The notes under the pieces are model-generated. The model was not told the origin of the DNA. It made no database searches and saw only the letters and a program-made list of their open reading frames with translations. Source: Patescibacteria group bacterium (GTDB lineage: Bacteria > Patescibacteriota > Doudnabacteria > UBA920). From it: a DNA stretch of 64,000 bases. The DNA lies in NCBI GenBank assembly GCA_023484515.1, contig JAMDAY010000019.1, positions 30,483-94,482 of the forward strand, read 5' to 3'. Positions within the stretch are counted from its first letter, which is position 1. Every line of letters begins with the position of its first letter. The translations under genes were made by a program, and so were the position numbers. Shown in pieces: positions 1 to 64,000 of this stretch.

Positions 1-221
1 CCACGCGGCAGTCTTCCATTTTGTTCCAGGTGGCATTTAAGGCGGCAGTGGCCTTGCAGGCGGCGCGCATCCGCACCGGCCTGGAAGAAAACCGCGACCA
101 GCTTTACGACACCGCCCTGGAATTTTACGACTGGATGGCCGCGCACATTGGCGAAGAGCCGGAACACGGAGGCCATGGTAGGCGGGACCAGCCTGAGGAG
201 GACGAAATCTTGGAGGCTTGA
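1..221 (+). CDS. 3' fragment of an unidentified gene, open to the window start, GC-rich (~60%)
   Basis: Frame is open from position 3 and the track start at 21 is a TTG. No recognisable motif. GC clearly exceeds the window average. Confidence 0.3.
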   Translation, partial: TRQSSILFQVAFKAAVALQAARIRTGLEENRDQLYDTALEFYDWMAAHIGEEPEHGGHGRRDQPEEDEILEA

Positions 222-252
222 ATAGCGCTCGGCCTAGTGGTAAAATTGGCTT

Positions 253-516
253 ATGGCCGAACCAATTGAATTTTATAAAGAAATAAAAATCATCAAAGAA
301 CGCAATAAGCGCGTGGAAGCGGACAAGGCTTGGGAAATTAGCTGGACCAGGCGTATTTTTATTGCCATAATTACTTACGTAGTTGCTGGCATATGGCTGA
401 TGATAATCCACGAATCCACAGCTTGGCTAAAAGCCCTTGTCCCTGTCGCCGGCTACATACTTTCCACCCTTTCACTCCCGGCAATAAAAAAATGGTGGAT
501 ATCCAAAAACTTGTAA
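253..516 (+). CDS. small hydrophobic (2-TM-like) hypothetical protein
   Basis: 87 aa with hydrophobic stretches. A hairpin followed by a T-run lies just downstream. Confidence 0.4.
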   Translation: MAEPIEFYKEIKIIKERNKRVEADKAWEISWTRRIFIAIITYVVAGIWLMIIHESTAWLKALVPVAGYILSTLSLPAIKKWWISKNL

Positions 517-524
517 AAAGTTAA

Positions 525-559
525 CCGGACCAGCAGCGCACGCGCCGGTCCGGTTTTTT
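525..559 (+). terminator. rho-independent terminator-like hairpin (ccggacc..ggtccgg followed by a T-run)
   Basis: GC stem followed by tttttt, read directly from the sequence. Confidence 0.5.
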
Positions 560-572
560 GACGCCGCAAAGG

Positions 573-1427
573 TCACTCCTTTCCCTTTGCAAGCTTTTTT
601 TCTCTGGGAGCGGCCGACGGTTTCCTCGGCGGCTGCCAATACATCACGCCGTCGCGGAACGCCTGGCCCATTTCCTGTTCGCTGCACTGGCCGGGTGGAA
701 GCAAGCGCAACGACATTCCCGGGTCATATACCGGTATCCCGTTTTTGTCAACAATAATCGCCGTCCCCGGTTTCAAATAAAACGGGTAGTAGCGGTAAGT
801 CTCGGCGCTAAACCTGAGAAGCCACATCGGCTCGCCCTTATACGTTGTTTCCCGAAGCGGTGGATGCAGACGGTCTTTGCCGATAAACGGCTGGCCGTCC
901 AGATACTCCGGATATTTGTCTACCTGGAAACAGGCTGGCCGTGGCGGTAAAGGTTTGGCCAGATTATGCTCAACCAAAAATTTCCAAAGGCTTCGCGCGG
1001 CGTCTGGCACTACATCGCTAACGTTAATTATACCCAACTGCTGTTGCCAGACAATCTCCGGCTTGAGCTGACGCCCCTCAGCGGGACTACAGGCCAATAC
1101 CAGATTGATGTTGACCGCATTCCCTTCCCCATAATTGAGTACTGATACCACATCATAAAGGCCAGGGACAATTGTTACTGGCTTGCCGTCTTTTTTCGCC
1201 GAAAACGCGTTCCTTAACTGATCCACAAAAGCCAGATTTAGATAGAGATAATTTTCCATCCCCTGCGGCCATTTTGACCAGTCTTCAGAACGCGAAAGAT
1301 CCGGCAAGGTTAAATACCGGAATACTGTAGGCTGGACAAACTCCTTTTCCAACGTTAAGGTTTGGGCCGGGCTGGCAACCAACACCAACAAGGCCAGAAT
1401 GAACAGAGATGCTAAACTTTTCGTCAT
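573..1427 (-). CDS. secreted hypothetical protein with an N-terminal signal peptide, GC-rich
   Basis: N-terminus MTKSLASLFILALLVLVASPAQT is signal-like. No conserved motif recognised. Confidence 0.5.
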   Translation of the reverse strand: MTKSLASLFILALLVLVASPAQTLTLEKEFVQPTVFRYLTLPDLSRSEDWSKWPQGMENYLYLNLAFVDQLRNAFSAKKDGKPVTIVPGLYDVVSVLNYGEGNAVNINLVLACSPAEGRQLKPEIVWQQQLGIINVSDVVPDAARSLWKFLVEHNLAKPLPPRPACFQVDKYPEYLDGQPFIGKDRLHPPLRETTYKGEPMWLLRFSAETYRYYPFYLKPGTAIIVDKNGIPVYDPGMSLRLLPPGQCSEQEMGQAFRDGVMYWQPPRKPSAAPREKKLAKGKE

Positions 1428-1609
1428 TTTTTCTTCCTCCGGTTCTGTGATCTGGCTTAGTTATAGCAGTAATTTGTGTTTGGGTCAATTTTAATAAGGC
1501 GCCTGTTTTCCGGCTATTATAAATCTCCGCAAAATCAGTTGAACAAATTTGGGCTTACTGAAAACAAAAATTATTTAAGATAATATGCGGGCTCTAATAG
1601 GAGTAAACC

Positions 1610-1639
1610 TGAACACCTCAACCGGTGTTGAGGCGTTCA
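1610..1639. repeat. 28-30 bp palindrome family C (TGAACGCCTCAAC-n2-4-GTTGAGGCGTTCA), copy 1, imperfect
   Basis: The same palindrome recurs at 15040, 23146 and 48728. Confidence 0.7.
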
Positions 1640-1655
1640 AACGGTAAAATTTAGT

Positions 1656-2114
1656 TTAATATTTAAACTCTATCTTGCCGATTTTTGAATTTGGGGAGGA
1701 ATTATTTTGTTTTTGTAAAATTTCGGGACACAAGGCGTCCAAAGTTTGGACCGCTGATTGGCCAGCAGGCGAAGCCGGGTTAACGGTTACGTAAATATTT
1801 TGCAGATACGATTCCGCGCTGCCAAAGGAACAGGCAAGTTGCAGGACTTCCAGAAACCCCTGGTTGCCATTTATTATATTCGGTGCTTCAATTTCGGATG
1901 CGGGATCTTTTTTTTCATCGTTCGCTCGTATTTCTGGCGTACCGGTTGCGGCGCTAACAATAGAACCATTGCTGACATTCCAATTGCCGGAAACACTTGG
2001 ACTTTTGTTGTCCCCTGCCCTCTGCATAACGGTTTTAAAAATATATCCCAAACCAAACCCCGCCCCGATCAAAATGGCTAAAATAAACAATGTTAACGCA
2101 GTAGTCTTATTCAT
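1656..2114 (-). CDS. membrane-anchored hypothetical protein
   Basis: N-terminal TM helix; the rest is Ser/Asn/Gly-rich. Confidence 0.45.
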   Translation of the reverse strand: MNKTTALTLFILAILIGAGFGLGYIFKTVMQRAGDNKSPSVSGNWNVSNGSIVSAATGTPEIRANDEKKDPASEIEAPNIINGNQGFLEVLQLACSFGSAESYLQNIYVTVNPASPAGQSAVQTLDALCPEILQKQNNSSPNSKIGKIEFKY

Positions 2115-2323
2115 GTCTTCAAATATTTTTGAAATTTGCTGTAATGACGGCTAAAAACAACATCCATTACCGCGTAACCTGAAACTGTTTTATTTAACAA
2201 AATTTTTCTGTTATAATTCAGATGCATAAAATTAAACCTTTAATCTTAAGGGAAGGAGGCAATTTATACATAAATTTTAAGAAACAAAACTTATAAATTA
2301 ATTAAATTTCAACACAAATAAAT

Positions 2324-2896
2324 ATGTTTAAAAAACGACCGAAATCACTAGCGGCCATTATTGTCTTGGCGGTTATATTAGTCTTAGCCGTTGCCTATGC
2401 AGGGAAACTGGAAACCCGCAGAGTCGTAAACCTAAGCGACAAACAAATCCAAGCGGTTAAAATCCAAAACCAGGACAGTCTGATCAAGAGCGAAACCCAA
2501 ACTGCAATTTCCATGCTGCAGGCCGTATATGACAAATCCGCCAAAGGCGAATACTCATTATCTAAAGCTAAGACTTTAGGCGCTGACTTGCTAAGAAACT
2601 TGCGTTACGGCCCCAGCAACCAAAGGTATTTTTTTGCCGATACCTTGGATGGAATTAACGTGGTACTTTACGGCAATAAAGATGTAGAAGGCAAAAACCG
2701 GCTAAACGACACGGTTAACGGCATAAGTTACATAAAAGACATAATAGCCAAGTCCCAAGCCGGAGGCGGTTATACCGATTATTTTTATCCTAAAATTACG
2801 GGCGGCGAACCTTTGGCCAAACGCGCTTACAGTATGGAATTCCAGCCCTTTGGCTGGTCCGTAGGCACGGGTTATTATTTGGAAGACGTAAAATAA
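2324..2896 (+). CDS. membrane-anchored single Cache (sCache_2-like) extracellular sensor domain protein with no output domain
   Basis: Pattern YFFADTLDG..G..GGGYTDYFYPK..GGEPLAKRAYSMEFQPFGWSVGTGYYLEDV matches the Cache_2 signature. A single N-terminal TM precedes it. Confidence 0.6.
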   Translation: MFKKRPKSLAAIIVLAVILVLAVAYAGKLETRRVVNLSDKQIQAVKIQNQDSLIKSETQTAISMLQAVYDKSAKGEYSLSKAKTLGADLLRNLRYGPSNQRYFFADTLDGINVVLYGNKDVEGKNRLNDTVNGISYIKDIIAKSQAGGGYTDYFYPKITGGEPLAKRAYSMEFQPFGWSVGTGYYLEDVK

Positions 2897-2904
2897 CATT
2901 TTTA

Positions 2905-2937
2905 GACGGTCCGGCCTTTTGGCCGGGCCGTTTTTTT
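2905..2937 (+). terminator. terminator-like GC hairpin followed by a T-run
   Basis: ccggcc tttt ggccgg followed by ttttttt. Confidence 0.4.
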
Positions 2938-2973
2938 GTTATGATTAATCAAAGGAGGGTCATCCGAATTTAA

Positions 2974-3474
2974 ATGAAACAAAACAAATTTCAACACGGT
3001 TTTTCTTTGATTGAACTTTTGGTGGTTATTACCATTATTGGGCTGCTGGCTTCAATAGTATTTTTGGCTACTGCCGGCGCTAGGGTAAAGGCGCGAGACA
3101 CCAAACGCAAAACCGACCTGGCGCAAATGGGCAGGATGCTATACGCGGGTTCTTGCTTTATGCCCGGTTCCGGAGCCGGGGACTACGATTTGGCGGATTT
3201 AATGGGCGAGTTGGAAACGAAGTACCCGCAATACGCGCAATATGCTTCGCTGCTGCCTAAAGACCCCAAAACCGGCAGCGGCAGCAAGGCCAATTACCGG
3301 TATGCAATTACGGCTAACGGACACTGTGCCTTATACGCCAACCTGGAAAACGAAGAAGAACAAATTACTTTGCCAAACTTGTCCGCCGTAACCCCTGGTG
3401 CCGGAACGGGGATACTAAAAACGACGGTTATCGGCTGGAATGGCACAAATATTTTTTACCAAGTGGGAAAATAG
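2974..3474 (+). CDS. type IV pilin / pseudopilin-like protein (prepilin N-terminal methylation motif)
   Basis: N-terminus GFSLIELLVVITIIGLLASIV is a class III signal peptide with G-F cleavage and the E5 residue. Confidence 0.75.
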   Translation: MKQNKFQHGFSLIELLVVITIIGLLASIVFLATAGARVKARDTKRKTDLAQMGRMLYAGSCFMPGSGAGDYDLADLMGELETKYPQYAQYASLLPKDPKTGSGSKANYRYAITANGHCALYANLENEEEQITLPNLSAVTPGAGTGILKTTVIGWNGTNIFYQVGK

Positions 3475-3690
3475 CCAATGTTCGGGAAAATTTTAAGGTC
3501 CGGTATTGACTGATGACATATAAGCTATGGAAAGCAGCCTGATTAAAACCTTCCAAAAAATAGCAAAAGATGCTTACCCTTGAAAATCCGCTTCGGTCTG
3601 CTGATAAACTTCCAGCGGCCGGAAAGACGGGAGAAAAAACCAGGCTGGAAATTGCGGAAGTTTGGGTGTAAAATGGAAGCGTAAGGAAGT

Positions 3691-3758
3691 GTTACCGAAT
3701 GCGCTTTTAAGGCGAAAATTGAAATTTTCAATTTGCGGTTAAAATATCATCCGGTAAC
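3691..3758 (+). repeat. family A repeat element, truncated copy (A4)
   Basis: Shares ccgaatgcgcttttaaggcgaaa with copy A3 and is closed by a gttaccg/cggtaac stem. Confidence 0.55.
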
Positions 3759-3775
3759 AGTCCAAGTGGAGAATT

Positions 3776-4081
3776 ATGACCATCAGGCTGGTAAAAAAAT
3801 GCGCCAGCAGCCAGGCCGCCGCAGACCCTTTGGCCGCCATTGGCCACTTCCATTGGGTGGAAGACCGGACCGATTACCGCGGAACTTATACCCGGGAAGA
3901 GCTTTACGATTTTATTAAAAGCGGCAACGAAGTTTACGTCCGCGACCCGGCCGATCCGTTCGGCAAAACCAGGGTAAAAGTATTGGCCGCCGTGTCCCAA
4001 CAAGGCGAAAAGTGCGTTTACACCGCCATAAACGGCCAGCAAACCGACCACCTGTTAAACTTGCCTGACTGCGAACAATAA
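3776..4081 (+). CDS. small hypothetical protein
   Basis: SD-like GGAGAA lies 5 nt upstream of the ATG. No motif recognised. Confidence 0.4.
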   Translation: MTIRLVKKCASSQAAADPLAAIGHFHWVEDRTDYRGTYTREELYDFIKSGNEVYVRDPADPFGKTRVKVLAAVSQQGEKCVYTAINGQQTDHLLNLPDCEQ

Positions 4082-4145
4082 GGCTAGTTTTTTCAATTTT
4101 AGTCTGCGACTAAAACTTATTTTAGATGCGGTTAATTTTTTTCAG

Positions 4146-4179
4146 CATTTCTTGCACGCTATATAGCGTGCAAGAAATG
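4146..4179. repeat. 34-bp perfect palindrome, family E (CATTTCTTGCACGCTATATAGCGTGCAAGAAATG)
   Basis: Perfect inverted repeat. A near-identical copy sits at 46942-46975. Confidence 0.7.
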
Positions 4180-4186
4180 TTTAAAT

Positions 4187-5920
4187 TTATTTCCTGGTCG
4201 GCGGAATATGCAGGTAGTCCAAAATGAACTGGGCCATTTGGCCGAATACGGGGGCGGCCGTGGTTTCGGCAAAGGTTACGTCGCGCGGATGGTCAATGCG
4301 GACCAACATTAAAAATTGGGGGTTCTCCACCGGCCCAAAGCCTATGAAAGAGCCGATGTTGTTGTTTGGCTCATATCCTGGCTTGCCGTCTTTCCTGGCA
4401 ACCTGCGCCGTGCCGGTCTTGCCGCCAATATAATATCCAGGCACTGCGGCCTTTTTGCCGTGCCCCTTTTCCACCACATTGACCAGCATGGCGGAAACCA
4501 TATTGGCGGTTGCGGCGCTTATCACCTGCCCTACTTCCTGCGGCTGCGCGGTCACGGCTTTCCCGTCGGGATTAATTTCCGCTTCCACCAAATAAGGCTT
4601 CATCATTCTGCCGTTATTGGCAATGGTGGAGTAAGCCTGGATCATCTGGAGAGGCGTTACCATAATGCCTTGGCCGAAGCTGGCCGTATCGTAATTTACC
4701 GCGATATTGGCTTTCAGGTTGTCCAAATTTCCTTTGGCTTCCGGCACTTCAATGCCTGTCGGCCGGCCAAACCCGAATTTTTTAACGTATTCGTAAAATT
4801 TGTCGTTGCCAATCTGGTCTTTGGCGAAAATAGCGCCGGTATTCAACGACAATTCCAAAACTTGGTCCATAGTTTGCACGCCATGGGCCTTGCTGTCGGA
4901 ATTTTTTATGGTATAGCCGTCAATAACCACAGACCCGGTATCCGTATAAGTGCTGTCGGGCGTGACTTTGCCTTCGTTAATGGCTGCGGCCATGGTTATC
5001 GCCTTAAAAATTGAACCGGGCTCGTAACTGCCGGTTGCCGCTTCATTGGAATACAGCGACGGATCTTCCACTTTATTATATTCATTCGGATTAAAATCCG
5101 GATAGCCGGCCATGGCCATTATGGCGCCGGTTTTAGGATTGGCCACAATAATACAACCGCTGTCCGCCCCATTGTTGGCCACCGCGTCTTTAAGCAAGCT
5201 TTCGGCTTTAAACTGGATGGTCTTGTCTACGGTTAAAACCAAATTTATTCCGTCCCGGGCGGGCGTAATGTCCCTTTGCGAACCGAAAATCCAGGCTCCG
5301 GCCGTATCTTTTTCTTCTTTTAAAATTCCCGGACTTCCCGCCAAATCCGTCTCAAAAAACCGTTCCAAACCGTAAAGTCCCGCCTTGTCGTCTCCTTTAT
5401 ACCCCACAAACCCCAAAGTCTGGCTAAGCAGGCTATGCTCCGGATAATACCTGGCGCCTTCGGAGTCCAAATATATGCCGCTAAGCTTTAAATTTGTAAT
5501 TTTTTGCTGTTCATCTTCCTTCAATTCTTTTTTTATCGGCACATATTTTTTTTCCGTATTGGTAATTTTATCCAAAATATCCTTGCTGTCCATGCCTAAA
5601 ACCGAAGCCAAAGTTTCGGCAGCGCTTTTTTTGTCCTGGATGTCCTGGGGCACGGCATAAACCAAATATTTTTTTATGTTCGTGGCTACTGGAAAGGTTT
5701 CCCCGGTCTGCCGGTCCATTAACTTAATCTCTCCCCGCTCGGGCAAAAGTTTGCGGAGCACGCTGTGCTGGGCCTCCGCCACCTGCCTGGTCTCCTTGCC
5801 TTTGACTACCTGGAAATAAAACAACCTGGCCGCAATAACGGCAAAGACCAGTAATAAAAAAACAGTCACTATAACTGTTCTTTGTTCAAAGGTTTGGCTG
5901 GTTCGCGGCTTGGTAGGCAT
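4187..5920 (-). CDS. ftsI: penicillin-binding protein 2 / FtsI-type peptidoglycan D,D-transpeptidase
   Basis: N-terminal TM, SXXK-like GSIFK, and KTGT within GGKTGTAQV. It lies downstream of mraZ-rsmH-ftsL. Confidence 0.85.
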   Translation of the reverse strand: MPTKPRTSQTFEQRTVIVTVFLLLVFAVIAARLFYFQVVKGKETRQVAEAQHSVLRKLLPERGEIKLMDRQTGETFPVATNIKKYLVYAVPQDIQDKKSAAETLASVLGMDSKDILDKITNTEKKYVPIKKELKEDEQQKITNLKLSGIYLDSEGARYYPEHSLLSQTLGFVGYKGDDKAGLYGLERFFETDLAGSPGILKEEKDTAGAWIFGSQRDITPARDGINLVLTVDKTIQFKAESLLKDAVANNGADSGCIIVANPKTGAIMAMAGYPDFNPNEYNKVEDPSLYSNEAATGSYEPGSIFKAITMAAAINEGKVTPDSTYTDTGSVVIDGYTIKNSDSKAHGVQTMDQVLELSLNTGAIFAKDQIGNDKFYEYVKKFGFGRPTGIEVPEAKGNLDNLKANIAVNYDTASFGQGIMVTPLQMIQAYSTIANNGRMMKPYLVEAEINPDGKAVTAQPQEVGQVISAATANMVSAMLVNVVEKGHGKKAAVPGYYIGGKTGTAQVARKDGKPGYEPNNNIGSFIGFGPVENPQFLMLVRIDHPRDVTFAETTAAPVFGQMAQFILDYLHIPPTRK

Positions 5921-6050
5921 TGGTGTTTGAATTTTTTATAGCCAAATTTAGGTTGCAACCATTGTCATTTATGGCGTGAGGATCCTTTGTGATTGACCGG
6001 AATCAATTAACCTAATTATTCTAATTAGAATAATTTAAACATCTTTTCCA

Positions 6051-6458
6051 TTAATTCATCCCGCTGTTCATGGCTGTGGACACCGGACTTGCCTGGAGGA
6101 ATTTAACCCCCGTAACCGGCACGTAATGGGTATTGGCAAAGTCATTCTGGATGCTGACCATGGAAGAAACCTCCGAAACTTTTAAATTAATCTTGTCATT
6201 TTCTTCGGTCAAAGCAGCAAGCTTGGATTGCAGGGATTTAATTTCATAACCGCGGGAAGCGTAATTGTTAACCCCCGCCAAAAAATTGAAAAGCAAGGCC
6301 ATATTTAAAACCGCTAAAGCCAGGGACGCTCCCAGCCATTTGCGCGAAACCGGTTTTGCATTTGCGGCTTCCCTTGCGGATTTCCTTACGGACAAAACCC
6401 TGGCCGGCCTTGCGTCTGCGGAAAAAAATAAATTTGGCAAAATAAAAGTCCTGGACAT
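6051..6458 (-). CDS. ftsL: FtsL-like cell division protein (septum formation initiator family)
   Basis: Small bitopic coiled-coil protein sitting between rsmH and ftsI. Confidence 0.5.
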   Translation of the reverse strand: MSRTFILPNLFFSADARPARVLSVRKSAREAANAKPVSRKWLGASLALAVLNMALLFNFLAGVNNYASRGYEIKSLQSKLAALTEENDKINLKVSEVSSMVSIQNDFANTHYVPVTGVKFLQASPVSTAMNSGMN

Positions 6459-6633
6459 TGTTTTATTGTTTAATCTTTATTTTAATTTTCTTCTTTTTGC
6501 CGTTCTTGTTTTGAATTTTTATTTTCATATACCGCTGATATAACGCTGATTATTACGCAGACCAACCGCTGATTAGATAACCAATAAGAATTAATTTTTT
6601 GTCGCTAATTTTTCGCTGGGGGAATCCAACCAA

Positions 6634-7575
6634 TCATAATTTTTCCACAGCCCGCAGCTTGGCGGGCTTGCTTCTGGGATTATTTTTTATTTCTTCAGGC
6701 GAAGCTGTTATGGGCTTTTTATTTAATAGCCTGGCTTGCGGATTCCTTCCGCACCGACAGATGGGAAAGTCCGGCGGACAAACGCAACCTTTACTCAATC
6801 CGGTAAAATATTTTTTTACTAAGCGGTCTTCCAGCGAATGGAAGGACACAACGGCCAGCCTGCCTCCCGGAGCCAGCAAACCAAAGGCTTTGGGCAGGAA
6901 TTCTTGCAAATTTTCCAGTTCATGGTTTACCGCAATCCTTAAAGCCTGGAACACCCTTCTGGCGCTGTCATCCGCGCGGTGCTTAAGCGGCTTGGGCAAG
7001 GCGTCTTTTATAACCTGGTATAGGTCGCTTGTGAATTTTATTTGGTTCTTGGTTCTTGTTTCCTGGACTTTCCGCGCGATTTGCGCGGCGAACTTTTCTT
7101 CCCCGTATTCTTTAAAAATTTTAATTAATTGGTCAATACTGTAATTATTTAAAATAAATTTGGCGTCTTCCTGTTCTTGGCTTTGGTCAAAACGCATGTC
7201 CAGCAGCTCTTTTTTTTGGAAGGAAATGCCTCTCTCCGACTGGTCCAGCTGATAGGATGACAACCCCAAGTCTGCCACAATTCCGTTCGGCACGGGAAAT
7301 TTATGACGGACAACAGCCTTGTCTATGTCGCGGAAATTCCCGTGAACAATCTGCCAATTTTTGATATTTGATATTTGGAATTTGATATTTTCTAAGGCAA
7401 CAAGATCAAGGTCTATAGATAGTAACTTCCCGTTAGGTTTAACTTTTTCAATAATTGCCTTACTGTATCCCCCGCCGCCCAAAGTCGCGTCCACAAAATT
7501 CTGCCCGGCCTGGGGATTTAAAATTTCCAAAACCTCTTTTAATAATACTGGGATGTGCTTGTAATCCATAATCAC
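6634..7575 (-). CDS. rsmH: 16S rRNA (cytosine1402-N4)-methyltransferase
   Basis: N-terminus HIPVLLKEVLE..DATLGGGGYS; follows mraZ. Confidence 0.9.
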   Translation of the reverse strand: MIMDYKHIPVLLKEVLEILNPQAGQNFVDATLGGGGYSKAIIEKVKPNGKLLSIDLDLVALENIKFQISNIKNWQIVHGNFRDIDKAVVRHKFPVPNGIVADLGLSSYQLDQSERGISFQKKELLDMRFDQSQEQEDAKFILNNYSIDQLIKIFKEYGEEKFAAQIARKVQETRTKNQIKFTSDLYQVIKDALPKPLKHRADDSARRVFQALRIAVNHELENLQEFLPKAFGLLAPGGRLAVVSFHSLEDRLVKKYFTGLSKGCVCPPDFPICRCGRNPQARLLNKKPITASPEEIKNNPRSKPAKLRAVEKL

Positions 7576-7650
7576 AAAGGGCGTCTTTCCGGGTATGCAG
7601 GCATTAGATTATTAGATGTTATCCATTACAGTAATACTCATTATTCAGTA

Positions 7651-7749
7651 TGAAGGCCGCCCTCTGGGATAATCTGTCTTAAGATTGATAATAGATGATG
7701 ATCATAGACTGATAATCTAAAGTTCGTTATTCCCAGAGGGCGGCCTTCA
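7651..7749. repeat. family B inverted-repeat element, copy B1 (19-bp perfect GC-rich arms TGAAGGCCGCCCTCTGGGA, AT-rich ~60-nt centre)
   Basis: Perfect terminal inverted repeat. Related copies at 15100, 48771 and 50849. A degenerate partial copy sits at 7578-7650. Confidence 0.75.
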
Positions 7750-7769
7750 AAACTCAGGCCTGTTGTAAT

Positions 7770-8222
7770 TTACACGCCCAGGGACCCTAACTGTTCCGCA
7801 ATGGCATTGCTTTGCTGTTCGGTTTGCTGCTTGTAGGCGGACCATAATTCTTCACTCCAGACTTCTATGCGGTTAAACAGGCCGGCAAAGACAATCTTCT
7901 TATTAATTTTGGCAAACTCCTTTAGGTAAGACGGCAAAATTATGCGCCCCTGCTTGTCCACTTCGCAGTCCATGGCGCCGGCTAGCATCAAGCGGGAAAA
8001 GGCGCGGGTATTGGCAGTGGAAATTGGCAGGCTGGCCAGCTTTTCCGCCAGCTTTTTCCATTCGTCCAAAGTGTATAAAAACAAGGAGTTATCCAATCCC
8101 CGGGTAACTACGACTTTGGCTTCCAATTGCGACCTAAACTTGGCCGGGATGGATATCCTGCCTTTGTCGTCTATGGTGCCTTGGTATTCGCCAATGAACA
8201 TAAAATTTTGAACAACGAACAA
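7770..8222 (-). CDS. mraZ: transcriptional regulator MraZ
   Basis: Duplicated DxxGR motifs (DDKGRISIP, DKQGRIILP). Confidence 0.9.
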   Translation of the reverse strand: MFVVQNFMFIGEYQGTIDDKGRISIPAKFRSQLEAKVVVTRGLDNSLFLYTLDEWKKLAEKLASLPISTANTRAFSRLMLAGAMDCEVDKQGRIILPSYLKEFAKINKKIVFAGLFNRIEVWSEELWSAYKQQTEQQSNAIAEQLGSLGV

Positions 8223-8434
8223 CTCCCCTAAATTTTCCTTTTAAATACGGGGAGAAGATTAATATACTGGATTTTGATTAAATCTCTAAAGCCATTAAAT
8301 TTTGTTTTAACTTGGGCATTCCGGTTTTAAAAACCCCATTTTTAGGAAGACTAGCGTTTTTAAGCTGATTTTGGCTTAAAAATTTGGGGATTTACAAACC
8401 CGGTGGGGAAAATGCCCAAGTTAGATTAAATTGA

Positions 8435-8475
8435 TTATCCACAAACTTTACCACTTATCCCCACTTTTATCCACT
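8435..8475 (+). promoter_or_regulatory. cluster of three co-oriented DnaA-box-like 9-mers (TTATCCACA perfect, TTATCCCCA, TTATCCACT) ~220-260 nt upstream of mraZ; a fourth (cTATCCACA) sits at 8603-8611
   Basis: Exact consensus 9-mer at 8435-8443. Lies in a ~700-bp AT-rich non-coding region. Confidence 0.4.
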
Positions 8476-8692
8476 TTTTACCATTACTCTGGTATTATAT
8501 ACCACTTTAAAACACCGGTCAAAGCAGTTTATATTAACCATTGTTAATATTATTCCTTATAATTAAAGTAAATATTTACTTAAATATTTAAGTAAATAAA
8601 AACTATCCACAAGTTTTCTCTAAAAAGTTTCCTTAACATAAATTTGTGCTTTATTACGACATATTTAAAATAAATAGTCCATTTTACAAGCA

Positions 8693-8722
8693 AAATAAAA
8701 AAACATCCTTGTTTAAGGATGT
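8693..8722 (-). terminator. rho-independent terminator (acatcctt..aaggatgt hairpin plus U-run on the minus strand)
   Basis: Perfect 8-bp stem with an A10 run on the plus side. Sits downstream of the SpoU methyltransferase gene. Confidence 0.55.
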
Positions 8723-8917
8723 TTGCCAGAATAAATAAAACTTCCTGGGATTAAGAGTAACGACAGCCACATTGCAACAGATCCAGCAAAGGAGGACGCC
8801 CCGGACTATCTGCTTAAAGATTGACAGATTGCTATCATTATCCGGTGATTAACAAATTACGGTCATAATCCGGTGATTAAAAGAGCACCATCGTTTGGAT
8901 GCGTCCGGTTAAAACCA

Positions 8918-9436
8918 TTACTGCAATTGCTGGGTTTTAAACCTGCTTCCGGAAAGCCAAAAGGCCGCAATACCGAAAGCCACGGAAACGTTAAGGCTTT
9001 CTTTTTGGCCGGACATGGGGATTTCTATAATCTGGTCGCAGAGCTTTAAAATGGGTTTGGGGATGCCTCTGGTTTCTTCGCCAAGGATTAAAGCCATCGG
9101 GAGTTTCGGTTTAGATTTATTTAATTCGACTGGGCGGCTGAAGCCTGCCCCTACATTGTTTTCCAGCGCTACGGTTCGCATTCCCCTATTTTTCAATTTT
9201 TTGATCAACCGTGAAACGGATTTGCAATATTCCCAAGGCACGAATTTTTCCGCGCCCAAAGCCACTTTGGCTATCTTTTTCCCGTTTAAATACTGGTCCG
9301 GGCGGCCGGTGTAGCCGGTCAAATAAATTTTTGTAACGCCAAATGCGTCCGCAATCCGAAAAATTGACCCCACATTGTAAAGCGAACGGATATTGTGGGC
9401 TATTACAAAAAAATCACGCGACTTTTTTAAGGCCAT
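8918..9436 (-). CDS. SpoU/TrmH-family RNA 2'-O-methyltransferase
   Basis: C-terminal LILGEETRGIP...SLNVSVAFGIA is the SPOUT knot motif. Confidence 0.75.
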   Translation of the reverse strand: MALKKSRDFFVIAHNIRSLYNVGSIFRIADAFGVTKIYLTGYTGRPDQYLNGKKIAKVALGAEKFVPWEYCKSVSRLIKKLKNRGMRTVALENNVGAGFSRPVELNKSKPKLPMALILGEETRGIPKPILKLCDQIIEIPMSGQKESLNVSVAFGIAAFWLSGSRFKTQQLQ

Positions 9437-9932
9437 ATCTTTTCCTGAAAAAGAAAAACCAAATTATATATATTATTGCCAGCAAGCCGTAATTTACAAT
9501 CATGGGAACCGTGTCGGCCCAGGAGACGGCGTAAGGGTTGTGGAAATTGGACAAGGGATAAAAGATAGGAGTGGAAAAATGGACTTTGTGCGTAAACACG
9601 TCCAAAAATATATGCAGCGGCCAGCCCCACATTGGCCAGTACATTTTTCCCCGGCGCAGCGCCAAAACAACCAGCAAAACCGCGGCAAATACCGCCAGGC
9701 TGTGGGTATAATTATAGCCGTAAACCGCAAAACCATAGGTCCAGGAATTTATTCCTTCCAAATGGCGGTGAATAGCGGCTGGATGGAAAATTAAGTAAGC
9801 GGACAGAGGGATAAATACCGACAAATCCGGCAGCAGCCCGAACAATACGGCAACAAACCGCCGCCTTTTTTCCGTACGGTATTTGTCATAAAAAGCCGCG
9901 TTAGTCCACAACGCGTGCGCAAAAACATCCAT
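9414..9932 (-). CDS. membrane-bound metal-dependent hydrolase-like (DUF457/YdjM-like) protein
   Basis: Polytopic, His-rich, with a generally similar pattern. Weak call. Confidence 0.4.
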   Translation of the reverse strand: MDVFAHALWTNAAFYDKYRTEKRRRFVAVLFGLLPDLSVFIPLSAYLIFHPAAIHRHLEGINSWTYGFAVYGYNYTHSLAVFAAVLLVVLALRRGKMYWPMWGWPLHIFLDVFTHKVHFSTPIFYPLSNFHNPYAVSWADTVPMIVNYGLLAIIYIIWFFFFRKRYGLKKVA

Positions 9933-9938
9933 AGTAAA

Positions 9939-10358
9939 TTAAGCGAGCAAATTTAGATTAAAGTCCTGGCTATGCTCCCGCTTTGCCTCCCCGTCCAGCT
10001 TGATCAAAAAAATTTCGCAAGTGGCGCCTACGGCCAGCTTGAACACATGGCCGCTAATGGAAGTAAAGTCGTTCCTGCCGAACACGCCATGCATGTGCAC
10101 TGCCGGTTTTCCGTCCAGCAAAGCCGCATTTCCGTTTAAGGAAACTATTTCAAAATTTTCCATATACGGTTTTTTCCGGTAGTCCTTTAAAAAAGCGTTA
10201 TAGTAACCTATCTCCAGGCTGGAGCACGACCCAATGCCGGAAAATCCGGCAGCCTGGATATTATTCTGCTCCAAAAAGCCGGTCAGGGACGAAACCAGTT
10301 CTTCGTCTTTGTCAAACCGCAGCAAAAACCTTCTATCATCTTGGAGGATAATTTTCAT
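9939..10358 (-). CDS. PPC (DUF296) domain protein; start moved to MKIILQDD
   Basis: ~140-aa PPC-like pattern with AGGA 4-5 nt upstream of the internal ATG. The ORF-track N-terminus looks non-coding. Confidence 0.5.
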   Translation of the reverse strand: MKIILQDDRRFLLRFDKDEELVSSLTGFLEQNNIQAAGFSGIGSCSSLEIGYYNAFLKDYRKKPYMENFEIVSLNGNAALLDGKPAVHMHGVFGRNDFTSISGHVFKLAVGATCEIFLIKLDGEAKREHSQDFNLNLLA

Positions 10359-10527
10359 ATTCCTTGGTTTTATCGCAAACAAAAGCCTCCCTGGCAACAC
10401 TTGTTTAAAGTAGCATCTATTTATATCAAGCTTTGTCTTAGCCAAATGTAAACTGGCGGGCGGGCATTGATGGACCGCTGGTCAGTCAAATATTACAATC
10501 CGACATCCTGCCCAACGGATGACGGGC

Positions 10528-10911
10528 TTACGCCAATTTTACGCTGCGCGCCAATACGTCCTTGACTTTCTGCATAATGTCGTCTACCGACTGGTCGCTC
10601 TTGAGCAAATAGTCGGTCGCCCCGGCTTCCAGGATTTTGCTGATGGTTTCCACGTCGCCCAAATTGGTAAGGACAATTACGGCTATCTTTGCGGTTTCGG
10701 GGTTAGCCTTAAGCTCCCACAGCACGGAAATGCCGTCCAGCTTGGGCATCATAATGTCCAAAAGCAGCAGGTCCGGCGCTATTTCCTTGGCCTTGGCCAC
10801 GGCATCTTCCCCGTCGTAGGCAGGGACCGGCTCATGCCCCGCGGCTTTTAACGCGTCGCAAAGGGAGTTGGAAATTAATTTGTCGTCCTCCGCGACCAAT
10901 ATTTTCGCCAT
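10528..10911 (-). CDS. single-domain response regulator (CheY-like receiver)
   Basis: ILVAEDD acidic pocket, LLLDIMMPKLDG phosphoacceptor region, and conserved T and K. Confidence 0.85.
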   Translation of the reverse strand: MAKILVAEDDKLISNSLCDALKAAGHEPVPAYDGEDAVAKAKEIAPDLLLLDIMMPKLDGISVLWELKANPETAKIAVIVLTNLGDVETISKILEAGATDYLLKSDQSVDDIMQKVKDVLARSVKLA

Positions 10912-10990
10912 ATTATAAAAAGTTAATTTTTAAAATTATGCATTTTCTTGCCACTTTATTATAGCAAATTAGCCAAGAAAATGCATAATT

Positions 10991-12676
10991 TTAAATTGGC
11001 AAGCTAAAATAAAACGTGCTTCCCAGGCTCTCTCCGGCGCTTTCCGCCCAAATCCGGCCGCCATGCGCTTCCACTATCCCCTTGCTGACCACCAGCCCCA
11101 AGCCCGTGCCTTTGCGTGAGCGGTCCGCGCTCTTAAGCTGCTTAAACTTGGAAAACAACTGGCTTAAGTCTTCCCTGGCCACCCCTATTCCCGAATCTTT
11201 CACCGATACTACGGCTTCTTTTTTCTCGGCGTTTGCCGCCAAATTTACTTCCACCTGGCCGCTGTCCGTATATTTTATGGCATTACTGATTAAATTTCCC
11301 AAGACTTGCCCTATCCTGACGCGGTCAAACTTTAACAGATACTTTTCCGGGGACGTCACGTTAAGCGTTAAATGCTTCTGCTCCGCCTGCGGCCTGAAAA
11401 CCTTAGCCTGTTCCTGGATTAATCCCACAAGGTCGTATTCCTGGACGTTCAGTTCAAACTTCCCCGCTTCCAGCTTGGCCACGTCAAGCAAGTCATTTAC
11501 CAGCTCCAGCATGTTGTTGGAAGCGGTTTCAATGGTGACTACCGTATCCTTGACTTTAGCCTGGTCGGCCCCGTTGGCGACGCTTAAATTCTTCAGCAGC
11601 GACTCCGAGGACCAGCGCACCGCGGTAAGCGGCGCCCGCAGTTCGTGGACCATCATGGCCGTAAAGTCCTGCCGCAGCTTGTCCAAAGATTTTTCCGTGG
11701 TAATGTCGTGGAAAACCACGCTGGAACCAAGTTTTTCCCCTTGGCTGTTTTTGACCGGAGAAATAGTCAGTTCCAAGGCCTTGTCCTTTAAAATTACCTC
11801 GTGGACAAAAATGGGCTTGTCCTCGGCCAGCGACTGCTCAATTTTTGTCCTTATGTCAACTTTGCCGGCCAAGCCGTCCACCACGTCAAACATGGTTAAA
11901 GCTTTGTCCTGCTCCAGCCCTAAAATCTTTTTAATGGCCGGATTGGACACTAGCAATTGGTTGTTTGTATTCACCATAACTACGCCGTCGGCCAAAGAAT
12001 AAATAATGGCGGCCAGCTTGCCTTTTTCGCTTTCCAGCACCGCTTGCAATTTGGATACCGCCATTGCCGCTTGGTTGGTAATGGTATATAAAATGGAGGC
12101 CTGCCCTTCCCCGAACCTGCCTTTTTCCACGGACGCCACATTAATTATGCCGACCAGTTTTTCCGAAATGACCACCGGCAGGTTAAAGAATGACTCCACT
12201 TCGGCCTTTAAATTGTCGTCCAAAATATTGCCCGTCACGCTTTCATCCACTACAGAAGGCTTTATTTCCCGGTTTAAAATGGCCGAATAAGACAGCAGCA
12301 TTTTTTCCTTCACCTGTTCTACAAACTCGTGATTGACCGTATTTTCCACATGGCATTTAAAAATAACTTTGCCGCTTTCTTCCAGCACCATATACGAAAC
12401 CGTGTCATACTCCAGCAAGTTCCCCAGGGAACTGGTAATGATGTCCACAATCTTGCCGGTATCCAGGGAGTAGCCGATGCGCTCGTTAATCTCTTTAAGC
12501 ACCTGGGCTTGGTAGACTTTTTGCTGCAATTCCAGGGACTGGCTGGCCTGCCGCCTTAAATATCGGCGTTCCTGCAAAGAAGAATACACGTAGCCGATTA
12601 TTACCACGGCCAGCATTACGAAATCTATAAATAAGAGAATATTGATTATCATTTTTGTTTTTAACTGCGGACTCAA
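10991..12676 (-). CDS. sensor histidine kinase (TM-GAF-PAS-HisKA-HATPase_c)
   Basis: H-box HELRAPLTAV, N-box NLISNAIKYT, G-boxes DSGIGV and GTGLGL. Confidence 0.85.
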   Translation of the reverse strand: MSPQLKTKMIINILLFIDFVMLAVVIIGYVYSSLQERRYLRRQASQSLELQQKVYQAQVLKEINERIGYSLDTGKIVDIITSSLGNLLEYDTVSYMVLEESGKVIFKCHVENTVNHEFVEQVKEKMLLSYSAILNREIKPSVVDESVTGNILDDNLKAEVESFFNLPVVISEKLVGIINVASVEKGRFGEGQASILYTITNQAAMAVSKLQAVLESEKGKLAAIIYSLADGVVMVNTNNQLLVSNPAIKKILGLEQDKALTMFDVVDGLAGKVDIRTKIEQSLAEDKPIFVHEVILKDKALELTISPVKNSQGEKLGSSVVFHDITTEKSLDKLRQDFTAMMVHELRAPLTAVRWSSESLLKNLSVANGADQAKVKDTVVTIETASNNMLELVNDLLDVAKLEAGKFELNVQEYDLVGLIQEQAKVFRPQAEQKHLTLNVTSPEKYLLKFDRVRIGQVLGNLISNAIKYTDSGQVEVNLAANAEKKEAVVSVKDSGIGVAREDLSQLFSKFKQLKSADRSRKGTGLGLVVSKGIVEAHGGRIWAESAGESLGSTFYFSLPI

Positions 12677-12860
12677 CGCGGATCCGCCAACTGGCGGACT
12701 ACGCAGATTTTTGCTGATTTGATAGCAAATAAGAATATCTTTTATTTACCGCGAATCTTAAAGCTTGCCCGAATTCAAATCTATAAGACAAAAATGCCGT
12801 TCTTTATGGTAATAATTTCCGCGAGAAATCCGCGTCGCTATCCGCGTTTATGTCCGCGAT

Positions 12861-13127
12861 TTACAGGCCTTTTACCGCCGGATATTTTTCCAGTAAAGTA
12901 TTTAGGGTCATCTGGGCAATCTGTCCGGAAAGCGTCATATATTCATTGGCCACGCCTTTTAACACCATTTGCGGGTCACCGTCCACATCCATAACCGTGC
13001 CGTCGTCCTGGACCACCAAACCGGGAATTTTCCTGGCCTTGTCCAGGGCAATGTTCGGCCCCAGCACCACCATTTGCTTTTGGATCAAGTCCGTCAGCAT
13101 TTTTTTATATTCTTCATGGTCAGGCAT
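12861..13127 (-). CDS. small hypothetical protein
   Basis: Open frame only; no motif. Confidence 0.3.
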   Translation of the reverse strand: MPDHEEYKKMLTDLIQKQMVVLGPNIALDKARKIPGLVVQDDGTVMDVDGDPQMVLKGVANEYMTLSGQIAQMTLNTLLEKYPAVKGL

Positions 13128-13424
13128 ATTTTTATGTATTTTTAATTCTAAATTTTTGATATTAATAAGATACGATAATTATAACATATAACGGCGGTTG
13201 TTCAAAATTGGGCGCTGCTGGCAGCGAATTCGCCTTTTCGGAAGAGGCCTGTTAATGGCAGGCTGATTATCAACTTTGGGCGACGGTGCCCATCTGGGAC
13301 AATTTTGCTTAAGTTTGGTTGATGATGATTATTATCCGGTAATCTTAAAAACATTTATCCCAGATGGGCACCGTCACTGCCATATACCTTTGCCCTATTT
13401 GGCCAAGGATACCCATCTCACTCC

Positions 13425-14792
13425 CTAATTTTCCCTTAGCCTCCCGAAGCCGATGGAATCCTTAAACACATTAGCAGCCTTAAGCACTGGAGCGCGGCAA
13501 AGGGTAAAGTCCCCGTATTTGGCATTAATTTTGTCCAAGGCCTTAGCCACGCGTTGCTGCCGCTCCACGCCGCCAAACAAACTAAGCTGGCCCGATGCCG
13601 GGCGCAGGCTCCCCACGGTAATGCCGATTAACCTGACCTCCGCGCTTTTTCTGTTTAACTCTTCCCAGATATTCAGCGCTTCTGAAAAAATTTCCTTGCC
13701 TTCGGAAACTGGATAGCCCAGCCTCTTGCTGCGGCCAAAACCCTGACGGCCGTCGTATTCGTAAAAACAAAGCACGCCTCCTTCCAAATTCGCGCGGCGG
13801 AGCCGCGCGGCCACCATCTCGGAGAGCTTGTATAGCACCGGCGCAAAATATTCCGGCTTGCGGAACTCCTTTGGCAAAGTGTACATGTGGCCCATGGATT
13901 TTATATCCTCGTCTTCTTCCACTTCCGGCTTGAACGACCCTTCCAACTGTCCCAAATTGTAAAGATGGTGGCCGGGCAGGCCGAACAAGGCCACCAGCCT
14001 GCTTTTGGGATAATTTTTCAAATCCAGCAAGGTCTTTATTCCCAGCCCGTTCAGCCGTTTTTCCATGCGGCTGCCAATGCCCGGAACGTCGGTAAGCCGC
14101 AACAGATTGTATAGTTGATGTTTTGATAAAAATACGCAGGCGTAACCATTTTTGTCATTTTTATTATTTTTGTCATTTATCACCGCCAGCCCGTCGGGCT
14201 TTTTTAAGTCTGAAGCGATTTTTGCCTGCAGCTTGTTCTCCGCAATGCCTATGGAGCAGGTTAAATAGTCCCCCACTTCGCTGGTTATGCGCCGCTTAAT
14301 TTCTTTTGCGATTTTTACGGCTTCCATGAACGGGTCCGCTTGCGGCATTATTTCTTTACCTAAGATGTAGGTCGGACGCAATAATTTTTGAAATTTTATA
14401 TTTGATATTTGGAATTTATTTGGAAATTGGAAATGGGAAATTGGAATTTTAACATTGCAGCTTGCCGTAACATCCAAGAATACCTCGTCTATGCTGTATC
14501 TTTCCACCTTGTCCGTGTAGTCGCCAACCACCTTAACGAACCGCTGGCTGTAATGCCGGTAGCGGTCAGGGTGAGTTTGGGTCAAAATGATTTTCGGATA
14601 CAGTTTGACCGCTTCCCAAACCGGCGTGCCTGTCTTAATGCCCCATTTTTTGGCCTGCACGCTGGCCGCGATGATAATGCCGCCCAAATGCTCGCACACG
14701 CCCACCGGCTTTCCCCGCCACGCCAAATTCTCCTGCTGCTCAACAGAGGCAAAATAACTATTCATGTCTATGTGCATAATAACGCTTTGCAT
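13425..14792 (-). CDS. dinB: DNA polymerase IV (Y-family, DinB); start moved to MQSVIMHIDMNSYFASVE
   Basis: DMNSYFASVE and SIDEVFLDVT motifs. Contains low-complexity inserts (DKNNKNDKN; FQISNIKFQ). Confidence 0.8.
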   Translation of the reverse strand: MQSVIMHIDMNSYFASVEQQENLAWRGKPVGVCEHLGGIIIAASVQAKKWGIKTGTPVWEAVKLYPKIILTQTHPDRYRHYSQRFVKVVGDYTDKVERYSIDEVFLDVTASCNVKIPISHFQFPNKFQISNIKFQKLLRPTYILGKEIMPQADPFMEAVKIAKEIKRRITSEVGDYLTCSIGIAENKLQAKIASDLKKPDGLAVINDKNNKNDKNGYACVFLSKHQLYNLLRLTDVPGIGSRMEKRLNGLGIKTLLDLKNYPKSRLVALFGLPGHHLYNLGQLEGSFKPEVEEDEDIKSMGHMYTLPKEFRKPEYFAPVLYKLSEMVAARLRRANLEGGVLCFYEYDGRQGFGRSKRLGYPVSEGKEIFSEALNIWEELNRKSAEVRLIGITVGSLRPASGQLSLFGGVERQQRVAKALDKINAKYGDFTLCRAPVLKAANVFKDSIGFGRLREN

Positions 14793-14841
14793 AGCCGCTG
14801 AATTAATGCTGATAGGGACGCTGAATGGACGCTGATGGGGA

Positions 14842-14860
14842 GGGCGGATAGTATCCGCCC
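14842..14860. repeat. family D hairpin GGGCGGATAGTATCCGCCC, copy 1
   Basis: Identical copy at 14918-14936. A copy with longer arms sits inside the transposase gene at 26723-26749. Confidence 0.65.
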
Positions 14861-14917
14861 ATACAAAATGGCAGCGAACTGATATAGGGCGTCTGTGGCG
14901 GATTGGATGGATGTAGG

Positions 14918-14936
14918 GGGCGGATAGTATCCGCCC
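14918..14936. repeat. family D hairpin GGGCGGATAGTATCCGCCC, copy 2
   Basis: See copy 1. Confidence 0.65.
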
Positions 14937-15039
14937 GTACCAAAGATTACCAATGACAATACCAGCCCATTGAGCGGCCCTTTCAGGCGTCATTCCGGAT
15001 ACCCCGACGTTATGTCGGGGTATCCGGAATCTTGTTCTC

Positions 15040-15069
15040 TGAACGCCTCAACCGGCGTTGAGGCGTTCA
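15040..15069. repeat. family C palindrome, copy 2 (perfect 13-bp arms)
   Basis: TGAACGCCTCAACCGGCGTTGAGGCGTTCA. Confidence 0.75.
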
Positions 15070-15099
15070 GCCAACTAACCCAACCGCTCCTACTGGCTA

Positions 15100-15195
15100 T
15101 GAAGGCGCCCTTCCGGGATCAGCCTGCTTAAGTTAGATTAACAATGATCAACATCCAATTATCTAAAGTTAGTTTATCCCGGAAGGGCGCCTTCA
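15100..15195. repeat. family B inverted-repeat element, copy B2 (arms TGAAGGCGCCCTTCCGGGA)
   Basis: 19-bp perfect inverted terminal arms, AT-rich centre with ttagatta..atctaaag. Confidence 0.75.
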
Positions 15196-15393
15196 CAACC
15201 CCATCGCCTCCTTGCGCAATGGGTACCCTTGAGCCCTTTCCGTATATCCGCAGATATCCGTATTCCGTAAAAATTCAGCCTTGCCAAAGCCGAATTTTCT
15301 TGATAAAATAAAGGTATACGAACGTATACCATATTAAAATAATACCCCTTAACAACTATTTCAGTAAAGCCCGGTTATCCACAATAAAAAACG

Positions 15394-15430
15394 CGCCGCA
15401 GTCTAGTAAACCGACTGCGGCGCTTTCCTA
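15394..15430 (-). terminator. terminator hairpin (gcgccgcagtc..gactgcggcgc plus U-run on the minus strand)
   Basis: 11-bp GC stem with an A-run on the plus side, directly after the stop of the 15438-15803 gene. Confidence 0.55.
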
Positions 15431-15437
15431 AAACGAG

Positions 15438-15803
15438 CTACAATGCAGGATCTGCCGAATTCAGCGCTTCTTTAATTCCGGCTTGGAAGGCAGGAATGTT
15501 GAGCTTGGCTATCCGCAGCGTCTCGTATGCCCCTGCTTCCAAGAAACCTTCAATGTCTCCAACGGAGAGGATTGTTCTGGAAATAATGACAACCTTACAG
15601 CGGCCATCTCCCAAGCGGTGCTTGCACTCCCGCACGAATTCCTCCCCCCAACTCTGCCAGACTAACAATAAGTCCGGCGGTTGTTCGCAAAGCTTTTGCA
15701 AAGCGCCGTCTCTCTGTTGGGCATCCCATAAAACAGTGGCGCCCACCTCTTTGAATGCCTTTCTAAACCATAGCCCGTACCAACCGCAAATCCCTACTGT
15801 CAT
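15438..15803 (-). CDS. receiver/flavodoxin-like fold protein lacking the phosphoacceptor Asp (pseudo-receiver), GC-rich
   Basis: PDLLLV-W..KVVIISR..GAYETL parallels receiver topology, but the acidic pocket and Asp are absent. Confidence 0.3.
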   Translation of the reverse strand: MTVGICGWYGLWFRKAFKEVGATVLWDAQQRDGALQKLCEQPPDLLLVWQSWGEEFVRECKHRLGDGRCKVVIISRTILSVGDIEGFLEAGAYETLRIAKLNIPAFQAGIKEALNSADPAL

Positions 15804-15929
15804 TACATTTCTCCTCTTTTTAAGTAAACTATAGTGTGCCCATTCATTGGATTATTGTGCCATTATGAGGAACGATGACATAAAATAATTATGGCCGATA
15901 AATCGGCACACTACATAGCTTATAAATTG

Positions 15930-16322
15930 TTATTTTGATCTTAATACCCTCAGCAGCGCGAATTTTTCCCGGTGGAAGGTGCTAAAACCTTGTTTATTGA
16001 ACAGCTTAACCGCGCTGGTGATGCTTAGGACTTCGCGGATTTTAAGCTTGGCCGCGCGCTCCAGGCATAAGTTGATCAGATGCGTGGCTATCCCCTGCTT
16101 CCGAAAATTCGCGTCCACTACCAAACTGCGAATCTCGGCGATCCGTTTTGAGTAAACTTCCAAGGCGCAGCAGCCGATAATTTTACCTTGCGATGCGGCA
16201 ACAAAAAAGTCCTTGGCCTTTGGCACCATGACTTGCATCAACTGCTGCGGGTGGCTGCGGATTAACTTTTTAATTGCAGGCATGTCAGCTAATCTGGCCT
16301 GCCGAAAAATTATTCCTTGCAT
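15930..16322 (-). CDS. GNAT-family N-acetyltransferase; start moved to MQGIIFRQA
   Basis: VDANFRKQGIATHLI is the acetyl-CoA-binding Q/RxxGxG/A motif. Confidence 0.65.
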   Translation of the reverse strand: MQGIIFRQARLADMPAIKKLIRSHPQQLMQVMVPKAKDFFVAASQGKIIGCCALEVYSKRIAEIRSLVVDANFRKQGIATHLINLCLERAAKLKIREVLSITSAVKLFNKQGFSTFHREKFALLRVLRSK

Positions 16323-16724
16323 ATTCCAAAATTCAGGATTACCCTTAATATTTACAGGCAATTTTGCGCTTCGCATAAAAATTTTATTGCAACCAATCTT
16401 CATCTTTGGACGCCCTATCTTTTAAAAACGTACCACTGGCGCAAAATTGCCTGTAAATATAACAAAGCCCGTCCCTGAAAATAATAAAATTACTTCCAAG
16501 GACGGGCTTGCCGCGGTACCACCTTGATTCCCGGCTGGCTGAAATTTAAGCTTCTTGATCAGGCAGCCGGACGCTCAATATCCATTTATACGGCTGGACT
16601 TCCGTTCCTATTTTAGGACAGCTCCCGGAGCGCGACTTCCGGTAGATGCTTTATAATATGCAATTGTAGGACTAATTGTAGCATAAGCAAGCACCCTGTC
16701 AATTGTGGATAAATATGCAACAAA

Positions 16725-16891
16725 CTAGAGCTGGTCTCATAACCTGCTTTTAAAGCGAAAATTCAGAATTTCGAGCAGATTGGCGCAAATAAATTTTGAC
16801 GTTTAACTGAAGTTAAGCGGAAAAATTTTTTGCGGCAAGATGCCGAAATTGTGAAATTGCAGCCAAAATGAGGTTATGAGACCAGCTCTAG
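16725..16891 (+). repeat. family A repeat element, copy A1 (~125-nt conserved core flanked by 21-bp copy-specific inverted repeats)
   Basis: Core gcttttaaagcgaaa...cagccaaaatg. Flanks ctagagctggtctcataacct / aggttatgagaccagctctag. Confidence 0.75.
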
Positions 16892-16934
16892 CCACCAGCC
16901 AACGCTTGGGGTTTATTTGATTAATCATAATAAT

Positions 16935-16972
16935 TAAAAAACACGGGCTTAATGGTGCCCGTGGTGTTTGGC
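16935..16972 (-). terminator. terminator hairpin (cacgggc..gcccgtg plus U-run on the minus strand) overlapping the stop of the 16949-17416 gene
   Basis: Seen in sequence. Confidence 0.4.
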
Positions 16973-17416
16973 TTGCTCGTGCCGGATGGCAATATGTCTT
17001 TTTTTGTGGGCCAGAAATATCATTACAAGAAAAACAAAATATCCGGTCCAAAACTGGTAATAACTAAATAAGGCAAAACCGGTAAAAAGCGAAGTTATGA
17101 GCAGGTCAAAAAACAAATCCAGCAAAAACCAAAAAATCGCCACAAACATTGATTCCAGGAAATTTATTACCCCCAACCGGCGCACTGCGGCCGCAGTGAT
17201 TACCATTACCGCTATCCAATAATAAAAACTGAACAGGGAATTGTTAAAACCCCAGTATTTGAAAAATAACACTTTCAGCGCAATCAGCAGGAACAACTGC
17301 CAGAACGTATAAATTGCCAATTTTTTAAAAGTCATATTAAACTGCCGCTCCTTGAAGAGTTTCTCCCCGGATAAATTTTCTTTAATATGGATTTGATAAT
17401 AATCATCAATCAACAA
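16949..17416 (-). CDS. polytopic membrane hypothetical protein
   Basis: Several TM helices; His-rich C-terminus. Confidence 0.4.
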   Translation of the reverse strand: MLIDDYYQIHIKENLSGEKLFKERQFNMTFKKLAIYTFWQLFLLIALKVLFFKYWGFNNSLFSFYYWIAVMVITAAAVRRLGVINFLESMFVAIFWFLLDLFFDLLITSLFTGFALFSYYQFWTGYFVFLVMIFLAHKKRHIAIRHEQAKHHGHH

Positions 17417-17471
17417 TCTAAAGATCGCTTGCCCCGGAAGAGACCCTTCAAGGAGATGCGCATTAGGTAAA

Positions 17472-17942
17472 TTATGGCCTGTTTTTTACCGCAGCCTTTG
17501 GCGCGCTTTTCCTTGCCATCTTCCTTTTAATCGGCTGCGGGGAAACCGGCAGCTCGCCTGCCAATTTTTCCAAATTCCCCAAATCTTTTTCCAGTTTCTG
17601 TTTTACGGAGGCGATTTTTTCTTCCAAATTATAATTACCCGAAGCCTTGGCCCGCCAGCGCTGGGCCAGATGATTCAGCATGCCTTTATGCGAACCTGCC
17701 TCGTAGACCAAACCATACCAATAATTTCCCAGCCACACGCCGTACCATGCCCCCAACATTAAGGCTAGAACCAAAGTAACATAATCCAGGGCCGCGAACT
17801 CCATATAGGACAGGCCGAAATTGAAATCCCGGTAATCCACTATTTGCAGCGCCAGGAAAAAAAACGCAATAATCCGGTGCAGCGTTAAAAACAGCAAAAC
17901 CCCAAGCAGGCTGCTTAAAAATATGTATAATGATTTTTTCAT
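17472..17942 (-). CDS. membrane hypothetical protein
   Basis: N-terminal TM helices followed by a coiled-coil C-terminus. Confidence 0.4.
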   Translation of the reverse strand: MKKSLYIFLSSLLGVLLFLTLHRIIAFFFLALQIVDYRDFNFGLSYMEFAALDYVTLVLALMLGAWYGVWLGNYWYGLVYEAGSHKGMLNHLAQRWRAKASGNYNLEEKIASVKQKLEKDLGNLEKLAGELPVSPQPIKRKMARKSAPKAAVKNRP

Positions 17943-18078
17943 GTTTGTTTCCTTAGGCTTTTGGTAATTTTATTATACCACAATTAAAAACGGCTACCAA
18001 GCGCATTACTTCCCTGGCCGCCTGCGCTTTACAGGCCAGGTTATAGGTTACCAGTTATTAAGTTATCTGCCATGCCGC

Positions 18079-19086
18079 CTATCTCGTGCTTAAGATGCTT
18101 TTCTTGTAGCTTTCCAAATTATCCAAAGCCACGCCAGTGCCTTTGGCCACGCAGAGCAAGGGATCTTCGGCTACGAAACACGATACGCCTAAACTTTGCG
18201 AAATATAATGGTCCAAATTCCTAAGCAAAGAAGTGCCGCCCGTCATAACCATGCCTTTGTCAATAATGTCGCTGGCCAGCTCCGGCGGCGTTTCCTGCAG
18301 CACGGTCTTAACAGCCTTGACTATTTCCAGCAATTCGTCGTTAATGGCGTCTACCGCCTCGTTAGTGGAAACGGTCACGGTTTTCGGCAGGCCGGTTATC
18401 ATGTCGCGGCCCTTTACTTCCATGACTTCCTCTTCTCCCAGGCGCATGGCGCTGCCAATGGTAATTTTTATCTCTTCGGCCGTCCGGTCGCCAATGGCAA
18501 TACCGTGCCTTCTCCTCATAAAATCTATTACGGCCTGGTCCAGCTTGTTGCCCGCCACCCGCACCGAAGTAGAATTGACAATGCCCCCCAAGGACAATAC
18601 GGCCACGTCAGTCGTGCCGCCGCCAATATCAATGACCAAATTTCCCGAAGCCGAGGCTATGGGAATTCCCGCGCCAATGGCCGCGGCCACGGTTTCCTTA
18701 ATCACATAAGCCGTTTTGGCGCCGGCGGCCTGCGCGGCGTCCACTACGGCGCGGCGTTCCGTGGAAGTAATGCCGCCGGGGACGGAGATCATCACCTCGG
18801 GCCGGAAAAATCGCACGTTACCCAAAGCTTTGTTTATAAAATAACGCAGCATGGCCTCGGTTACGCGGTAGTCGGCTATTACCCCGTCTTTCATGGGCCG
18901 GCTGGCCACTATGGTTTCCGGGGTGCGGCCCAGCATTTCCTTGGCCTCCTGCCCCACTGCCATTACTTTATTGTCATACAGGGAAATGGCTACCACAGTC
19001 GGTTCGTTTATAATAATTCCCCGCTTGGGCAGGTAAACCAAAGTATTTGCCGTGCCTAAATCTATACCGATCTTGTTTTCAAACAT
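18079..19086 (-). CDS. mreB: rod-shape determining protein MreB (ATG start at 19086; the track start at 19101 is a TTG)
   Basis: GIDLGTANT phosphate-1 motif and actin-fold motifs throughout. Confidence 0.9.
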   Translation of the reverse strand: MFENKIGIDLGTANTLVYLPKRGIIINEPTVVAISLYDNKVMAVGQEAKEMLGRTPETIVASRPMKDGVIADYRVTEAMLRYFINKALGNVRFFRPEVMISVPGGITSTERRAVVDAAQAAGAKTAYVIKETVAAAIGAGIPIASASGNLVIDIGGGTTDVAVLSLGGIVNSTSVRVAGNKLDQAVIDFMRRRHGIAIGDRTAEEIKITIGSAMRLGEEEVMEVKGRDMITGLPKTVTVSTNEAVDAINDELLEIVKAVKTVLQETPPELASDIIDKGMVMTGGTSLLRNLDHYISQSLGVSCFVAEDPLLCVAKGTGVALDNLESYKKSILSTR

Positions 19087-19268
19087 ATAGTCCGTTGCCA
19101 ATAAATTTTCAGCTGATTAATCTTGAATACGCGGATTAACCAAATGCGATAGATTTTACTTTTTAACGCTTATCGTTAAAAATTTATTGCCAACGAACTA
19201 ATTATAACAAAAATTACGGTTTCAAGGAATTTGCCAAACCGGGTTAATTTTAGGTATAATAAATTACT

Positions 19269-20570
19269 ATGAGAAAAAGGACCAGATATTTGCTAATTGC
19301 AGCGGGTTTTACCGTTTTCCTAATACTTACCCCGTTAATTCTAATGTATGTGCGGGGAATCAGTTACGATTTTAGCACCCATAAATTCGTCCAGACCGGA
19401 ATTTTAGCCGTCAGGACCGACCCGAAAAATGTTAAGATAATTTTTAACGGCCAAACAAAGCGCAGCAGTTCCGGCGATATAAAATTCCTGAAACCCGGAG
19501 AATATGAAGTGAAAGTCGAAAAAGACGGATATTCCGCCTGGACCAAACGGCTGGCCGTTTATTCCGGACAAGTAACCTGGGCCAATCCGGTCGGCAATAA
19601 GATTTACCTGTTCGCTAAACAGCCTGCGGTTACGGACATCTCTTCCGGCGTCAAGGACTTCTACCTGCAGGACAACGCTTTGTTGTATTTATCCGGGCAA
19701 AATTTAACGGTTTCCAAGGCGGACAACCCGGGAGAAAACCAAAACTACGGATTGCCAAAACCGGCCGATAAAATTTTAGCCGCTCCGAACAATAAAACTT
19801 TTGCGCTTTATTCCGAAACCGCGACATCCGCAACCTCGTCGGTTATGGTTTTTTCCCTGGACGCGGGAAAAGTGACGGACATAAGTAATTTATTTTCCGC
19901 CGCGCCGGTCCTTAATTTTTCCGGGCAGAACGACTTATACGCCCTGGAAAACGGCGCGCTTTATCGCGTGGATTTAAACAAACCCGCGTTGATTCCTATT
20001 TTAACAGGCATTAAGTCCTTTACGTTTTTAGGCGATACCTTATATTTTATCAAGCAGGACGGGCCAAACCTATCCCTTTTTGCAACGCAGAATCCAGGCC
20101 AAGGCACGGACACTTTGCTGCAAAATCTCCCCAATTTCAGCCAAGGGACAATCAAAGTTAATTTTGAAAAACAAGTATTCCTGCTGTTGGACAACAACCT
20201 TTACGAAGTCGGTTCTGACTTGAAAAAAATTGCCGGCAATGTCACTGACTGGCATTTTAACCCGGCCGAATCCACCATGTCGTTCTTGCACTCCGGAGAA
20301 ATGGATTATTACAACCCTTTCCAGAAGGACATAGATTTCATTACCAGAAGCGGCTCCGGCCTTTCCAATCCCCTGGTAAGCCTGGAATTAAATTACGCGT
20401 TTGTGCTTAAGGACAACCAACTGACCGCCATAGAGCTGGACTCGCGCGACCGGCAAAATGAATATGCGCTTTACAGCGCGGCTAACGGCGGCAAATTCGC
20501 GTTGGACACCGCCGCCCAAAACATTTTCCTGCTGGACAACGGCAACCTGAAAAAAATTAAGATTCGCTAA
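19269..20570 (+). CDS. membrane-anchored PEGA-domain protein with a large extracytoplasmic region
   Basis: N-terminal TM; PEGA-like KPGEYEVKVEKDGYSAW. Confidence 0.55.
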   Translation: MRKRTRYLLIAAGFTVFLILTPLILMYVRGISYDFSTHKFVQTGILAVRTDPKNVKIIFNGQTKRSSSGDIKFLKPGEYEVKVEKDGYSAWTKRLAVYSGQVTWANPVGNKIYLFAKQPAVTDISSGVKDFYLQDNALLYLSGQNLTVSKADNPGENQNYGLPKPADKILAAPNNKTFALYSETATSATSSVMVFSLDAGKVTDISNLFSAAPVLNFSGQNDLYALENGALYRVDLNKPALIPILTGIKSFTFLGDTLYFIKQDGPNLSLFATQNPGQGTDTLLQNLPNFSQGTIKVNFEKQVFLLLDNNLYEVGSDLKKIAGNVTDWHFNPAESTMSFLHSGEMDYYNPFQKDIDFITRSGSGLSNPLVSLELNYAFVLKDNQLTAIELDSRDRQNEYALYSAANGGKFALDTAAQNIFLLDNGNLKKIKIR

Positions 20571-20583
20571 AAATATTTTATGT

Positions 20584-20745
20584 GAGGTGGTCTAAAAACT
20601 CGCTTTGTAGGCGAAATTGCAAAATTTCGAGGCAGTTGGGACAAATAAATTTTGATGTTTAGCCGTAGGCTAAGCGGAGAAATTTTTTGGCCCAAATGGC
20701 CGAAATTTTGCAATTGCAGCCCAAATGGAGTTTTTAGACAGCCTC
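20584..20745 (+). repeat. family A repeat element, copy A2
   Basis: Conserved core with 18-bp copy-specific flanking inverted repeats gaggtggtctaaaaactc / gagtttttagacagcctc. Confidence 0.75.
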
Positions 20746-20807
20746 TGTCTATTAAATACTGCATTACGGTCCGGTAATGCAGTGTTTTAAATCTGTGCCA
20801 TCCTCGG

Positions 20808-21248
20808 TTATAAGCGTATCTGCGGATACAATGCCTCGTCTATGGCCTGGTTCACCAGGCGGTCGGCTTCTTTGTTCTGCTCGCGCGGGACATGTTTGAA
20901 TTCTAAAGATTGGAAATTTCTGGATAATTTAAAGACTTCCGCTGCCAAAATTTTTAAGTTCGGGTCTTTTATTTTATATTTGCCCTGCATTTGCCGCACA
21001 ATTAATTCCGAATCCATCCTAATTTGGAGATTGGAGATTGGAGATTGGGAATTGGAAAGCTTGGCCGCTTCTTTAAGCGCGAGGATTAAGGCCTTATACT
21101 CGGCACAGTTGTTTGTAGCTTCGCCGATGTATTGTTGGTATTGGCCGACAATGTTGTTTTGCCCGTCGCGGATTACCACGCCAATTCCCGCCGGCCCCGG
21201 ATTTCCCCTGGCCCCGCCGTCGGTGTTGATAATAAGTTTGAATGTCAT
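20808..21248 (-). CDS. rnhA: ribonuclease HI
   Basis: INTDGGARGNPGPAG and CAEYKAL active-site regions. An in-frame SNSQSPISNLQI insert is encoded by a (ttggaga)n repeat. Confidence 0.85.
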   Translation of the reverse strand: MTFKLIINTDGGARGNPGPAGIGVVIRDGQNNIVGQYQQYIGEATNNCAEYKALILALKEAAKLSNSQSPISNLQIRMDSELIVRQMQGKYKIKDPNLKILAAEVFKLSRNFQSLEFKHVPREQNKEADRLVNQAIDEALYPQIRL

Positions 21249-22972
21249 AATTTTAATTTTTGTTCATTTTTAACATCAATTATGCGCAGCTTGATATCGC
21301 GCCGCCCGTTCCATCCATCCTCTATTAGTTCCGCTGCCACGTCTATAGTATCGCTAATTTTTAAAGTTTTGGCAAAATAACCCAGGCCGAACCCGATGGC
21401 GGAAATTGTTTTGCCGCCTTTTTGCAACTGCAATTGCAAGTGCTTTTGTTCCGCGCCGACCGCGCGCAAAGACCGCACCTGCAATTCGGAAATTAAAAAC
21501 TTCGGCCTGGAGTTGCCTACGCCAAAGGGCTCAAAATGCGAAAGCAATTCCAAAGTTTCCAGGCGCAAATCGCTTTCCGCCAATTCCGCGTCCAATTCCA
21601 AAGCGCGGTTCAAGTCTTCTTCGGACAAATTCTTTTCCGCGTATTCCAGAATCTTTCGGTAAAATTTTTCAAACTCCGAAACTTTCAGCGTCAGCCCGGC
21701 TGCCTGCCGGTGGCCGCCGAACCGGACAAGATGTTCAGAAGAAAATTTTAACGCTTCCACAATGTTAAATTCTCCCACAGTGCGGGCCGAGCCTACGGCA
21801 GTTTCCCCGTTTTTGGAAAGGACAATGGCCGGGCGGTTAAACTCTTCGGTAATCCTGCCTGCTACCAGGCCGACCACTCCCGGATGCCAATCTTCTTTCA
21901 TTAAGACCAGTATTTTGCGGTCTTCCAACAGTAAAGCCTGTTCGCGAGCCTCGCTTAACATTCTTAAAGTCGTATCCTGGCGGCTTTTGTTTAAAGTTTC
22001 CAAAGCCATGGCACGCTGCTGGGCAGCCACCAAATCCCCTTCCAGCAGCAAATTTAAAGCCGTGGTAGCCAGCTCCAGCCGCCCTGCGGCATTCAGGCGG
22101 GGCGCCAAAATAAAACCCAAGGTATAGGTGTCGGGAAGTTTCTGGTTAAAATTTAGCCCCGCAGTCTGGCATAAAATTTTTAAGCCCGGCCACCTGGTTT
22201 TTGGCAATACCTTTAACCCGAATTTCACCAGTACGCGGTTTTCCCCGAGCAGGGAATGGCAATCCGCCACCGTGCCAATAGCTACTAAATCTAAGAGCCA
22301 TTTTTCCCATCCGCTGATAAATTTTGGTTCTTGATTTTTGGATCTTGGGTCTTGCAAAATTCCCTGCGCCAACTTAAACGCCACGCCCACGCCGGTAATT
22401 TCGCGGCAAGGATAGGTCTCGCCGGGATTTTTTGGGTTGATTAAAGCAAAGGCGCCGGGCGTTGGACCTAAAACTTCGTGGTGGTCGGTAATGATAAAAT
22501 CCATCCCGTTGTTTTTGCAAAACTCCGCGGCTTCCGCGGAATTGGCGCCGCAATCAACAGTAATGACCAGTTTTGTGCCCTGATTGCGGATTTTTGTTAA
22601 AGCGTCCAAATTTACGCCGTATCCTTCGGTAAACCTGCTGGGGATGTAACTTTCCGTTTCCACTCCCAAATAACGGAAAGTTTGCTGCAGCACAGCATTG
22701 GCCGTAACCGCGTCCGCGTCGTAATCGCTGTAAATGCATATTTTTTCGCGGTTTTCAATGGCTTGCCAAATCCTGCCTGCGGCTTTTTTCATGTCTTTGA
22801 ACAAAAAAGGGCTGTGCAAGTCCTGGTATTGCGGCTCCATAAATTTTTTCACCCGGTCCAAGTCCGTAATCCCGCGATTATAGAGCAACTGCACGGTTAA
22901 AGACGAATACCCGTCCAGCTTGCGGAAAATTTCCTCCGGCGCTTCCGGTTTTAATTTCCATTGTTTAGGCAT
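21245..22972 (-). CDS. recJ: single-stranded-DNA-specific exonuclease RecJ
   Basis: DHH motifs (ITDHHE) and the DHHA1 region GGHRQAAG. Confidence 0.85.
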   Translation of the reverse strand: MPKQWKLKPEAPEEIFRKLDGYSSLTVQLLYNRGITDLDRVKKFMEPQYQDLHSPFLFKDMKKAAGRIWQAIENREKICIYSDYDADAVTANAVLQQTFRYLGVETESYIPSRFTEGYGVNLDALTKIRNQGTKLVITVDCGANSAEAAEFCKNNGMDFIITDHHEVLGPTPGAFALINPKNPGETYPCREITGVGVAFKLAQGILQDPRSKNQEPKFISGWEKWLLDLVAIGTVADCHSLLGENRVLVKFGLKVLPKTRWPGLKILCQTAGLNFNQKLPDTYTLGFILAPRLNAAGRLELATTALNLLLEGDLVAAQQRAMALETLNKSRQDTTLRMLSEAREQALLLEDRKILVLMKEDWHPGVVGLVAGRITEEFNRPAIVLSKNGETAVGSARTVGEFNIVEALKFSSEHLVRFGGHRQAAGLTLKVSEFEKFYRKILEYAEKNLSEEDLNRALELDAELAESDLRLETLELLSHFEPFGVGNSRPKFLISELQVRSLRAVGAEQKHLQLQLQKGGKTISAIGFGLGYFAKTLKISDTIDVAAELIEDGWNGRRDIKLRIIDVKNEQKLKL

Positions 22973-23145
22973 AGGCTAATTTTACCAAATTTAGCCAATA
23001 TAAAAAAGTGCAATCTTATTAATTTTAAGATTGTAAGATTGCGACGAATCGCTGCAAATTATGAGGAACACCTGCTGGGATTATTCATCCGATGACCAAC
23101 GAACATTAGTTGCGGGCTGATAGCTTGGCGAGGACATACGCCTCC

Positions 23146-23174
23146 TGAACGCCTCAACCGCGGTTGAGGCGTTC
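23146..23174. repeat. family C palindrome, copy 3
   Basis: TGAACGCCTCAACCGCGGTTGAGGCGTTC. A second palindrome cggctcaacgcgttgagccg lies ~160 bp downstream. Confidence 0.7.
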
Positions 23175-23414
23175 CCGCCATATAGGCCAGGCGGGTCTGT
23201 AGTTGCCTGATTCATCAGGCCCCTTTGCAAAGCTGAGTGAACTAAGCGACTGCTAGCTTAAGGGACAAGCCATGCTGCTGCGCGAACAATCATGGCAGGC
23301 CGCGACCGCTTGTGATCCGTTCGGCTATCTTTTAACGGCTCAACGCGTTGAGCCGTTGGAAACTATGCTGCCTGGCATTGGCTTTTAAACATTCCATGGG
23401 GTCCTGCAAAATAA

Positions 23415-25061
23415 TCAGCCGTTCATTGTTCGCATTATAGCTCCCCCCTTTTCATCCGCAGCATCTTTAACCATGTTCATCAGGCTAATACCGGTCATTT
23501 CCGGAGGCTTGGGCAGGCCGAACAGGTCCAGCACTGTGGGCGCTATGTCGCATATTGCGCCCGCGGGAATTTTGGCGGACAGGGATTGGTAGGTTATATT
23601 GGCCGGCGGCTTAAGCCTGTTGTCATTGGATAAAAACAAAAACGGGACCGGATTGGTAGTATGGTCTTTGTCTATCCCGCCGGTCTTGGGGCTTATCATT
23701 TGTTCCACGTTGCCGTGGTCCGCGGTAATTATTACGGCGGCATCTGCCAGCAAAGCCGCGTCCGTCACCCTTTTTAAGCAGCCGTCAATAAATTCCACTG
23801 CCGCAATTGCCGCCTTTAAATTTCCCGTATGGCCTACCATGTCGGTATTGGCGTAATTCGCCACAAAAAAATTTGTTTCAGTGGAAGAAATCTTTTTAAT
23901 TAATATATCCGTCAGTTCCTTAGCCGACATTTCCGGATGGTCCGAATAATTCCTGCTGTTTTCCGGGCTGGTCACAATTATGCGGTCTTCCCCGGGATAT
24001 TTTTCCACGCGGCCGCAATTAAAAAAAGACGTGACATGGGCGTATTTTTCGCTTTCCGCAATGTGGAATTGGGCCAGTTTGGAACGGGACAGGCATTCGG
24101 CCAGGCTGTCTTTTAAATCCAAAGGCGGGAAAGCCGCATGCACCGGCAAGCCCGGGGCGTATTCGGTCATGGTTACGAAAAAAAGATTTTGCAGCGGACT
24201 TTGGCGGAACTGCTCCGGCACGTCTTCCGGCTTGGCGAACATGCGCGTCAACTGCAGGGTCCGGTCCTGGCGGAAGTTTAAAAAAATGACCGCGTCATTG
24301 TCGGAAATTTTGGCAACCGGCTGCCCTTCGGCGTTTACAATTACCGTGGGCTTGATCATTTCGTCAAAAATTTGCCGGCTGTAATTGCCCATAATTGCTT
24401 CTTCCGCGGAAAGCGCGGTTTCGCCCTCGCCTGCCACCAATGCCCGGTAAGCCAACAAAGTTTGCCCCCAATGGCCTCCGCGGTCCATGGCGTAAAACCG
24501 GCCGGCAATAGTCGCAATCTTTCCTGTTCCGGCGCGGTTAATCCGCTCGCGCAATTTGCCGACGGAATCCAGGGCGACTTTGGGTTCGGTATCGCGCCCG
24601 TCCGTAAACATGTGCACGAAAACTTTTTGCAAACCCGCTTCGGCGGCCATGCCCACCAAAGCATAAGCGTGTTCGTCCAAACTATGCACGCCGCCGGGAC
24701 TGATCATACCCATTATGTGCAAACTGGAATTATTTTTCCGGACATGATCCATGGCTTCCAAAAACGCCCGGTTCTTGAAAAACTGGCCGTTTTGGATAGC
24801 CGTAGTAATGCGGGGCAGGTCCTGTCCCACTATCCTGCCGGCACCGATGTTCAGGTGCCCCACTTCGGAATTTCCCATTTCTCCCCAGGGCAAACCCACC
24901 AGCGGGCCGCTGGCCTGCAAAGTCAGGCTGGGAAAATTGGACACAATATGGTTTAAGGCGGGTATTTTGGCCACGGAAATCGCGTTGCCGCGCCCTGCGG
25001 AGGCCACGCCGAAACCGTCCAGGATAATAAGTACGACTTTTTTGTAATATCTATGCTGCAT
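23415..25061 (-). CDS. gpmI: 2,3-bisphosphoglycerate-independent phosphoglycerate mutase
   Basis: N-terminus VVLIILDGFG and iPGM motifs throughout. Confidence 0.9.
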   Translation of the reverse strand: MQHRYYKKVVLIILDGFGVASAGRGNAISVAKIPALNHIVSNFPSLTLQASGPLVGLPWGEMGNSEVGHLNIGAGRIVGQDLPRITTAIQNGQFFKNRAFLEAMDHVRKNNSSLHIMGMISPGGVHSLDEHAYALVGMAAEAGLQKVFVHMFTDGRDTEPKVALDSVGKLRERINRAGTGKIATIAGRFYAMDRGGHWGQTLLAYRALVAGEGETALSAEEAIMGNYSRQIFDEMIKPTVIVNAEGQPVAKISDNDAVIFLNFRQDRTLQLTRMFAKPEDVPEQFRQSPLQNLFFVTMTEYAPGLPVHAAFPPLDLKDSLAECLSRSKLAQFHIAESEKYAHVTSFFNCGRVEKYPGEDRIIVTSPENSRNYSDHPEMSAKELTDILIKKISSTETNFFVANYANTDMVGHTGNLKAAIAAVEFIDGCLKRVTDAALLADAAVIITADHGNVEQMISPKTGGIDKDHTTNPVPFLFLSNDNRLKPPANITYQSLSAKIPAGAICDIAPTVLDLFGLPKPPEMTGISLMNMVKDAADEKGGAIMRTMNG

Positions 25062-25187
25062 GGAATTTCAAAAGCAAAAGAATGGACCTTTTGGGATAAA
25101 CAATCTTTAGATTATTTAACTAGCGATCATTATTAATCAATCTTAAGGAAAACAGTCTCAAAAAAGTCGCTCTTTTGCAACAATATT

Positions 25188-26441
25188 TTATCCAGCCTGC
25201 CCTTCAATTTCTAATAACCTGTTGTACTTCGCCACCCGCTCTCCCCTGCTCGGCGCGCCGGATTTGATAAAATCCGCGTTAGTGGCCACGGCCAAATCCG
25301 CAATAAAATCGTCGCTCGTTTCGCCGCTGCGGTGGGAAATGACGGTTTTGTAACCGCGGTCCTTGGAGATTTTTATGGCCTGCATGGTCTCGGTCAGCGT
25401 GCCAATCTGGTTGACCTTGATTAAAACCGCATTAGCAATCCCCTGCGCCATGCCATACTTAATGCGCTGGGGATTGGTCACGAACAAGTCGTCGCCAACC
25501 AGGATTAATTTTTTCCCCAGCATCTTGGTAAACATTTTCCAGCCCACGAAATCGTCTTCCGCGCAGCCGTCTTCTATAATCTGCAAATGGTACTTGGTAA
25601 TCCATTGCTGGTAAAACCGGTAAATTTCACTGGGCTGCAATTTGGCGTTGGAAGCCTTAAGCGCGTATTGTTTTGCTTTGCCGTCAAAAAATTCGCTCGC
25701 CGCCGCGTCCATCCCCAATTTAAAATCCGCGCCCAATTTGTATTTGGCCTTTTTAACGGCATTGGCGAGCTGGGCCAGGGCTTCTTCGTTGGATTTTAGC
25801 TTGGGCGCAAAACCGCCTTCGTCCCCCACGGCCGTGGTCAGGCCTTGCTGGGCCAGGGAAAATTTTAAAGCGTGGAAAACTTCCGCGCCTTTGCGCAGCT
25901 TCTCGGCGAACGTGCCTCTTTGCGGAATAATAAAAAATTCCTGAATATCCAGCCCGCTGTCCGCGTGCCTGCCGCCGTTAATTACGTTAAACAAGGGCGT
26001 AGGCATGTCTTTAATTTTGTAGTGATACTGTTTGGCGAGATATTGATAAAGATCCTGGCCGGCCAGTTTGGCGGCCACGCGGATGCAAGCTAACGACACG
26101 GACAAAATGGCGTTGGCGCCCAGGCGCGACTTATTGGGCGTGCCGTCTAAATCTGCCATTTTCTGGTCTATGTCCTGCTGGTGCGAAACGTCCATGCCTT
26201 TCAGCGCGCGGAAAATTTCCCCGTTGGCGTTCTTGCAGGCCTTAAGCACTCCCTTGCCGCCATACCGCTTTTTGTCGTTGTCGCGCAGCTCCCAGGCTTC
26301 GTGGATGCCCGTGGAAGCCCCGCTCGGCACCGCCGCTTTGGCGCCCGTCTCCCCCGCCCATACTGTTGTTTCTACCGTCGGGTTCCCCCTGCTGTCCAAA
26401 ATTTCCCTCGCCGCAATTTTAGTGATTTTCATTGGTTTCAT
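25188..26441 (-). CDS. eno: enolase
   Basis: ILDSRGNPTVE and SHRSGETED-like motif. Confidence 0.95.
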   Translation of the reverse strand: MKPMKITKIAAREILDSRGNPTVETTVWAGETGAKAAVPSGASTGIHEAWELRDNDKKRYGGKGVLKACKNANGEIFRALKGMDVSHQQDIDQKMADLDGTPNKSRLGANAILSVSLACIRVAAKLAGQDLYQYLAKQYHYKIKDMPTPLFNVINGGRHADSGLDIQEFFIIPQRGTFAEKLRKGAEVFHALKFSLAQQGLTTAVGDEGGFAPKLKSNEEALAQLANAVKKAKYKLGADFKLGMDAAASEFFDGKAKQYALKASNAKLQPSEIYRFYQQWITKYHLQIIEDGCAEDDFVGWKMFTKMLGKKLILVGDDLFVTNPQRIKYGMAQGIANAVLIKVNQIGTLTETMQAIKISKDRGYKTVISHRSGETSDDFIADLAVATNADFIKSGAPSRGERVAKYNRLLEIEGQAG

Positions 26442-26479
26442 TAATTAGTTCTATGCATAAGTATTATACCATATTTAAT

Positions 26480-26503
26480 TGCAGGGGCAGGTTTCCAAAC
26501 CTG
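26480..26503. repeat. perfect hairpin palindrome AGGGGCAGGTTTCCAAACCTGCCCCT abutting the 3' end of the transposase gene
   Basis: 11-bp perfect stem, read directly. Confidence 0.6.
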
Positions 26504-26506
26504 CCC

Positions 26507-27010
26507 CTAACGGATAATGGTATTTTTCGGATGATATTTATCCAATTTCCACTTTAAAGGATTGTTGATAATATATTCACGGATTTTATCCAAAGATTCT
26601 TCCTTACGGATAACATGGTCGTAAAAAGATTTGTGCCAAGCGAAATTATTATCCGTAATATGTATTGCTTTAGAAGAAACTCTTTTAAACGATCCTACCA
26701 TTTGTGATATCGACGGCCTCTTGTAGGGGCGGATAATATCCGCCCCTACATCGCCTATTACGATTATGCCATGCACGTGATTCGGCATCACCCTGAACAC
26801 ATCCAAACTTATGCCTTTATAATACTTCGGAATTTCTTTCCAAAACTTTTCCGCGATTTTTCCCCATTCGTTTAAAATCATTTCTCCTTTTATTACCTCG
26901 CCAAAACAACACCGCATATCCTTCGCGCAAACCGTGACAAAATAAAATCCCGGCCGGGAATAGTCGTATTGCTTTAAACGATTTGCTTTCCTTTGCGGCA
27001 ATCCCTCCAT
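26507..27010 (-). CDS. IS200-like Y1 (HUH) transposase / REP-associated tyrosine transposase-like protein
   Basis: HUH motif MPNHVHGIIVI and C-terminal catalytic-Tyr region WHKSFYDHVIRKEESLDKIREYIINNP. A 27-bp perfect palindrome lies inside the CDS at 26723-26749. Confidence 0.65.
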   Translation of the reverse strand: MEGLPQRKANRLKQYDYSRPGFYFVTVCAKDMRCCFGEVIKGEMILNEWGKIAEKFWKEIPKYYKGISLDVFRVMPNHVHGIIVIGDVGADIIRPYKRPSISQMVGSFKRVSSKAIHITDNNFAWHKSFYDHVIRKEESLDKIREYIINNPLKWKLDKYHPKNTIIR

Positions 27011-27022
27011 TATTCCTCAATT

Positions 27023-27703
27023 TTATCCTTTTAATAACTTCCTATGTTTTACGAATTCATAAAGAGGGCCAATAAACATACCTGTTAAAAAGTACCAGAT
27101 ATATTCCCCAAATGGTATCCCAAAATACAACCTTGCATACCATTGATGGGGCAAAAACCAAAAGCGCTGGATATATCCCGGGAAGAATAAAAAAAGCAAA
27201 AGATAAATTCCAATACCTATAAAAAGCACCCATAAACCGCTATAAATCGCGTTTCTAATTAGATCTTTACGGGCATACAACATATAACCAATAAACAGTA
27301 AATAAGAAATGGATGTAGAATAAAATGAACTCAAATTAAAAAAGTAAAAAAGAACTAAACAAAGTAAAATAAATCCCAATAAAAAAGCCAGCGGTTCGCT
27401 TGGAGGGAAGGTTTTTGACTTTTTCCTACTTAGATGCATTTTATAAACTTCCTCATAAATTACCGCCGCGACCCCCCCAATACTAAAACCAATGATAAAA
27501 TCCTCAACACCAATGCGAGTATGAGTAATTGTTAAAGGACGCCACCAATCAATAACGTAAATTTTCTCACTGGCAAGGCCGCCTATTCCAAACAAGCAGC
27601 TGATCAACAACATTTCGTGCCTGATGCTTTTCCTCGTCAAAAAAACAACCAGCCAAACTACAAAGAATAGCAAAGACCAAATAAGATAAAAATATTCCTT
27701 CAT
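27023..27703 (-). CDS. polytopic membrane hypothetical protein, AT-rich codon usage
   Basis: 6-7 TM helices; no motif recognised. Confidence 0.4.
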   Translation of the reverse strand: MKEYFYLIWSLLFFVVWLVVFLTRKSIRHEMLLISCLFGIGGLASEKIYVIDWWRPLTITHTRIGVEDFIIGFSIGGVAAVIYEEVYKMHLSRKKSKTFPPSEPLAFLLGFILLCLVLFYFFNLSSFYSTSISYLLFIGYMLYARKDLIRNAIYSGLWVLFIGIGIYLLLFLFFPGYIQRFWFLPHQWYARLYFGIPFGEYIWYFLTGMFIGPLYEFVKHRKLLKG

Positions 27704-27707
27704 TTTT

Positions 27708-28952
27708 TTAACTCAACGCCTCAATGCCGGGGAGTTTGGCGCCGGCGAGGTATTCCAGCATGGCGCCGCCGCCGGTGGAAACGTGGTCAATATGGTCCAG
27801 TTGGTGGGCCATGCGGACGGCGTCTACGGTTTCCCCGCCGCCGACCACGCCAAAGGCTTTGCGCCTGGAAACCGCGCCGACAATGCGCGCCAAAGCCATG
27901 GTCGCGGTGTGGAAGGGTTTTACCTCAAACAACCCCAGCGGCCCGTTCCAGACAATCGTCCTGGCCAATTTTAATTCCGCGGCGTATTTTAAAATGGTTT
28001 TCGGCCCAATGTCGTAAATTGTTTCGTTCTTCCCTATCTCGTGCGGCCGGGCCACGCGAATGGTGCTGCGGTCCATCTGTTCGTCAGCCACCACCACGTC
28101 CGCGGGCAGCAATATCTTTCCTTTAAAATTCTTTTCCAAATGCCAGGCAATTTTTTCCGCGTCTTTTTCCACTTTAGACTTACCAATTTCATATCCTTTA
28201 GAAAGAAAAAACAAATTAGCCAATCCTCCGGCCAGCAAAATTTTGTCCGCTTTTTCCCCCAAATTTTCTATGGTCTGAACTTTGTCCGAAATTTTAATTC
28301 CGCCCATCATTACCACAAACGGGCTTTGGCTTTTGTGCAGGACAATATCCAATGACTTTATTTCCTTTTCCAAGAGCAGTCCGGCGTAAGAAGGCAAATA
28401 TTTAGTAATGGCCGAGACCGATGCTGCCTGGCGGTGATCCACGCCAAAGGCGTCATTGACATAAACTTCAGCCAGGCCGGCCAATTTCTTGGCGAACATG
28501 GCGTCATTTTCTTCCTCGCCTTTGTAAAACCTGAGATTCTCCAACAATACCACGTCCTTAACCGGCACGCTGTCCAATTGCTTCCTATGCTTGTCTTCCG
28601 CAAAATTGCCGGTATAAAAAATTAAGTGGCTTAATGGGTAGTTCGGCAAGGCGTGGTCGGTTTCTAAAAATTTAAACTGCAAAAGTTCGGCCATTTTTTC
28701 CGCTACCGGCCGCAGACTTAAGCTTTTGTCAGGCTTGCCGCCGGGCCTGCCCAAGTGGCCGCATAAGACTACCCGATTATTGCCCTTTTGCAGATATTTG
28801 ATTGTCGGCACAATTTCCTCAATGCGAAAAGCGTCCGCCACTTTGCCGGTTTGTTTGTCTATAGGCACATTCACGTCAACGCGCACCAACGCTGTCTTAT
28901 TTTGAATTTTTGACGTTCGCAAATATTTGATTGCCACAAAAATAATGAGCAA
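27708..28952 (-). CDS. pgk: phosphoglycerate kinase
   Basis: LVRVDVNVPI N-terminal motif and the C-terminal GGGA...G motif. Confidence 0.9.
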   Translation of the reverse strand: MLIIFVAIKYLRTSKIQNKTALVRVDVNVPIDKQTGKVADAFRIEEIVPTIKYLQKGNNRVVLCGHLGRPGGKPDKSLSLRPVAEKMAELLQFKFLETDHALPNYPLSHLIFYTGNFAEDKHRKQLDSVPVKDVVLLENLRFYKGEEENDAMFAKKLAGLAEVYVNDAFGVDHRQAASVSAITKYLPSYAGLLLEKEIKSLDIVLHKSQSPFVVMMGGIKISDKVQTIENLGEKADKILLAGGLANLFFLSKGYEIGKSKVEKDAEKIAWHLEKNFKGKILLPADVVVADEQMDRSTIRVARPHEIGKNETIYDIGPKTILKYAAELKLARTIVWNGPLGLFEVKPFHTATMALARIVGAVSRRKAFGVVGGGETVDAVRMAHQLDHIDHVSTGGGAMLEYLAGAKLPGIEALS

Positions 28953-28983
28953 AAATTAACAAACTTGACAAAAATGAACAAAA

Positions 28984-30054
28984 TTAGCCTGCGTTCATTT
29001 CCGTCGTTTTTGTCATTTTTTTAATTTTTTCATTCCCTACCATTATCACTTCTTCCACTAGCCGGTTACTATACCCAAATTCATTGTCATACCAGGCCAC
29101 GACTTTCACGAAATTGCCGTCCACTACCTGGGTTAAAGAAAGGTCAATAATAGTTGAGGCGGGATTCCCTACTATATCCTGTTGGACAATCGGTTCAGCC
29201 GTGACCTCAATTATGCCCTTATACTTTTCTTCTTTTGATGCGTCAATAAAAGCCTGGTTAATTTCTTCCTTGGTGGTATTTTTTGACATTAAAATTACAA
29301 AATCCGAAAGTGAGCCGACTGGCGTGGGCACGCGGAAAGAAACGCCGTCAAACTTGCCTTTCAGGGAAGGGATGGCCTGCGTGGCCGAAATTGCCGCGCC
29401 GGTCGTGGTTGGAATAATGTTGACTGCGGCTGCGCGGGCCCTTCTTAGGTCGTTCGATTTTCCTCCCGGCGGCGGCCCGTCCACCAGGTTCTGCTCCGCG
29501 GTATAGCTGTGGATAGTGGACATAAAAGCCTTTTCCACCCCGAATTTTTGCTGCAATACGTCCAAAACCGGCGCAATGCAGTTGGTGGTGCAGGAAGCGT
29601 TGCTGATTATTGGCTGGCCCTTATAAGTTTCCTGGTTTACTCCCAATACGATGGTAGGCGTTACGCCTTCGTCCTTGGCCGGCGCGGAAATTACGACTTT
29701 TTTTGCGCCGGCTTTCAAATGAGCCGAGGATTTTTCGCTGTCTGTAAACCTGCCGGTTGCCTCTATTACGACATCAACTCCCAATTTTCCCCACGGCAGC
29801 GCTGCGGGATCTTTCTCCGCGAATACGGGATATTTTTTTTCATCCACTATGATATTCTTTTCGTCAGATTCTACCCGGCGGGGGTAAGTGCGATAAACGC
29901 TGTCATATTTCAACAAATGCGCCAAGACCGCCGTTGAACTCAGGTCGTTAATCCCGACAATTTCAATTTCCGGCTTTTCCAGCGCGACTTTAAACGCCTG
30001 CCGCCCTATGCGGCCAAACCCGTTAATTGCGACTTTGATTGTTGGCATAAGCAC
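28984..30054 (-). CDS. gap: glyceraldehyde-3-phosphate dehydrogenase
   Basis: INGFGRIGR and the ASCTTNC active site. Confidence 0.95.
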   Translation of the reverse strand: MLMPTIKVAINGFGRIGRQAFKVALEKPEIEIVGINDLSSTAVLAHLLKYDSVYRTYPRRVESDEKNIIVDEKKYPVFAEKDPAALPWGKLGVDVVIEATGRFTDSEKSSAHLKAGAKKVVISAPAKDEGVTPTIVLGVNQETYKGQPIISNASCTTNCIAPVLDVLQQKFGVEKAFMSTIHSYTAEQNLVDGPPPGGKSNDLRRARAAAVNIIPTTTGAAISATQAIPSLKGKFDGVSFRVPTPVGSLSDFVILMSKNTTKEEINQAFIDASKEEKYKGIIEVTAEPIVQQDIVGNPASTIIDLSLTQVVDGNFVKVVAWYDNEFGYSNRLVEEVIMVGNEKIKKMTKTTEMNAG

Positions 30055-30086
30055 CCTTTCTCATTTACTTAATTAATTAAAATAAA

Positions 30087-30422
30087 TTATTCTTCCGCTT
30101 GCTCATCCGCCGGCTGGCCGGCTCCTTGCTGCATGGGAAGAGATTTGTTTTTCGGCTGCTTTAAATGCCTGGCAGCAGGGACCTCTACGTATTCCGCGGA
30201 CAGCATCAGCTTACTGCGCCAGAACAAGACCGCGCCAAAGGCCATCACGCTCATTACCGTAATAATCATCAGCCTTAAGCTGAAATTGGGGTCTTTTACT
30301 CCGGCGCCTGTTAATCCGGCAAAAGTTCTGTTTTGGCCGTAGTTGGTAACCACGGGATCCTGGCCGCTTAGGCTTTCCGCTTCGCTTAAGATTTCGTCTA
30401 CCTGGGATTGGATATTTTGCAT
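30087..30422 (-). CDS. small membrane hypothetical protein
   Basis: One TM. Its start abuts the stop of the upstream kinase gene. Confidence 0.35.
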   Translation of the reverse strand: MQNIQSQVDEILSEAESLSGQDPVVTNYGQNRTFAGLTGAGVKDPNFSLRLMIITVMSVMAFGAVLFWRSKLMLSAEYVEVPAARHLKQPKNKSLPMQQGAGQPADEQAEE

Positions 30423-30424
30423 TT

Positions 30425-31438
30425 TTAATCCTGTTTGCCTGCCACAATTTTTGCCACCTGGCTTTTAATTGTATCGTTTGTAATTTTTATTGGCTGAAAT
30501 TTTTTAATTTTTTCCAGCCTTAATTCCAATTCGCGCCTGGTAAGCAAGCCCGCTTGCGGGCCGATCTTCTGGACAACGCTGCCGGCATTAACCGGCCCCC
30601 AGCGCAAGGCTTCTGCATGAGGCAGGCCGTAAATTAACGCGGCAATATACGCGGTGGTAAAGGCGTCGCCCGCGCCGGTAGATTCCACCCTCGGCCCGGG
30701 GAACTCTTCAATGTAATAAAATCCTTCTTCGCTGTAACTGTATGCCCCGCGCCTGCCGTCGGTCAAGGCCACGGCTTTGGGCCCCAACCGCAAAAGCCTG
30801 CTGCAAAGCTCTTCCGGGTCTTCAACATTCCCTACCCAGCTTTGGGCCTCTTGCACGTTTAAAGACAAAATGTCGGTGCGCTGCAGCATTTCCTGGTTTG
30901 CCTTTAGCCCCTTCCTCAACTGGAAAGTGCCTGGGTTAAAACCTAACTTAGCCTTGTATTTGTCTAAATATTTTCCCAAATCCTTATAAATTTTTTCAAA
31001 CCCCACGCCCATGCTGGTCAGATACACCCAATGGCTGGCCGGAAAATTGGGCAAGCTGTATTTGCGGTGTTCATGGTAGACAAAAATGGTGCGCTCGCCC
31101 TGATAGCTTATGACCGTAGACGCATTGGTCGGATGGCTGTCATTTTTAATGATAAACCTGGTGGACACGCCTTCTTTTTCCATTTTGTGCGCTATTTCGC
31201 GGCCGCCGCTGTCATGGGCCAAAACCGTATAAAAACCGGTGCTTAACCCCAAACGGGAACTGCCTACGGCGTTGTTTGCCGCATTGCCGGCCACGGACCG
31301 GTAATACTGGTCCACCGGCAGCTTGTCGCCCCAATTTAAAATTGCCTTTTTGCAGCCTTCAACGTTCTTAATCTCCACGTCATGTATAAGCAAAAAAGTG
31401 TCTATAGTCGCGTCGCCGATTGAAATAATGTCAAACAT
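30425..31438 (-). CDS. PfkB-family carbohydrate kinase (ribokinase-like)
   Basis: GAGDAFTTAYIAAL PfkB signature 2 and an N-terminal GG-like motif. Confidence 0.75.
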   Translation of the reverse strand: MFDIISIGDATIDTFLLIHDVEIKNVEGCKKAILNWGDKLPVDQYYRSVAGNAANNAVGSSRLGLSTGFYTVLAHDSGGREIAHKMEKEGVSTRFIIKNDSHPTNASTVISYQGERTIFVYHEHRKYSLPNFPASHWVYLTSMGVGFEKIYKDLGKYLDKYKAKLGFNPGTFQLRKGLKANQEMLQRTDILSLNVQEAQSWVGNVEDPEELCSRLLRLGPKAVALTDGRRGAYSYSEEGFYYIEEFPGPRVESTGAGDAFTTAYIAALIYGLPHAEALRWGPVNAGSVVQKIGPQAGLLTRRELELRLEKIKKFQPIKITNDTIKSQVAKIVAGKQD

Positions 31439-31451
31439 AAAAATTTGATTT

Positions 31452-31787
31452 TTATTTTTCCGGATTAGGCAAACCTTCTATTATTAACGATCCTTGGTAC
31501 CATAATTCATAATTCCTCAATGTTTCCAGGTCCAGGTCAATCTTCTTTTCTAACTCCAATTCTTGAGCCAGGTCTACGCACCCTTTTGTATTATTGTTTT
31601 GCAGGCAATCCCGCAACTGATCGCCATACTTGATCTGTTGCTGCTCCGGCATGAGCCGGATAAAACCAGCCAAATAATTTTTTAGTGTCCACTCCCGGAC
31701 AGCCAAAAAAGCCTTGGAATTTTCCTGCTTAGTCCTGTTTAACCTTTCCTCAAAATTAAAGAATCCTTCTCTCCCTTGACCGTCCAT
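31452..31787 (-). CDS. hypothetical protein
   Basis: Open frame only. Confidence 0.3.
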   Translation of the reverse strand: MDGQGREGFFNFEERLNRTKQENSKAFLAVREWTLKNYLAGFIRLMPEQQQIKYGDQLRDCLQNNNTKGCVDLAQELELEKKIDLDLETLRNYELWYQGSLIIEGLPNPEK

Positions 31788-31801
31788 TCGTTTTCCTTTC
31801 C

Positions 31802-32458
31802 TTAGGCCTTAATATTATTTATTTCTGAATTTAATTTCTCGTAAGCCTCGGCCGGGTTGGGCGCTTTGACTATGCTGGAGCCGCAAATTATCAAGTCCGC
31901 GCCGGCCCGGGCAATTTTCTTAATGTTTGCCAAATTCGCGCCGCCGTCCACTTCTATTATAGCATTAGGGGTTATTTTCCTTAACTCCCCAATCCTCTCA
32001 TAAGTATTTTCAATAAATGATTGCCCCTGATAACCGGGATAAACGCTCATAAGCTGGAAATGGTCTGTGTCGCCGGCAAACTCTTTTAACGCCTTTATGG
32101 GAGTGTCCGGATTAACGCAAAGTCCGGGCTTTATGCCTTGCTGCCTAATGGTTAGCAAAGCCCGGCGGATGTCGCCAGCGTTGGCATAAGCCTCATAATG
32201 GACGACTATGGTCTTAAAGCCGCAAATCTCGTAGTCCAAAAAATCCGTGGGATTTTTTACCATCAAATGGGCTTCCCAATGGTAAGCGGGGTTAAGCGTA
32301 TCCATTTCCGCTACCGGCAAGATTTCCTGGGGCACGAAAACGCCGTCCTCAAAATCCACCTGTATCCTTTCCACCCCAGGCAGCTTTAAAATAACGGACT
32401 GCTTGTCCAAAAAACCTTCCTTTGTCTTTTCCAATATTGCCGGCACTATCTGAGCCAT
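31802..32458 (-). CDS. rpe: ribulose-phosphate 3-epimerase
   Basis: VDFEDGVFVP and DGGAN...GADLIICGSSIV motifs. Confidence 0.75.
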   Translation of the reverse strand: MAQIVPAILEKTKEGFLDKQSVILKLPGVERIQVDFEDGVFVPQEILPVAEMDTLNPAYHWEAHLMVKNPTDFLDYEICGFKTIVVHYEAYANAGDIRRALLTIRQQGIKPGLCVNPDTPIKALKEFAGDTDHFQLMSVYPGYQGQSFIENTYERIGELRKITPNAIIEVDGGANLANIKKIARAGADLIICGSSIVKAPNPAEAYEKLNSEINNIKA

Positions 32459-32510
32459 AAAATAATTTGAAGATTAAAAGATTTAAGGATTGAAGGATTC
32501 ATAATTCTTG

Positions 32511-32960
32511 TCATTTTTGTTCAATCTTGGCAATCTTGCCAATCCTTCTCTGGTGGCGGCCGCCTTCAAAGGGAGTGGCCAGCCACAGATCTATCGCTGT
32601 TTTCAAGTGGCCCATGCTTACGAATTTCGCACCGAGAGACAGGACGTTCGCGTCATTGTGCTGCCGCGAAAGTTTTATAATTTCCAAATTCTCGCAATTA
32701 TAAACCACAGCCCTTATCCCCTTAGCCTTGTTGGCTACAATGGCTTCGCCTTGCCCGCTCATGCCCAAAATAATACCCTTGGCTTCCGGTCCTCCCCCTG
32801 CGACTTTGGCCGCGCAAGGGTATATTAAGTCCGGATAGTCGTCGTCTTTGTCGTAACTGAAAGGGCCGCAATCCTCCACTTCCAGGCCTTTGGATTTTAA
32901 ATATTCCGCAATTTGGTTTTTTAATTCAAACCCCGCATGATCGGTTGCAATGTATATCAT
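32511..32960 (-). CDS. rpiB: ribose-5-phosphate isomerase B
   Basis: IYIATDHAGFELK N-terminus. Confidence 0.85.
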   Translation of the reverse strand: MIYIATDHAGFELKNQIAEYLKSKGLEVEDCGPFSYDKDDDYPDLIYPCAAKVAGGGPEAKGIILGMSGQGEAIVANKAKGIRAVVYNCENLEIIKLSRQHNDANVLSLGAKFVSMGHLKTAIDLWLATPFEGGRHQRRIGKIAKIEQK

Positions 32961-33025
32961 ACTTTAGGTTTTAGGTGTTAACTTTTAGGGATTAGGGCTA
33001 AAACCTAACGCCTAATATCTAATAC

Positions 33026-33709
33026 CTAGAAATTAATTATTTGGTTAAAATGTCCCGGTATCAAGCTTTCGCCGCCGACCAGCAGGCCGCTAATGTTCGG
33101 CTGCTGCAAAAACCCTTTGGCGTTGGCCGCGTTTACGCTGCCGCCATACAAAATTTTTTTTATGCCGTATTTTGACTTTATAAACAGGGCAATTTTTTCC
33201 GCGTGTTCCGGCGAGGCATTCTTGCCGGTGCCAATGGCCCAGACCGGTTCGTAAGCGGCAATAACTTTTAAAGGATCAATTCCGGCCAAACCGGCACCCA
33301 ACTGCTGTTTTAACACGTCTGTCACCTCTAAGTCATCCTGCTCCACTGTGGTGCCAAAACCCACGCACAAAATTGGCGTAATTTTATGCTCCAATAGCGC
33401 ATTAAGCTTGGCGTTAACCATTTCGTCCGTATCCCCTACCGCGCGCCTTTCGCTGTGGCCGGCAATGCAATATTTTACGCCGAGCGATTTTAACTGGAGC
33501 GGCGAGGTCTGCCCGGTAAACGCGCCTTTTTCCTGCCAAAAGCAGTCCTGCGCGCCCAGACGCGGAAAATTTATCCGCGATAAAAAGACGGTTGGCGGGC
33601 ATAATACCGCAGTATTTTTAGCTGCTTGATTGATTGATGCGGCCAATTTTTGCGCGTCATCCGCAGTGGCAGGATTAAGTTTCCAATTGGCAATTATTAG
33701 TTTCTTCAT
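33026..33709 (-). CDS. tpiA: triosephosphate isomerase
   Basis: ANWKLN, AGHSERR and AYEPVWAIGTG motifs. Confidence 0.9.
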   Translation of the reverse strand: MKKLIIANWKLNPATADDAQKLAASINQAAKNTAVLCPPTVFLSRINFPRLGAQDCFWQEKGAFTGQTSPLQLKSLGVKYCIAGHSERRAVGDTDEMVNAKLNALLEHKITPILCVGFGTTVEQDDLEVTDVLKQQLGAGLAGIDPLKVIAAYEPVWAIGTGKNASPEHAEKIALFIKSKYGIKKILYGGSVNAANAKGFLQQPNISGLLVGGESLIPGHFNQIINF

Positions 33710-33860
33710 ACTGCTGTTTCTGTTCTATGCCTATTTTTAAAATATTTCGAAATTTAAACTTTGATTTTTTCATTTTGCATTAACCAGCGAATAGGACGAA
33801 TGGGGCTAATAAGACGAAAAGGATTAAGGAGGATTAAAAGGTAAAAAAGGAATAAGGGGG

Positions 33861-34859
33861 TCAAGAATCTCCACGCAAAAATTTGGCTGTTACCTCCGGC
33901 GGCATGGGGTTTACGGGAATGCCGGTGGCGTATTCAAACCCGGCCCAAATGGTGATCCTTGGAAAAATTGTCAAATGCCAGTGGTAAGCGTTCTCTTCGC
34001 CAATGCTCAACTGGCTGTCATGCCTTTTTATGGGCATGGTATGCACGTAAAAATTCAAAGGAGGGTCTGACAATTTGGTATAAAGCTGACCTAACATCAC
34101 TTTCAGGACGAAAGACAAGTGCCTCAACTGCCCCTGGTCCATCTCTTCAAACCGCGCGCCGTGCTTTTTGGGAAGTATCCAGGTTTCAAAAGGCTTGCGC
34201 GAGGCATAAGCGGATAGCACCACAAAATGCTCGTCTTCGTAAACCAAACGGTCCCTGACCAGCCGTTCTTCTTTTATAATATCACAATAAACGCATTTTT
34301 TGTTATTTTGATAATAATGATAGCAGCCCATTATTTCGTTATGGATGTGCGGCGGCACAATGGGTGTGGCTAAAAGCTGATAGTGGGGATGCACGAGCGA
34401 CGCGCCCGCGTCGCGCCCGTGGTTATGGAAAATCTGCACATAAGCCAAGTCGGGCCGCTTGCTCAGGTTGCGATACCGCTCAATGAAAGTTTTTAAGGAC
34501 AATTCCACGGTCGCAATGGATTGCAAAGCCACCGGCTCGTTATGCTTGCGCGTAACAATGACTTCGTGGTCGCCGTCGCCGGCGTAAGAAACGTAAAATT
34601 CCTTATGGCGGTAAATTGCGGTCTGCTCCAGGGCGGCAAACTTATTGGGGATAACGCGAACCTCCCAATCGCCGTATTTCGGCGTACGCCAAAGCTCCGG
34701 GTTTAAATGCTCATTGCCCGGGCAAAACACGCACTTAGGGTCTTCTTCCGGCACGCCATGCATAACCGAATAAGTCTTGTATTCGTCCGGCCGCTTATTC
34801 CTGGCCGGCGCGACCAGCACCCACGATTTGTTAATTGGATTTTGGCGGAATTCGCTCAT
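33861..34859 (-). CDS. galT: galactose-1-phosphate uridylyltransferase (HIT superfamily)
   Basis: CVFCPGNEH zinc motif and HPHYQ active-site His-Pro-His. Confidence 0.75.
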   Translation of the reverse strand: MSEFRQNPINKSWVLVAPARNKRPDEYKTYSVMHGVPEEDPKCVFCPGNEHLNPELWRTPKYGDWEVRVIPNKFAALEQTAIYRHKEFYVSYAGDGDHEVIVTRKHNEPVALQSIATVELSLKTFIERYRNLSKRPDLAYVQIFHNHGRDAGASLVHPHYQLLATPIVPPHIHNEIMGCYHYYQNNKKCVYCDIIKEERLVRDRLVYEDEHFVVLSAYASRKPFETWILPKKHGARFEEMDQGQLRHLSFVLKVMLGQLYTKLSDPPLNFYVHTMPIKRHDSQLSIGEENAYHWHLTIFPRITIWAGFEYATGIPVNPMPPEVTAKFLRGDS

Positions 34860-34948
34860 TATAGGAATTTATAGTTTTATTTCAAACTCGCCTTAAATTT
34901 TTGCCTCATCATTTTTTCTCTTTTTCCCTAATTCATAATTCCAGATTC

Positions 34949-35332
34949 CTAATTTCTTTTCTGCTTGTCCAGGTAATTCTGCAGCAGAATCTGCGCGGCC
35001 AGGCTGTCCAGATTCTTTTTTTCGCCGGTTAAGTGCTGCGCCATTACGGACGACAGCCTTTCGTCGCCAATGCCAACCGGGATTTCTACCAATTTCTCCA
35101 ATTTTTCTTTGAACTTTCTGACTTCTTCAGTCTTTTTTGTTTCCTGGCCGCTTAAGTTCAAAGGCCAGCCGATTATAATGCGCCCGATGGAATAATTTAA
35201 AATTAAAAGATTTAAGGATTTCCAAAATTCTTTTGGCGACAATATATCCAATTCGCGCGCGAGCGTTTGCGTTTCGTCGCTAATTGCCAAACCAATCCTC
35301 TTTTCGCCATAGTCAATTCCTAAAATCCGCAT
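34949..35332 (-). CDS. ruvX: Holliday junction resolvase-like protein YqgF/RuvX
   Basis: ILGIDYGEKRIGLAISD N-terminus. Carries a low-complexity insert encoded by aaagatttaaggattt. Confidence 0.8.
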   Translation of the reverse strand: MRILGIDYGEKRIGLAISDETQTLARELDILSPKEFWKSLNLLILNYSIGRIIIGWPLNLSGQETKKTEEVRKFKEKLEKLVEIPVGIGDERLSSVMAQHLTGEKKNLDSLAAQILLQNYLDKQKRN

Positions 35333-35337
35333 AATCC

Positions 35338-36642
35338 TTAATTAGCCTCGCCTAATGTCAAATTCACGGTTTTTTCCTGCCCTTTATGATAAACTTTCAA
35401 GCTCACGGTATCGCCAATATTGTGCTTTTGCACCAGAGATGACAAGGTGTTGCTGCCGTCCACTTTGGTGCCGTTGACTTCCAAAATAATGTCATTTTCC
35501 GCCAGCCCGGCTTTATCCGCGGGACTGCCGGGAACAACGGCAAAGTCAGTCATATTCTGGCCGCGCAGGATTAGCGCACCGTAATCCGTGGGCAATTTTT
35601 CCTGGCTGGCAATATCCTTGGTGATCATTACGTAGCGGACGCCAATGAACGGCTGGGTAATTTTTCCGCTTTTTTGGTAGCTGGCCAGCGCCCGGGCCGC
35701 GTCATTGGACGGCAAAGCAAACCCCACCAACTGCCCTTGTTGGTCAATGGCGGTATTAATGCCAATAACCTGGCCAGCCGCGTCCAGCAGCGGACCGCCG
35801 CTGTTGCCGGGATTAATGGCCACGTCAGTCTGAATGACGCCGGAAAGCTGCTCGCTGCTGTCGCTGGAGCCCGCGGTAATGCTGCGGCCAATGCCGGAGA
35901 CTATGCCGCTGGTCACGGTATTCTGGTATTCGCCCAAAGAATTGCCAATGGCAACCACGCGCTGCCCAATTTGGATTTTGGAAGAATCGGCCAAGCTTAA
36001 ATACGGCGCATTGCTAATCTTGATCTTTAAAACAGCCAGATCGTTTACTGGATCGCGCGCCTCAACCACCGCATCGTACTTGGTGCCGTCGCTGGTGATT
36101 ACGGTATAGCTGGCTTGCGTATCTTCCACCACGTGCTTATTTGTCAGGATCAATCCGTCGGATGACACGAAAAACCCGCTGCCTGCCCCCACTTGCTGGA
36201 CATTGGGGGTATTGGAACTGTTGTTAGATGGTGATCCGCCGCCAAAAAAATTAAAAGGATCAAAATTAAACGGATTTATCCCGTAGCCGGGAATTTTGCT
36301 TAAATCCTTTGAGATAACCACCGAAACCACGGCCGGGCTGGCTTTTTTAACCACGTCTATTATAGCCGAATCTTCCGTTAAGGTGATGTTTTGGCCTGAA
36401 GAATTGGCGACTACCGGATTATTACCGAGCAATTTCCGCACGGAAGCGGAATCTGCCATTAGCTTTATCCCCAGCGCTCCGCCTACTAAGCCCGCCACCA
36501 GGCTGACTGCCGCTAGTATGGCAATAACCCTGGCGCTGATATTTGAAATAACATTTTTATTTTGATCAAAATTTTGTTTTACATCTTGCGCCGGAATGGA
36601 AATGTCCGGCTTTAATTCTTTATTATTGTCTTCATTTAACAT
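35338..36642 (-). CDS. htrA: HtrA/DegP-family serine protease with a PDZ domain
   Basis: GNSGGPLLD catalytic Ser motif, TNKHVV His region, and a C-terminal PDZ domain. Confidence 0.85.
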   Translation of the reverse strand: MLNEDNNKELKPDISIPAQDVKQNFDQNKNVISNISARVIAILAAVSLVAGLVGGALGIKLMADSASVRKLLGNNPVVANSSGQNITLTEDSAIIDVVKKASPAVVSVVISKDLSKIPGYGINPFNFDPFNFFGGGSPSNNSSNTPNVQQVGAGSGFFVSSDGLILTNKHVVEDTQASYTVITSDGTKYDAVVEARDPVNDLAVLKIKISNAPYLSLADSSKIQIGQRVVAIGNSLGEYQNTVTSGIVSGIGRSITAGSSDSSEQLSGVIQTDVAINPGNSGGPLLDAAGQVIGINTAIDQQGQLVGFALPSNDAARALASYQKSGKITQPFIGVRYVMITKDIASQEKLPTDYGALILRGQNMTDFAVVPGSPADKAGLAENDIILEVNGTKVDGSNTLSSLVQKHNIGDTVSLKVYHKGQEKTVNLTLGEAN

Positions 36643-36796
36643 TGGATGATTCCTTTAAGGTATGGCAGGCAAAAGGAAAAAACGTTTTCCAAAAACTTAG
36701 AGCTCCATCCAAAGCCCTAAAGCCCTTTAATCCTGCCAAAATTAGCTTATATTTACAGTAAACTGTATAAATTATATCATAATTTTACTAAAAACC

Positions 36797-36833
36797 AAAG
36801 CCGGCGGCATTTACCGCCGGCTTTGGTTTGCGG
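36797..36833 (-). terminator. rho-independent terminator (15-bp perfect stem aaccaaagccggcgg/ccgccggctttggtt plus U-run on the minus strand)
   Basis: Directly downstream of the 36837 stop. Confidence 0.6.
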
Positions 36834-36836
36834 CGG

Positions 36837-38660
36837 TTAATATCCCCGCGGCGAACTGCTATTTACCGTGGACTGAAAATCCTGGAGCTGCCGGCAAAGA
36901 GCGTCGGAAGATGCTATCTGTCCGCACTTTGCCTGCTTTTTGTCAAATTTTTTTACGCAGGTCAGCCTGTCGGAATAAGACAAATCGTCCCAATGGCTTA
37001 TGCACTGCCTGACTTCTTCGTCCAATGTCAAATCCTCGGCGCTGGGAGCAGGCGGCGGTTCCTGGTATTGGGTGGAAGCTGCCGGCAAAACCACTTGCAG
37101 TTGGGCTGCCGCCAGGCAGGTAGATTGCTCTTTCAGCACGCCAAGGGAGCCGTTTTGCGCCACAGCCCCGCGAAACACAAACTTGTTTACCATAGTCTCC
37201 GTAACCTGCGCCACAAACTTGCTAATAAAGTCCTTCGCGTTATTAACCCCCAATTGCATAATGGCGTTTAAACCGGCGCGTTGCGCGCTGACAATGTTGT
37301 TTATGGAAACGCTGATGGAATTCTTAAGCGTGTCGCGCGGCGTTTTTAGCCCTGGGCTGGTTAATTCCTGTTCTGCGGCTTTCTCCGCCGCGCTTTCTGC
37401 CTGGCTGGCTAGATCCTGGTAATACAGGGCCCAACCGTTGGGTGAGGCCAGAAAATCGCCCACTCTGGCCATCTTTTCATAATAATTCGGGTCTTTAGGG
37501 TCCATGCTGGCAGGATTGAATCCCAAATACTGTGCCGCTTTGGCCTGGAATACCGGCTGCAGGTCCCGGTTCTGCTGGCCGCAGGAAAATTGGGGGATAA
37601 ATTCCTTAATAATCTGCCGGTCTAAATTTTCAGAAACATACTTATTTAAATAATCATCCACATATTGCCCGCTGACCAGCGCGTCGGAATAATACAAAAA
37701 ATTGGCGATTAAATAGTTCTGCTCAATCTTGTCAACCAGTTTGCCAATGAACGATGCCATAAACTGGGAAAAGGAAGACTGCAACCCTTGCTGCACCGCA
37801 TCCATTACCATTCTTGGTATATCCCCTACGGTAATAGATACATCGCCCAAGCCCAAAAAAGCATTGGCGGTTGGGATTAAAGCAAATTTGGAATCTTTTG
37901 CATTATCTTGTGCGTAAGATTGATAGTGAATTGTTAAAGACGCAAGTTGGTATTTGTCGGAAATTTTTTTTAATTCGCTGCTAAAATTTTTGGCGCTGTC
38001 GTTAATAACAGCGTAATCCCGATAAACCTTTGGCCAGGGATTTTGATCTTGCTGCGACGAATATTGCTTGGAAATTTCCAGCAGCTCGCCATAGGCCGCG
38101 TAAGCGGTCAATAAGGATTTTTGCAAGTCTTCGGCATCCTTGGGAACCGCGGCCTGGGAAATTTTTTGGAAGACCGCATTGTATTCGTCCTTAACCTGGT
38201 CCGCAACGCCCGGATCCCCGCCAAACAAGCTGTTATTCAAACCGGCGGTCTTGCCGTTAAAATCCGCTATCGGCCCCACGGTATCGGTTAAATAGCCAAT
38301 CATGGCTTGTTGGGAATCATTTCCGGAATCGGCCAGATTTAACGCCGGGATGGCAGGAGTTGTTATGACTTGATCGGTTTGCAAAGCCTGCTCCACTTCC
38401 TCTTGGACGTCTTTTTGCGTTAAAATTTCCTGAAACAAGGCTTTGCTGGCATTGGGGTCTATTTTTAAGCTGTCCAGGTATTTTAAATAAACGGCAGGGT
38501 CAAGTTGTGCCTGTTGGTTTTGATTATAATTTGTGGTATCATGGTATGATAAATTCGGCCGTTTCCATAAGGATACGGCCGTTAAAATTACGACCAAAAC
38601 CATGGCCGCCGCAAAATATTGTTTTTGTTCTTTGGTTTCTAACATAAAGGCCGCAAACAC
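36837..38660 (-). CDS. large membrane-anchored extracytoplasmic hypothetical protein with a Cys-rich C-terminus
   Basis: N-terminal TM and a 600-aa Q/N/A-rich body. Six Cys residues in the last 60 aa. Confidence 0.45.
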   Translation of the reverse strand: MFAAFMLETKEQKQYFAAAMVLVVILTAVSLWKRPNLSYHDTTNYNQNQQAQLDPAVYLKYLDSLKIDPNASKALFQEILTQKDVQEEVEQALQTDQVITTPAIPALNLADSGNDSQQAMIGYLTDTVGPIADFNGKTAGLNNSLFGGDPGVADQVKDEYNAVFQKISQAAVPKDAEDLQKSLLTAYAAYGELLEISKQYSSQQDQNPWPKVYRDYAVINDSAKNFSSELKKISDKYQLASLTIHYQSYAQDNAKDSKFALIPTANAFLGLGDVSITVGDIPRMVMDAVQQGLQSSFSQFMASFIGKLVDKIEQNYLIANFLYYSDALVSGQYVDDYLNKYVSENLDRQIIKEFIPQFSCGQQNRDLQPVFQAKAAQYLGFNPASMDPKDPNYYEKMARVGDFLASPNGWALYYQDLASQAESAAEKAAEQELTSPGLKTPRDTLKNSISVSINNIVSAQRAGLNAIMQLGVNNAKDFISKFVAQVTETMVNKFVFRGAVAQNGSLGVLKEQSTCLAAAQLQVVLPAASTQYQEPPPAPSAEDLTLDEEVRQCISHWDDLSYSDRLTCVKKFDKKQAKCGQIASSDALCRQLQDFQSTVNSSSPRGY

Positions 38661-38784
38661 GCCGATAACTGCAAAATTACGCAGATATTTACGCGTATAA
38701 ATTAAGTTTGCCTATTTTTATTTCAGGATTCGCTTTTGAATACTATAATTTTGTCAATTTTGCTTAATTTTGTCAATTTTGTCA

Positions 38785-40383
38785 TTATTCTATCAACTCT
38801 CCCCCGAAAATCTTAAGCGCGTCGGTTATAGCCGAGGCCGGAGAAGCTGTTTCCTCGCTGCTTTCCTTGGCCACTTGGGACAATATGTTAATTTTTTTGC
38901 CCAGAACTTCTTCCAGGGCTTGGCAAATTATGGCGCGGTTTTTCGCGTTTTCCAAATTCTGCTTATGGAATAAGAACTTTACTCCCAAGACCGCCGCGTT
39001 TCCCCGGACATCTATAGCGGGAGAATTCTTTACCAAATTGGCTAAGGGGCTATTAATGGCTTTTATTTTTTCCACGACCTGAGGCCAAACTTGCTGTAAT
39101 TCTTCCAAACTTGCCGGAGGACCCCCAACGCGCGAAACTGTTTCTTCTGCAAAACTGTTAGATAAATTTTGGACTTCCAGGGTGGCGCTGGAAACCTTAG
39201 GCGGCGCGGTATTTGCCTGGTATTTTACCGAAGCGGATTCCGCAACTATTTCTTGGGGCCGGGCAGGCGCAACGGCTGAAGTCTTTTTATAAACCGCCTC
39301 CAGGCCGGCCAGCAACAGCGGAATATCCGGCCGCGGGGACGCGGCCAAATCTTTAAACGACTTTAAAAAGAGCCTGACCGTAAATATCAGTTCATTGGCG
39401 GAAAATTTTCCAGCTAAATCCTGCAATTTGCTTTCCGCCGCAGCCGAAGGCAGCCCGGCCGCCGCTCCGCTGACCTTAAAAATTAAGGCCTTCCTTAAAT
39501 ATTCCAAAAAATCCTTGTTTAAAATTTGGAAATCCAAGCCCTTTTCCAGTAAGGAGTCAAAAAACGCGGGAATGTCCCCGGCTTTTCCCAGGGCAATCAG
39601 TTCCAACAGATTTTCGCAAACCGCAATATCCGTAATTCCCAGCAATTGCTGGCAGTCAGCCAGGGTGCAATCGCCGCCCAAGGTTGCTATTTTATCCAAC
39701 AGGGATAAAGAGTCGCGGACGCTGCCTTCGGCGTTTTGCGCTACCAGTTTTATGGCTTCTTCAGGCAGTTTTATATTTTCCGCCTTGAGGATTTTAGCCA
39801 AATGACTTTCCAAATCTTCCGAAGCCAGCCTTTTAAAATCGAAACGCTGAGTGCGGGATACAATGGTAGCGGGAACTTTGTTAACTTCCGTAGTGGCCAA
39901 AATAAAAATAGCATGGCTGGGCGGTTCTTCCAGGGTCTTAAGCAGCGCGTTAAACGCACCCTTGGACAGCATATGCACTTCGTCTATAATGAACACCTTA
40001 TATTTTCCCGCAGCCGGATTAAATTTTACGTGCTCTATGAGGTCGCGGATATTGTCCACGCCGGTGTTGGAGGCCGCATCTATCTCCACCAAATCCAAAA
40101 AATTTCCCTCTTCAATCTGCTTGCAAACCTGGCATTGACCGCAGGCGTCACCATTGTTTTTTTTGGATCTTAAATCTTGGTTCTTGGATCTTTCAACACA
40201 ATTCACCGCTTTTGCCAAAATCCTGGCAACCGACGTCTTCCCTACCCCGCGCGTGCCGGTGAACAAATAAGCATGGCTAACCTGCTCGCTTTCCACCTGG
40301 TTCTTAAGCGTTCGGATGATATATTTTTGGTTTAAGACCTCGGCAAAATTTCGCGGCCGGTATTTGCGGTATAAAACTGCCAT
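38785..40383 (-). CDS. dnaX: DNA polymerase III subunit gamma/tau
   Basis: Walker A GTRGVGKTS and the Zn module CGQCQVC. An in-frame insert ERSKNQDLRSKKNN is encoded by a (ttggatctt)-type repeat. Confidence 0.9.
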   Translation of the reverse strand: MAVLYRKYRPRNFAEVLNQKYIIRTLKNQVESEQVSHAYLFTGTRGVGKTSVARILAKAVNCVERSKNQDLRSKKNNGDACGQCQVCKQIEEGNFLDLVEIDAASNTGVDNIRDLIEHVKFNPAAGKYKVFIIDEVHMLSKGAFNALLKTLEEPPSHAIFILATTEVNKVPATIVSRTQRFDFKRLASEDLESHLAKILKAENIKLPEEAIKLVAQNAEGSVRDSLSLLDKIATLGGDCTLADCQQLLGITDIAVCENLLELIALGKAGDIPAFFDSLLEKGLDFQILNKDFLEYLRKALIFKVSGAAAGLPSAAAESKLQDLAGKFSANELIFTVRLFLKSFKDLAASPRPDIPLLLAGLEAVYKKTSAVAPARPQEIVAESASVKYQANTAPPKVSSATLEVQNLSNSFAEETVSRVGGPPASLEELQQVWPQVVEKIKAINSPLANLVKNSPAIDVRGNAAVLGVKFLFHKQNLENAKNRAIICQALEEVLGKKINILSQVAKESSEETASPASAITDALKIFGGELIE

Positions 40384-40859
40384 TTTTTGATATCTAATAA
40401 TTCATGAATAGCCAATACATTATAGCATAAATATAAATTTTATAATATTGCAAAGTTTGCCAAAAATAATAAAAATCCAAAGAATATGCAAGAAAGGAGC
40501 AGGAGGATGCTAAAGGCCGCGCTTTATTATGAAGCCCGCAGCCATAATCGGCGGACTAATTGTCATGCTTGTGGTTGGGATTTTTTCCCTCAAATACGAA
40601 GTCCGCAATGAATGAAACAAGAGGGCTCGCCGCCAAAACACACTTACCCAAAGCCGCGAGCCTCTACACTTATTATGGCCTTATGTGCTTGGAAGCGATT
40701 ACCTCTCCCCATTCAGGGACTAAGAATTACAAAAGGCGGCCTCCGGGACAAGCAAGCTTCAGATCGCAAAGCGCTGACCGCCATTCGCCTATCTTAAGGC
40801 GGGCGATCCCGGAAGGAGCCCTTCATCTGCGGCATTGATTAACAACCAATTTATTTAAC

Positions 40860-41021
40860 GGGTCTGTTGCCGAATGCGCTTTTAAGGCGAAATTTCAGAA
40901 TTCCGAACAGATTGGCCAAAATAATTTTTGATGTTTAGCCGCAGGCTAAGAAGAAAAAATTTTTTGGCCAGGATGCCGAAATTCTGAAATTGCAGCCAAA
41001 ATGGCATTTGGCAACAGACCC
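40860..41021 (+). repeat. family A repeat element, copy A3
   Basis: Conserved core with flanking inverted repeats gggtctgttgccgaatgc / gcatttggcaacagaccc. Confidence 0.75.
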
Positions 41022-41083
41022 TTAACAGTCCCAAAAACCGTCCCCCACAATGCGGGGACGGTTTTTGGTTGAAATTAAATAAT

Positions 41084-41554
41084 TTATTTTTTCCTTAATC
41101 TCGGCACGAACATGGGGACGCGTTTTTTGTAGGCGCGATAGTCTTCCATAAATTTTTCTTCCAAAAGCCGCTCTTCCAGGTTTGCCCAGAACACCAAGAC
41201 CAGGGTCAGCCAGATAACTATCGCCAAAACTTTATATGACGGCTGCCAAACAAATATGCACCAGGCTAATACAATATCCGTTGCATACAACGGATGGCGC
41301 ACTACGGCATACGCCCCTTCGGTTACCAGTTGGTTAATGCTATGCACGCTGGCCGGAGCCTTGCGGTGCTTGTTATAAGCAAAAAGCGAAACGCCTATGA
41401 AATTAATAATACCTAAAGCCAAAACCACTGAGCCTATCCAGCCGCTTGTGAACATCTGGCCCGGTTTGACAATTTTCCATAAAATGGCGCTGCCGAAGGC
41501 GACAATAACCCACATTAATAGCGGGCTGGCCAGGCGATATTTTAAATTAGGCAT
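41084..41554 (-). CDS. isoprenylcysteine carboxyl methyltransferase (ICMT)-family membrane methyltransferase
   Basis: RHPLY motif and C-terminal EE..L...F..Y..Y pattern. Confidence 0.65.
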   Translation of the reverse strand: MPNLKYRLASPLLMWVIVAFGSAILWKIVKPGQMFTSGWIGSVVLALGIINFIGVSLFAYNKHRKAPASVHSINQLVTEGAYAVVRHPLYATDIVLAWCIFVWQPSYKVLAIVIWLTLVLVFWANLEERLLEEKFMEDYRAYKKRVPMFVPRLRKK

Positions 41555-41561
41555 GTTTTGT

Positions 41562-42224
41562 TTATTTTTTAAACACTACCATTTTATAGCCGACAAAATT
41601 CCAAATCATAGACACGGCGGTAGCGGCAACCAAGGCTAAATTTTTATTCAAATCGCCGTTGCCGGTCAAATGGACGGCTACGGAAAACCGGGAAGCTATA
41701 AAAAAATTGATAAAAAACCCTACCAGGCTGACTATGAAAAAAGAAATAAAGGGGTTACCAGGCCTTGTTTCTCCTCCCAATCCGAAGCTGTGCCATAATG
41801 CCAATTGGGCGATAAGGAAAATTGCCAAAAGTATAAGGTAGTAATAATAAGGGGCGGTCGCCTGCGAGCCCAAATATACAAACCCCAGCGCCAAAACCCC
41901 AAGCAAGCCCACCCAGACCAGATGCAGGAAATTCTTGAACAAGCCGGAAGACTGCTGCCCGAAAGCCCAATATTTGTTCCAATAATAGCTTTGCAGCGTA
42001 GCCAGCAAAAAACCGGCCCCACTGCTGGCGCCAAGCCCGTTTCCCTGGACAATGCCAAAATATTTGGAGACCAAATTAGCCACCACAAAGCTTAGGCCCG
42101 TGTTTAAAAATCCTACTGCGGCGAACCTTAATACTTGCGTGATCACAGGGTTCTTTTGCAAAATCCCTTCAATTCTGCCATTCCCTATCCCCTGTCCGGG
42201 AGCTGCCCGCTGGGTTGTTTCCAT
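41562..42224 (-). CDS. GtrA-like polytopic membrane protein
   Basis: N-terminal LRFAAVGFLNTGLSF..YYWNKYWAF and C-terminal IWNFVGYKMVVFKK both fit the GtrA pattern. Confidence 0.5.
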   Translation of the reverse strand: METTQRAAPGQGIGNGRIEGILQKNPVITQVLRFAAVGFLNTGLSFVVANLVSKYFGIVQGNGLGASSGAGFLLATLQSYYWNKYWAFGQQSSGLFKNFLHLVWVGLLGVLALGFVYLGSQATAPYYYYLILLAIFLIAQLALWHSFGLGGETRPGNPFISFFIVSLVGFFINFFIASRFSVAVHLTGNGDLNKNLALVAATAVSMIWNFVGYKMVVFKK

Positions 42225-42235
42225 AAAATTAAAAA

Positions 42236-42865
42236 TTACAATTCTTCGTCCTCGTCCATTATGACCTTGTTTCCGCCGCCTTCCTCGTCGCCGCCGCCCA
42301 TTTCCATATCAGTATGCGCGGAACCGGAATTTTTCTTAATCACATTTTCCACGGCCGCCCATTCCGAAGGAGTGTCCTTGGGCACGACCAAAGTTACCTC
42401 ATCGCCGGGTTCCGCTTTAAAATAAGTGAGCGAAGCCAGCAAGACTTTATAAGTATTGCCTTCGGCCACCACCCGGAAATCGCCTTTTTCGTCCACTGTC
42501 AATATACCCAGCATCTTTTTGCGCTCCACCGGGCCGATCTGCTTGTAAATGAACGAACCGTCGTCGGCAATGGTCAGCTTTAACACATCGCCTTCCACCA
42601 ACTTTGATTTGGAAGCGTAGTTTGCCGGCACCGGATACTGTTTTTTGTCAGGCCCGATCATATTCTGCCCGTCAAACACGCCTTCAATTATTTTACCGCC
42701 TTCGGATACGGTAAAACTGCTGGCTTTTTCCGCTAACTGGCTGGCGCTGCTTTTTGCGGCCGGTCCGCCCATCATCTCCCGCAAAAGCTGCTTTGCCGAT
42801 TGAATGTTCTTTTCGGCGGAATCTATCATTTGGGCAATCAAGGCAAGGTTGGAAAGTTTATCCAT
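42236..42865 (-). CDS. hypothetical protein with an acidic Gly-rich C-terminal tail
   Basis: Open frame. A promoter-like TTGCCT-17-TGcTATAAT sits ~170 nt upstream on the minus strand (~43030-43065). Confidence 0.4.
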   Translation of the reverse strand: MDKLSNLALIAQMIDSAEKNIQSAKQLLREMMGGPAAKSSASQLAEKASSFTVSEGGKIIEGVFDGQNMIGPDKKQYPVPANYASKSKLVEGDVLKLTIADDGSFIYKQIGPVERKKMLGILTVDEKGDFRVVAEGNTYKVLLASLTYFKAEPGDEVTLVVPKDTPSEWAAVENVIKKNSGSAHTDMEMGGGDEEGGGNKVIMDEDEEL

Positions 42866-43145
42866 ATATTTTTTATTTTTTGGCCAATATAAAATTATGG
42901 CTTAAAAATTAGTTAATTTTAATTTTGACATGCTTTTTGTTTCTAAATTTTCCAAACCCCGGCAAAAAAGGGAAAATTTGCGTCCCCTGGGTTTAAAAAA
43001 TACGCTGGATTGAAGTAATGTCATTATAGCAATAAATAAAAAATAAGGCAAATTACGTGATAAACGACGGGAAAAATGCCACTGTCTTACCCTTGGCATC
43101 CTCTTGGTTAAGCCATTATTTTTAATAAATTGCTTGATTGTTGAG

Positions 43146-43346
43146 CTAATGGGCATGTGTCTTTTTCGCGCCTGCCTTTTTACCGGTAGCCAGAATATCC
43201 TCAAAAATACCGGTGCTTTCCACAGCCATTCCCGCCCCTGTTTTCATTGCCAAATCGGCAAAGCCCTCCAATAATTTCGCACCTTCCGCATGCCCTCCGC
43301 CATGATGCCTGCTAGTTTCTGCGCGGCCTCCCCCGTGATCTGACAT
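43146..43346 (-). CDS. small His/Gly-rich protein (66 aa)
   Basis: Strong SD AAAGGAG 6 nt upstream of the ATG. Lies immediately downstream of the ATPase gene. Confidence 0.45.
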   Translation of the reverse strand: MSDHGGGRAETSRHHGGGHAEGAKLLEGFADLAMKTGAGMAVESTGIFEDILATGKKAGAKKTHAH

Positions 43347-43392
43347 AATGCTCCTTTCTAATATTATTCCTATTACTGTTAAAAAAATAAAT

Positions 43393-45951
43393 TTACAGGC
43401 CTCTTTCCACGTCCCCCACGCCGGCGCTCATCATTTCCGCCACTTCGCCGGCTTCCAAAATTTCCGATTCCACTTCGGCGCGCGGCCGGCCGTGCTTAAG
43501 GCGGGAAAGCTGGCGGATAGCCTGGGCTAATTCGTCATTTTTCTCCGCAGACAATGGAATAGTGTTCATGTTAAACGGCTTGCTGGCCGTACCGTTGATC
43601 ATTAATCTCACATAAGTGCTGAACCGTTCAATATTCACCAGGTCAAACTGGTTGAAAGTCGGCGCGAATTCCTTGGCCAGGACTTCCGCGTCTTCCGCGC
43701 CTGTCCGGAATATTACCATGGTGCCGGCATTGCCGAATACCGCATCCCTTAAGTCTTTTGACCCCGCGCCCTGCGCTCCGGCCTGCTGCTCCAACTGCCC
43801 CAAATATTGGTGCGCAATTACCAGATTTAACTTATACTTTCTTGCTTCGGACAAAATGGAGGAAAATGCGTCAGTAATAAAATTCTGGAACTCGTCCACA
43901 TACAGGTAAAAATCCTTCCTCTGGTCTTCGGGAATGTCGGCCCGCGACATGGCCGCAATCTGGATTTTACTGACCAGGATCAAACCGAGCAGCTTGGCAT
44001 TAATTTCCCCGGTCCTTCCCTTGGATAAATTTACCAGCAGCACCTTGCCTTCATCCATTATCTTGCGGAAATTAAACCCGCTTTTGGGCTGGCCGACAAT
44101 ATTGCGCATCATGCTGTTTTCCACAAACCGGCCGACTTTGGAAATTAAGTATCCCAGCATCTCCGACTTATGGAAGTCCGAGGTCTTGGCCATTTCCTTT
44201 TCCCAAAACAGCCGCACTACCGGGTCGCGAACTTTGCCAATTTTGTATTTTTGGAAATCTGTATCCGTAAAAATTCGCGGAATGTCCGTAATGGTGCCGG
44301 GATGCTCCTCGTCCGCCATCAGCGTCAGCATGGCATTGCGCATATTATGCTCAAACATGGGCCCCAACATGGCCGGATCGGTTACCAGCTTGTAAAAAAT
44401 CTGGATCATTTCCTGAACCGCGAAATCTTTCTGCTCTTCGCTGTCCACTTCCAGCATGTTCAGCCCAATGGGCCGCTCCATGTCAAAGGGCTCAAATACA
44501 ATAATATCTTCAGCCCTTTCCTTGGGACAGCGGCTTAAAATATCCTGGACCAGGTCGCCGTGCGGGTCAATAACGCACAGGCCTTCGCCGTTTTTAATGT
44601 CCTGGATGGCCATATTGGCCAAAAGCCAGGACTTGCCTCCGCCGGTCCGGCCAAGGATGTAAGTATGACGCCTGCGGTCGCTGCGCGTCATGTAGATGGG
44701 CGTTTCCACGCCGCGGTAAATATTTTTTCCCAGCAGCAGACCTTCCGCCGGCGCATTCAGCGGCGGCGGCGCTTTTTTTGCGGTCAACCACTTAATGTTC
44801 GGCGTTTCTATGTAGGGAGTGGGCAAATGCCACAGCGACGACAATTCTTCGGTGTTTAAAATATCTTTCCTGCCATAATCCCGAAACACGCGAAAAATGT
44901 AATCTTTTAAGATGTCAGTCTTGTCGCGCTTGCGGGCATGCAGGCCGTTGAACGGCGGCATATTAAATTGCAAAAATGACGCCAATAAATTCCGCATGTG
45001 CATTTGCGCGTTCCCCGGAACGGCAGAGGATGTTACCAGGCGAATGTTGGCTTTGTAGCCCGGCCGGCTGGATTTTTCTTCCAGCTTTTTGACTATTTCC
45101 TGCTGCATCGGCGTTAATTGGATTGGCGAAGCGTATCCGGACAGGTCTTTGTGCGCGTGCGAAGGCTGGAAGTTCCTGTCGCCGCGGCCAAGGCCGGCCA
45201 AGGCGCGCCCCAACGACCGCATAAACCCGACTAAAAGGCGGTAGGCATGACCGCGTTCTATCAGTTCCGGATTTTTCCCCTGCTGGATTTCCAAAGCCAT
45301 GCGGCGCGGGCCGTATTGCCAGGAAGTCCCCGCAGGGCAGATAATAAATTGCACGGCAGCGCCTTCGTTTTCCCCAAGCTTGCTCATGGCATTGGTCAGG
45401 GAATTCAGCGGATCACTTTCCATGTTTTTGTAAGTACGGATAGGGTAGACGTATTTTTTACTGAGCCGCAACTCTTCCACTTCCAAAGTCCCTTGTTTCT
45501 GGAACGGGTTGTAGCCCTTTATTTGCTCAATAAAGGCATGGGGATACTGGGCCTGGATTTGTTTTTCCACCAATTCCTGCAAATGCTTGGGACAGTTGAC
45601 GTAAAAAGAAATTTTTTTGTCGGTGCAGGCAATCTCAAAGCTGTAGTAATCTTTGCCCTGCAGCCAGCCCTTGCTATGCCCCGATTCGGACAGCGTGGCA
45701 AACAACTGCTCGGCCACGGCAATCATCTGTTTTTTTTCCTCAATGCTTTTTACCCGCTGCTGGTCTTTTTCTTCCGAGTTGTCCTTGGGCATCTGAATTT
45801 CCAAAAAAACCCAGTCCTTGATCCTTGGAATAATATGTTTGGTGTGGTAAACGTGCCGCTTAAAGTAATAAAAAAAGACAGCGACAAATACTGCCGTCAA
45901 TCCCAGCAAAACTAAAACCGCAAAGCTAATTGTGTTTAATTCCGGAAACAT
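43393..45951 (-). CDS. TraD/VirD4-like (HerA-FtsK superfamily) P-loop ATPase with an N-terminal TM anchor (DUF87/TraG-D_C-like)
   Basis: N-terminal TM, Walker A GRTGGGKS, Walker B-like LYVDEF and LVIAHQ. The ~850-aa architecture resembles T4SS coupling-type ATPases. Confidence 0.55.
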   Translation of the reverse strand: MFPELNTISFAVLVLLGLTAVFVAVFFYYFKRHVYHTKHIIPRIKDWVFLEIQMPKDNSEEKDQQRVKSIEEKKQMIAVAEQLFATLSESGHSKGWLQGKDYYSFEIACTDKKISFYVNCPKHLQELVEKQIQAQYPHAFIEQIKGYNPFQKQGTLEVEELRLSKKYVYPIRTYKNMESDPLNSLTNAMSKLGENEGAAVQFIICPAGTSWQYGPRRMALEIQQGKNPELIERGHAYRLLVGFMRSLGRALAGLGRGDRNFQPSHAHKDLSGYASPIQLTPMQQEIVKKLEEKSSRPGYKANIRLVTSSAVPGNAQMHMRNLLASFLQFNMPPFNGLHARKRDKTDILKDYIFRVFRDYGRKDILNTEELSSLWHLPTPYIETPNIKWLTAKKAPPPLNAPAEGLLLGKNIYRGVETPIYMTRSDRRRHTYILGRTGGGKSWLLANMAIQDIKNGEGLCVIDPHGDLVQDILSRCPKERAEDIIVFEPFDMERPIGLNMLEVDSEEQKDFAVQEMIQIFYKLVTDPAMLGPMFEHNMRNAMLTLMADEEHPGTITDIPRIFTDTDFQKYKIGKVRDPVVRLFWEKEMAKTSDFHKSEMLGYLISKVGRFVENSMMRNIVGQPKSGFNFRKIMDEGKVLLVNLSKGRTGEINAKLLGLILVSKIQIAAMSRADIPEDQRKDFYLYVDEFQNFITDAFSSILSEARKYKLNLVIAHQYLGQLEQQAGAQGAGSKDLRDAVFGNAGTMVIFRTGAEDAEVLAKEFAPTFNQFDLVNIERFSTYVRLMINGTASKPFNMNTIPLSAEKNDELAQAIRQLSRLKHGRPRAEVESEILEAGEVAEMMSAGVGDVERGL

Positions 45952-46081
45952 TTGTTTTTATTTTTATTCGGGATAAACAGACTTTAGATTATAAGATTAT
46001 GATTATCACCAGCCGATGTTTAGATAAGCAACACGGAAAGGATAACCCTTGTGCAACACGCCTGTAAATAACCGGCTATGA

Positions 46082-46474
46082 TTATTCCCTGGCGTCGCCA
46101 AGTTCTTCCAAAGCCGCTGTAATATCGTGCGCCGGACCGGAATCTTTTTCGTGCGTGCCTTCGTGGAGCTTTTGGTCTCCTTGTAAAATTCTCAAAGCTG
46201 CATTTAAAATTTTCTTATATTTTTCTCCCGCGGAAGAATCGGCTAAAATATCTTTTCTAAATTCTGTATTACCCGACCCTAAATCACCCATGGTTGAAGC
46301 ATTATCCCCTTCAGCTCCCGCTTGGGATTCTTCTTTCTCCACTTCCGTCCTTGCTTGCCTTAAAGCGTCCTCCGCCTTTTCTTTTCCGTACCGCTGGAGT
46401 TCCTTAGGCAGAGGGGCGGATTCAAAATTTTTCCTTAATGGCTGTTCAGATTTATAACGAGGGTCTATAAGCAT
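46082..46474 (-). CDS. acidic hypothetical protein
   Basis: Open frame only. Confidence 0.35.
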   Translation of the reverse strand: MLIDPRYKSEQPLRKNFESAPLPKELQRYGKEKAEDALRQARTEVEKEESQAGAEGDNASTMGDLGSGNTEFRKDILADSSAGEKYKKILNAALRILQGDQKLHEGTHEKDSGPAHDITAALEELGDARE

Positions 46475-46552
46475 AAATTGGCCTTTAGTTTAGATAAATT
46501 ATACCACACTTTGCATATTAACTCCAAATTATAATCATTTTTATACTTTATG

Positions 46553-46918
46553 TCAAACCCTGCCTTGCTGACGCCATTTTTCTTCCAGCTTGCGGATTTC
46601 TTCCTCGTTAAAACCAAAATGATGGCCAATTTCGTGCCAAACCACACGCCGGATTAGATTTGGGATTAGATTTTCCGAACCGGCAAAACGCTCTATGGTG
46701 CCTTTCCAAATGGTAATCTTGTCCGGCAAAACCGGATTATACCCGTATGTCGAGCCGCGATGCAACTGCGAAACGCCATGATACAACCCGAACAGGCTGT
46801 TATTGGGCGACTCGCCGTCTTCCAGCACAATTTCCACGTTATCCATCTTTTCCTTAATGGATTCCGGCAGCGCCTCTACCGCCCGGTTAATATGTTGTTC
46901 AAATTCTTCCCTGGTCAT
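46553..46918 (-). CDS. small zincin-like metallopeptidase (HEIGHH motif)
   Basis: VVWHEIGHHFGFNEEEI contains HExxH. Confidence 0.6.
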   Translation of the reverse strand: MTREEFEQHINRAVEALPESIKEKMDNVEIVLEDGESPNNSLFGLYHGVSQLHRGSTYGYNPVLPDKITIWKGTIERFAGSENLIPNLIRRVVWHEIGHHFGFNEEEIRKLEEKWRQQGRV

Positions 46919-46941
46919 CTTTTTATTCTTTAAAACTTAGG

Positions 46942-46975
46942 CATTTCTTGCATGCTATATAGCATGCAACAAATG
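46942..46975. repeat. family E palindrome, copy 2 (CATTTCTTGCATGCTATATAGCATGCAAcAAATG)
   Basis: Near-identical to 4146-4179. Confidence 0.7.
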
Positions 46976-46985
46976 TCTAAAAAAT

Positions 46986-47537
46986 TCATAATTGGGATTT
47001 TATCCCGAATTTTTGCACGTAAAGAACATCGTAACCGACCATCTCCCGTTGTGACGTATCTATTCCGCAAGATTGCAGGAAGCCCAACATCTTCTTTTGC
47101 GCTTGATTAGGATCTTTGTCGGTCAGATGCTCTATCTCCAGGAAATCCCCAAGCTCTTTGACCTTATCCGCGCAAATTTCATACTCCCCGACCTTCCCCT
47201 TCCTTCGGATTTTGGTAATGTCGGCAATAACCTTAAACTCCAGCAATTTAATGATTTCGTGCATTTGTTTCTTATTAAAAATTTCCACTTCGCGCTCCAA
47301 TTTGGAAAGATGGTTTCCTTGGTCGCTCCGCTTTAAGGTGAAAATGCTTTTCCCCACCTGCTGCCTTATCCTTAAGACGTTTGTGCCCGCCGGGACGGGA
47401 ACGTCAGGGATTTCGTTGGGTATATAAACAATGTCGCGCTGCTTAACCGGCGCGCCCAAAACGCAGCCGTGATCCTTTAATATCCGGATAGCCTTATTTA
47501 TGTCCGCAACCTTAATTTTTACTTCCACTTCCTTCAT
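46986..47537 (-). CDS. CYTH-domain protein (class IV adenylyl cyclase / triphosphatase-like); start at MKEVEVKIKV
   Basis: Alternating charged EVEVKIKV N-terminal pattern and matching beta-strand motifs. Confidence 0.65.
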   Translation of the reverse strand: MKEVEVKIKVADINKAIRILKDHGCVLGAPVKQRDIVYIPNEIPDVPVPAGTNVLRIRQQVGKSIFTLKRSDQGNHLSKLEREVEIFNKKQMHEIIKLLEFKVIADITKIRRKGKVGEYEICADKVKELGDFLEIEHLTDKDPNQAQKKMLGFLQSCGIDTSQREMVGYDVLYVQKFGIKSQL

Positions 47538-47541
47538 AGTG

Positions 47542-48144
47542 TCAGGCTTCAATAAGCCGGCCCATGACAATTTTATAATCCCTAAATGTTTTGTATGCTT
47601 CCGCCCTCAAGCCCACGGATTGCGCCGCAGCCAGGCATTTTAAATCGTCGTCCCAGACGACAATTTCATCCTTTTTGCATCCGGGCAAGCCAAGGCAAGC
47701 TTTTTCCCAATATTCCGGCTGGCGCTTTAAATACCCGACTTCGCAGGAAGAAAATTTCCCGTCAAAATTATGTTTTAAGCCTACCGTATCCCAAAGATAC
47801 GCCATGCGGTATTTTTCCTGGTCAGTAGTTAAAAAACACTTAACTCCTTGCCGGCGCATCTGCTGAAGGTTTTCCATCATGTCCGGATCCGTAAGCGTTT
47901 CCCCGGAAAACCAAAAGTCCAGCAATTCTTCCAAAGTCTTGTTCCATCCCCAATCTTTAATGCGCAATGGCAGTTCCTGCTTTAAATCCGCCCTGCCGGT
48001 TTCGCACAACAAAAATTCATTCTGGAAAAATTCGTCAACTTGAGCCTTTTTAATAGGAATCCCCAAATCCAAAAGCCTTAAAGAAAAATACTTATCCCTC
48101 TTTACTACCGACCCATCGCAATCCATTAAAATTGTTTTTATCAT
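47542..48144 (-). CDS. HAD-superfamily hydrolase
   Basis: Motif I DCDG, motif II TTD, and a C-terminal DDD. Confidence 0.6.
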   Translation of the reverse strand: MIKTILMDCDGSVVKRDKYFSLRLLDLGIPIKKAQVDEFFQNEFLLCETGRADLKQELPLRIKDWGWNKTLEELLDFWFSGETLTDPDMMENLQQMRRQGVKCFLTTDQEKYRMAYLWDTVGLKHNFDGKFSSCEVGYLKRQPEYWEKACLGLPGCKKDEIVVWDDDLKCLAAAQSVGLRAEAYKTFRDYKIVMGRLIEA

Positions 48145-48671
48145 AATAAATGTAAATAATCTAAAGCAAGATAACCAGTAGCAATGTCGGTTAACTGGCC
48201 TTTACGCAAGCGTTCACGGAAATCAGTTAAAGTTAAAATCTGCGGTTCCAGAAATTCAAATTGGTCAGGTTTTATTTCCGCCACCTCAATACATTCTTTG
48301 GCTATAAAATTATACCTGACTATACTTTCATACGCTGTTCCCAAACTTTCTCCAATTAATACCAGTTTTCCTTTATATCCGGTTTCTTCCAGGAGTTCCC
48401 TGGCTGCGGCTTGTTCCGGCGTTTCGTTTTCTTCGCAGCTTCCGCCAGGCAGTTCAAACAAAACCCTTTCCGGTCCTGGACGGAATTGCTTGGCTACCAC
48501 TACCTGATTACTGATAGTTAGGGGGAAAATACAAACCGTTTTGTTGCGCCCCAGCACGTCAAAGTCTACCAATTCCCCATTAGGCATCAGGAAAGTTTTC
48601 CGTAACATTTTTCGGTAACCGGCATTATAACCTTGCTCTTTGATCTTTTTCCATTCAATTTTATTATTCAT
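48141..48671 (-). CDS. NUDIX hydrolase
   Basis: Nudix box GGSCEENETPEQAAARELLEETG. Confidence 0.8.
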   Translation of the reverse strand: MNNKIEWKKIKEQGYNAGYRKMLRKTFLMPNGELVDFDVLGRNKTVCIFPLTISNQVVVAKQFRPGPERVLFELPGGSCEENETPEQAAARELLEETGYKGKLVLIGESLGTAYESIVRYNFIAKECIEVAEIKPDQFEFLEPQILTLTDFRERLRKGQLTDIATGYLALDYLHLL

Positions 48672-48727
48672 GCTGTTATTATGGCAGATTTTGGGGAAAA
48701 ATAAAACTGCTTTAAATAAGGCGGTTT

Positions 48728-48754
48728 GAACGCCACAACACGTGTTGAGGCGTT
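48728..48754. repeat. family C palindrome, copy 4 (one arm mismatch)
   Basis: GAACGCCaCAACACGTGTTGAGGCGTT. Confidence 0.6.
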
Positions 48755-48770
48755 GGGATTTTTGGCAGTA

Positions 48771-48862
48771 AAGACGCCCTTCCGGGACCAGCCTTTTAAA
48801 GTCAGATTAATTATGATTAATATCTGATAATCTAAAGTTTGTATATACCGGAAGACCGTCTT
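48771..48862. repeat. family B inverted-repeat element, copy B3 (arms 13/15 matched)
   Basis: aagacgcccttccgg ... ccggaagaccgtctt with an AT-rich centre containing gataatctaaag. Confidence 0.6.
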
Positions 48863-49006
48863 CACCCCGGAGACGCCGGCTTTGGCTATTTTTGCCGGGA
48901 TGGACCGCGACCGACGCGGCCCGCACTACATTTGATGCATGAATAAAAGCGGCCAGTGGCCGCTTTTGAAATCTTTTAATCTTTCAATTTTCAATTCTTA
49001 AATTTG

Positions 49007-50296
49007 CTAAAACCCTTCATAGTCATGCATAGTCAACTGCGCTTCTATTTTCTTTATGACTTCAATGACCACGGCCACTACTATAAGCAAGCTGGTCCCG
49101 CCAATGGCAAAGGTGCCGGGAATACTGAGGAGCTTGGGCAGGTATAGCGGCAAAATGGCAATGACCGCCAAAAAGAAAGCGCCGGCCAAAGTGATGCGAT
49201 TTAACACCGTGCTTAAGAAATCCGCAGTCTGGGCTCCGGGACGCAGCCCCGGCACGAACCCGCCGTTCTTTTGCACGTTTTCCGCAATTTCCTGCGGATT
49301 GAAAATTACAGCCGTATAGAAATAAGTAAAAGCCATAACCATTATAAAATAGGCAATCCCGTAAAACCATCCTTGGGAATTAAATAGTGATATAACCTTT
49401 TGCGCGGTATTGGCTAAAGCGGCAGATTTTGCGTTTACGAAAAATTGGGCAATCATAGCCGGAAACAGCATTACGGAAATGGCAAAGATAATGGGAATAA
49501 CGCCGGCCTGGTTTAAGCGCAGCGGCAAGTGGGTATTAACTCCGCCGAACAATTTATTGCCGCGCACGCGCTTGGCGTAAGCAATCGGGATGTTTCGCTG
49601 CGCCTCGGTCACAAGCACTACGCCGGCTATTACCACCAGCACAATCGCTACCAAAGCTATCACTGTGGAAATGGCATTGGCATTGCCTTTATACAATTCA
49701 TAGCCGCGGGTAAAAGCAGAAGGCAGCCTGGCCACTATCCCCGCAAAAATAATCAAGGAGATGCCATTACCCACGTCAAACTCCGACATAATTTCCCCAA
49801 TCCACATTACCAGCATGGTGCCGGCGGTAATGGAAAGCAGGGTAATAAACCACTGAAACGGGGTAAAAAGCCCCAAAATACTAGCACCGCCCTGGCTCTG
49901 CAGCAGCCTGATGGTCCCAAATCCCTGGACAGCGGTTAAAGGAATAGTCAAGTATCTTGTATACTGGTTAATCTGTGCGCGGCCGGCTTCGCCGCCTTCT
50001 TTCTGCATTTCCGCCAAAGAAGGGACAACCACGGTCAATAATTGCATAATAATGGAAGCCGTAATATAAGGCCCCACGCTTAACATGGCAATGGAAAAAT
50101 TGGTCAGGCCGCCGCCGGAAAAGATATCCAGCAAGCTGTAAAACTGGCTTTGGGCAAAAACCTGCTTTAACCCTTCGGTATTAATTCCCGGAATGGGCAC
50201 GTGCGCCAAAACCCGGGTGAGCAAAAGCAAGCCCAACACAATTAAAATTTTGTTGCGCAAATCCTTGGTTTTCCAAATTAAGGCAAACTTGTTCAT
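49007..50296 (-). CDS. secY: preprotein translocase subunit SecY
   Basis: 10-TM topology and conserved SecY motifs. Confidence 0.95.
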   Translation of the reverse strand: MNKFALIWKTKDLRNKILIVLGLLLLTRVLAHVPIPGINTEGLKQVFAQSQFYSLLDIFSGGGLTNFSIAMLSVGPYITASIIMQLLTVVVPSLAEMQKEGGEAGRAQINQYTRYLTIPLTAVQGFGTIRLLQSQGGASILGLFTPFQWFITLLSITAGTMLVMWIGEIMSEFDVGNGISLIIFAGIVARLPSAFTRGYELYKGNANAISTVIALVAIVLVVIAGVVLVTEAQRNIPIAYAKRVRGNKLFGGVNTHLPLRLNQAGVIPIIFAISVMLFPAMIAQFFVNAKSAALANTAQKVISLFNSQGWFYGIAYFIMVMAFTYFYTAVIFNPQEIAENVQKNGGFVPGLRPGAQTADFLSTVLNRITLAGAFFLAVIAILPLYLPKLLSIPGTFAIGGTSLLIVVAVVIEVIKKIEAQLTMHDYEGF

Positions 50297-50297
50297 A

Positions 50298-50732
50298 TTA
50301 TAAAACTTGGCCGCCGGCTTTTTCCACGGCTTCGCGCGCGGACTGGGAGACCGGCAATTTTACGTTTAATTTCTTTTTTATTTCACCTTGGAGGATTTTA
50401 ACCTTTTTTACCCCCATGTCAACAATCCCTTTTTCCTGCAAAGATTTCAAATTTACGGTCTGGCCGTCGGCAAATGCGTTCAGTTTGGACAAGCTGATTG
50501 CCATGGGCTTCTGATTTAACGATTTAAACCCGCGTAATTTGGGCAACTGGCGAACAAGCGGCTGGCGGCCGCCTTCAAAACCAACTGGCATTTTAGAGTG
50601 CCCGGTCCTGGCAGTCTGTCCTTTGCCGCCGCGCGTGCTGTAAGTGCCGTGTCCGCTGCCCAAACCGCGCCCGACAACCTTGCGGCGGTGGACGGATTTG
50701 GGATTCTTTTTGATGGTATGGAGTTTTAACAT
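50298..50732 (-). CDS. rplO: 50S ribosomal protein L15
   Basis: GRGLGSGHGTYSTRGGKGQ. Confidence 0.9.
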   Translation of the reverse strand: MLKLHTIKKNPKSVHRRKVVGRGLGSGHGTYSTRGGKGQTARTGHSKMPVGFEGGRQPLVRQLPKLRGFKSLNQKPMAISLSKLNAFADGQTVNLKSLQEKGIVDMGVKKVKILQGEIKKKLNVKLPVSQSAREAVEKAGGQVL

Positions 50733-50848
50733 ATATATTTTGCTAGAACTTTAGGGAATACGGATCCGTCAGCCGCGTAAATTCATCCTGCGTGGCTATC
50801 TGGCGGAGTACGAATATACGGATGTAGAATCCTTGATCCTTTCCGGCA

Positions 50849-50945
50849 GTGAAGGCGCCCTTCCGGGATAAGTGATTTTAAATTGTTAGATGTTGATTAC
50901 TATCAAACTTACTTTAGAAGGCTTGTTCCGGAAGGGCGCCTTCAC
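50849..50945. repeat. family B inverted-repeat element, copy B4, in the rpsE-rplO spacer where rpmD (L30) normally sits
   Basis: 18-bp perfect arms GTGAAGGCGCCCTTCCGG. Confidence 0.75.
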
Positions 50946-50989
50946 CCTCTATCCGTATATCCGTATTAATCCGTATTCCGTAAAAATAA

Positions 50990-51493
50990 TTATTTTCTCA
51001 ACCTGGCCAATTCTTCCTTGCTTTTCATCCGCTGGAACGCGGCAAACACGGCTTTAATGTTATTGACCTTGTTATTGCTGCCCAACATTTTGCTGACCAC
51101 GTTCTTCACTCCGGCCAGTTCCATTACGCTGCGGACCGCGCCGCCGGCTATTACGCCGGTCCCGGCCTTGGCCGGATGCAGCATCAGGCTGCTGGACTTA
51201 TATTTAATATTCAATTCGTGGGGAATGGTGTCGTTGACCAGCGGCAGGGTGATCATATTTTTCTTAGCCGCGTTAACCGCCTTGTTCACGCTTTCGGAAA
51301 CGTCAGACCCTTTTTTCAAGCCCATGCCGACCCTGCCTTTATGGTCGCCAATCACCACCAAAGCCCGAAAACGCATGCGTTTGCCGCCTGCTACCACGCG
51401 GGTAACCCTTTTTACTTCCACGACTTTCTGGTCAAACTCGCTGCGTTCGCGTTCGCCCTCTTGCGATTGTCTCCGTCTTTTTTCAAATGCCAT
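50990..51493 (-). CDS. rpsE: 30S ribosomal protein S5
   Basis: VKRVTRVVAGGKRMRFRALVVIGD. Confidence 0.9.
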   Translation of the reverse strand: MAFEKRRRQSQEGERERSEFDQKVVEVKRVTRVVAGGKRMRFRALVVIGDHKGRVGMGLKKGSDVSESVNKAVNAAKKNMITLPLVNDTIPHELNIKYKSSSLMLHPAKAGTGVIAGGAVRSVMELAGVKNVVSKMLGSNNKVNNIKAVFAAFQRMKSKEELARLRK

Positions 51494-51539
51494 AGCTTAT
51501 ATGTCTTATAAGTCCTATATGTCCTATAGGATTGATTAA

Positions 51540-51893
51540 TTAAAATTCCAGTCCGCCTTCCCTGGCGCCTTCGGCCAAGGCCTGAACCCTGCCGTGGTAA
51601 GCGAATCCGCCGCGGTCAAACACGGCCTTCTTTATATTAGCAGCCAAAGCCTTTTCTGCCAATAACTTTCCCACTTCCTGGGCAATCTTGATTTTTTTAT
51701 CCTTAGCCTTCAGTTTTAAGCTGGATGCCTGGGCCAAAGTTTTACCCGAACCGTCGTCTACCAATTGGGCGTAAATGTGGCTGTTGGCCCGGAAAACCGA
51801 AAGCCTGGGCCTTTGGGCAGTCCCAAAAACCACGCTGCGCACGCGCCTGTGGCGGATTTGCCTCTTTATTCTCTTTTGCTTATTGCTGTTCAT
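51540..51893 (-). CDS. rplR: 50S ribosomal protein L18
   Basis: [10 protein letters not shown]-like motif; position in the operon. Confidence 0.9.
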
Positions 51894-51987
51894 ATGACCG
51901 ATAATCTTAAAGCTAATTTTTATGCGGGCCTGCCGCGGACCTGCTCTTAGATCCGCGCCGCCATCTGCATTTGGATCCGCGATTTAA

Positions 51988-52542
51988 TTATTTGCCTCCG
52001 CCTACCACCTTAACCACCTTTCCGGCTTTGCGCAGGATGACCTCGTCAGAATACTTAATCCCCTTGCCTTTGTAAGGTTCCGGTTTTTTCAGTTCCCTGA
52101 CTTCCGCCGCAAACTGCCCCACCTTCTGTTTGTCCGCGCCGGTTATGGTAATTACATTCTTGTCCGCGGTAACGGTTAAATCCTTGGGCACAACCACTTC
52201 TACCGGATGGGAGAATCCCAGGGACATGGTCAGTTTACCGGGAACCGCTGCCACTTTAAATCCCACTCCGTTAACTTCCAGTTTTTTCTCAAAACCCTTA
52301 ACCACGCCATCCACCATGTTTTGGACCAAAGAGCGGAACAGTCCCCACAGCGCCCTTTCTTTCTTGTTTTCCTTTTTGTCAACGTCCACCAAGATTTCTT
52401 TGTCTGACACGCTGACCCGCACCTTGGGATGAACGGCCAAGGTCAAATTACCCTTAGGACCGCTCACGGCCAAAGTTGCGTCTTTCATTTCCGCTTTTAC
52501 CCCGCTGGGGATAACAACTGGTTTTTTTCCAATTCTAGACAT
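51988..52542 (-). CDS. rplF: 50S ribosomal protein L6
   Basis: MSRIGKKPV; position in the operon. Confidence 0.9.
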   Translation of the reverse strand: MSRIGKKPVVIPSGVKAEMKDATLAVSGPKGNLTLAVHPKVRVSVSDKEILVDVDKKENKKERALWGLFRSLVQNMVDGVVKGFEKKLEVNGVGFKVAAVPGKLTMSLGFSHPVEVVVPKDLTVTADKNVITITGADKQKVGQFAAEVRELKKPEPYKGKGIKYSDEVILRKAGKVVKVVGGGK

Positions 52543-52593
52543 AAAATTACTTTAATAACAAATTCATTCTTTCATTCAATCTTGCCAATTAGC

Positions 52594-52986
52594 TTACCAC
52601 ACTTGGCACACAATCTCCCCGCCCACTTTCGCCTTCCTGGCCTGCGCGTCGGTCAGCAGCCCTTTGGATGTGGACACAACCGTAATCCCGTATCCGCTGT
52701 TGGTGCGGGGCAGCCTGTCAGCCGGCAAATAAATCCTTTGCCCCGGCTTGCTGACGCGCCTGATTCCCGAAATAACCGGCTCGCCTTTCGGCCCGTATTT
52801 CAAATTTATCTGCAAAACCTTATGCTCGCCTATCAATTCGGCATGGCCGGAAATAAACCCTTCTTGCTTGAGCAGTTCCGCCAAGTGCGCTTTAAACTTG
52901 GAATACGGCAAAACCAGCTCGGCTTTGCGTGCCTGCACGGCGTTCTTGATTCTGGTTAACATGTCGGCGATTGGATCGGTATACAT
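52594..52986 (-). CDS. rpsH: 30S ribosomal protein S8
   Basis: DPIADMLTRIKNA. Confidence 0.9.
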   Translation of the reverse strand: MYTDPIADMLTRIKNAVQARKAELVLPYSKFKAHLAELLKQEGFISGHAELIGEHKVLQINLKYGPKGEPVISGIRRVSKPGQRIYLPADRLPRTNSGYGITVVSTSKGLLTDAQARKAKVGGEIVCQVW

Positions 52987-53091
52987 AAGATTAATTGAAC
53001 AAAAATTAAAAAAATTAAATAAATGACAAAAATAAGGATTCTTTATTGTTTTTATTATTTTTGTTCACTTTTGCCATTTTTGTCATTATTG

Positions 53092-53286
53092 TTACCAAGA
53101 AGCCTTCACCACTCCCGGAATTTCTCCCCTGCTGGCCAGTTCCCTAAAACAGATCCTGCACAAATTAAAGTCCCGCATGTAACCGGCTTTCCTGCCGCAC
53201 TTCCAACACCGCCTGATCTTCCTGGTGGAAAATTTGGGATTCTTTAAGCTTCTCTTGGCTTTTGCAATATGCGCTTGTGTGGCCAT
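53092..53286 (-). CDS. rpsN: 30S ribosomal protein S14 type Z (zinc-binding); start moved to [11 protein letters not shown]
   Basis: [38 protein letters not shown]. Confidence 0.85.
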
Positions 53287-53380
53287 AAATCTTTTTACGA
53301 AGTACGGATATTTACGAACATACGAATCCCGCAAAAACTTCTTTCGCAAGTTCGTACCGGTTCGTATTTCGCAAAGTTAA

Positions 53381-53920
53381 TTACTTTTTAAAAGGAAAAT
53401 TCATTAATTTTAACAGCTCCCTGGCCGGTTCGTCTTTTTTGGCGTTGGTAACTACGGATACTTCCATGCCGAACACGTTTTCCAGGGCCGAGGCGGAAAT
53501 TTCCGGAAATACCAGATGCTCCTTCAGGCCCAAATGGTAATTTCCCCGGCCGTCAAAACCGGCGGGCGAAACTCCCTGGAAATCGCGCACGCGGGGCAGC
53601 GCCACGTTAATCAATTTGTCCAAAAAGCTGTACATCCTGCTGCCGCGCAAAGTTACGGTTAGCCCGACCACCTGGTTTTCCCTGACTTTAAACCCGGAAA
53701 TGGACTTGCGGGCCAGCGTCTTAACCGGAGCCTGTCCGGCAATTTTGGCCAAATCTTCGGCCACGGCGTCTACTTTTTTCCGGTCTTCCTTGAACTTCCC
53801 CACGCCCGCGTTGATTACCACTTTAGTGATCTTTGGAACCTGCATTATGTTCTTATAGCCGAACTTTTCCCTCAAGGCAGCAACCATGCGCTTATTATAT
53901 TGTTCCTGTAATCTTTCCAT
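53381..53920 (-). CDS. rplE: 50S ribosomal protein L5
   Basis: Sequence and operon position. Confidence 0.9.
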   Translation of the reverse strand: MERLQEQYNKRMVAALREKFGYKNIMQVPKITKVVINAGVGKFKEDRKKVDAVAEDLAKIAGQAPVKTLARKSISGFKVRENQVVGLTVTLRGSRMYSFLDKLINVALPRVRDFQGVSPAGFDGRGNYHLGLKEHLVFPEISASALENVFGMEVSVVTNAKKDEPARELLKLMNFPFKK

Positions 53921-54007
53921 AAAAATAGCTTTTAGCTGTTAGTTATTAGCTTTTAGATTCTTGGTGTTTCCTCTCCTAGACACCTATAAGCTAAAGCCTA
54001 TTATCTA

Positions 54008-54328
54008 TTAAACTGCCTTCCCGCTTGCCTTGCCTACCCGCTGCTTGTTCCCGTTTTCCAAAAACTTGTAGCCTATCCTGGTGGGGGTGCCGCTATTGCT
54101 GTCTATCAGCATAACTTTGGAAATTGGCATGCCTGCGGAAAATTCTATCTTTTTTCCGCCTTCCCTGGCTTTCTTGGGGCGCTCAAACCTGGTGTGCATA
54201 TTGGCGTTTTCCACTACTACCTTGCCTTGCCTGGGCAGCACCTGCAATACCTTGCCGGTCTTGCCGCGGTCCTTTCCGGACAGAATCTTTACCGTATCGC
54301 CTTTCTTAATTTTGGGCTTAATCATCAT
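54008..54328 (-). CDS. rplX: 50S ribosomal protein L24
   Basis: KIKKGDTVKILSGKDRGKTGKV KOW motif. Confidence 0.9.
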   Translation of the reverse strand: MMIKPKIKKGDTVKILSGKDRGKTGKVLQVLPRQGKVVVENANMHTRFERPKKAREGGKKIEFSAGMPISKVMLIDSNSGTPTRIGYKFLENGNKQRVGKASGKAV

Positions 54329-54431
54329 AAAATTACATTTAACTATCTCTTTACGGAATATGGACTTTTGCGGATATACGGATTCCGGAGATCCTTTCCG
54401 TATATTCGTATTAATCCGTATTCCGTAAAGC

Positions 54432-54824
54432 TTAAATTACTTCCGGAGCCAGGGAAATTATTTTTTTAAAACCGTCCTCAAACTGGCCTTTGGCCCTTTC
54501 GCGGATCTCTCTGGGGACCGGGCCGAAAATGCGCGTGCCGCGCGGCTCACCGCTCTCTTTGTTCACCAATACGCCGGCATTGTCGTCAAACCTGATGTAA
54601 GAGCCGTCCTTGCGGCGCATTTCCTTGCGGGTCCGGACAATAACCGCATAAATCTTGTCGCCTTTTTTTAAGGCGGAATTCGGGGCGGCCTGCTTGACCG
54701 AGCCGGCTACAATGTCGCCGACCCGCGCAAACCGGTTGCTGTTCTTGCTGTTCACGGAAAAAACATTGACGACCTTTGCGCCGGTATTATCCGCTATTTT
54801 AATCCACGATCTTACTTGTAACAT
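54432..54824 (-). CDS. rplN: 50S ribosomal protein L14
   Basis: KIADNTGAK...IISLAPEVI. Confidence 0.9.
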
Positions 54825-54938
54825 ATTATTGTATTATTGTAAAAGCTGGTTTACACGCAGTTAATGAAACACCAATGGCAGACGCCGCTTCCGTCGTTTA
54901 CTGCGGCGTTTTGCAGTAAACAGCGCCATATGCGGCTT

Positions 54939-55190
54939 CTATGCCTTGCTTAGTACCCTGAACTTCTTTTCCTTGGACATGGGCCGGATTGACTCAATTA
55001 CCACTTTGTCGCCGGGATGGAATTCGTTATTCTCGTCGTGCGCCTTGTATCGCTTGGAAACCGTGTAGGCTTTCTTGTATTTGGGATGGCGCTTGCGGGA
55101 ATCAACCTTAACCACCACGGTCTTGGCCATCTTGTCGGATATAACGGTTCCGATCAACTGTTGTTTTTTAGAAATATTATCTTGATTCAT
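54939..55190 (-). CDS. rpsQ: 30S ribosomal protein S17
   Basis: GTVISDKMAKTVVVKV. Confidence 0.9.
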   Translation of the reverse strand: MNQDNISKKQQLIGTVISDKMAKTVVVKVDSRKRHPKYKKAYTVSKRYKAHDENNEFHPGDKVVIESIRPMSKEKKFRVLSKA

Positions 55191-55219
55191 AACCTGTAAA
55201 TTATTCTAATTAGGTTAAT

Positions 55220-55408
55220 TTACTTCTCTTTCCGCCCCATAAAAGTCATTATTCTCGCGATGTCTTTTTTTACTTGCTTCAGCTTGTGCGTGTCCTTAAG
55301 CTGGTTTAGCCTGCCTTTGACGGCCAAGTCATGAGCTTCGTCCCGCAGTTCCGCCAGCAAGTTCCTTATTTCGCCTTCGGGCTTGGTTTTTAATTCTTTG
55401 TACTTCAT
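55220..55408 (-). CDS. rpmC: 50S ribosomal protein L29
   Basis: 62 aa, ELRDEAHDL pattern; position in the operon. Confidence 0.85.
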   Translation of the reverse strand: MKYKELKTKPEGEIRNLLAELRDEAHDLAVKGRLNQLKDTHKLKQVKKDIARIMTFMGRKEK

Positions 55409-55509
55409 ACTATATATATTCGGTAATTAATCGCTGGTTGTTACGCTGGTCTGCCGCTGATAGGCTTCAGCGTCTATTCAGCGTAGCTATCAGCGTTCTT
55501 TCAGCGGCA

Positions 55510-55926
55510 TTAGCCTTGCCTCTCTTTAACTACAAACTTGCTCTTGACCGGAAGCTTGTAGCTGGCAAGCCTCATGGCTTCCTGGGCCTGGGCATGGGTC
55601 ACGCCGTCCATTTCAAACATAATCTTGCCTTTCTTGACTACGGAAACAAAGTGGTCTACCGCGCCTTTGCCGCCGCCCATGGGGCTTTCGTTGCCGTGGA
55701 CCGTGACCGGCTTGTCGGCGAACATGCGGATCCAAATTTTGCCGCCGCGCTGCACATACCTCGTCATGGCGCGCCTGGCCGCTTCTATCTGCCGGGCAGT
55801 CACCCAGGAACTCTCCATGGCTTTTAAGGCAAAAGTGCCAAAGGCTATCTTTTCCCCGGCGCTGGCCTGCCCCTTGGTATGGCCGCGGTGGTGCTTGCGG
55901 TGTTTTAATTTTTTAGGAATGAACAT
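55510..55926 (-). CDS. rplP: 50S ribosomal protein L16
   Basis: KKLKHRKHHRG N-terminus. Confidence 0.9.
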   Translation of the reverse strand: MFIPKKLKHRKHHRGHTKGQASAGEKIAFGTFALKAMESSWVTARQIEAARRAMTRYVQRGGKIWIRMFADKPVTVHGNESPMGGGKGAVDHFVSVVKKGKIMFEMDGVTHAQAQEAMRLASYKLPVKSKFVVKERQG

Positions 55927-55991
55927 AACGGTAAAATTTCAAATTATAAATATCAAATTCCAATAAATTTGCAAAGGTTATCTTTTACATT

Positions 55992-56702
55992 TTACGCGGC
56001 CTTATGCCGGGTTGTAACTTCCGCGCTTTTTTGCGTTGAATTTTGCGCGGCGCCTCGGTTATTTTTTTCCTCAAATTTGTCGCCGCGGTAAATCCAAACC
56101 TTAACCCCAACGGTGCCGTAAGTGGTAAATGCCGTGGACCTGGCAAAGTCAATGTCCGCCCTTAAAGTATGCAGCGGAATTTTCCCTAAAGACAAATGTT
56201 CGGTCCTGGCAATTTCCGCGCCGTTCAGCCTGCCGCCAATGGCCACTTTGGCTCCTTTGGCTCCCGCGTTCATAACCTGTTCTAAGGACTGCTTCATTAG
56301 CCTGCGGAACGCCACGCGCTTCTCCAACTGTTCGGCAATGTTATTGGCTATGACCAGCGCCTGCAAATTCATGTCGCGCACTTCCTCTATATTGACTTTC
56401 AATTCCTTCTTAATCCCCAGCTTGTCCTTGACTTTCTTTTTTAGCTCTTCTATTCCCGCGCCGCCCTTGCCGATAATCAGCCCCGGCTTGGTGGTTTTAA
56501 TGACAACCGTAATGGTGCCGTCGCCTTTGCGTTCAATGTCTACCCTGACCAGCCCGGCTTTTTTTAAATGGTTTTCCAAATACTGGCGGATTTTTACGTC
56601 CTCTTCCAGCAACTGCCTGTAATGCTGCTTGGAAAACCACTTGGACTTCCAGGTGTCGGTAATCTTTATGCGGAATGATGTGGGATTAATCTTATGGCCC
56701 AT
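55992..56702 (-). CDS. rpsC: 30S ribosomal protein S3 (with a C-terminal extension)
   Basis: GHKINPTSFRI; KH domain. Confidence 0.9.
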   Translation of the reverse strand: MGHKINPTSFRIKITDTWKSKWFSKQHYRQLLEEDVKIRQYLENHLKKAGLVRVDIERKGDGTITVVIKTTKPGLIIGKGGAGIEELKKKVKDKLGIKKELKVNIEEVRDMNLQALVIANNIAEQLEKRVAFRRLMKQSLEQVMNAGAKGAKVAIGGRLNGAEIARTEHLSLGKIPLHTLRADIDFARSTAFTTYGTVGVKVWIYRGDKFEEKNNRGAAQNSTQKSAEVTTRHKAA

Positions 56703-56806
56703 AAAATTGATTAAACAAGATTTAAAGATTTAAAAGATTGAGCGTAATTCGTAATTTATGATAATCTTGGCAATGTCGGCCAATCATGTCAATCTTGCCA
56801 ATTAAT

Positions 56807-57406
56807 TTACTCTCCGCCTTTCCGGTTAAACAGCCTTCTTTTATTCTGGACTTTGTTCTGCTTAACCTGGTCTTCGGCCTTAAACGCTTGCTTTTTGGCC
56901 GGCTGTTTTTCCTGGCGCTGGTTGGTCGCTTCCTTCTGGTCAATATTTTCGGCGGATGCCTGTTCGGCGGGCTTGGTTGCTTTTTTCAGGAAAGCCAGCC
57001 TTGATGCGGCGGACTTGCCGCGCTTCTTTTCGGCCAATACCACGTTTACATGGCTGGTCTTGCGGCGGATGACAAACGCACTGCCGCGGGCCCGGGGAAA
57101 ATACCGCTTCATAACCTGGCCCATATCCGCGGTAATGCTTTTAATAAATAAGTTTTCCGCTTCCAGGGAAAAATTCTGTTTGGCGTTGGCAATGGCCGAA
57201 TCCAGCACTTTTACCACCATGCCGGCCGCCTTCTTGTTGGTGTGGGCCAGTTGCGCCAAAGCGTCCGAAACGTACATGCCCTTGACCAAATTGGTTACCA
57301 GCCTGATCTTGCGCGGGGAAATGTGAAGATGCCGGGCATGTGCCGTTACCAATTTTCCGGTAGTCTCATTTTTAGCAATTTTATCGGTCATAACAATACT
57401 TGTCAT
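56807..57406 (-). CDS. rplV: 50S ribosomal protein L22 with a ~85-aa Lys/Gln-rich C-terminal extension
   Basis: AHARHLHISPRKIRLV core plus a long basic tail. Confidence 0.85.
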   Translation of the reverse strand: MTSIVMTDKIAKNETTGKLVTAHARHLHISPRKIRLVTNLVKGMYVSDALAQLAHTNKKAAGMVVKVLDSAIANAKQNFSLEAENLFIKSITADMGQVMKRYFPRARGSAFVIRRKTSHVNVVLAEKKRGKSAASRLAFLKKATKPAEQASAENIDQKEATNQRQEKQPAKKQAFKAEDQVKQNKVQNKRRLFNRKGGE

Positions 57407-57477
57407 TACGAATTACGAAGTATGAATTTGGAATTATGCACCCAGTACCTTAATTCATAATTCCGTATTCCTAATTC

Positions 57478-57810
57478 CTATTTTTTCTCCGGCTCCTTTG
57501 CCGCTGCCAGCTTGGCTTTTTCCGCCGCTGCCGCCGCCGCTTCCTGTTCCTTGGCCATCTTGCCGCCATGCCTGTTAAATTTGCGGGTCAGGGCGAATTC
57601 TCCCAGTTTGTGCCCGACCATATTTTCCGTTACGAACACCGGCACATGCGTCCTGCCGTTATGCACCAAGAAGGTGAATCCGACAAATTCCGGGGCAATG
57701 GCGCAATCGCGCGACCAGGTTTTAATCTGGTCCTTTCCGGCTTTGGACTTGGCGACCTTAGCCGCAAGCTTGGGGTCTACATATGGTCCTTTTTTAGATG
57801 ATCGTGACAT
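57478..57810 (-). CDS. rpsS: 30S ribosomal protein S19 (Ala/Lys-rich C-terminal tail)
   Basis: [20 protein letters not shown]. Confidence 0.9.
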
Positions 57811-57910
57811 AGAATCAAATCAAAATTTAAATATCAAAGTGCAAAATATAGGTATTTTTCGCTCCGCGAAAAATTCTATTCTTTTACATTTTAATTTTTA
57901 AAATTTACAT

Positions 57911-58747
57911 TTACTTGCTTCTCCTTTTAATGATCATGTGATTGCTATACTTCTTCTTCAGCCTGGTCTTTACGCCCAGGGCATGCTTGCCCCAGGGAGT
58001 TTTTGGATATTTCAAGCCAATCGGGTTTACGCCTTCACCGCCGCCATGGGGGTGGTCTACCGGGTTCATAACCTTGCCGCGCACGCTGGGGCGCCAGCCC
58101 ATCAGCCTTCTGCGCCCGGCTTTGCCCAAACGCACGTTCATCCAGTCCGCGTTGGCTAATTGCCCAACGGAAGCCGAAGCGGTTTCCTTAACGCGGCGAA
58201 TTTCCCCGCTGGGCAGCTTCAGCAGCGCATAGCCAGCTTCCAGGTTTTGCAAAATGACATAATTTCCCGCGCTCCTGGCCAGTTTGCCGCCTTGTCCGGG
58301 AATTAATTCCACGTCATGCACGAAAGTTCCGACCGGAATGTTTTTTAAAGGCATCCTGTTGCCCGGCGCAATGTCCGCAGTTTCGTCGTAAGCCACTTTG
58401 TCTCCAACTTTTACGCCTTGCGGGGTCAGAATATAGCGCTTGTCGCCGTCGCGGTAAGCCAAAAGGGAAATAAACGCGCTGCGGGTGGGGTCGTATTCTA
58501 TGGTGCGCACAATTGCCGGTACGCCTCTCTTGTCCTGCCGGAAAAAGTCCACCAGCCTGGTTTTGCGCCTGAATCCGCCGCCCTGGTGCCGCACGGTTAT
58601 TTTGCCGCTATGGTTGCGGCCGGCCGGCCTGGCTTTGCTGGAAATCAGGTTCCGGGGCGTCTTTTCGTTTTTCCGCAAAACCGAATAATCGGTCACACTG
58701 TGGATGCGCCTGCCCGCACTGGTTGGTTTGTATAATTTTACTGCCAT
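57911..58747 (-). CDS. rplB: 50S ribosomal protein L2
   Basis: GGGEG-like HPHGGGEGVNP motif. Confidence 0.95.
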   Translation of the reverse strand: MAVKLYKPTSAGRRIHSVTDYSVLRKNEKTPRNLISSKARPAGRNHSGKITVRHQGGGFRRKTRLVDFFRQDKRGVPAIVRTIEYDPTRSAFISLLAYRDGDKRYILTPQGVKVGDKVAYDETADIAPGNRMPLKNIPVGTFVHDVELIPGQGGKLARSAGNYVILQNLEAGYALLKLPSGEIRRVKETASASVGQLANADWMNVRLGKAGRRRLMGWRPSVRGKVMNPVDHPHGGGEGVNPIGLKYPKTPWGKHALGVKTRLKKKYSNHMIIKRRSK

Positions 58748-58845
58748 AAAAATTATTGAACAAAAGTTAAAAAATTGGCAAAATTGACAAAAGTTTATTG
58801 CATCCTAATTTTATTATTTTTGTCAATTTTGTTCATTTTTGTCAT

Positions 58846-59208
58846 TTAAATTGTCTCTGTCGCCCCTTCTATCTTGTCTCCCTGTTTTAGGGTTACGACC
58901 GCTTTTTTAAAACCGGAAGTTGTGCCGCTAATCCTGCCGTAATTCCTGGCCTTGCCTTTGTTGTTTATTACGTTCACCTGCGTCACCCTGACTTTATAAA
59001 CGCCTTCCACCGCTTTCTTGATTAAAATCTTATTGGCTTCTTTGCGGACCAAAAAAACGTACTTATTGCCTTGCACCAAATGGCTGGCTTTTTCCGAAAC
59101 CCTGGGCTGCACCAAAATTCCGCCAAAAGCGGCAGCCGGTTTTCCCGCGCCGCGCTTTACGGACTGCTGATTCCCCGCTTCTTCTTCTTTTTTGCTGAAT
59201 ATGGCCAT
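58846..59208 (-). CDS. rplW: 50S ribosomal protein L23 (N-terminal extension)
   Basis: L23 core; position in the operon. Confidence 0.85.
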   Translation of the reverse strand: MAIFSKKEEEAGNQQSVKRGAGKPAAAFGGILVQPRVSEKASHLVQGNKYVFLVRKEANKILIKKAVEGVYKVRVTQVNVINNKGKARNYGRISGTTSGFKKAVVTLKQGDKIEGATETI

Positions 59209-59295
59209 ATTAAATATTGAACAAAAGTTAAAAAATTGGCAAAATTGACAAAAATTTACTGCACCCGAATTTTATTATTTTTGTCATTCTATTGT

Positions 59296-59955
59296 CTAAC
59301 TCCTCGGCTTTGCATCTTTAAGGTATACTTTCTCAATTACCGGCAACGATTCTTCCAAAACGATAATACTGTCTGCTTTTAATACGTCTACAACATTCAG
59401 GCTGCTTGCCAGCACGGGATTTATCTCCGGGAGATTCCGGGAAGCCCGGGCCAGCTTGTCGTCTTTTTTCGGCATTAAGAACATCTGTTTGCCGCCTAAA
59501 TCTTTAATCTTGGCCTTTAAGTCCTTTAGCACCCCGGCAAACTCCTTGGTTTTCGGCTGGCTTAAAACAACTTCTTTTACCACAACCAGTTTGCCGTCTT
59601 TTGCCTTGTCCGAGAGGGACATAAACAGGGCCTTGGTCTTGGCTTTCTTGTTCAGCTTTAACTCCCAGTTCCGGTTGGCGCGCGGGCCGAAAGTAATGCC
59701 GCCGTGGCGCCAAATGGGGCTGCGGGTGCTGCCTGCCCTGGCCCGTCCGGTCCCTTTCTGCTTCCAGGGTTTTTTGCCGCCGCCGCTTACTTCGCCCCTG
59801 GTCTTGGTGCTGCTGGTGCCCTGGCGGCTGTTAGCCAGGCTGACCCTGACCGCTTCCGCAAGCAAATGGGCATTGGGCTTTATTCCAAAAATCTTCGGAT
59901 TAAGGTCTACTTCACCGATCACTTCGGCCTTCTGGTTGTAGATACTTGTCTTCAT
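59296..59955 (-). CDS. rplD: 50S ribosomal protein L4
   Basis: GGGKKPWKQKGTGRARAGS. Confidence 0.9.
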   Translation of the reverse strand: MKTSIYNQKAEVIGEVDLNPKIFGIKPNAHLLAEAVRVSLANSRQGTSSTKTRGEVSGGGKKPWKQKGTGRARAGSTRSPIWRHGGITFGPRANRNWELKLNKKAKTKALFMSLSDKAKDGKLVVVKEVVLSQPKTKEFAGVLKDLKAKIKDLGGKQMFLMPKKDDKLARASRNLPEINPVLASSLNVVDVLKADSIIVLEESLPVIEKVYLKDAKPRS

Positions 59956-60023
59956 AAATGTTAGCGATTAGCTTGTAGCTTTTAGCGATTAGCGGCTAAA
60001 CGCTAATGACTAAGTGCTAAATG

Positions 60024-60713
60024 CTATTTCTTTTTCTTTTCTTCCCTCACTTCCTGGAACTTGACTAAAGGCTTTACCTTGCCGGTAGATACCACTTTAA
60101 CCATGGCATTGCGATGTCCGGGAACCGCGCCTTTTAAAATTAGGAGATTTTTGGCCGCGTCCACTTCCACTACCTGCAAATTCTTAACAGTTACCTGTTC
60201 GTTCCCCATGTGTCCGGCCATTCTTAACCCTTTGCGGGTATGCTGCGGAAACCGTTGGCCAATTGACCCGACCGACCTGGGTCGGTCATGGCCGTGACTG
60301 GCCGGAAACCCGGCAAAACCGTGGCGCTTAATTGCCCCGGCAAAACCGCGGCCCTTGCTGACGCCGACGACGTTTACCATTTCCCCGGGCTTAAAGCCGG
60401 ACAGATCCAGCTTTTGGCCTTTTTGGAAATCTTTAACTTCGGCCGTGCGGACTTCCGCTAAAACGGAAAAAGTACCCAATTCCTTTAAATGTCCTTGTAA
60501 AGACTTGGATACCTTTTTCTTTTTGCCTGCCCCGTCGCGGAGCTTTACGGGGCCAATGCCAATTTGCACGGCATTGTATTTGTCCTTGCCGTCTGCGGAT
60601 TTTACCTGGGTTACGGTCATTTCCGCGCCCTGAATTACGGTTACCGGGAAAACTTCCCCGCTCGGGTCAAAATGCTGGGTCATATTCAACTTTTTGCCGA
60701 TGAGGAAATTCAT
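60024..60713 (-). CDS. rplC: 50S ribosomal protein L3; start moved to MNFLIGKKLNMTQHF
   Basis: The ORF-track N-terminal 27 aa translate the repeat spacer (gatataagat..), so the real start is the internal Met. Confidence 0.85.
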   Translation of the reverse strand: MNFLIGKKLNMTQHFDPSGEVFPVTVIQGAEMTVTQVKSADGKDKYNAVQIGIGPVKLRDGAGKKKKVSKSLQGHLKELGTFSVLAEVRTAEVKDFQKGQKLDLSGFKPGEMVNVVGVSKGRGFAGAIKRHGFAGFPASHGHDRPRSVGSIGQRFPQHTRKGLRMAGHMGNEQVTVKNLQVVEVDAAKNLLILKGAVPGHRNAMVKVVSTGKVKPLVKFQEVREEKKKK

Positions 60714-60955
60714 AAAGTAATTTAAGATATAAGATTTAGGATATAAGATGTAAGATTTGAAAATCCTAAATCTTAAATAAAAATTGCGGGACAATTTACC
60801 CGCAAAAAAATATCAAAAGATATTATTTGGAGTAAATCGTTTTCTGCCTTCTTGAGCTTAAATGCTTTGGGATGGCAGAACTAATCTACTTGCTATTGAT
60901 TTATCTGAAAATGGCCCGTGCTTGATCCGTATGGCTATTCGTATTTGGAACCGGC

Positions 60956-61282
60956 CTAGCTCATCTTGATTTCCACGTCCACGCCTGCCGGCAAATTCAG
61001 GTTGGTCAGGGCGTCTATGGTTTTGGGCGTAGCTGCCAGAATATCAATTAACCTCTTATGCACCCGCATTTCAAACTGCTCCCTGCTGTCCTTGTGCACG
61101 AACGTAGAACGCAAGACCGTATATTTACTGTGCTCCGTGGGCAGCGGGATTGGCCCGGAAATACTGGCTCCAGTCCTCTTGGCAGTATCTACAATCTGCT
61201 TGGAACTTTGGTCTATGAGCTTATGGTCGTAAGCCCGTATTTTTATGCGGATTCTTGGAGCTTTTTCTGCAACCTTTTCCAT
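60956..61282 (-). CDS. rpsJ: 30S ribosomal protein S10
   Basis: [14 protein letters not shown]... Confidence 0.95.
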
Positions 61283-61353
61283 CTAGATTTGTAAAAGAGA
61301 TTAATTTAATAAATTGGCTCTATTTACCCTGGTAAATTAGGGTCACTTGGCAT

Positions 61354-61382
61354 ATTTTATACTACCTTTCAAAATTTGTCAA
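61354..61382 (-). promoter_or_regulatory. sigma70-like promoter for the S10 operon (TTGACA-17-TAAAAT on the minus strand)
   Basis: The minus strand reads TTGACAaattttgaaaggtagtaTAAAAT about 75 nt upstream of the rpsJ start. Confidence 0.55.
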
Positions 61383-61462
61383 ATGTATTTTTTCACTTTT
61401 AATACAAAGAGGTTCTCGGAAATTAAAAATGAAAAAAATGCATAAAAATGCAAAAAATAGTA

Positions 61463-61491
61463 TTGACATTTTTCCTAAAAAGTGCTATAAT
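61463..61491 (+). promoter_or_regulatory. consensus sigma70 promoter (TTGACA-17-TGcTATAAT) on the plus strand, divergent from the S10 promoter
   Basis: Exact -35 TTGACA, 17-nt spacer, extended -10 TGCTATAAT. It sits ~185 nt upstream of the 61674 ATG. Confidence 0.65.
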
Positions 61492-61673
61492 ATGGGGTAA
61501 ATTCCAACCGAAGGGTATTTTGGAAACAATTTACTTGCGGGAAAAGATTTGGCAACGCGGAAACCGCTGCCAATTCCCTTCTCGCAAGGACTATCCGCAA
61601 GGAGGAACTTGCATTTAGGCCTATCCGGTGACGGAAATGCCGGCGTCGAAGGACGATAAACTGGAGACTAGCA

Positions 61674-62159
61674 ATGGCCATAACCGGCCACGAAAAGCGT
61701 TCAACGCTCTTGGCATATGCGGGGATAATTCCCGCCGTACCTTGCCAGGCGCAAATCTGCACCACCATCACCTGCGCCAGGCGAATCGCCAAAGCGCTGC
61801 TGTGGTACCCGCTTATGCATTACCCGCGCGGATATTCGCTCCTGTTGGATACGCGCAAAGTTCCCTGCCTGGGACTGCAACGTGACGGAGTTACAGTTGT
61901 TTTCACCGGCTGGGGAAATGTCAAATACTGGCAGGCGCAATTTTTACAAGACGACATCGTTACCGGATTTTTACAGGAACTGGTTGAGATGTTCGAAATG
62001 GAATGCGCCGCCAGCCAGAAAGACCTCCATGACCATGAACAAAGGTTTCGCAGGTCAAGTTACTACTCCAACCTGCAAAGCCAGGAACTCCGCACGCGTG
62101 TAAATGCGGCGAATAAGGCTATCAAAGAGTTGAAAAAAGAATTCGGGCTCTTGCTGTAA
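61674..62159 (+). CDS. orphan Cys-containing hypothetical protein (161 aa), GC-rich, inserted between tuf and rpsJ
   Basis: SD-like GGAGA lies 8 nt upstream. Higher GC than neighbours. No motif recognised. Confidence 0.45.
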   Translation: MAITGHEKRSTLLAYAGIIPAVPCQAQICTTITCARRIAKALLWYPLMHYPRGYSLLLDTRKVPCLGLQRDGVTVVFTGWGNVKYWQAQFLQDDIVTGFLQELVEMFEMECAASQKDLHDHEQRFRRSSYYSNLQSQELRTRVNAANKAIKELKKEFGLLL

Positions 62160-62261
62160 GCTGTAACGGGACAGGTCTTTTGGGTAAATATAAAAATTTC
62201 CTATGCGGCTAAATATATTAGCCAAAACTTAAGCCATAATGCAATCAAAACAACAAAAGCC

Positions 62262-62372
62262 GGATTTTGGATTACCGAAAAATTAAACGGTATATCCTCC
62301 GGCTTTTAAAAACTCTAATTTGATATCAAATTAAAACTCGCCCCGAGCATAGCAAGGGGCAAGTTTTGGATT
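62262..62372. terminator. two terminator hairpins between convergent genes (agccgga..tccggct+T4; ctcgcccc..ggggcaag with flanking T/A runs)
   Basis: Seen in sequence. Confidence 0.5.
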
Positions 62373-62397
62373 TAGGATATTAAATCCGTAAATATAA

Positions 62398-62652
62398 CTA
62401 TTCCAAAATTGCTTTTAAATCCAAGTTTAATTTTTCTCCCACTAACTTAATGGCTTTTTCGTATTTTTCCATCCTCGCCCGCATTACCGACATTTCTATG
62501 TTCCAGTCCTTTGTCTGTTTGGCAATTTGATCCAGTATAATGGTATGCTGTTCAAGCGTTTGTTTTAAAGGTTCAAGTTTAAAGTCCAGCTTCTCTTCAA
62601 GCTTAACATCAAGTAATTCCTCAATGGCTTTTAAAGTAATTTCTTCCGCCAT
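62398..62652 (-). CDS. small coiled-coil hypothetical protein (84 aa)
   Basis: Heptad-like charged pattern. Lies downstream of tuf. Confidence 0.4.
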   Translation of the reverse strand: MAEEITLKAIEELLDVKLEEKLDFKLEPLKQTLEQHTIILDQIAKQTKDWNIEMSVMRARMEKYEKAIKLVGEKLNLDLKAILE

Positions 62653-62722
62653 ATTTTTATTGTTAATTTCTAATTTCGGCTTTTTTATATTCTATCTCAC
62701 ATCATCGCATCTGTCAAAACAA

Positions 62723-62746
62723 AAATCCGCCATAAAAGACGGATTT
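62723..62746 (-). terminator. terminator hairpin after tuf (aaatccgtc..gacggattt plus U-run on the minus strand)
   Basis: Seen in sequence. Confidence 0.5.
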
Positions 62747-62773
62747 TTGCCAATAAACTGTCTACTGATACGT

Positions 62774-63964
62774 TTATTTTATAATCTTTGTGACAACGCC
62801 GGCGCCGACAGTGTGGCCGCCTTCTCTAATGGCGAATTTGCCTTTTTCTTCCAAGGCTACCGGGGTGATCAATTTGATGGTTAAGTCCACGGTGTCGCCC
62901 GGCATGACCATTTCCTGGCCTTCCGGCAAAGTGACTTCGCCGGTCACGTCCGTGGTGCGGACGTAAAATTGCGGCTTGTAACCCTTAAAGAACGGGGTGT
63001 GGCGGCCGCCTTCTTCCTTGGTCAGAATATACACGTTGGCGGTAAATTCGGTGTGCGGGGTAATGGATCCGGGCTTGGCCAAAACCTGCCCGCGTTCCAC
63101 TTCGTCTTTCTTGGTGCCGCGGAGCAAAATTCCGGCGTTGTCGCCTGCCATGCCGCTGTCCAACTGCTTGTTGAACATTTCAATGCCGGTAACCACGGTT
63201 TTGGTCGTGGGGCGGATACCGACAATTTCCACTTCGTCGTTCAACTTGACTTCACCGCGCTCAATACGGCCGGTCACCACGGTGCCGCGGCCCTCAATGG
63301 AGAAAATGTCTTCAATAGGCATTAAGTACGGCTTGTCAGTCTCGCGCTTGGGATCCGGGATGTAGCTGTCCAAAGTTTCCATCAACTTCATAATGGAAGG
63401 TTCGCCAATTTCCGAAGTATCCCCTTCCAGGGCCTTTAAGGCAGACCCGCGGATAATGGGAGTGTCTTTGCCCGGGAATTGGTATTTGGTCAGCAAGTCG
63501 CGAATTTCTTCTTCCACAAGGTCCAACAATTCCGCGTCCTGAACCTGGTCTACTTTATTCATGTAGACTACAATATAAGGCACGCCTACCTGACGGGCCA
63601 ACAGGATGTGTTCACGGGTCTGGGGCATGGGGCCGTCAGCGGCCGATACGACCAGGATTGCGCCATCCATCTGCGCGGCGCCGGTAATCATGTTTTTGAT
63701 GTAGTCGGCGTGGCCGGGACAGTCCACGTGCGCATAGTGGCGCTTGGGGGTTTCGTATTCTACGTGGGCGGTGTTAATGGTAATACCGCGGGCTTTTTCT
63801 TCCGGCGCGTTGTCAATACTGTCATAAGCGCGCGCCTTGGCCCCGCCGGTCTTGGAGAGCACGGTGGTAATGGCCGCGGTCAAAGTGGTTTTGCCGTGGT
63901 CAACGTGGCCAATGGTTCCCACGTTCAAGTGCGGCTTGCTGCGGTCAAACTTTCCTTCTGCCAT
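62774..63964 (-). CDS. tuf: elongation factor Tu
   Basis: [18 protein letters not shown] and NKVD GTPase motifs. Confidence 0.97.
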
Positions 63965-64000
63965 TTGCAGTTTCCTTTCCTTAGCTTATAGCTTTTAGCT

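Follow-up and report, generated by a model that had tools for sequence, protein, structure and literature searches.

A family of short palindromic repeats, here called Family B, recurs through the 64-kb stretch of Patescibacteria DNA analysed in this work (the window). With somewhat better than even probability, Family B is a lineage-specific, non-autonomous dispersed palindromic repeat family of the REPIN/ERIC/Correia kind that resides in intergenic spacers. Rather than a new regulatory system, it most likely represents a parasitic or hitch-hiking DNA element of small size. The general kind of element is already known; the pattern of conservation, which combines variable, compensated arms with a conserved centre, is unusual.

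The nearest named relatives of the source organism, by the L15 protein, are Candidatus Doudnabacteria with an identity of at most 82%. An independent Logan contig of the same organism (L052) adds 6 kb adjoining the window, and together they cover ~70 kb of the genome. The 19-mer arm of the original prediction, when searched with up to three mismatches, gives six matches in the window against 0.02 expected from shuffles, and an inverted-repeat scan shows arms at 7651–7749, 15095–15200, 50849–50945, 13282–13375 and 17348–17455. The repeats are thus present at the predicted places far beyond chance. A covariance model was built from seven window copies and run on the window, L052, relatives and unrelated bacteria; it recovers its seven training copies at 76–115 bits and adds two decayed copies. 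Four copies had been counted originally, together with a degenerate fifth that abuts the copy at 7651. The fifth is a real half copy, and the full count for the window is seven full copies, two decayed copies and one half copy, i.e. 10 B-derived segments, or 12 in ~70 kb when L052 is included:

7578–7650, minus strand: half copy with left arm AAAGGGCGTCTTTCCGGG and centre and without a right arm; abuts the copy at 7651, 8 nt upstream of the rsmH start codon
7651–7749, plus strand: full copy, arms TGAAGGCCGCCCTCTGGGA and its perfect complement; between mraZ (7770–8222, minus strand) and rsmH (6634–7569, minus strand); 103 bits
13282–13375, plus strand: full copy, arms GACGGTGCCCATCTGGGA and its perfect complement, with four arm positions unlike the commonest arm, all compensated; between the convergent ends of genes 12850–13191 (plus strand) and dinB-like 13425–14993 (minus strand); 104 bits
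15100–15195, plus strand: full copy with the commonest arm TGAAGGCGCCCTTCCGGGA, perfect; within a 650-nt repeat-filled region upstream of the dinB-like gene; 115 bits
17348–17455, plus strand (orientation ambiguous): full-length copy, imperfect, the arms (CTCCTTGAAGAGTTTCTCCCCGGA ...) being longer; flanked by two genes that lack annotation; 85 bits
25073–25179, minus strand: decayed copy, centre GGGATAAACAATCTTTAGATTAT kept and arms mostly gone; between the iPGM and enolase genes; 47.7 bits
40735–40826, plus strand: divergent, GC-richer copy; between dnaX and a PEMT-like gene, 34 nt from 40860–41021, a copy of another repeat family; 76 bits
45953–46050, minus strand: weak decayed copy (TTCGGGATAAACAGACTTTAGATTAT ...); 23 bits, E ~0.002
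48769–48864, plus strand: copy whose arms have loosened; lies downstream of secY, and a 31-nt GC hairpin belonging to another family is 12 nt away; 93.5 bits
50849–50945, minus strand: full copy; in the 257-nt rpsE–rplO spacer, which is taken up by a larger 'CCGTAT'-family inverted repeat with this copy nested in its loop; 95 bits

Family B is not confined to the window, since L052 carries one further perfect copy at the contig end (7653–7754) and a solo arm 30 nt beyond it, and a relative carries a B-like hairpin (below). Logan contigs of the source organism break at or near repeat families, e.g. the end of L052 and the ends of L001 (window positions ~40979 and ~58783). This indicates that the repeats are multi-copy throughout the genome and limit the contiguity of the MAG.

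The Family B unit is 92–108 bp in length. Arms of 17–20 bp (longer in copy 17348) with ~65–70% GC enclose an AT-rich, weakly paired centre. The copies have in common the inner end CYGGGAYAA / TTRTCCCRG, CTTAAG/CTAAAG-type motifs and a (G/A)ATCAT-like tip. The outer 12–14 nt of the arms vary among copies, and arms differ from one another at 4–5 of 18 positions; the variants are GAAGGCGCCCTT, GAAGGCCGCCCT, GACGGTGCCCAT and GATGACGCACAT, with GAGGGCCGTCCT in a relative. There are at least five distinct arm sequences, and the two arms are perfectly complementary in six of nine full copies. The exact complement described originally does not hold at 50849–50945, whose right arm displays one mismatch within the 19-mer. 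The arm sequence quoted for 7651–7749 also requires correction, as the actual arms (TGAAGGCCGCCCTCTGGGA and complement) differ from it at ~4 positions, all compensated. Within the element, it is the arms that vary; conservation is found in the centre and inner ends. A GGCAG/CTGCC motif adjoins some arms and looks like the remains of a longer ancestral arm. Insertion of a conserved core into pre-existing target hairpins, such that the arms represent target DNA, was considered and rejected because all arm variants are visibly homologous, with the common pattern GANGGyGCCCnTCYGGGA.

For the count of pairs, nine copies were aligned after correction for orientation. Of the 20 bp in the basal helix, nine pairs show two-sided changes, one pair shows one-sided variation alone, and G–U intermediates are nearly absent. 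When all 28 pairs in the tested structure are counted, compensated cells number 30, compared with 10.8 in shuffles; none of 500 shuffles reaches 30. The covariation score is 0.356, but falls to 0.03–0.11 when the partners are slid by 1–3 columns. Each arm had also been described as a mini-palindrome, GAAGG-CGC-CCTTC. The commonest arm type does have it, and the variants retain it in part. Paired cells make up 78% in one arm and 93% in the other; in two copies all four linked positions have changed in a concerted way, and in two the palindrome is broken.

The long RNA hairpins expected by the original prediction are seen in folding, where the predicted RNA structure gives a delta G of −29 to −56 kcal/mol on either strand and z of −4.6 to −10 in six of seven copies. 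The exception is the divergent copy 40735, with z ~ −2. Copy 7651–7749 has an RNA delta G of −49/−51 and z ~ −10, and a DNA delta G of −28. As single-stranded DNA, the copies show a predicted delta G of −25 to −28.5 kcal/mol and z of −7 to −9. By these models the hairpins would certainly form if transcribed.

Orientation was assigned by comparison of the centres only. By this measure, 7651, 13282, 15100, 48769 and the L052 copy point one way and 50849, 25073, 45953 and the half copy 7578 the other; 17348 is ambiguous. The half copy is thus opposite to its neighbour 7651. Intact copies split 7:1 at best and all copies 7:4. A reading in which all seven copies are co-oriented was dropped, as the model had been trained in that orientation, which is circular, and the centre-only comparison shows inversions. 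No target-site duplication, constant flank or fixed target motif is present at nine copies.

Because compensation is Watson–Crick only, copies occur in either orientation and target-site duplications are absent, the propagation or persistence of Family B would depend on exact arm complementarity at the DNA level. The element may spread, or may have spread, via a single-stranded DNA hairpin intermediate handled by a structure-specific enzyme, for which only perfectly paired copies would serve as substrates. REPINs, which are hairpin doublets, behave in this manner and show common compensatory changes (PMC3116915). As an alternative or additional process, replication template switching within quasi-palindromes may keep the arms perfect, a single event sufficing to copy a change in one arm into its partner. 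Perfect hairpins can both arise and persist by template switching (PMC8794818).

A candidate for such an enzyme is encoded in the window:

26507–27010, minus strand: RAYT-family Y1 (HUH) transposase gene, with PF01797 and NF047646 matches and HxH and SFYDH motifs

The sequence scores 26.3 bits against PF01797 (Y1_Tnp; cut-off 23) and 54 bits against NF047646 (REP_Tyr_transpos; E 1.3e-14), the latter falling short of the equivalog cut-off of 80 bits. JGI annotates homologues as RayT, and HxH and SFYDH are invariant in the alignment. A PDB sequence search with the RAYT-like protein gave no match. The gene is wedged between a lycopene-cyclase-like gene and the enolase gene. It is the obvious but unproven candidate for the enzyme that would mobilise Family B. 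However, Family B copies do not flank it; the nearest B-derived segment is the decayed copy 25073–25179, 1.3 kb away beyond the enolase gene. Instead, the hairpins in and beside the gene (GTAGGGGCGGATATTATCCGCCCCTAC and GGGGCAGGTTTGGAAACCTGCCCC) are of the type GTAG-GGGCGG / GGGGCAGG. The contig of the closest RAYT homologue also carries a GTAGGGGCGG hairpin, and the flanks of the two nearest homologues show no B-like element. These hairpins suggest that the cognate repeat of the RAYT is probably the GTAG-GGGCGG family and not Family B, which counts against the favoured explanation.

Within the RAYT gene, the perfect 27-nt palindrome GTAGGGGCGGATATTATCCGCCCCTAC (26725–26751) encodes the variable linker of the protein, peptide VGADIIRPY, and belongs to the same family as the extragenic repeats at 14834 and 14910. 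The RAYT homologue P0126 has VGEDIILPH at the same place, so that this RAYT clade may retain a REP-like hairpin within the gene.

The window contains at least five other palindromic families:

14834–14868, 14910–14944 and 26719–26753, and 8200–8247 of contig L137: REP-like hairpins with a GTAG head (GTAG-GGGCGG...CCGCCC-CTAC); family GTAG-GGGCGGATAnTATCCGCCC-CTAC
1609–1639, 15039–15069, 23145–23175 and 48726–48756: 31-nt GC-rich perfect hairpin CTGAACGCCTCAACCGGCGTTGAGGCGTTCA
15236–15274, 50949–50987 and 54349–54430: 'CCGTAT' family, hairpins with 34-nt arms; also the whole spacer 50733–50989
16725–16891, 20584–20745 and 40860–41021, with a fragment at 3690–3727: MITE-like elements of 146–167 bp with 24–27-nt terminal inverted repeats and a spacer of ~114 nt
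16348–16460 and 19088–19200: 22-nt perfect or near-perfect inverted arms with a 69-nt spacer, possibly another small repeat family

Two of the four 31-nt hairpins lie 12–30 nt to the left of Family B copies. In the S5–L15 spacer, two 'CCGTAT' arms enclose the Family B copy, in the manner of a nested insertion. The region 14790–15437, ~650 nt upstream of the likely true dinB start, contains six different repeat units; the GTAG-head copies 14834 and 14910 are read there as part of a spurious N-terminal extension of the dinB open reading frame, and the 522-aa call probably over-extends into these repeats.

Comparison with relatives shows that the sites of Family B differ between genomes:

S5–L15 spacer: 257 nt with Family B in the source genome; 88, 32 and 90 nt without it in relatives
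mraZ–rsmH spacer: 200 nt with Family B in the source genome; 151, 24 and 90 nt without it in relatives
L29–S17 spacer: empty (29 nt) in the source genome; a 107-nt B-like hairpin in the relative L047

The nearest relatives share ~80% L15 identity, so these empty sites are not alignable base by base. The hairpin of L047 (81% L15 identity) displays perfect 19-bp arms, TTGAGGGCCGTCCTCTGGC, which match the arm of copy 7651 at 15 of 19 positions, and the covariance model scores it at 43.5 bits (E ~1e-8). In ~156 kb of Doudnabacteria-like relatives the model finds nothing besides this hairpin, and in ~620 kb of unrelated bacteria, the negative control, nothing significant. The lack of Family B from the same spacers in relatives, together with a homologue at L29–S17, implies that the family moves or has been gained and lost over evolutionary time. 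By these sequence comparisons, Family B is young or lineage-restricted and its sites are not conserved. The exact 18-mer, searched in 185,579 species genomes, a set in which the source genome is evidently not a species representative, is absent from Patescibacteria and gives 45 single chance matches in high-GC taxa. A scan of viral contigs gave two chance matches, neither of which has a covariance-model match, and BLAST against plasmids and phages showed no Family B match.

In the Doudnabacteria relative L144, an IS1595-family transposase is situated just upstream of mraZ with a large serine recombinase nearby (7769–8629, 15318–16754). Mobile elements around the dcw cluster of this clade are therefore not rare.

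The minus strand carries nearly all of the window's genes. Pfam confirms the flanking genes MraZ, RsmH, a DinB-like polymerase, DnaX, iPGM, enolase, S5, L15 and SecY, with the S5 and L15 assignments made on the identical Logan contig. The predicted position of one copy between mraZ and rsmH is thus upheld. The placement of another between rpsE and rplO also stands, although its description as the place of rpmD reflects a coincidence of position and carries no weight: in all relatives examined L15 comes straight after S5, so the 'missing rpmD' is the normal CPR condition and the gene was not replaced by the element. Absence of L30 is reportedly a CPR trait. Since most copies lie between co-directional genes, those in operons are presumably co-transcribed and would place 17–25-bp perfect double-stranded RNA stems in the dcw and spc operons.

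These stems raise the possibility that Family B copies are host-selected, cis-acting RNA hairpins, i.e. intercistronic processing or stability signals (RNase III sites, 3′ end protectors) that would divide or tune polycistronic mRNAs such as mraZ–rsmH and the spc operon. The co-directional setting of most copies agrees with this, as do the strong covariation and the 17–25-bp stems, a perfect duplex of this length being long enough for RNase III. In addition, relatives display unrelated long hairpins in the same spacers (S5–L15 in L051; mraZ–rsmH in L141, delta G −31.5) and in many ribosomal protein spacers. Several features do not fit. Counts of G–U-compatible mismatches are similar for the two strands (23 and 26), so there is no excess on the transcribed strand and no RNA-strand signature from wobble counts, and the differences in energy between strands are mixed. 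One-sided stem changes are almost absent, which is unusual for an RNA helix under selection. The operon copies 7651 (mraZ–rsmH) and 50849 (rpsE–rplO) have opposite orientations relative to their transcripts, copy 13282 lies between convergent genes, decayed and truncated copies exist, and the sites are not conserved among relatives. Selection for an RNA function is on balance rather unlikely as the explanation for Family B.

The unrelated hairpins found in the same operon spacers of relatives leave room for host-level selection for 'some hairpin here'. In the S10/spc and dcw operons of the clade, almost all spacers contain long hairpins made of short tandem units (TTGACAAAA, ACGCTGA, ACGAAC, TTGAAAA and others). 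The sequences are lineage-specific and the positions the same, and the spacers of ~80–150 nt are unusually long for ribosomal operons. Examples are:

Window: 52993–53070, 58770–58840 and 55409–55509
L047: 4563–4657 and 10432–10533
L051: 4965–5045 and 6640–6728
L054: 4101–4155 and 8862–8937
L140: 13568–13668
L141: 9850–10000

A clade-wide rule for the S10/spc and dcw operons of Doudnabacteria-like CPR genomes can be imagined, by which nearly every conserved-operon spacer carries a lineage-specific selected hairpin and Family B is a version that has also turned mobile. We give this a low probability.

A host function at the DNA level, in which the hairpin or cruciform and AT-rich centre would form a site for a nucleoid protein, gyrase or similar, is improbable. 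A role as sites of protein binding or action has been proposed for the E. coli BIMEs and RIP elements, and the strictly Watson–Crick complementarity of Family B, its independence of orientation and the conservation of an AT-rich centre between variable arms would suit such a site. Against this, no IHF-type consensus is recognisable in the centres by inspection, the family is not found at the same sites in relatives, with the sole B-like homologue in L047, and the decayed copies argue against an essential role.

Transcription terminators, either U-tract-independent or bidirectional, are very improbable. The hairpins are strong with a GC-rich base, copy 13282 lies between convergent genes, and copy 48769 follows secY at the end of the spc operon. 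However, none of the copies has its stem followed by a T/U run, on either strand, and no Family B copy is among the terminator-like sites listed for the scanned region 7000–18000. Termination at 50849 or 7651 would also cut off essential downstream genes. The attenuator or terminator role raised by the original prediction is not supported by these results.

Independently transcribed small RNA genes would account for the ~100-nt size, stable fold and covarying stem, but are highly improbable: Rfam gives no match at gathering threshold in the whole window, the sub-threshold matches being to generic miRNA-precursor hairpin models only (33.9 bits against 100 needed), the copies show no consistent promoter-like site (one has a weak match), and they occur in both orientations, include decayed copies and are absent from relatives except for the L047 homologue.

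Assembly artefacts or chimeric joins, which might be suspected because Logan contigs of the organism end at or near repeats (L052 ends inside a Family B copy), are practically excluded. A Logan contig of independent origin, reported from two samples, matches the window with 100% identity for 17.8 kb and runs through copies 48769, 50849 and 45953, which shows that the window is not mis-assembled. In addition, the copies are not identical in sequence, and the conserved genes that flank them are intact.

The favoured explanation, a dispersed palindromic repeat, invites comparison with known elements. Like Family B, REPINs of the REPIN/RAYT system have a unit of ~90–100 bp with two inverted GC-rich ends and a spacer that forms a long hairpin, are extragenic and numerous in a genome, occur also as singlets and fragments, and display common compensatory changes and no target-site duplications (PMC3116915). 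A RAYT-family gene is likewise present in the genome that bears Family B. On the other hand, the ends of REPINs (a 16-mer overlapping the REP) are near invariant and the spacer varies. The reverse is true of Family B, in which variation lies in the arms and conservation in the centre and inner ends. This is also the reverse of MITEs and counts against the explanation favoured here. REP ends carry a GTAG/GTGG-type head that Family B does not have. In the REPIN system the repeats flank the RAYT gene, whereas Family B does not, and different (GTAG-GGGCGG) hairpins are found there.

Correia elements (CREE/NEMIS) of Neisseria are ~100–155-bp elements with terminal inverted repeats and a conserved core (PMC2649163). 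Like Family B they are intergenic, with occupancy that differs between strains for Correia and between relatives for Family B. They are co-transcribed, with an RNA hairpin bound or cut by RNase III (PMC2649163). They have fixed 26-bp terminal inverted repeats, a TA target duplication, an IHF site and promoter-forming ends. Family B differs in having variable, compensated arms, no target-site duplication and no promoter-like ends. Family B has the perfect duplex of at least 17–20 bp between co-directional genes that a Correia-like substrate of RNase III would need.

ERIC/IRU sequences are reportedly imperfect palindromes of ~127 bp located in transcribed intergenic regions, and are said to occur in either orientation with substitutions that preserve the structure. 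Family B is alike in its palindromic form, either orientation and structure-preserving changes; there is no sequence similarity and the phylum is another. In addition, ERIC copies are largely at conserved sites across species, whereas Family B sites are not common to relatives. The BIME and RIP elements of E. coli resemble the Family B region in the clustering of different palindromic units in one spacer (14790–15437; 50733–50989), but the unit sequences and lengths are unrelated to Family B.

Two other classes were considered and rejected. A classical, DDE-dependent MITE, also among the original suggestions, does not agree with the absence of target-site duplications at nine copies, the variable and not conserved terminal inverted repeats and the absence of a parent IS in ~70 kb. 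Integron attC sites have R''/R' core sites (RYYYAAC ... GTTRRRY), a variable centre and a cassette array by intI. Family B shows ends of TGAAGG...CCTTCA, a conserved centre and core-gene neighbours (mraZ/rsmH, rpsE/rplO).

The reading of Family B as a non-autonomous hairpin repeat also draws on the truncated, decayed and nested copies and on the occupancy that varies among relatives. The clustering and nesting of Family B with other palindromic families was also counted in its favour. In these respects the REP/BIME- or MITE-like dispersed palindromes of the original prediction are borne out, and its repeat-element part gains from the empty spacers of relatives, the homologue at another spacer and the RAYT-family transposase in the window. 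RNase III cleavage, 3′ end protection or any other influence of the elements on mRNA would have arisen secondarily, as a by-product or by co-option.

In the literature searched, neither such repeats nor REP/RAYT systems are described for Patescibacteria/CPR. Genomes of this group are ~1 Mb in size and are regarded as streamlined. The present genome carries Family B at a density of ~1 unit per 6–8 kb, together with a RAYT-type transposase and no fewer than five further families of palindromes. Repeats of the Family B type break short-read assemblies of such MAGs. As Family B copies are found inside essential operons, they could affect mRNA processing. If the clade-wide rule were true, the hairpins would be intercistronic RNA (or single-stranded DNA) processing or insulation sites, both generated and kept perfect by template switching. 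Family B offers an exceptionally clear example of stems whose divergence is strictly two-sided and Watson–Crick only, a pattern relevant to the question of which process, selection or replication template switching, keeps hairpins perfect.

Follow-up and report, generated by a model that had tools for sequence, protein, structure and literature searches.

A predicted MraZ operator, a conserved DnaA-like 9-mer and a conserved leader hairpin upstream of the mraZ/dcw operon of a Patescibacteria group bacterium

The non-coding DNA 5′ of mraZ in the 64-kb stretch of Patescibacteria DNA analyzed here (the window) is very probably the control region of the mraZ/dcw operon, and its clustered DnaA-box-like 9-mers very probably form an operator through which MraZ would repress its own expression. 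What we computed was the sequence architecture of the region, its conservation, the relevant residues of MraZ, and the covariation of the transcribed RNA. The arrangement appears to be real but mostly ordinary: an MraZ-controlled dcw promoter of an uncultivated candidate phyla radiation bacterium, the boxes of which were misread as DnaA boxes. Two elements go beyond the textbook MraZ arrangement: one is a 9-mer resembling the DnaA box that stands alone and is conserved, and the other is a hairpin of the mRNA leader that is shared with relatives.

Genetic context

The intergenic region (8202-8917) holds no complete ORF of 40 amino acids or more. It is bounded by mraZ (7770-8201, minus strand) and by the stop of a SpoU-family methylase gene (8918-9436). 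The mraZ coding sequence specifies 143 amino acids (Pfam MraZ, 7e-41), most likely starts at the ATG at 8201 (MFIGEY...) rather than at a TTG at 8222, and is the first gene of an mraZ-rsmH-ftsL-like-PBP (dcw) cluster. The genes 3′ of it, all on the minus strand, encode the MraW methylase (rsmH, 3e-106), an FtsL-sized ORF, and a class B PBP transpeptidase (3e-77). Other neighbors encode a YdjM-like protein, a PCC-domain protein, a response regulator, and a histidine kinase. As originally noted, there is no change of gene orientation at this point: the SpoU-like methylase, mraZ, rsmH, and PBP genes are all on the minus strand, as are almost all of the long ORFs on either side of the site. No tRNA or tmRNA genes were found in the window.

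The region is also AT-rich, as had been described, with a GC content of 21% at 8500-8700 and 32% at 8223-8917, compared with 47% for the window. An intrinsic terminator of the upstream SpoU-methylase transcript is predicted at 8694-8724 (minus strand; 10-bp stem and T-run) and is also visible in the fold of this stretch. We considered 8725-8917 as a small RNA and rejected it; because its fold is not significant (z = −1.15) and it is not conserved, it is treated as the 3′ UTR of the SpoU-family gene. A perfect 26-bp A/T palindrome (8573-8598), lying in a stretch of 19% GC between the distal 9-mer and the −35 element discussed below, occupies the slot that is held in relatives by the terminator hairpin of the upstream gene.

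Architecture of the predicted mraZ promoter and operator

Four 9-mers resembling the DnaA box had been reported from the plus strand, and all four lie where they were described, within 177 bp. One, TTATCCACA (8435-8443), is an exact match to the DnaA box, and three carry one mismatch: TTATCCCCA (8455-8463), TTATCCACT (8467-8475), and CTATCCACA (8603-8611). The concern that such 9-mers might simply reflect chance is answered by their frequency, which is well above shuffle expectation. The window contains 24 with at most one mismatch, compared with 12.7 ± 3.4 in shuffled sequence, and none of 100 shuffles reaches 24. Because four of the 24 fall within 177 bp, where about 0.035 would be expected at shuffle density, the cluster is not a product of chance.

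Read on the minus strand, which is that of the genes, three of the four boxes become (A)AGTGG direct repeats with an exact spacing of 10 bp. The full arrangement is TTGACC-(17 nt with AAAGTGG)-TATAAT-accagagta-ATGG-taaaaa-GTGG-ataaaa-GTGG-ggataa-GTGG-taaagttt-GTGG-ataa. It begins with a predicted σ70 promoter, Pmra (8494-8522, minus strand), in which a −35 element TTGACC (8522-8517) and a −10 element TATAAT (8499-8494) are separated by a 17-nt spacer. Pmra agrees with the consensus at 11 of 12 positions and is the best site found in a consensus scan of 1.8 kb (7700-9500). The core of the predicted MraZ operator, GTGGATAAAAGTGGGGATAAGTGG (8451-8474, minus strand), consists of three GTGG units with 6-nt spacers and holds the boxes at 8455 and 8467. 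GTGG-N6-GTGG-N6-GTGG matches nowhere else in the 64 kb on either strand, against an expectation of 0.01. The GTGG units constitute a direct-repeat family (D1) with 10-bp steps, and further phased units are found at 8481-8484, where a degenerate ATGG precedes the core array by 10 bp and would occupy about +3 to +6 of the predicted transcript, and at 8502-8505, where the AAAGTGG of the promoter spacer appears as CCAC on the plus strand. The last proximal box, TGTGGATAA (8435-8443, minus strand), is the perfect DnaA 9-mer, and its GTGG (8442-8439) lies 12 bp past the previous one. With the start of transcription taken at about 7 nt past the −10 hexamer, the boxes would begin at about +3, 3 nt after the predicted start.

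At least three direct GTG(G/T) repeats with a 10-bp period are present directly upstream of mraZ. Since all of the defining features that can be tested in silico are found here, we assign the clustered boxes to an MraZ operator of the mra promoter. Their resemblance to DnaA boxes arises from the A/T-rich spacers of the ATAA type that follow GTGG.

Conservation in relatives

A protein scan of species-representative genomes with MraZ yielded 80 loci, of which the closest, about 60 in number, encode proteins of 78-89% identity and come from Patescibacteria labeled Doudnabacteria. When anchored on the triple GTGG, these loci align as a gapless block of 135 columns. Across the 60 loci, the part of it that extends from the −35 element to the end of the GTGG array is conserved, the individual elements at 75-100%, and the columns that the anchor did not force at 85-100%. 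The −35 element, the GTGG-N2-TATAAT arrangement, and their spacing all recur. Numbering from the first core box, the TGG of the degenerate box (−9 to −7; (A/G)TGG at −10), again in columns that were not forced by the anchor, is found in 60/60, 59/60, and 52/60 relatives. Each GTGG of the array is preceded by A in 55-61 of 61 sequences, an A-A before every GTGG is conserved, and the GGATAA spacer is almost invariant. The last box, GTGGATAA at +32, is likewise kept (GTGG in 56-58/61, ATAA in 46-57/61), the base before its GTGG being A in 32 and T in 24 of the 61 aligned sequences.

The 9-mer itself fares less well. At the aligned positions, a sequence within one mismatch of TGTGGATAA is found for the 8467 box in 12 of 60 relatives, for the 8455 box in 36, and for the 8435 box in 35. 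Because conservation follows AGTGG at a 10-bp phase rather than the 9-mer, a titration cluster is not supported. Further upstream, the DNA is not alignable among relatives, and the AT-rich stretch is not conserved, its place being taken by a G+C-containing terminator. Nor is the sequence of the leader conserved, and the mraZ ATG lies 49-377 nt past the first array box, depending on the relative.

Comparison with characterized MraZ systems

MraZ sites consist of GTG(G/T) boxes with 6-nt spacers (PMC12957436; bioRxiv 10.1101/2022.02.09.479790), with three boxes in most bacteria and four in Mycoplasma genitalium (PMC12957436). In the latter, the transcription start lies inside box 1, and residues Lys-13, Arg-15, and Arg-86 contact bases (PMC12957436). 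Binding is cooperative, and every box contributes to repression; the protein is an octamer or higher oligomer, which in the form of a ring is able to bind just one box, and which tolerates longer spacers (PMC12957436). In Bacillus subtilis, three GTGG[A/T]G boxes are needed for repression (bioRxiv 10.1101/2022.02.09.479790), and the site of Mollicutes MraZ is AAAGTG[T/G] (PMC8475190). In Escherichia coli K-12 (NC_000913.3), we read the layout directly as TTGACA-17-GTAAAC followed by GTGGG-aaatt-GTGGG-gcaaa-GTGGG, at 10 bp, just before mraZ.

The MraZ encoded in the window aligns without gaps to that of M. genitalium (9qlr), as it does to that of Mycoplasma pneumoniae (1n0e). It retains Lys-13, Arg-15, and Arg-86 and has two DXXXR motifs, DDKGR at 11-15 and DKQGR at 82-86. 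The region shares with the operators of E. coli, B. subtilis, and Mycoplasma the coding-strand GTGG direct repeats of 10-bp pitch, here at or just past a predicted mraZ promoter, a dcw cluster that opens with mraZ, and a cognate MraZ with its DXXXR motifs and base-contacting residues. It differs in having five or six boxes (up to about eight phased positions in relatives) rather than three, as in most bacteria, or four, as in Mycoplasma. It also differs in that the array enters the spacer between the predicted −35 and −10, in the near-invariance of the GGATAA spacer, in the 12-bp offset of the last box, and in the long structured leader that separates operator and mraZ.

We infer the transcription start, MraZ binding, and repression. 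Transcription of an mraZ-rsmH-ftsL-ftsI operon would start near 8487 from the near-consensus σ70 promoter (8522-8494). The MraZ units, at a pitch of 10 bp, would comprise one in the promoter spacer, a degenerate one at +3, and three perfect ones at +13 to +36, with an additional unit 12 bp beyond. MraZ, as the product of the first gene, would bind these repeats cooperatively as an oligomer, with one subunit per box and all on one face of the helix, and by covering the promoter spacer and the initial transcribed region would repress its own operon. Some features sit less comfortably with this reading. Because TGTGG directly before TATAAT recurs at other promoters of the window, the GTGG found between −35 and −10 may be an element of the extended −10 type instead of an MraZ box. 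Also, the conservation of the GGATAA spacer, and of the ATAA that follows the last box, exceeds what the published MraZ consensus calls for, and the last box is offset by 12 rather than 10 bp; given these two features, a second protein might occupy some of the array.

The solitary distal 9-mer

The fourth 9-mer stands apart from the array. On the minus strand it reads TGTGGATAG (8603-8611; context cTTGTGGATAGtt), and its GTGG precedes the −35 element by 89 bp and the first core box by 136 bp (at about −135). Of 60 relatives, 58 have a matching box 95-200 bp before the array, compared with 0.10 expected per region, and its position is kept whatever the upstream gene or the position of its stop. 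The element takes the form yTGTGGATArCT, or cGGGGATAAC in one subclade. On this evidence, the distal 9-mer appears to be a separate conserved element that is phased with the operator. Its distances cluster near −113, −124, −135, and −146, in steps of about 11 bp, and the vector strength for an 11-bp period is 0.58. Given the relatedness of the loci and the dominance of a single cluster, we regard this phasing as only suggestive.

Among 17 more distant Patescibacteria loci, a perfect inverted TTATCCACA is found 55-260 bp upstream of the array in five and a one-mismatch version in two more, against a background of 0.1 per 420 nt for a 9-mer with at most one mismatch. In seven other distant loci, a forward TGTGGATGA lies beside the −35 element; all seven were seen by eye and four by a one-mismatch scan. 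The distal 9-mer is also present in perfect form at two intergenic sites of the window, and in five relatives it overlaps the −35 position of the promoter of a response-regulator gene. The box was also considered as the −35 element of a second promoter and was rejected, with inspection of the relatives revealing no consistent −10 element after it.

The distal 9-mer probably binds a second protein, for which DnaA is the best candidate, or a further subunit of MraZ reached via a loop of about 130 bp. DnaA is known to act as a transcription factor, for example at dnaA and nrdAB in E. coli or at ftsZ in Caulobacter. We infer a role of this kind only tentatively: it is a possibility, though not a favored one, that 8603-8611, and perhaps also 8435-8443, are genuine DnaA boxes, an account that is compatible with an MraZ operator. 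Bound DnaA, in helical phase with the promoter and array, would then couple dcw expression to the status of the replication initiator. Besides the clustered distances at 58 of 60 loci, this is suggested by the flanks of the distal box, in which GTGG follows a T and is followed by ATAR(CT), unlike the boxes of the array, where an A stands before GTGG in 97-100%. It is suggested also by the identical 9-mer at other promoters, and by the full 9-mer being kept in either orientation in distant loci, so that a reader of 9 bp, such as DnaA, fits better than a reader of the 4-bp GTGG. As at promoters regulated through DnaA boxes, a conserved 9-mer that is identical to TTATCCACA, or nearly so, stands alone by a cell-cycle promoter, in one orientation or the other depending on the lineage. 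It differs from these in lying about 120 bp upstream of the predicted start, beyond typical DnaA operator sites, and in that the first base of the box deviates in the majority of copies. In Doudnabacteria, most copies have one or two mismatches (TGTGGATAG, TGTGGATTA, and CGGGGATAA) to the DnaA consensus used here, which may not be that of the clade. Furthermore, the clustering of distances (p ∼0.006, on unique values) may partly reflect shared ancestry, no link between DnaA boxes and mraZ was found in the literature searched, and a single box can be bound by an MraZ octamer (PMC12957436).

There is an alternative of which we think neither better nor worse: the distal 9-mer could be an auxiliary MraZ box, captured by free subunits of the array-bound oligomer to form a repression loop of about 130 bp. 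Its GTGG has the orientation of the array in all 58 Doudnabacteria-like loci, and distance steps of about 11 bp are what looping predicts. The known properties of the protein, an octamer or higher oligomer that rings a single box and tolerates longer spacers (PMC12957436), would also suit such an arrangement. However, the flanking bases differ systematically from those of the array boxes, one subclade has GGGG instead of GTGG, and the 9-mer is inverted in distant lineages, which is unexpected for a reader of direct repeats. The originally proposed regulation of the dcw operon by DnaA thus keeps some plausibility for 8603-8611, and perhaps for 8435-8443, but loses the clustered boxes to the predicted MraZ operator.

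The predicted leader RNA and its hairpin

Between the predicted transcription start and the ATG at 8201, the mraZ mRNA would carry a leader of about 285 nt (8202-8487, minus strand). Within it lies the long inverted repeat (of about 114 bp) that had been pointed out in the DNA; the repeat is real, although the coordinates first given for it were off by 3-4 nt. Its core arms are 8309-8320 and 8411-8422, and its extended arms, 8301-8320 and 8411-8430, are 85% complementary. In the transcribed strand it forms a hairpin (8308-8423, minus strand), identified from its minimum free energy (MFE) fold and from covariation. Stem P1 pairs 8423-8411 with 8320-8308 and is followed by a 7-nt bulge, UUCCCCA (8410-8404), by stem P2, which begins at 8403, and by an apical GUCUUCC (8351-8345). 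The fold of the minus-strand RNA has an energy of −40.3 kcal/mol (z = −5.25), and none of 200 shuffled sequences was as stable.

The hairpin belongs to a family with nine members, including that of the window. It occurs in six of about 60 Doudnabacteria-like leaders, these being the window and five relatives (L002, L009, L016, L017, and L020), and in three metagenomic contigs (L082/L083, L084, and L085), which were found with a pattern combining operator and motif. The common plan is a basal stem, a bulge of 7-9 nt on the 5′ side containing CCCCA, an upper stem, and a GUCUCCC apical loop. It is present in the sequence's own MFE fold for seven of the eight further instances, the basal stem of L084 having been placed by hand. 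The window hairpin deviates in its apical motif (GUCUUCC as opposed to GUCUCCC in the family) and carries an extra inserted hairpin. Compensatory changes are seen at every one of the 12 stem pairs, and pairing is found for 97% of cells, in a structural alignment that was spliced by hand from each sequence's own MFE fold, such that the paired percentage is inflated by construction; hand splicing was used because MAFFT and RNAalifold, applied to the raw hairpins, could not align the stems. None of 500 shuffles, and no slid register, comes close to this pairing. The informative contrast is that the stems vary between species and the unpaired CCCCA and GUCUCCC do not, for which reason the inverted repeat is read as an RNA structure and not as a palindrome bound by protein or a pair of conserved terminal repeats.

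No meaningful match to Rfam was obtained at gathering and E-value thresholds for the hairpin, for 8690-8917, or for the window, and the eight hairpin-carrying loci likewise matched no Rfam family. The element resembles the cis-regulatory leaders of Rfam in being a 5′ UTR hairpin with covarying stems, invariant unpaired nucleotides, and one gene context. It differs from them in having no family match and neither a terminator nor a Shine-Dalgarno sequestration logic. Sequestration of the Shine-Dalgarno sequence by the C-rich loop was considered and rejected, since the instances inspected for it (L002, L016, L017, and L020) lack a Shine-Dalgarno sequence. The CCCCAC of the bulge is the exact complement of a transcribed operator box, GUGGGG, and this pairing is used in the MFE structure of the full leader, the stability of which is not significant (z = −1.7). 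The hairpin presumably acts after transcription, through stability, processing, or the binding of a protein; our best guess, held with low confidence, is that it is a protein-binding or leader-stability element.

We consider it improbable that the inverted repeat is instead a mobile palindrome (MITE or REP), a DNA operator, or a terminator or attenuator. The leaders of relatives differ greatly in length, and their folding follows that length as though hairpins had been inserted: a significant fold is mostly absent when fewer than about 85 nt follow the last box and mostly present in longer leaders (33/55 with z < −2), with z values of about −2 to −12 from about 90 nt upward (exceptions L013, L037, L057, and L062). 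Against mobility, the hairpin is present in single copy in the 64-kb window as judged by blastn. A blastn search of the window and the 80 loci with the hairpin, 8725-8917, and the AT-rich stretch found no second copy, the one match being of 21 nt in the leader of L009. The bipartite signature of the hairpin, sought on both strands (about 1.06 Mb, from about 0.53 Mb of DNA), was found only in mraZ leaders, bar one chance match. The stems that differ around invariant unpaired motifs also speak against these alternatives, as does the lack of a U-run after the hairpin.

An improbable replication origin or DnaA titration site

Last and by far the least probable is the suggestion that this is a DnaA-titrating locus similar to datA or DARS, or else an origin, secondary or remnant, that would unwind at the AT-rich stretch: like such loci it has several DnaA-like 9-mers, here four, in one orientation adjoining AT-rich DNA (19-21% GC), but unlike them it has no skew switch, no dnaA or dnaN among the neighboring genes identified, no conserved 9-mer identity (12/60 relatives for the 8467 box), and a strict 10-bp spacing as in MraZ sites. 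The checks that had been proposed, of GC skew and of dnaA, gave a cumulative skew that falls monotonically from 0 to −2.58 over the 64 kb, without inflection, and no DnaA in a Pfam scan of the DnaA-sized ORFs of the window (396-522 amino acids). Because of this, and because the AT-rich stretch is replaced in relatives, an origin is not supported; all flanking genes are co-oriented, and in every relative the whole block follows the mraZ promoter, regardless of the upstream gene.

Implications

The main result is a practical correction: where "DnaA boxes" cluster 5′ of mraZ, they should be read on the strand of the gene and checked for GTGG at a 10-bp phase before an origin or a role of DnaA is considered. 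The region also adds a well-supported, if predicted, MraZ operator from the candidate phyla radiation, whose members encode very few transcription factors and cannot be studied genetically, so that their regulation is accessible by few means other than maps of cis-elements. No characterized MraZ site has as many boxes as this array, which is relevant to the way in which the octamer of MraZ opens onto DNA.

A bolder view, which we think rather unlikely to be right as a whole, is that Patescibacteria wire the dcw operon to two inputs at mraZ that have not been described, an upstream phased DnaA box and a structured leader RNA. For the first, it is conceivable, although we would not expect it, that DnaA bound about 120-135 bp upstream of the MraZ operator couples dcw transcription to the initiation of replication, possibly contacting or looping to the complex of MraZ and promoter. 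For the second, it is similarly conceivable that the leader RNA adds a layer of post-transcriptional control, perhaps by binding a product of the operon or by pairing its CCCCAC with the transcribed GUGGGG box. The leader hairpin family is a candidate for a new cis-regulatory RNA that can be tested in vitro. If the distal 9-mer is indeed a DnaA site, it would constitute a direct link between replication and division in minimal bacteria.

Elements surrounding the mraZ promoter

The gene upstream of the mraZ region, which encodes a SpoU methylase, is separated from its terminator (8724-8701) by ~190 nt between stop codon and hairpin. This additional stretch, which is absent in the relatives, contains a 28-nt tandem direct repeat at 8819-8874, the two copies of which (GATTGACAGATTGCTATCATTATCCGGT and GATTAACAAATTACGGTCATAATCCGGT) are 79% identical. 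Its predicted fold is not significant (z = -1.15), and blastn against the window and 80 loci found no similar sequence elsewhere for the repeat-containing stretch. Closer to mraZ, a perfect palindrome of 26 bp at 8573-8598 (TATTTACTTAAAT/ATTTAAGTAAATA) consists of A and T only. Relatives have a G+C-containing terminator of the upstream gene at this place; the working terminator in the window, at 8724-8701, lies further upstream.

In the window, TGTGG directly precedes a minus-strand TATAAT at both 46503 and 17977, an arrangement similar to the extended -10 element (TRTGn) of promoters in Gram-positive bacteria. In this organism, a GTGG adjoining a -10 element therefore cannot, taken alone, count as evidence for an MraZ box.

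Hairpins other than that of the window lie between the operator and mraZ in several relatives. Long hairpins are built from a repeated short motif, GCTGA...TCAGC, in the leaders of L010, L013, L015, L059 and L077, with a GCGGA...TCCGC variant in L027, and from CAGAT...ATCTG in those of L002, L009 and L011. Judged by eye, these look like separate structured leader families, possibly covarying.

The 9-mer at other promoters

All three perfect copies of TTATCCACA in the window are intergenic, two of them at 15375-15383 and 16704-16712. The former is flanked on the minus strand by a strong terminator hairpin and a promoter-like TTTACT-18-TATTAT, upstream of a DinB/IMS-family polymerase gene. Single-mismatch DnaA-like 9-mers in opposite orientations occur at 26563 and 26586, within a ~580-bp stretch (26442-27022) that precedes the enolase gene and has no long ORFs.

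A stand-alone response-regulator receiver gene has its window homologue at 10528-10911, where the promoter-associated TGTGGATA(A/T)C is missing. Five relatives (L014, L026, L034, L049 and L053) carry this sequence some 60-90 nt before the receiver gene, at a TATAAT promoter whose -35 position it overlaps. Its recurrence at these promoters suggests that the 9-mer marks a small regulon.

Follow-up and report, generated by a model that had tools for sequence, protein, structure and literature searches.

The BIMEs of Escherichia coli are built from one REP superfamily, whose units alternate in orientation, are joined by a few defined linkers, and recur many times; they are described as bound by IHF, DNA gyrase, or Pol I. 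Other described systems of dispersed palindromes or words include the Noc-NBS and RacA-ram systems of Bacillus, in which chromosomal palindromes of fixed spacing, often within genes, serve membrane- or pole-associated binding proteins; the DNA-uptake sequences of Neisseria, a short word found in inverted pairs behind genes, at thousands per genome, in bacteria that are naturally competent; Correia elements, which are MITE-like and lie in promoter-proximal leaders; and integron attC sites, which have RYYYAAC/GTTRRRY words at their outer ends. In CPR bacteria, genomes are tiny, regulators are few, and hardly any cis-element has been defined by experiment. The locus considered here is the spacer upstream of dinB in a CPR genome, within a 64-kb stretch of DNA (the window, i.e. 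the whole stretch that was analysed). The preliminary description of this spacer had read its palindromes as a BIME-like composite of fixed arrangement. The palindromes that it named are real (GGGCGGATAGTATCCGCCC at 14842 and 14918, a hairpin at 14992-15030, TGAACGCCTCAACCGGCGTTGAGGCGTTCA at 15040-15069, and the arms of a family B element within 15100-15195); together they are a pile-up of four families, not one composite unit. We favor, with a probability of roughly 0.6, the reading that the dinB leader was enlarged about threefold by the independent insertion of four unrelated palindrome families, one of which, family C, is a putative site of a winged-helix (wHTH) protein.

The dinB spacer and its syntenic counterparts

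The dinB gene starts with MHIDMNSYFASVEQ at 14777, and its product is 100% identical to P0001, a protein of a Patescibacteria group bacterium MAG. The sole other assembly of the dinB region, Logan contig L001, is identical and hence without presence/absence polymorphism. The spacer upstream of the gene (14778-15437) is 660 nt long and holds the D, 39-nt hairpin, C, and B repeats, as listed here with the other features of the locus.

13425-14792, minus strand: dinB (DNA polymerase IV), from NCBIfam DNA polymerase IV matches; 455 aa in the public annotation
14796-14841, no strand: 23-nt tandem direct repeat, two copies, directly upstream of the dinB start
14834-14868, plus strand: first copy of family D, a REP-like hairpin (GGGCGGATAGTATCCGCCC, 14842-14860) that folds as RNA at -14.5 kcal/mol (z -4.1)
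14910-14944, plus strand: family D copy 2, GTAG-G-GGGCGGATAGTATCCGCCC-GTAC, hairpin at 14918-14936, with GTAG foot; near-identical to the hairpins flanking P0126 (see below)
14992-15030, no strand: hairpin of 39 nt, its 5-nt loop closed by 17 perfect pairs; folding energy -33.8 kcal/mol (z -8.4)
15036-15073, no strand: family C copy, core TGAACGCCTCAACCGGCGTTGAGGCGTTCA at 15040-15069; covariance model R1 38.1 bits, E 8e-9; fold -26.6 kcal/mol
15095-15200, plus strand: family B, REPIN/MITE-like long hairpin of ~100 nt; fold -57.6 kcal/mol, z -9.5
15236-15274, plus strand: short repeat CTTTCCGTATATCCG...CCGTAAAAAT (repeat family D11), three copies in the window
15313-15330, minus strand: Cheo/LexA-like box GGTATACGTTCGTATACC, GTRWAC-N4-GTWYAC, kept at the dinB promoter of both syntenic relatives
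15339-15368, minus strand: predicted sigma-70-like promoter TTTACT-18-TATTAT, by consensus match; the layout of -10 element and box also in both relatives (L120, L121)
15390-15426, minus strand: intrinsic terminator of canonical form that belongs to the gene upstream (15438-15803); it is inverted repeat I5, with a run of T after it on the minus strand

The sequence TTTACT-18-TATTAT is the only sigma-70-like promoter on the dinB strand within this spacer, an assignment based on consensus matches and the two relatives. The predicted promoter and the LexA-like box (15313-15368) are distal to all of the repeats, which lie between the box and the dinB ATG. Because it is the sole predicted promoter, the dinB leader is predicted to be ~550 nt long and to contain every repeat; the transcript thus probably carries a leader full of very stable hairpins, which could affect expression of this error-prone polymerase. 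A search of the 64-kb window against Rfam 15 gave no match at the gathering score, and at relaxed E-values only noise was seen in 14700-15500.

The two nearest syntenic relatives, L120 and L121, have the same gene order and DinB proteins that are 68% and 63% identical to that of the window. Their dinB-upstream spacers measure 172 and 274 nt, compared with 660 nt in the window, and their iPGM-recJ spacers 147 and 157 nt, compared with 442 nt. At the syntenic loci compared, C, B, D, and the 39-nt hairpin are all absent from both relatives, in which model R1 found a single weak terminator-like match, located elsewhere than the syntenic spacers. The -10 element and the GTRWAC-N4-GTWYAC box are kept in all three genomes.

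The locus does resemble the E. coli REP/BIME system in that a single spacer contains several palindromic extragenic units close together and in that the genome contains both the REP-like family D and a RAYT gene; C and B are likewise restricted to extragenic DNA, as BIMEs are. Further, C lies to the left of B twice, in two of five cases and not in two of four as had been described, and this exceeds random placement within intergenic DNA (P(>=2) = 0.038). The adjacency is thus nominally non-random and may indicate some insertion-site preference. A CCGTATATCCG repeat also follows B twice. However, the full order D-D-hairpin-C-B, which had been proposed to be a fixed unit bound by nucleoid proteins or by the Y1 transposase, occurs only once in the 70 kb of genome examined, and the spacing between C and B is not conserved, because the gap from edge to edge is 30 nt at one site (15069 to 15100) and 12 nt at the other (48756 to 48769), or 60 and 42 nt from start to start. 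Three of the five C copies and five of the seven B copies are without such a partner. The four families are unrelated and differ in taxonomic range, unlike the alternating copies of one REP family in a BIME; the two D copies are direct repeats; and all units are missing from the syntenic relatives. We therefore regard a fixed BIME-like composite as very unlikely.

Families D and B and the resident RAYT gene

For families D and B, REP/REPIN-RAYT systems (PMC3116915, PMC3337134) serve as the comparison. The two D copies upstream of dinB are 76 nt apart in the same orientation, and the foot reads GTAG-G-GGGCGG...CCGCCC at 14913, with GGGGA in place of GTAG in the copy at 14842. The window contains a single RAYT-like Y1 transposase gene (26507-27010, minus strand; Pfam Y1_Tnp, E 8.7e-6), homologues of which carry the name "REP element-mobilizing transposase RayT". 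A third D-type palindrome, GTAG-GGGCGGATATTATCCGCCC-CTAC, lies within this open reading frame at 26722-26750, in the hypervariable loop that follows the HVH motif (loop alignment A2), and a related hairpin, at 26483-26508, extends into the stop codon. The RAYT homologue P0126 (locus L122) has GTAG/CTAC-footed D-type hairpins upstream of it, inside it, and at its end, of which the flanking hairpins form an inverted doublet (GTAG-hp...hp-CTAC); GTAG/CTAC feet on hairpins are also present in L124. Family D thus shares with REP/REPIN-RAYT systems a GTAG foot on a GC-rich hairpin, a single cognate RAYT gene, and near-identical hairpins flanking a RAYT homologue. It differs from them in the direct rather than inverted arrangement of the two copies upstream of dinB and in the presence of D-type palindromes inside the RAYT reading frame. 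Only three D copies occur in the 64 kb of the window; REPs typically number tens to hundreds per genome. Overall, the D hairpins have the appearance of REPs that belong to the RAYT of this genome. The link to a Y1 transposase that had been suggested for these repeats consequently fits D, with its GTAG foot and its hairpins flanking a RAYT homologue, and does not extend to C, which is not found near the four RAYT genes compared.

The outer arms of the 39-nt hairpin, CCGGATA/TATCCGG, resemble the D stem. No second copy was found in the window or in any of 205 loci, and we consider this hairpin a probable one-off.

Family B was counted three times in the preliminary description; a repeat search of the window gives seven copies, one of them upstream of dinB (see above) and the others as follows.

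7640-7755, plus strand: family B copy
13272-13382, plus strand: family B copy, downstream of dinB
17343-17456, plus strand: family B copy
40717-40830, plus strand: family B copy
48756-48872, plus strand: family B copy
50838-50950, plus strand: family B copy, inside a ribosomal-protein operon

All seven are in one orientation, as judged by their higher score on the plus strand. The copy at 15095-15200 has 20-nt inverted arms (15100-15119 and 15176-15195) separated by a 56-nt spacer; each arm contains its own GAAGG-CGC-CCTTC mini-palindrome, and the arms of the family covary, with double-sided changes in 15 of 29 pairs (RNAalifold). The short repeat CTTTCCGTATATCCG...CCGTAAAAAT also adjoins the B element at 50949. 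Like a REPIN, B consists of a pair of REP-like units in inverted orientation that together fold into a long hairpin, but it has no GTAG foot, and its link to the RAYT is at most putative. As MITE-like elements in a promoter-proximal leader, the repeats of the window also recall Correia elements. B was not found in other CPR loci and is seen in this genome only, and it would be a REPIN/MITE-like hairpin limited to this genome and always inserted in one orientation. The presence of D and B points to CPR genomes in which REP/RAYT systems and REPIN-like elements are at work, some REPs lying even within the RAYT gene, and in which such repeats break short-read assemblies.

Family C and its link to a winged-helix gene

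Family C was searched for with a covariance model, R1, that was built only from wHTH-linked hairpins of other genomes, without any sequence of the window. It found exactly five sites in the window (E 4e-10 to 0.003; the next match has E 0.08), the one upstream of dinB and four others.

1606-1643, no strand: family C copy; model R1 E 1e-7
23142-23179, no strand: family C copy, upstream of recJ; model R1 E 3e-6
23328-23363, no strand: canonical CPR-type C copy AACGGCTCAACGCGTTGAGCCGTT, core at 23334-23357; best match of model R1, E 4e-10
48723-48760, no strand: degenerate copy of family C with a B element 12 nt to its right; model R1 E 0.003

The recurrence of C at 1610 and 23146 agrees with the preliminary description, in which the copy given at 48728 lies at 48727 and the fifth copy, AACGGCTCAACGCGTTGAGCCGTT, had been missed; the arms had been described as perfectly conserved, yet of the 26 specified bases 1, 0, 1, and 3 are mismatched in the copies at 1610, 15040, 23146, and 48727, respectively. 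The copy at 15040 is a local AACGCC/GGCGTT variant with a 4-nt centre, the A.C mismatch of the copy at 1606-1643 on the plus strand corresponds to G.U on the gene strand, and the AACGGCTCAACGCGTTGAGCCGTT copy, 57 nt downstream of the iPGM stop codon, shows a compensated G/C swap. In dinucleotide-shuffled versions of the window, 0.00-0.01 matches are expected per motif, compared with 4-6 observed, and all 12 C and B copies (5/5 and 7/7) are intergenic, compared with 18% intergenic DNA in the window. It had been allowed that the motifs might be no more frequent than composition predicts, or might lie in coding regions without positional bias; the excess over chance and the intergenic position of C and B mean that neither is the case.

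The C copies of the window belong to a local subfamily of a CPR hairpin, AACGGCTCAAC-N2-6-GTTGAGCCGTT. Scanning of genome_contigs revealed at least 127 exact copies in at least 118 loci, about 100 of these in labelled CPR lineages (Saccharibacteria, Paceibacterota, and Taylor-, Woese-, Doudna-, Kaiser-, Lipton-, Staskawicz-, Specht-, Yanofsky-, Wolfe-, and Zambryskii-bacteria), so that among the matches listed C is nearly restricted to CPR. Across the listed loci ~80% of copies are intergenic, against a coding density of 85%. The flanks extend the palindrome by at least 3 extra pairs in 41% of copies, compared with 2% for the null, and the copies of one genome have the same centre type. The stem has an invariant CTCA/TGAG core with covarying flanks: in 50 unique hairpins we counted 161 double-sided changes compared with 68 in shuffles, and the covariation score was 0.378 compared with 0.154 in shuffles, a value reached by 0 of 500 shuffles (slid controls, <=0.115). 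The proposal that C is a site recognised by a protein is consistent with this invariant core, its covarying flanks, and its retention across many CPR lineages. We did not find the C motif in CPR in the literature, searched by sequence string and by topic, and the CPR-wide hairpin is apparently undescribed.

The candidate partner is a small protein with an N-terminal membrane helix and a C-terminal winged helix (TM-wHTH), whose gene is directly upstream of C in about 10 of about 105 CPR loci. Clustering of the nearest genes at the 118 listed loci gave housekeeping families only, apart from this gene, and a regulon around C was rejected as a candidate. In a reciprocal test, 80 metagenome loci were picked by the TM-wHTH protein alone, and 75 of them were scored. 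The palindrome, within 2 mismatches, lies 2-223 nt after the wHTH stop codon in 32 of the 75 loci, and, when covarying variants and long-tip forms are counted, at least 61 of the 75 genes have a hairpin 2-225 nt downstream. C is often directly upstream of the promoter (-10 element) of a second, TM-less wHTH paralogue. The stem triplet CGG pairs with the recognition helix ...ATATRY in about 25 loci, and TAA, TGG, or CAC with ...ATAERY in about 22, with 3 exceptions; phylogeny is a confounder here, since the correlation essentially sets one clade apart from another. A homologue of the TM-wHTH protein was found neither in the 64-kb window, nor in L125, nor in 6 kb of sequence adjoining the window on its left, a search that covered roughly a tenth of the genome. 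The wHTH module has no conserved neighbours beyond the paralogue, a PDB profile search gave only generic MarR/CRP-type winged helices, and Rfam 15 detected only tRNAs in 20 wHTH loci.

In the reading that we favor, C would be a locally amplified subfamily with a lower stem AA-NNN-CTCA(AC), a variable tip, and a mirror arm. One or more wHTH proteins would recognise the conserved stem, either as duplex half-sites or as an extruded hairpin, and the site would have been copied to other intergenic positions, so that the scattered copies, that of the dinB leader included, would be extra binding sites. A bolder extension is that a CPR-specific winged-helix protein anchored in the membrane, together with its soluble paralogue, recognises C, which would then be a "mobile operator" shared across CPR lineages that tethers or regulates many loci, the dinB leader among them; we offer it tentatively, as a possibility on which we would not count. 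If true, it would represent a previously unrecognised system, in which a stem is copied around the chromosome and read as a hairpin or as inverted half-sites. In either case, a 24-36-nt hairpin that accompanies the genes of a single family of small DNA-binding proteins in at least 80% of the cases sampled presents a testable protein-DNA pair, and this candidate pair is open to study in the few cultivable Saccharibacteria.

Alternative explanations and comparisons for family C

Mobilisation of C as a REP by the resident RAYT, which would recognise the hairpin as single-stranded DNA, could account for an intergenic multi-copy hairpin with genome-specific subfamilies in a window that contains a RAYT gene. 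We consider it very unlikely, because C has no GTAG foot, none of the 118 listed C-bearing loci encodes a RAYT (tblastn), no C core is present near the window RAYT or three homologues (four RAYT genes, 52 kb), and the hairpins that do flank RAYTs are of D type; further, the RAYT family is found in many non-CPR phyla, in contrast to the near restriction of C to CPR. It is harder to set aside a function at the RNA level, in which C is a 3'-end hairpin for termination or mRNA protection and the dispersed copies are ordinary terminators. The hairpins are stable; of the copies that lie between same-strand genes, about half are <=50 nt from the upstream stop codon; spacers between convergent genes are mildly enriched (23% vs 14-16%); and outside CPR, sequences matching the GCC variant are terminators of the classic kind, 11 of 13 with T runs. 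Among CPR copies, however, a T run is present at 24%, compared with 16.5% of random positions, and is absent from every C copy of the window. The 19% of copies that lie between divergent genes equal the background, at 15040 and 48727 a canonical terminator is already present ahead of the C copy, and termination does not need an invariant CTCA/TGAG core. G.U pairs, moreover, are rare, with 11 G.U compared with 26 A.C on the wHTH sense strand. An RNA-level role therefore appears unlikely to us.

A similarly low probability attaches to the view that C is a purely selfish miniature palindrome with no host protein partner, its position beside the wHTH gene being an old inherited insertion. Such an element would explain the genome-specific subfamilies, the absence of C from the syntenic relatives, the greater length of spacers that hold C (median 241 vs 114 nt), and the variable gene neighbours. 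It accords poorly with the occupancy, at least 80%, of one position beside one gene family in distant CPR lineages, with the invariant core and its compensated stem changes, with the correlation with the recognition helix, and with the lack of any match in 2.9 million viral contigs, a result by which a phage origin of C was also rejected. The GAAC...GTTC ends of C and its location upstream of dinB, together with other copies that precede recJ and a NUDIX gene, might suggest an SOS (LexA) operator of dinB. This can hardly be entertained, given that every spacer here that precedes one gene also follows another and that housekeeping genes of all kinds are neighbours of C in other genomes. A far better LexA-type box exists at 15313-15330 and is kept in the relatives, whose dinB promoters have the GTRWAC-N4-GTWYAC box without C.

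The putative pairing of C with a wHTH protein can also be set against described protein-DNA systems. Like the operators beside regulator genes of the MarR, DeoR, and IclR types, C is an inverted repeat by a regulator gene and upstream of the -10 element of a paralogue, and the bases of its half-sites change in symmetry, in step with a residue of the recognition helix. It differs from such operators in that its tips and flanks are palindromic and its arms are 2-6 nt apart, up to >20 nt in some lineages, a variability that a rigid dimer bound to duplex DNA would not easily accommodate, and also in its tens of dispersed copies without a common regulon and in the N-terminal membrane helix of the regulator. 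With Noc-NBS and RacA-ram it shares tens of scattered conserved palindromes and a candidate binder that is membrane-attached, whereas the wHTH protein has no homology to ParB/Noc or RacA. The RYYYAAC/GTTRRRY words are at the hairpin tip in C, unlike their position at the outer ends of attC.

The word AACGG|CCGTT was considered as an "empty site" of C and rejected, as one Anaerolineae contig accounted for the excess of ACGGCCGT. C is like the Neisseria uptake sequences in being a short conserved word that occurs as inverted pairs after genes, in genome-reduced bacteria, but it numbers tens per genome, not thousands, and an uptake-sequence-like role was rejected: outside palindromes, the isolated 8-mer AACGGCTC is barely enriched, with 46 copies compared with ~25 expected in 828 kb.

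Palindromic repeats and predicted promoter of the dinB spacer

The window belongs to a 102-kb contig of a "Patescibacteria group bacterium" MAG, with which it shares DinB (P0001) and a transposase (P0121) at 100% identity, and nearly all of its genes lie on the minus strand. All of the palindromic elements named upstream of dinB in the preliminary description were found in the sequence.

Features of the dinB locus and the transposase gene
13425-14792, minus strand, dinB
14842 and 14918, family D hairpins GGGCGGATAGTATCCGCCC, within 35-nt direct repeats 76 nt apart
14992-15030, 39-nt hairpin, 17 perfect pairs and a 5-nt loop
15040-15069, family C palindrome, 30 nt
15095-15200, family B inverted-repeat element, roughly 100 nt
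15330-15313, minus strand, box at the predicted dinB promoter, GGTATACGTTCGTATACC
15368-15339, minus strand, sigma-70-like match preceding the box, the only such match on the dinB strand
15438-15803, minus strand, gene upstream of dinB, with a canonical terminator at its end (15390-15426)
26507-27010, minus strand, ORF of a Y1 transposase (Pfam Y1_Tnp) resembling REP-associated transposases (RAYTs)

The repeat motifs exceed chance (4-6 observed versus 0.00-0.01 expected per motif in dinucleotide shuffles), and all 12 C and B copies lie between genes, the intergenic share of the window being only 18%. The copy numbers required correction: family B has seven window copies, C has a fifth copy at 23334-23357 with the compensated swap AACGGC/GCCGTT, and a third D-like palindrome is located within the Y1-transposase ORF. 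The C arms, described as perfectly conserved, carry 1, 0, 1, and 3 mismatches in the four copies originally listed. Nor is the C-B spacing conserved (gaps of 30 and 12 nt), with C-B adjacency nominally above chance (P 0.038). Of the proposed BIME-like fixed composite, what stands is that several palindromic units share one spacer, but the spacings differ and most copies are solitary; the analogy holds only loosely.

The two closest relatives recovered, L120 and L121 (DinB identity of 68% and 63%), share with the window the gene order iPGM-recJ-RNaseH-x-mreB-...-dinB-x-histidine kinase-response regulator. The spacer upstream of dinB measures 660 nt in the window, 172 nt in L120, and 274 nt in L121, and the iPGM-recJ spacer 442, 147, and 157 nt, respectively. 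Families B, C, and D and the 39-nt hairpin are missing from both relatives, in which a covariance model search returned only one weak, terminator-like match elsewhere. Common to all three loci are a -10-like hexamer and, after it, the box GGT(G/A)(A/T)AC-N4-GT(A/T)TACC (L120 8974-8989; L121 9845-9860), the pattern of which matches only at these dinB promoters and two other loci. The box resembles LexA operators of the Gram-positive type (GAAC-N4-GTTC-like); the window showed no lexA gene. Because this distal promoter and box are conserved, the repeats would occupy a dinB leader of roughly 550 nt, downstream of the ancestral promoter and LexA-type operator and ahead of the ATG, as judged from consensus matches and two relatives. 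We propose that the spacer is a permissive leader in which independent insertions accumulated. The D hairpins would be REPs belonging to the RAYT of this genome, B a REPIN-like element detected in this genome alone, the 39-nt hairpin an orphan, and C a single copy of a hairpin common to CPR lineages.

Matches to the DinB family models are split in two (ORF residues 71-178 and 222-511; window 13425-14993), pointing to some 45 inserted residues compared with a typical Pol IV. In L121, a diversity-generating-retroelement-like pair (bAvd/23S_rRNA_IVP and reverse transcriptase, 18353-20475) lies ~7 kb from dinB.

Families D and B and other repeats

Homologues of the window RAYT are named "REP element-mobilizing transposase RayT" in public sources. 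Directly after the HVH motif comes a hypervariable loop, of very different lengths in different homologues (alignment A2); in the window it is encoded by GTAG-GGGCGGATATTATCCGCCC-CTAC (26722-26750). REP/REPIN sequences (GTAG-hairpin-CTAC) were observed in frame within RAYT genes, just after the HUH motif, in the window and in locus L122 (2285-2345). A near-identical hairpin, AGGCGGATGATATCCGCCC-CTAC, occurs at three positions of the L122 homologue P0126 (54% identical): it lies 41 nt ahead of the start, forms an inverted doublet (GTAG-hp...hp-CTAC) in the corresponding loop, and spans the stop codon. In L124, GTAG and a hairpin follow the RAYT. The D copy at 14910-14944 reads GTAG-G-GGGCGGATAGTATCCGCCC-GTAC. 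Because GTAG/CTAC hairpins occur in and beside RAYT genes, family D looks like a REP family in both sequence and linkage (PMC3116915, PMC3337134).

The seven B copies, of about 100 nt, score higher on the plus strand in every case, and their arms of roughly 21 bp covary, with double-sided changes in 15 of 29 predicted pairs. Because a mini-palindrome, GAAGG-CGC-CCTTC, is nested in each arm, the architecture of B is REPIN-like; no copy was found at the other CPR loci surveyed. The Logan contig next to the window, L125, ends inside two further, adjacent B copies, which suggests that B-type repeats break short-read assemblies. At its other end, L125 (6.2 kb left of the window) begins some 60 nt from the 1610 copy of C; like L001, another short-read contig of this genome, it breaks near repeats.

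Short arrays of tandemly repeated 9-10-nt units, for example TTTTGTCAA, TTTTGTCAT, and AATGAACAAA (38747-38784, 53049-53092, 58807-58847, 14147-14178, and 28944-28983), fill many spacers, among them the gaps between ribosomal-protein genes, which are unusually long at about 50-290 nt. A ~146-nt family without an Rfam match has 3-4 copies (16744-16889, 20601-20746, and 40877-41022; also 3690-3727), one of them ~40 nt right of the B copy at 40717-40830. A perfect palindrome of 34-38 nt, AGCATTTCTTGCA(C/T)GCTATATAGC(G/A)TGCAAGAAATGTT, has two spacer copies (4144-4181 and 46942-46975), the arms of which are one compensated change apart. The CCGTATATCCG...CCGTAAAAAT repeat (15236-15274, 50949-50987, and 54394-54432; 50756-50835) shares the word CGGATA/TATCCG with family D and the 39-nt hairpin; inverted copies, one ending in GTAG, flank the B element at 50850.

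Family C and winged-helix genes in CPR lineages

A scan of 185,579 species genomes with AACGSCTCAAC-N0-6-GTTGAGSCGTT returned at least 127 exact C copies in at least 118 loci, about 100 of these in many different CPR lineages; the hairpin is common to CPR lineages, not genome-specific. No match was found in viral contigs or among Rfam families, and literature searches for the motif found nothing. The non-CPR matches listed are mostly of the GCC variant; their loops are not palindromic, 11 of 13 have T runs, and they were rejected as ordinary terminators. Among the CPR copies listed, about 80% are intergenic (versus 85% coding density), tandem, convergent, and divergent spacers number 41, 16, and 13 (background 70/14/16%) with no strong orientation preference, and the flanks prolong the palindrome by at least 3 pairs in 41% versus 2% by chance. 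Copies within one genome share a centre type (e.g. CGATCG in 8 of 9 in one Saccharibacterium); the window's own subfamily is TGAACGCCTCAAC-N4-GTTGAGGCGTTCA.

Clustering the neighbouring genes of C loci revealed one unexpected family, a ~97-aa protein with an N-terminal membrane helix and a C-terminal winged helix (TM-wHTH; Pfam HTH_24/DeoR-like), with the hairpin always just 3' of its gene. Reciprocally, we picked 80 metagenome loci by the protein alone; of the 75 with enough flank, 32 had the palindrome (≤2 mismatches) 2-223 nt past the stop codon. Most others had compensated stems (AATAAC/GTTATT, AATGGC/GCCATT, AACACC/GGTGTT, or ATTAAC/GTTAAT) and some had long apical extensions, giving at least 61 of 75 for all forms. 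One clade (L152, L155, L161, L169, L187, and L200) keeps the lower stem AAACGGCTCA/TGAGCCGTTT under extensions of 8 to about 90 nt. The only other conserved neighbour was a TM-less paralogue, 300-750 nt downstream in about 35 of 80 loci; in one clade, a TATAAT/TAGAAT element lies directly before the paralogue's ATG, ~23 nt past the end of the hairpin. Clustered at 90% identity, the TM-wHTH family comprises >1000 clusters, whose annotations (Parcubacteria, Campbellbacteria, Pacebacteria) go no further than "winged helix-turn-helix transcriptional regulator" or "DUF977 family protein"; a PDB profile search gave generic MarR/CRP-type matches only.

In 50 unique wHTH-linked hairpins (alignment A4), A7, CTCA, TGAG, and T33 are invariant, whereas covariation is seen at stem positions 8-11 and in the outer flank (161 double-sided changes versus 68 in shuffles; score 0.378 versus 0.154, reached by 0 of 500 shuffles; slid controls ≤0.115). 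The triplet in the stem varies with one residue of the recognition helix (CGG with ...ATATRY; TAA/TGG/CAC with ...ATAERY; three exceptions), a correlation confounded by phylogeny. A covariance model built solely from wHTH-linked hairpins (R1) found exactly five window sites, the next match having E 0.08. Neither the window nor L125 contains a TM-wHTH homologue.

R1 sites in the window
23328, E 4e-10
15036, E 8e-9
1606, E 1e-7
23142, E 3e-6
48723, E 0.003

The best reading of these comparisons is that C is a candidate site recognised by CPR winged-helix proteins and also copied around genomes. Because the arm spacing varies and the tips and flanks are themselves palindromic, we favour putative recognition of the stem, as a hairpin or as half-sites read independently, rather than binding of a rigid dimer to duplex DNA. 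That C is a 3'-end RNA hairpin is unlikely: a T run accompanies 24% of the CPR copies listed versus 16.5% of random positions, and G.U pairs in A4 are rare and outnumbered by A.C on the gene sense strand (11 versus 26), which argues against a sense-strand RNA hairpin. Just as improbable is a selfish palindrome without a partner, considering the wHTH linkage. We doubt still more that C is a REP mobilised by the RAYT, and hardly credit it as a LexA operator, the operator-like box of dinB being a separate element.

Tandem 8-mers beside the hairpin were noted at loci L017, L019, L058, and L103. In one Patescibacteria genome, 2-3 tandem copies of the 8-mer AACGGCTC precede the left arm of the hairpin; in L019, a 2-kb Omnitrophota-binned contig, this arrangement is mirrored. 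L020, binned as Thermodesulfobacteriota, carries the CPR wHTH pair; both L019 and L020 are probably mis-binned.

Follow-up and report, generated by a model that had tools for sequence, protein, structure and literature searches.

What are the repeats of about 160 nt that recur, always on the same strand, in a 64-kb stretch of bacterial DNA (hereafter the window): copies of a structured RNA gene or small mobile elements, and, if mobile, what moves them? The window looks like part of a Patescibacteria (CPR) genome, with a GC content of about 47%, genes mainly on the minus strand and a GC skew that is negative throughout. With a size of about 1 Mb and densely packed genes, CPR genomes usually count as poor in mobile DNA. 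A first reading, made from the sequence alone, had described the repeats, here called family A, and had weighed two explanations: a structured ncRNA family, and a non-autonomous element whose targets would be the centres of existing palindromes, possibly in connection with a Y1 transposase gene in the window. We find that the conserved hairpin and the dispersed, non-autonomous character both stand, whereas the palindromic target and the link to the Y1 gene are not supported. Overall, we suggest, with a probability of about 0.7, that the repeats of family A are non-autonomous, hairpin-shaped elements in the intergenic DNA of Patescibacteria (CPR), of the broad class of MITEs and REPINs.

Family A in the window

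Four related repeats had been placed in the window, and their positions and full-length relatedness were borne out by a covariance model and by nhmmer, whose HMM, derived from A1-A3, recovered these copies with E-values between 1e-49 and 1e-50 and A4 with 1.7e-5:

16725-16891, plus strand: A1, full length, 167 nt, outer stem CTAGAGCTGGTCTCATAACC / GGTTATGAGACCAGCTCTAG
20584-20745, plus strand: A2, full length, 162 nt, covariance model score 153.9 bits
40860-41021, plus strand: A3, full length, 162 nt, covariance model score 146.7 bits
3685-3763, plus strand: A4, 79 nt, internally deleted, covariance model score 29.1 bits (E-value 5.7e-4)

A1, A2 and A3 align over their whole length with mutual identities of about 72-78%, and A1 scores 161.7 bits with the covariance model on the plus strand and 70.7 bits on the minus strand. 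Each full copy is bracketed by an inverted repeat of 18-21 bp with GTCT or GGTCT near its outer end, as first described. The fourth copy had been taken for a truncated one (3691-3758); it is rather an internal deletion: both ends of an A3-type outer stem are retained, and about 85 nt have been lost from the apical part.

All four copies are intergenic and lie on the plus strand. A2 starts 13 nt past the stop codon of a PEGA-domain gene (19269-20570), and 12 nt separate the end of A4 from the start codon of a DUF3892 gene (3776-4081). The only ORF of at least 80 aa that overlaps any copy (16803-17051, minus strand) runs across A1 and the next real gene and is taken to be spurious; family A encodes nothing and is non-coding. 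Neither nhmmer nor the covariance model found a fifth copy in the 64 kb, and no additional copy was found in the 6.7 kb to the left of the window (L078) or in the short Logan contigs on its right.

Copies in other genomes

We scanned species-representative genomes and metagenomes for the 18-base motif CCGAAATTNNNNAATTGCAGCC and obtained 38 genome loci and 39 metagenome loci (77 in all; L-numbers denote loci from genomes and metagenomes); the scan gave no motif match in viral contigs. True members were sorted from chance matches with nhmmer and the covariance model R1. About 30 true copies were confirmed outside the window, both in metagenomes and in MAGs of Patescibacteria, Parcubacteria and Magasanikbacteria. 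The bearers include several groundwater and soil CPR bacteria. True members are found on five contigs of the Patescibacteria MAG AMAZON01 (WARV01), in one Magasanikbacteria MAG and two Parcubacteria MAGs, on about 17 metagenome contigs, and in two MAGs of unclear affiliation, one of which (L003) bears the name Acidobacteriaceae as a label only. In megablast comparisons, no match between the window and the pattern loci extends past the element, so that the window's own genome is not among them.

Most copies were ascertained by the 18-base motif, so that the invariance of the mid-stem in the alignment is partly built in. Five were found without it (L083:12539-12700, L070:560-724, L072:4045-4210, L077:4482-4642 and A4), and the motif-independent copies L083, L070b, L072b and L077b differ in the mid-stem, internal-loop bases included. 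A1 is closest to the L053 copy (80% identity) and A2 to those of L018 and L067 (81%). As both are nearer to foreign copies than to their window-mates, several subfamilies either are older than the divergence of these genomes or have passed from one to another. At mutual identities of only about 72-78%, the copies in the window's genome are old.

Turnover and genomic placement

L053 is syntenic with positions 4187-22972 of the window, at 45-87% amino-acid identity. Its single family A copy lies 10 nt upstream of a histidine-kinase gene, and the counterpart spacer of the window (12677-12860) holds none; conversely, L053 has no copy at the site of A1 or of A2. Occupancy thus differs between the two at three sites. 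A search for orthologous empty sites with the flanks of all copies gave no clean one with alignable flanks.

Some genomes and metagenomes hold recently duplicated copies, which lie in different flanks: L039/L057a and L072a/L077a at 96% identity each, L009/L028 at 95% and L048/L076 at 91%. Copies also lie at the ends of contigs (L025, L039, L049, L057, L060, L064, L070), as expected of repeats, which typically break assemblies. One copy, at L072, has rpsD and rpsK of a ribosomal-protein gene cluster as its neighbours; those at L053, L083 and A4 are placed, in either orientation, 10-17 nt before a start codon.

Small hairpins have inserted into the copies of L077a, L018 and L027, and L077 carries a truncated half-copy at about 7858-7975. 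The hosts of nested hairpins are L077 (7508-7758 and about 7858-7975), L018 (373-579), L027 (5567-5772) and L009 (7324-7510). At L077, the unit TCAAGACGCGAG...CCCGTCTC occurs twice in one copy and once, inverted, in the neighbouring half-copy. These insertions indicate a second, putative family of small mobile palindromes in the genomes concerned.

A separate observation concerns L009, from a distantly related Parcubacteria MAG, where a family A copy directly follows an orthologue of the PEGA-domain gene (gene and copy together, 5933-7510). Its position is that of A2 in the window (gene and A2 together, 19269-20745), and it belongs to another subfamily and has the opposite orientation. Chance, a hotspot or an ancient site could each account for the shared position.

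A single hairpin with compensatory changes

In the window, the whole of each full copy forms a single long, imperfect hairpin (about 80 bp) with small internal loops. Compared with dinucleotide shuffles, the folds are far more stable than expected (A1, MFE -87.9 kcal/mol, z -12.8; A2, -82.7 kcal/mol, z -12.1; A3, -82.4 kcal/mol, z -11.3). The MFE folds consist of one continuous stem, and the 'core' and the 'flanking inverted repeats' distinguished in the first reading are therefore a single structure: the flanking repeats are real, but the core is itself structured, as part of a hairpin that runs end to end (z -11 to -13). Of two internal hairpins proposed earlier, the apical one (ttaact/agttaa versus ttagcc/ggctaa) shows real covariation in the alignment and the consensus structure, whereas the other stretch (cggca/tgccg versus ggcc/ggcc) pairs across the two arms in the MFE folds and is ill-defined in the consensus.

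Support from covariation is abundant. RNAalifold on a MAFFT alignment of 20 sequences gave 54 pairs, with compensatory changes in 40 of them. In a model-fitted alignment of 24 sequences, standard pairs fill 94.3% of the cells, compared with 37-51% in slid controls, in which the pairing partners were shifted by 1-3 columns. Both sides have changed in 42 of the 54 pairs of this alignment, and no column shuffle reached the observed values. The inverted repeat runs over the entire element, and its outer helix of 17 pairs is 94.8% paired across the 24 copies. Covariation between the 5' and the 3' arm at the N4 inside CGAAATT-N4-AATT speaks for the long hairpin rather than for local ones in each arm.

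The length of the element is steady. With boundaries set from terminal strings, 20 of the 25 full copies measured have 158-167 nt (range 158-206 nt), and this holds across subfamilies whose apical sequences are unrelated. The longer copies (184-206 nt; L077a, 251 nt) contain extra small hairpins.

Strand asymmetry and orientation

The top strand, which carries the motif, folds better than its complement in all 29 copies compared, with RNA and with DNA parameters; the mean advantage is 13.4 kcal/mol for the former and 7.3 kcal/mol for the latter. Copies that were not ascertained by the pattern are part of this comparison. On the top strand, G.U cells outnumber A.C cells (56 versus 21), an excess that is partly inherited within subfamilies, so that the cells are not independent events. 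A wobble intermediate can be seen in L038, where TTTTG is paired with CGAAA, and the completed compensation in L083, where TTTTG is paired with CAAAA.

The single orientation noted at first holds for the four copies of the window but not for the family, which is mixed across loci both with respect to GC skew and with respect to neighbouring genes. Judged by the sign of the GC skew and by the neighbours at element-bearing loci, we found no replication-strand or gene-strand bias in orientation. With orientation mixed, a strand-biased mutation process cannot explain the fold asymmetry; the asymmetry points rather to one of the single strands, as ssDNA or as RNA, as what selection acts on or what is inherited.

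In a stronger version, family A would be a strand-specific ssDNA hairpin replicator, similar to a 'giant REPIN' and upheld in the streamlined genomes of CPR bacteria, with a top strand copied by an HUH/Y1 enzyme, by another ssDNA-processing enzyme or through an RNA intermediate, and with subfamilies that persist vertically across CPR classes, unlike decaying MITEs. We regard this version as possible, though doubtful.

The RAYT-like gene and its palindromes

The Y1 gene of the window resembles the transposases associated with REP sequences:

26507-27010, minus strand: RAYT-like gene, Pfam Y1_Tnp, 26.3 bits

Its ORF scores 54.3 bits against the NCBIfam model REP_Tyr_transpos (REP-associated tyrosine transposase), under the cutoff of 80, and has 808 homologues at an E-value of at most 1e-10, those with a named source spanning several phyla. 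A phmmer search of the six-frame translation with IS608 TnpA and E. coli RAYT queries (approximate sequences) gave no match. The gene contains TGTAGGGGCGGATATTATCCGCCCCTACA, and AGGGGCAGGTTTGGAAACCTGCCCCT comes after it. A GTAG-tagged palindrome (26719-26753) lies in frame within the ORF, just past the HUH motif (HGIIVIGD-VGADIIRPY).

The same arrangement recurs at the four homologous loci that we examined (L081, L082, L083 and L085), each of which has a short GC-rich palindrome at the same position of the ORF, just past the HUH motif, and at least one more beside the gene. Palindromes lie on both sides of the gene except at L085, with one upstream and none in the 200 nt downstream. Their sequences differ between genomes (GTAGTGCAGGCCACCGGCCTGC in five copies at L083, GTAGGGGCGGCCAGCGGCCGCCC at L085). 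GTAG tags are present on most of them, but the REP-like palindrome that overlaps the stop codon of the window's gene has TTAG, and two of nine at L083 and L081 are untagged. A RAYT gene with short palindromes of its own is the classical REP-RAYT arrangement. It seems noteworthy that a RAYT should carry such a palindrome within its own reading frame, and at a constant position. In the window, the palindrome GGGCGGATAGTATCCGCCC, of the same family as the one in the RAYT ORF (repeat family D13), has copies at 14834-14868 and 14910-14944, upstream of a Pol IV (IMS family) gene (13425-14993); GATGGGGA precedes the first and GTAG the second.

None of the RAYT-associated palindromes, either in the window or at the four homologous loci, resembles family A, and the proposed link between the family and the Y1 gene finds no support here. 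A REPIN-like mechanism would have this enzyme (RAYT-like Y1, HUH; 26507-27010), or another HUH enzyme, move family A as ssDNA with the top-strand hairpin as substrate. The gene is present in the window, a compensated whole-length hairpin is a hallmark of REPINs, and the asymmetry of 29 out of 29 copies, found with DNA parameters too, is predicted by a one-strand mechanism and not by dsDNA cut-and-paste. In addition, GTAG stands just 5' of the 5'-arm palindrome CGAAATT-N4-AATTTCG in some copies (A2, L038, L043, L067, L083, L004, L039 and L050), and at L083, one of the four contigs with the closest RAYT homologues, a family A copy lies 2 kb from the homologue. However, the tag is confined to a minority of copies (others have TTAG, TAAG, GAAG or other bases in its place), and the co-occurrence at L083 is confounded by phylogenetic relatedness. 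The RAYT genes are accompanied by unrelated short palindromes at all five loci, no family A copy flanks that of the window, tblastn found no RAYT homologue in the 77 pattern-scan loci, all the element-bearing ones included, and orientation is unbiased with respect to GC skew. We consider the mechanism unlikely, and equally unlikely that the window's RAYT is the mobiliser of family A.

Structured RNA as a possible alternative

Selection at the RNA level could also keep the hairpin, if family A were a structured ncRNA family composed of sRNA genes or of cis-acting UTR elements. The covariation is very strong, the length is constant across subfamilies, and the top strand both folds better in every copy and favours G.U over A.C. 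Placement offers some further agreement: A2 is located between a stop codon and a hairpin, and A3 is followed by a hairpin (41042-41058) that the scan calls terminator-like on the minus strand only and that, by eye, has T-runs on both sides.

Other observations speak against an RNA gene. Rfam 15 gave no match in the window at gathering thresholds, and at permissive E-values only hairpins of the miRNA-precursor type (at most 31.7 bits versus cutoffs of 50-130). Copies are non-syntenic between the window and the related L053. A1 lies between a terminator-like site (16963-16942) and a promoter-like site (16702-16675, 11/12 matches), both on the minus strand, and the promoter scan found no plus-strand promoter-like site upstream of A1 or A2. 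The lack of synteny, the setting of A1 and the lack of an Rfam match together weaken the reading as an ncRNA gene. Moreover, the flanks of different copies are unrelated and share no conserved promoter, and promoter and terminator scans revealed no outward promoter within copies. With mixed orientation, it is the weaker-folding strand that would be co-transcribed in about half of the copies. Internal-loop bases vary in copies not ascertained by the pattern, and copies that are 95-96% identical in unrelated flanks, together with those at contig ends, indicate proliferation. We find a structured RNA family improbable as the explanation of family A.

Element ends and insertion sites

Family A copies end in one of two ways, and TA, TTA or TTAA abuts both ends:

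Termini of family A: TAGAGCNNGTCTNAAAAC or GGGWCTGTTGCCGAAT
Ends with flanks: T(T)A-GAGCC...GGCTC-T(T)A or TTAA(N)-GGGWC...GWCCC-TTAA(N)

The direct repeats at the flanks of the copies exceed those of cross-paired controls in length (mean 2.45 against 1.88; permutation P-value = 0.006). Examples are TTAAC on each flank of A3, TTAAT/TTAAT at L009 and TTA/TTA at L046, L072a and L070b. The direct repeats vary between 1 and 5 bp, and the self-complementary TA may be the closing pair of the stem.

The ends are the most variable part of the family, and they change in a compensated way. On one of the two explanations weighed in the first reading, the copy-specific outer stems would be pre-existing, locus-specific palindromes (terminators, for instance), into the centre of which a core of about 125 nt had inserted. 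The outer stems of the three full window copies do differ, and IS1397, which reportedly inserts into the loops of REP sequences, would be an example of an element that enters palindromes. Nevertheless, the same types of outer stem recur in other genomes and contexts. The A3 stem GGGTCTGTTGCCGAATGCGC matches GGGACTGTTGCCGAATACGC of L009; the outer stems of A3, L009 and L028 agree at 18 of 20 positions, and L031 has the A3 type as well. The A2 type is found in L018 and L027, the A1 type in L072b, and a type with AGARCCTATTT at six loci. Homology and covariation continue unbroken from the core to the last base pair, and all copies fit the covariance model from one end to the other (positions 1-163). 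Recurrence across genomes makes the outer stems the element's own ends, which fall into subfamilies, and contradicts a palindromic target; we rate such a target as very improbable.

Chance similarity or an assembly artefact, given nhmmer E-values down to 1e-50 within the window and independent copies in many NCBI, JGI and ENA assemblies, is ruled out for practical purposes.

Other repeats and features of the window

The window holds further repeats. A perfect or near-perfect palindrome of 31 nt, CTGAACGCCTCAACCGGCGTTGAGGCGTTCA (family D9), has four copies; a Logan contig over the left end of the window stops at about 1552, some 60 nt before the first of them. An intergenic repeat of about 50-100 nt (families D2, D4, D5 and D7) contains a conserved segment ...ATCTAAAG...CCCGGAAGGGCGCCTTCA, and one of its copies lies about 35 nt upstream of A3. 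A motif with a period of 9-10 nt, TTTTGTCAATTTTGTTCA... (D1, D6 and D16), occupies spacers beside glycolytic and ribosomal-protein genes. A repeat of 39 nt, CTTTCCGTATATCCG...ATCCGTATTCCGTAAAAAT (D11), has three copies that are 82-87% identical. The positions are:

1609-1639, 15039-15069, 23145-23175, 48726-48756: D9 palindrome
7695-7750, 13215-13377, 15090-15196, 17396-17451, 40775-40826, 48759-48865, 50840-50945: D2/D4/D5/D7 repeat
28933-29029, 38740-38798, 53041-53099, 58743-58858, 59204-59286: TTTTGTCAATTTTGTTCA runs
15236-15274, 50949-50987, 54394-54432: D11 repeat

ARAGORN found no tRNA gene in the 64 kb, despite the presence of the S10/spc ribosomal-protein gene cluster and of dnaX.

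Relation to known elements

REPINs are doublets of REP sequences that form hairpins and are associated with RAYT transposases in Pseudomonas and Enterobacteria (PMC3116915, PMC3337134). They consist of two inverted REP units, each of which is a short palindrome with a GTAG or CGTC tag (PMC3733652). Like family A, REPINs are non-coding, intergenic and multi-copy, form a long compensated hairpin, have subfamilies that persist across related genomes, and share their genome with a RAYT-like gene. At about 160 nt, family A exceeds REPINs in length, and it is AT-rich. Conservation is highest in its mid-stem and not in terminal REP units, the GTAG tag occurs in some copies only, and the RAYT gene, here and at the four homologous loci, is flanked by other short palindromes.

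Bacterial MITEs include the Correia (NEMIS) elements of Neisseria and elements derived from IS630 and IS5. Family A resembles MITEs in several respects. It is small (100-250 bp), multi-copy and free of ORFs, it has terminal inverted repeats, it lies at T/A-rich sites with TA-type flanks, near genes and within operons, it is present or absent between related genomes, and it has internally deleted and nested derivatives. It departs from them in the lack of a known parent IS, in an inverted repeat that extends over the whole element, in ends that are least conserved and change in a compensated way, in strands of unequal fold stability, and in a candidate target-site duplication whose length varies among the copies compared.

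PATEs, which derive from IS200/IS605 elements, have distinct left and right hairpins, no terminal inverted repeat, a fixed 5' target of four or five nucleotides and an orientation bias linked to the lagging strand. A parallel with family A in the dependence on a single-stranded hairpin and in strand specificity is plausible; in contrast to PATEs, family A is one symmetric hairpin without orientation bias. General background on IS200/IS605-derived elements is available (PMC6006769).

Some observations count against family A as a mobile repeat. A search of about 0.6 Mb of related DNA for an autonomous parent IS turned up copies or fragments only, and no matching ends, solo or widely spaced, beside a transposase gene. 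The flanks of the copies led to no clean empty site that would define the junctions; the direct repeats have 1-5 bp, and their TA is possibly the last base pair of the stem. The ends vary most, the opposite of classical DDE-type MITEs, and the strand asymmetry and covariation would also fit a function at the RNA level.

We nonetheless favour a non-autonomous, hairpin-shaped intergenic repeat. Copying would take place in trans, through an enzyme that is encoded elsewhere and is probably not the window's RAYT, and family A would insert into T/A-rich intergenic DNA; a master copy would propagate only if the pairing of its top strand is kept. Inserted copies may be passively co-transcribed with their neighbours in either orientation, and the resulting RNA hairpin of about 80 bp could alter the processing or stability of mRNAs. 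Incidental effects of co-transcribed copies at the RNA level seem likely.

Implications

MITEs and REPINs are well-known kinds of hairpin repeat, and family A introduces no new principle. Literature searches for MITEs, REPINs and RAYTs in CPR, Patescibacteria and Parcubacteria gave no description of such an element; family A appears to be undescribed, although its kind is already known. Its copies break metagenome assemblies, and its subfamilies are possible markers of strains or lineages. Where copies lie within about 20 nt of start codons or in a ribosomal-protein gene cluster, an RNA hairpin of 80 bp could affect expression. A repeat of conserved length, with unequal strands and with compensated changes from end to end, in several CPR lineages leads one to ask what lets elements of this kind survive in minimal genomes and by which enzyme they are copied.
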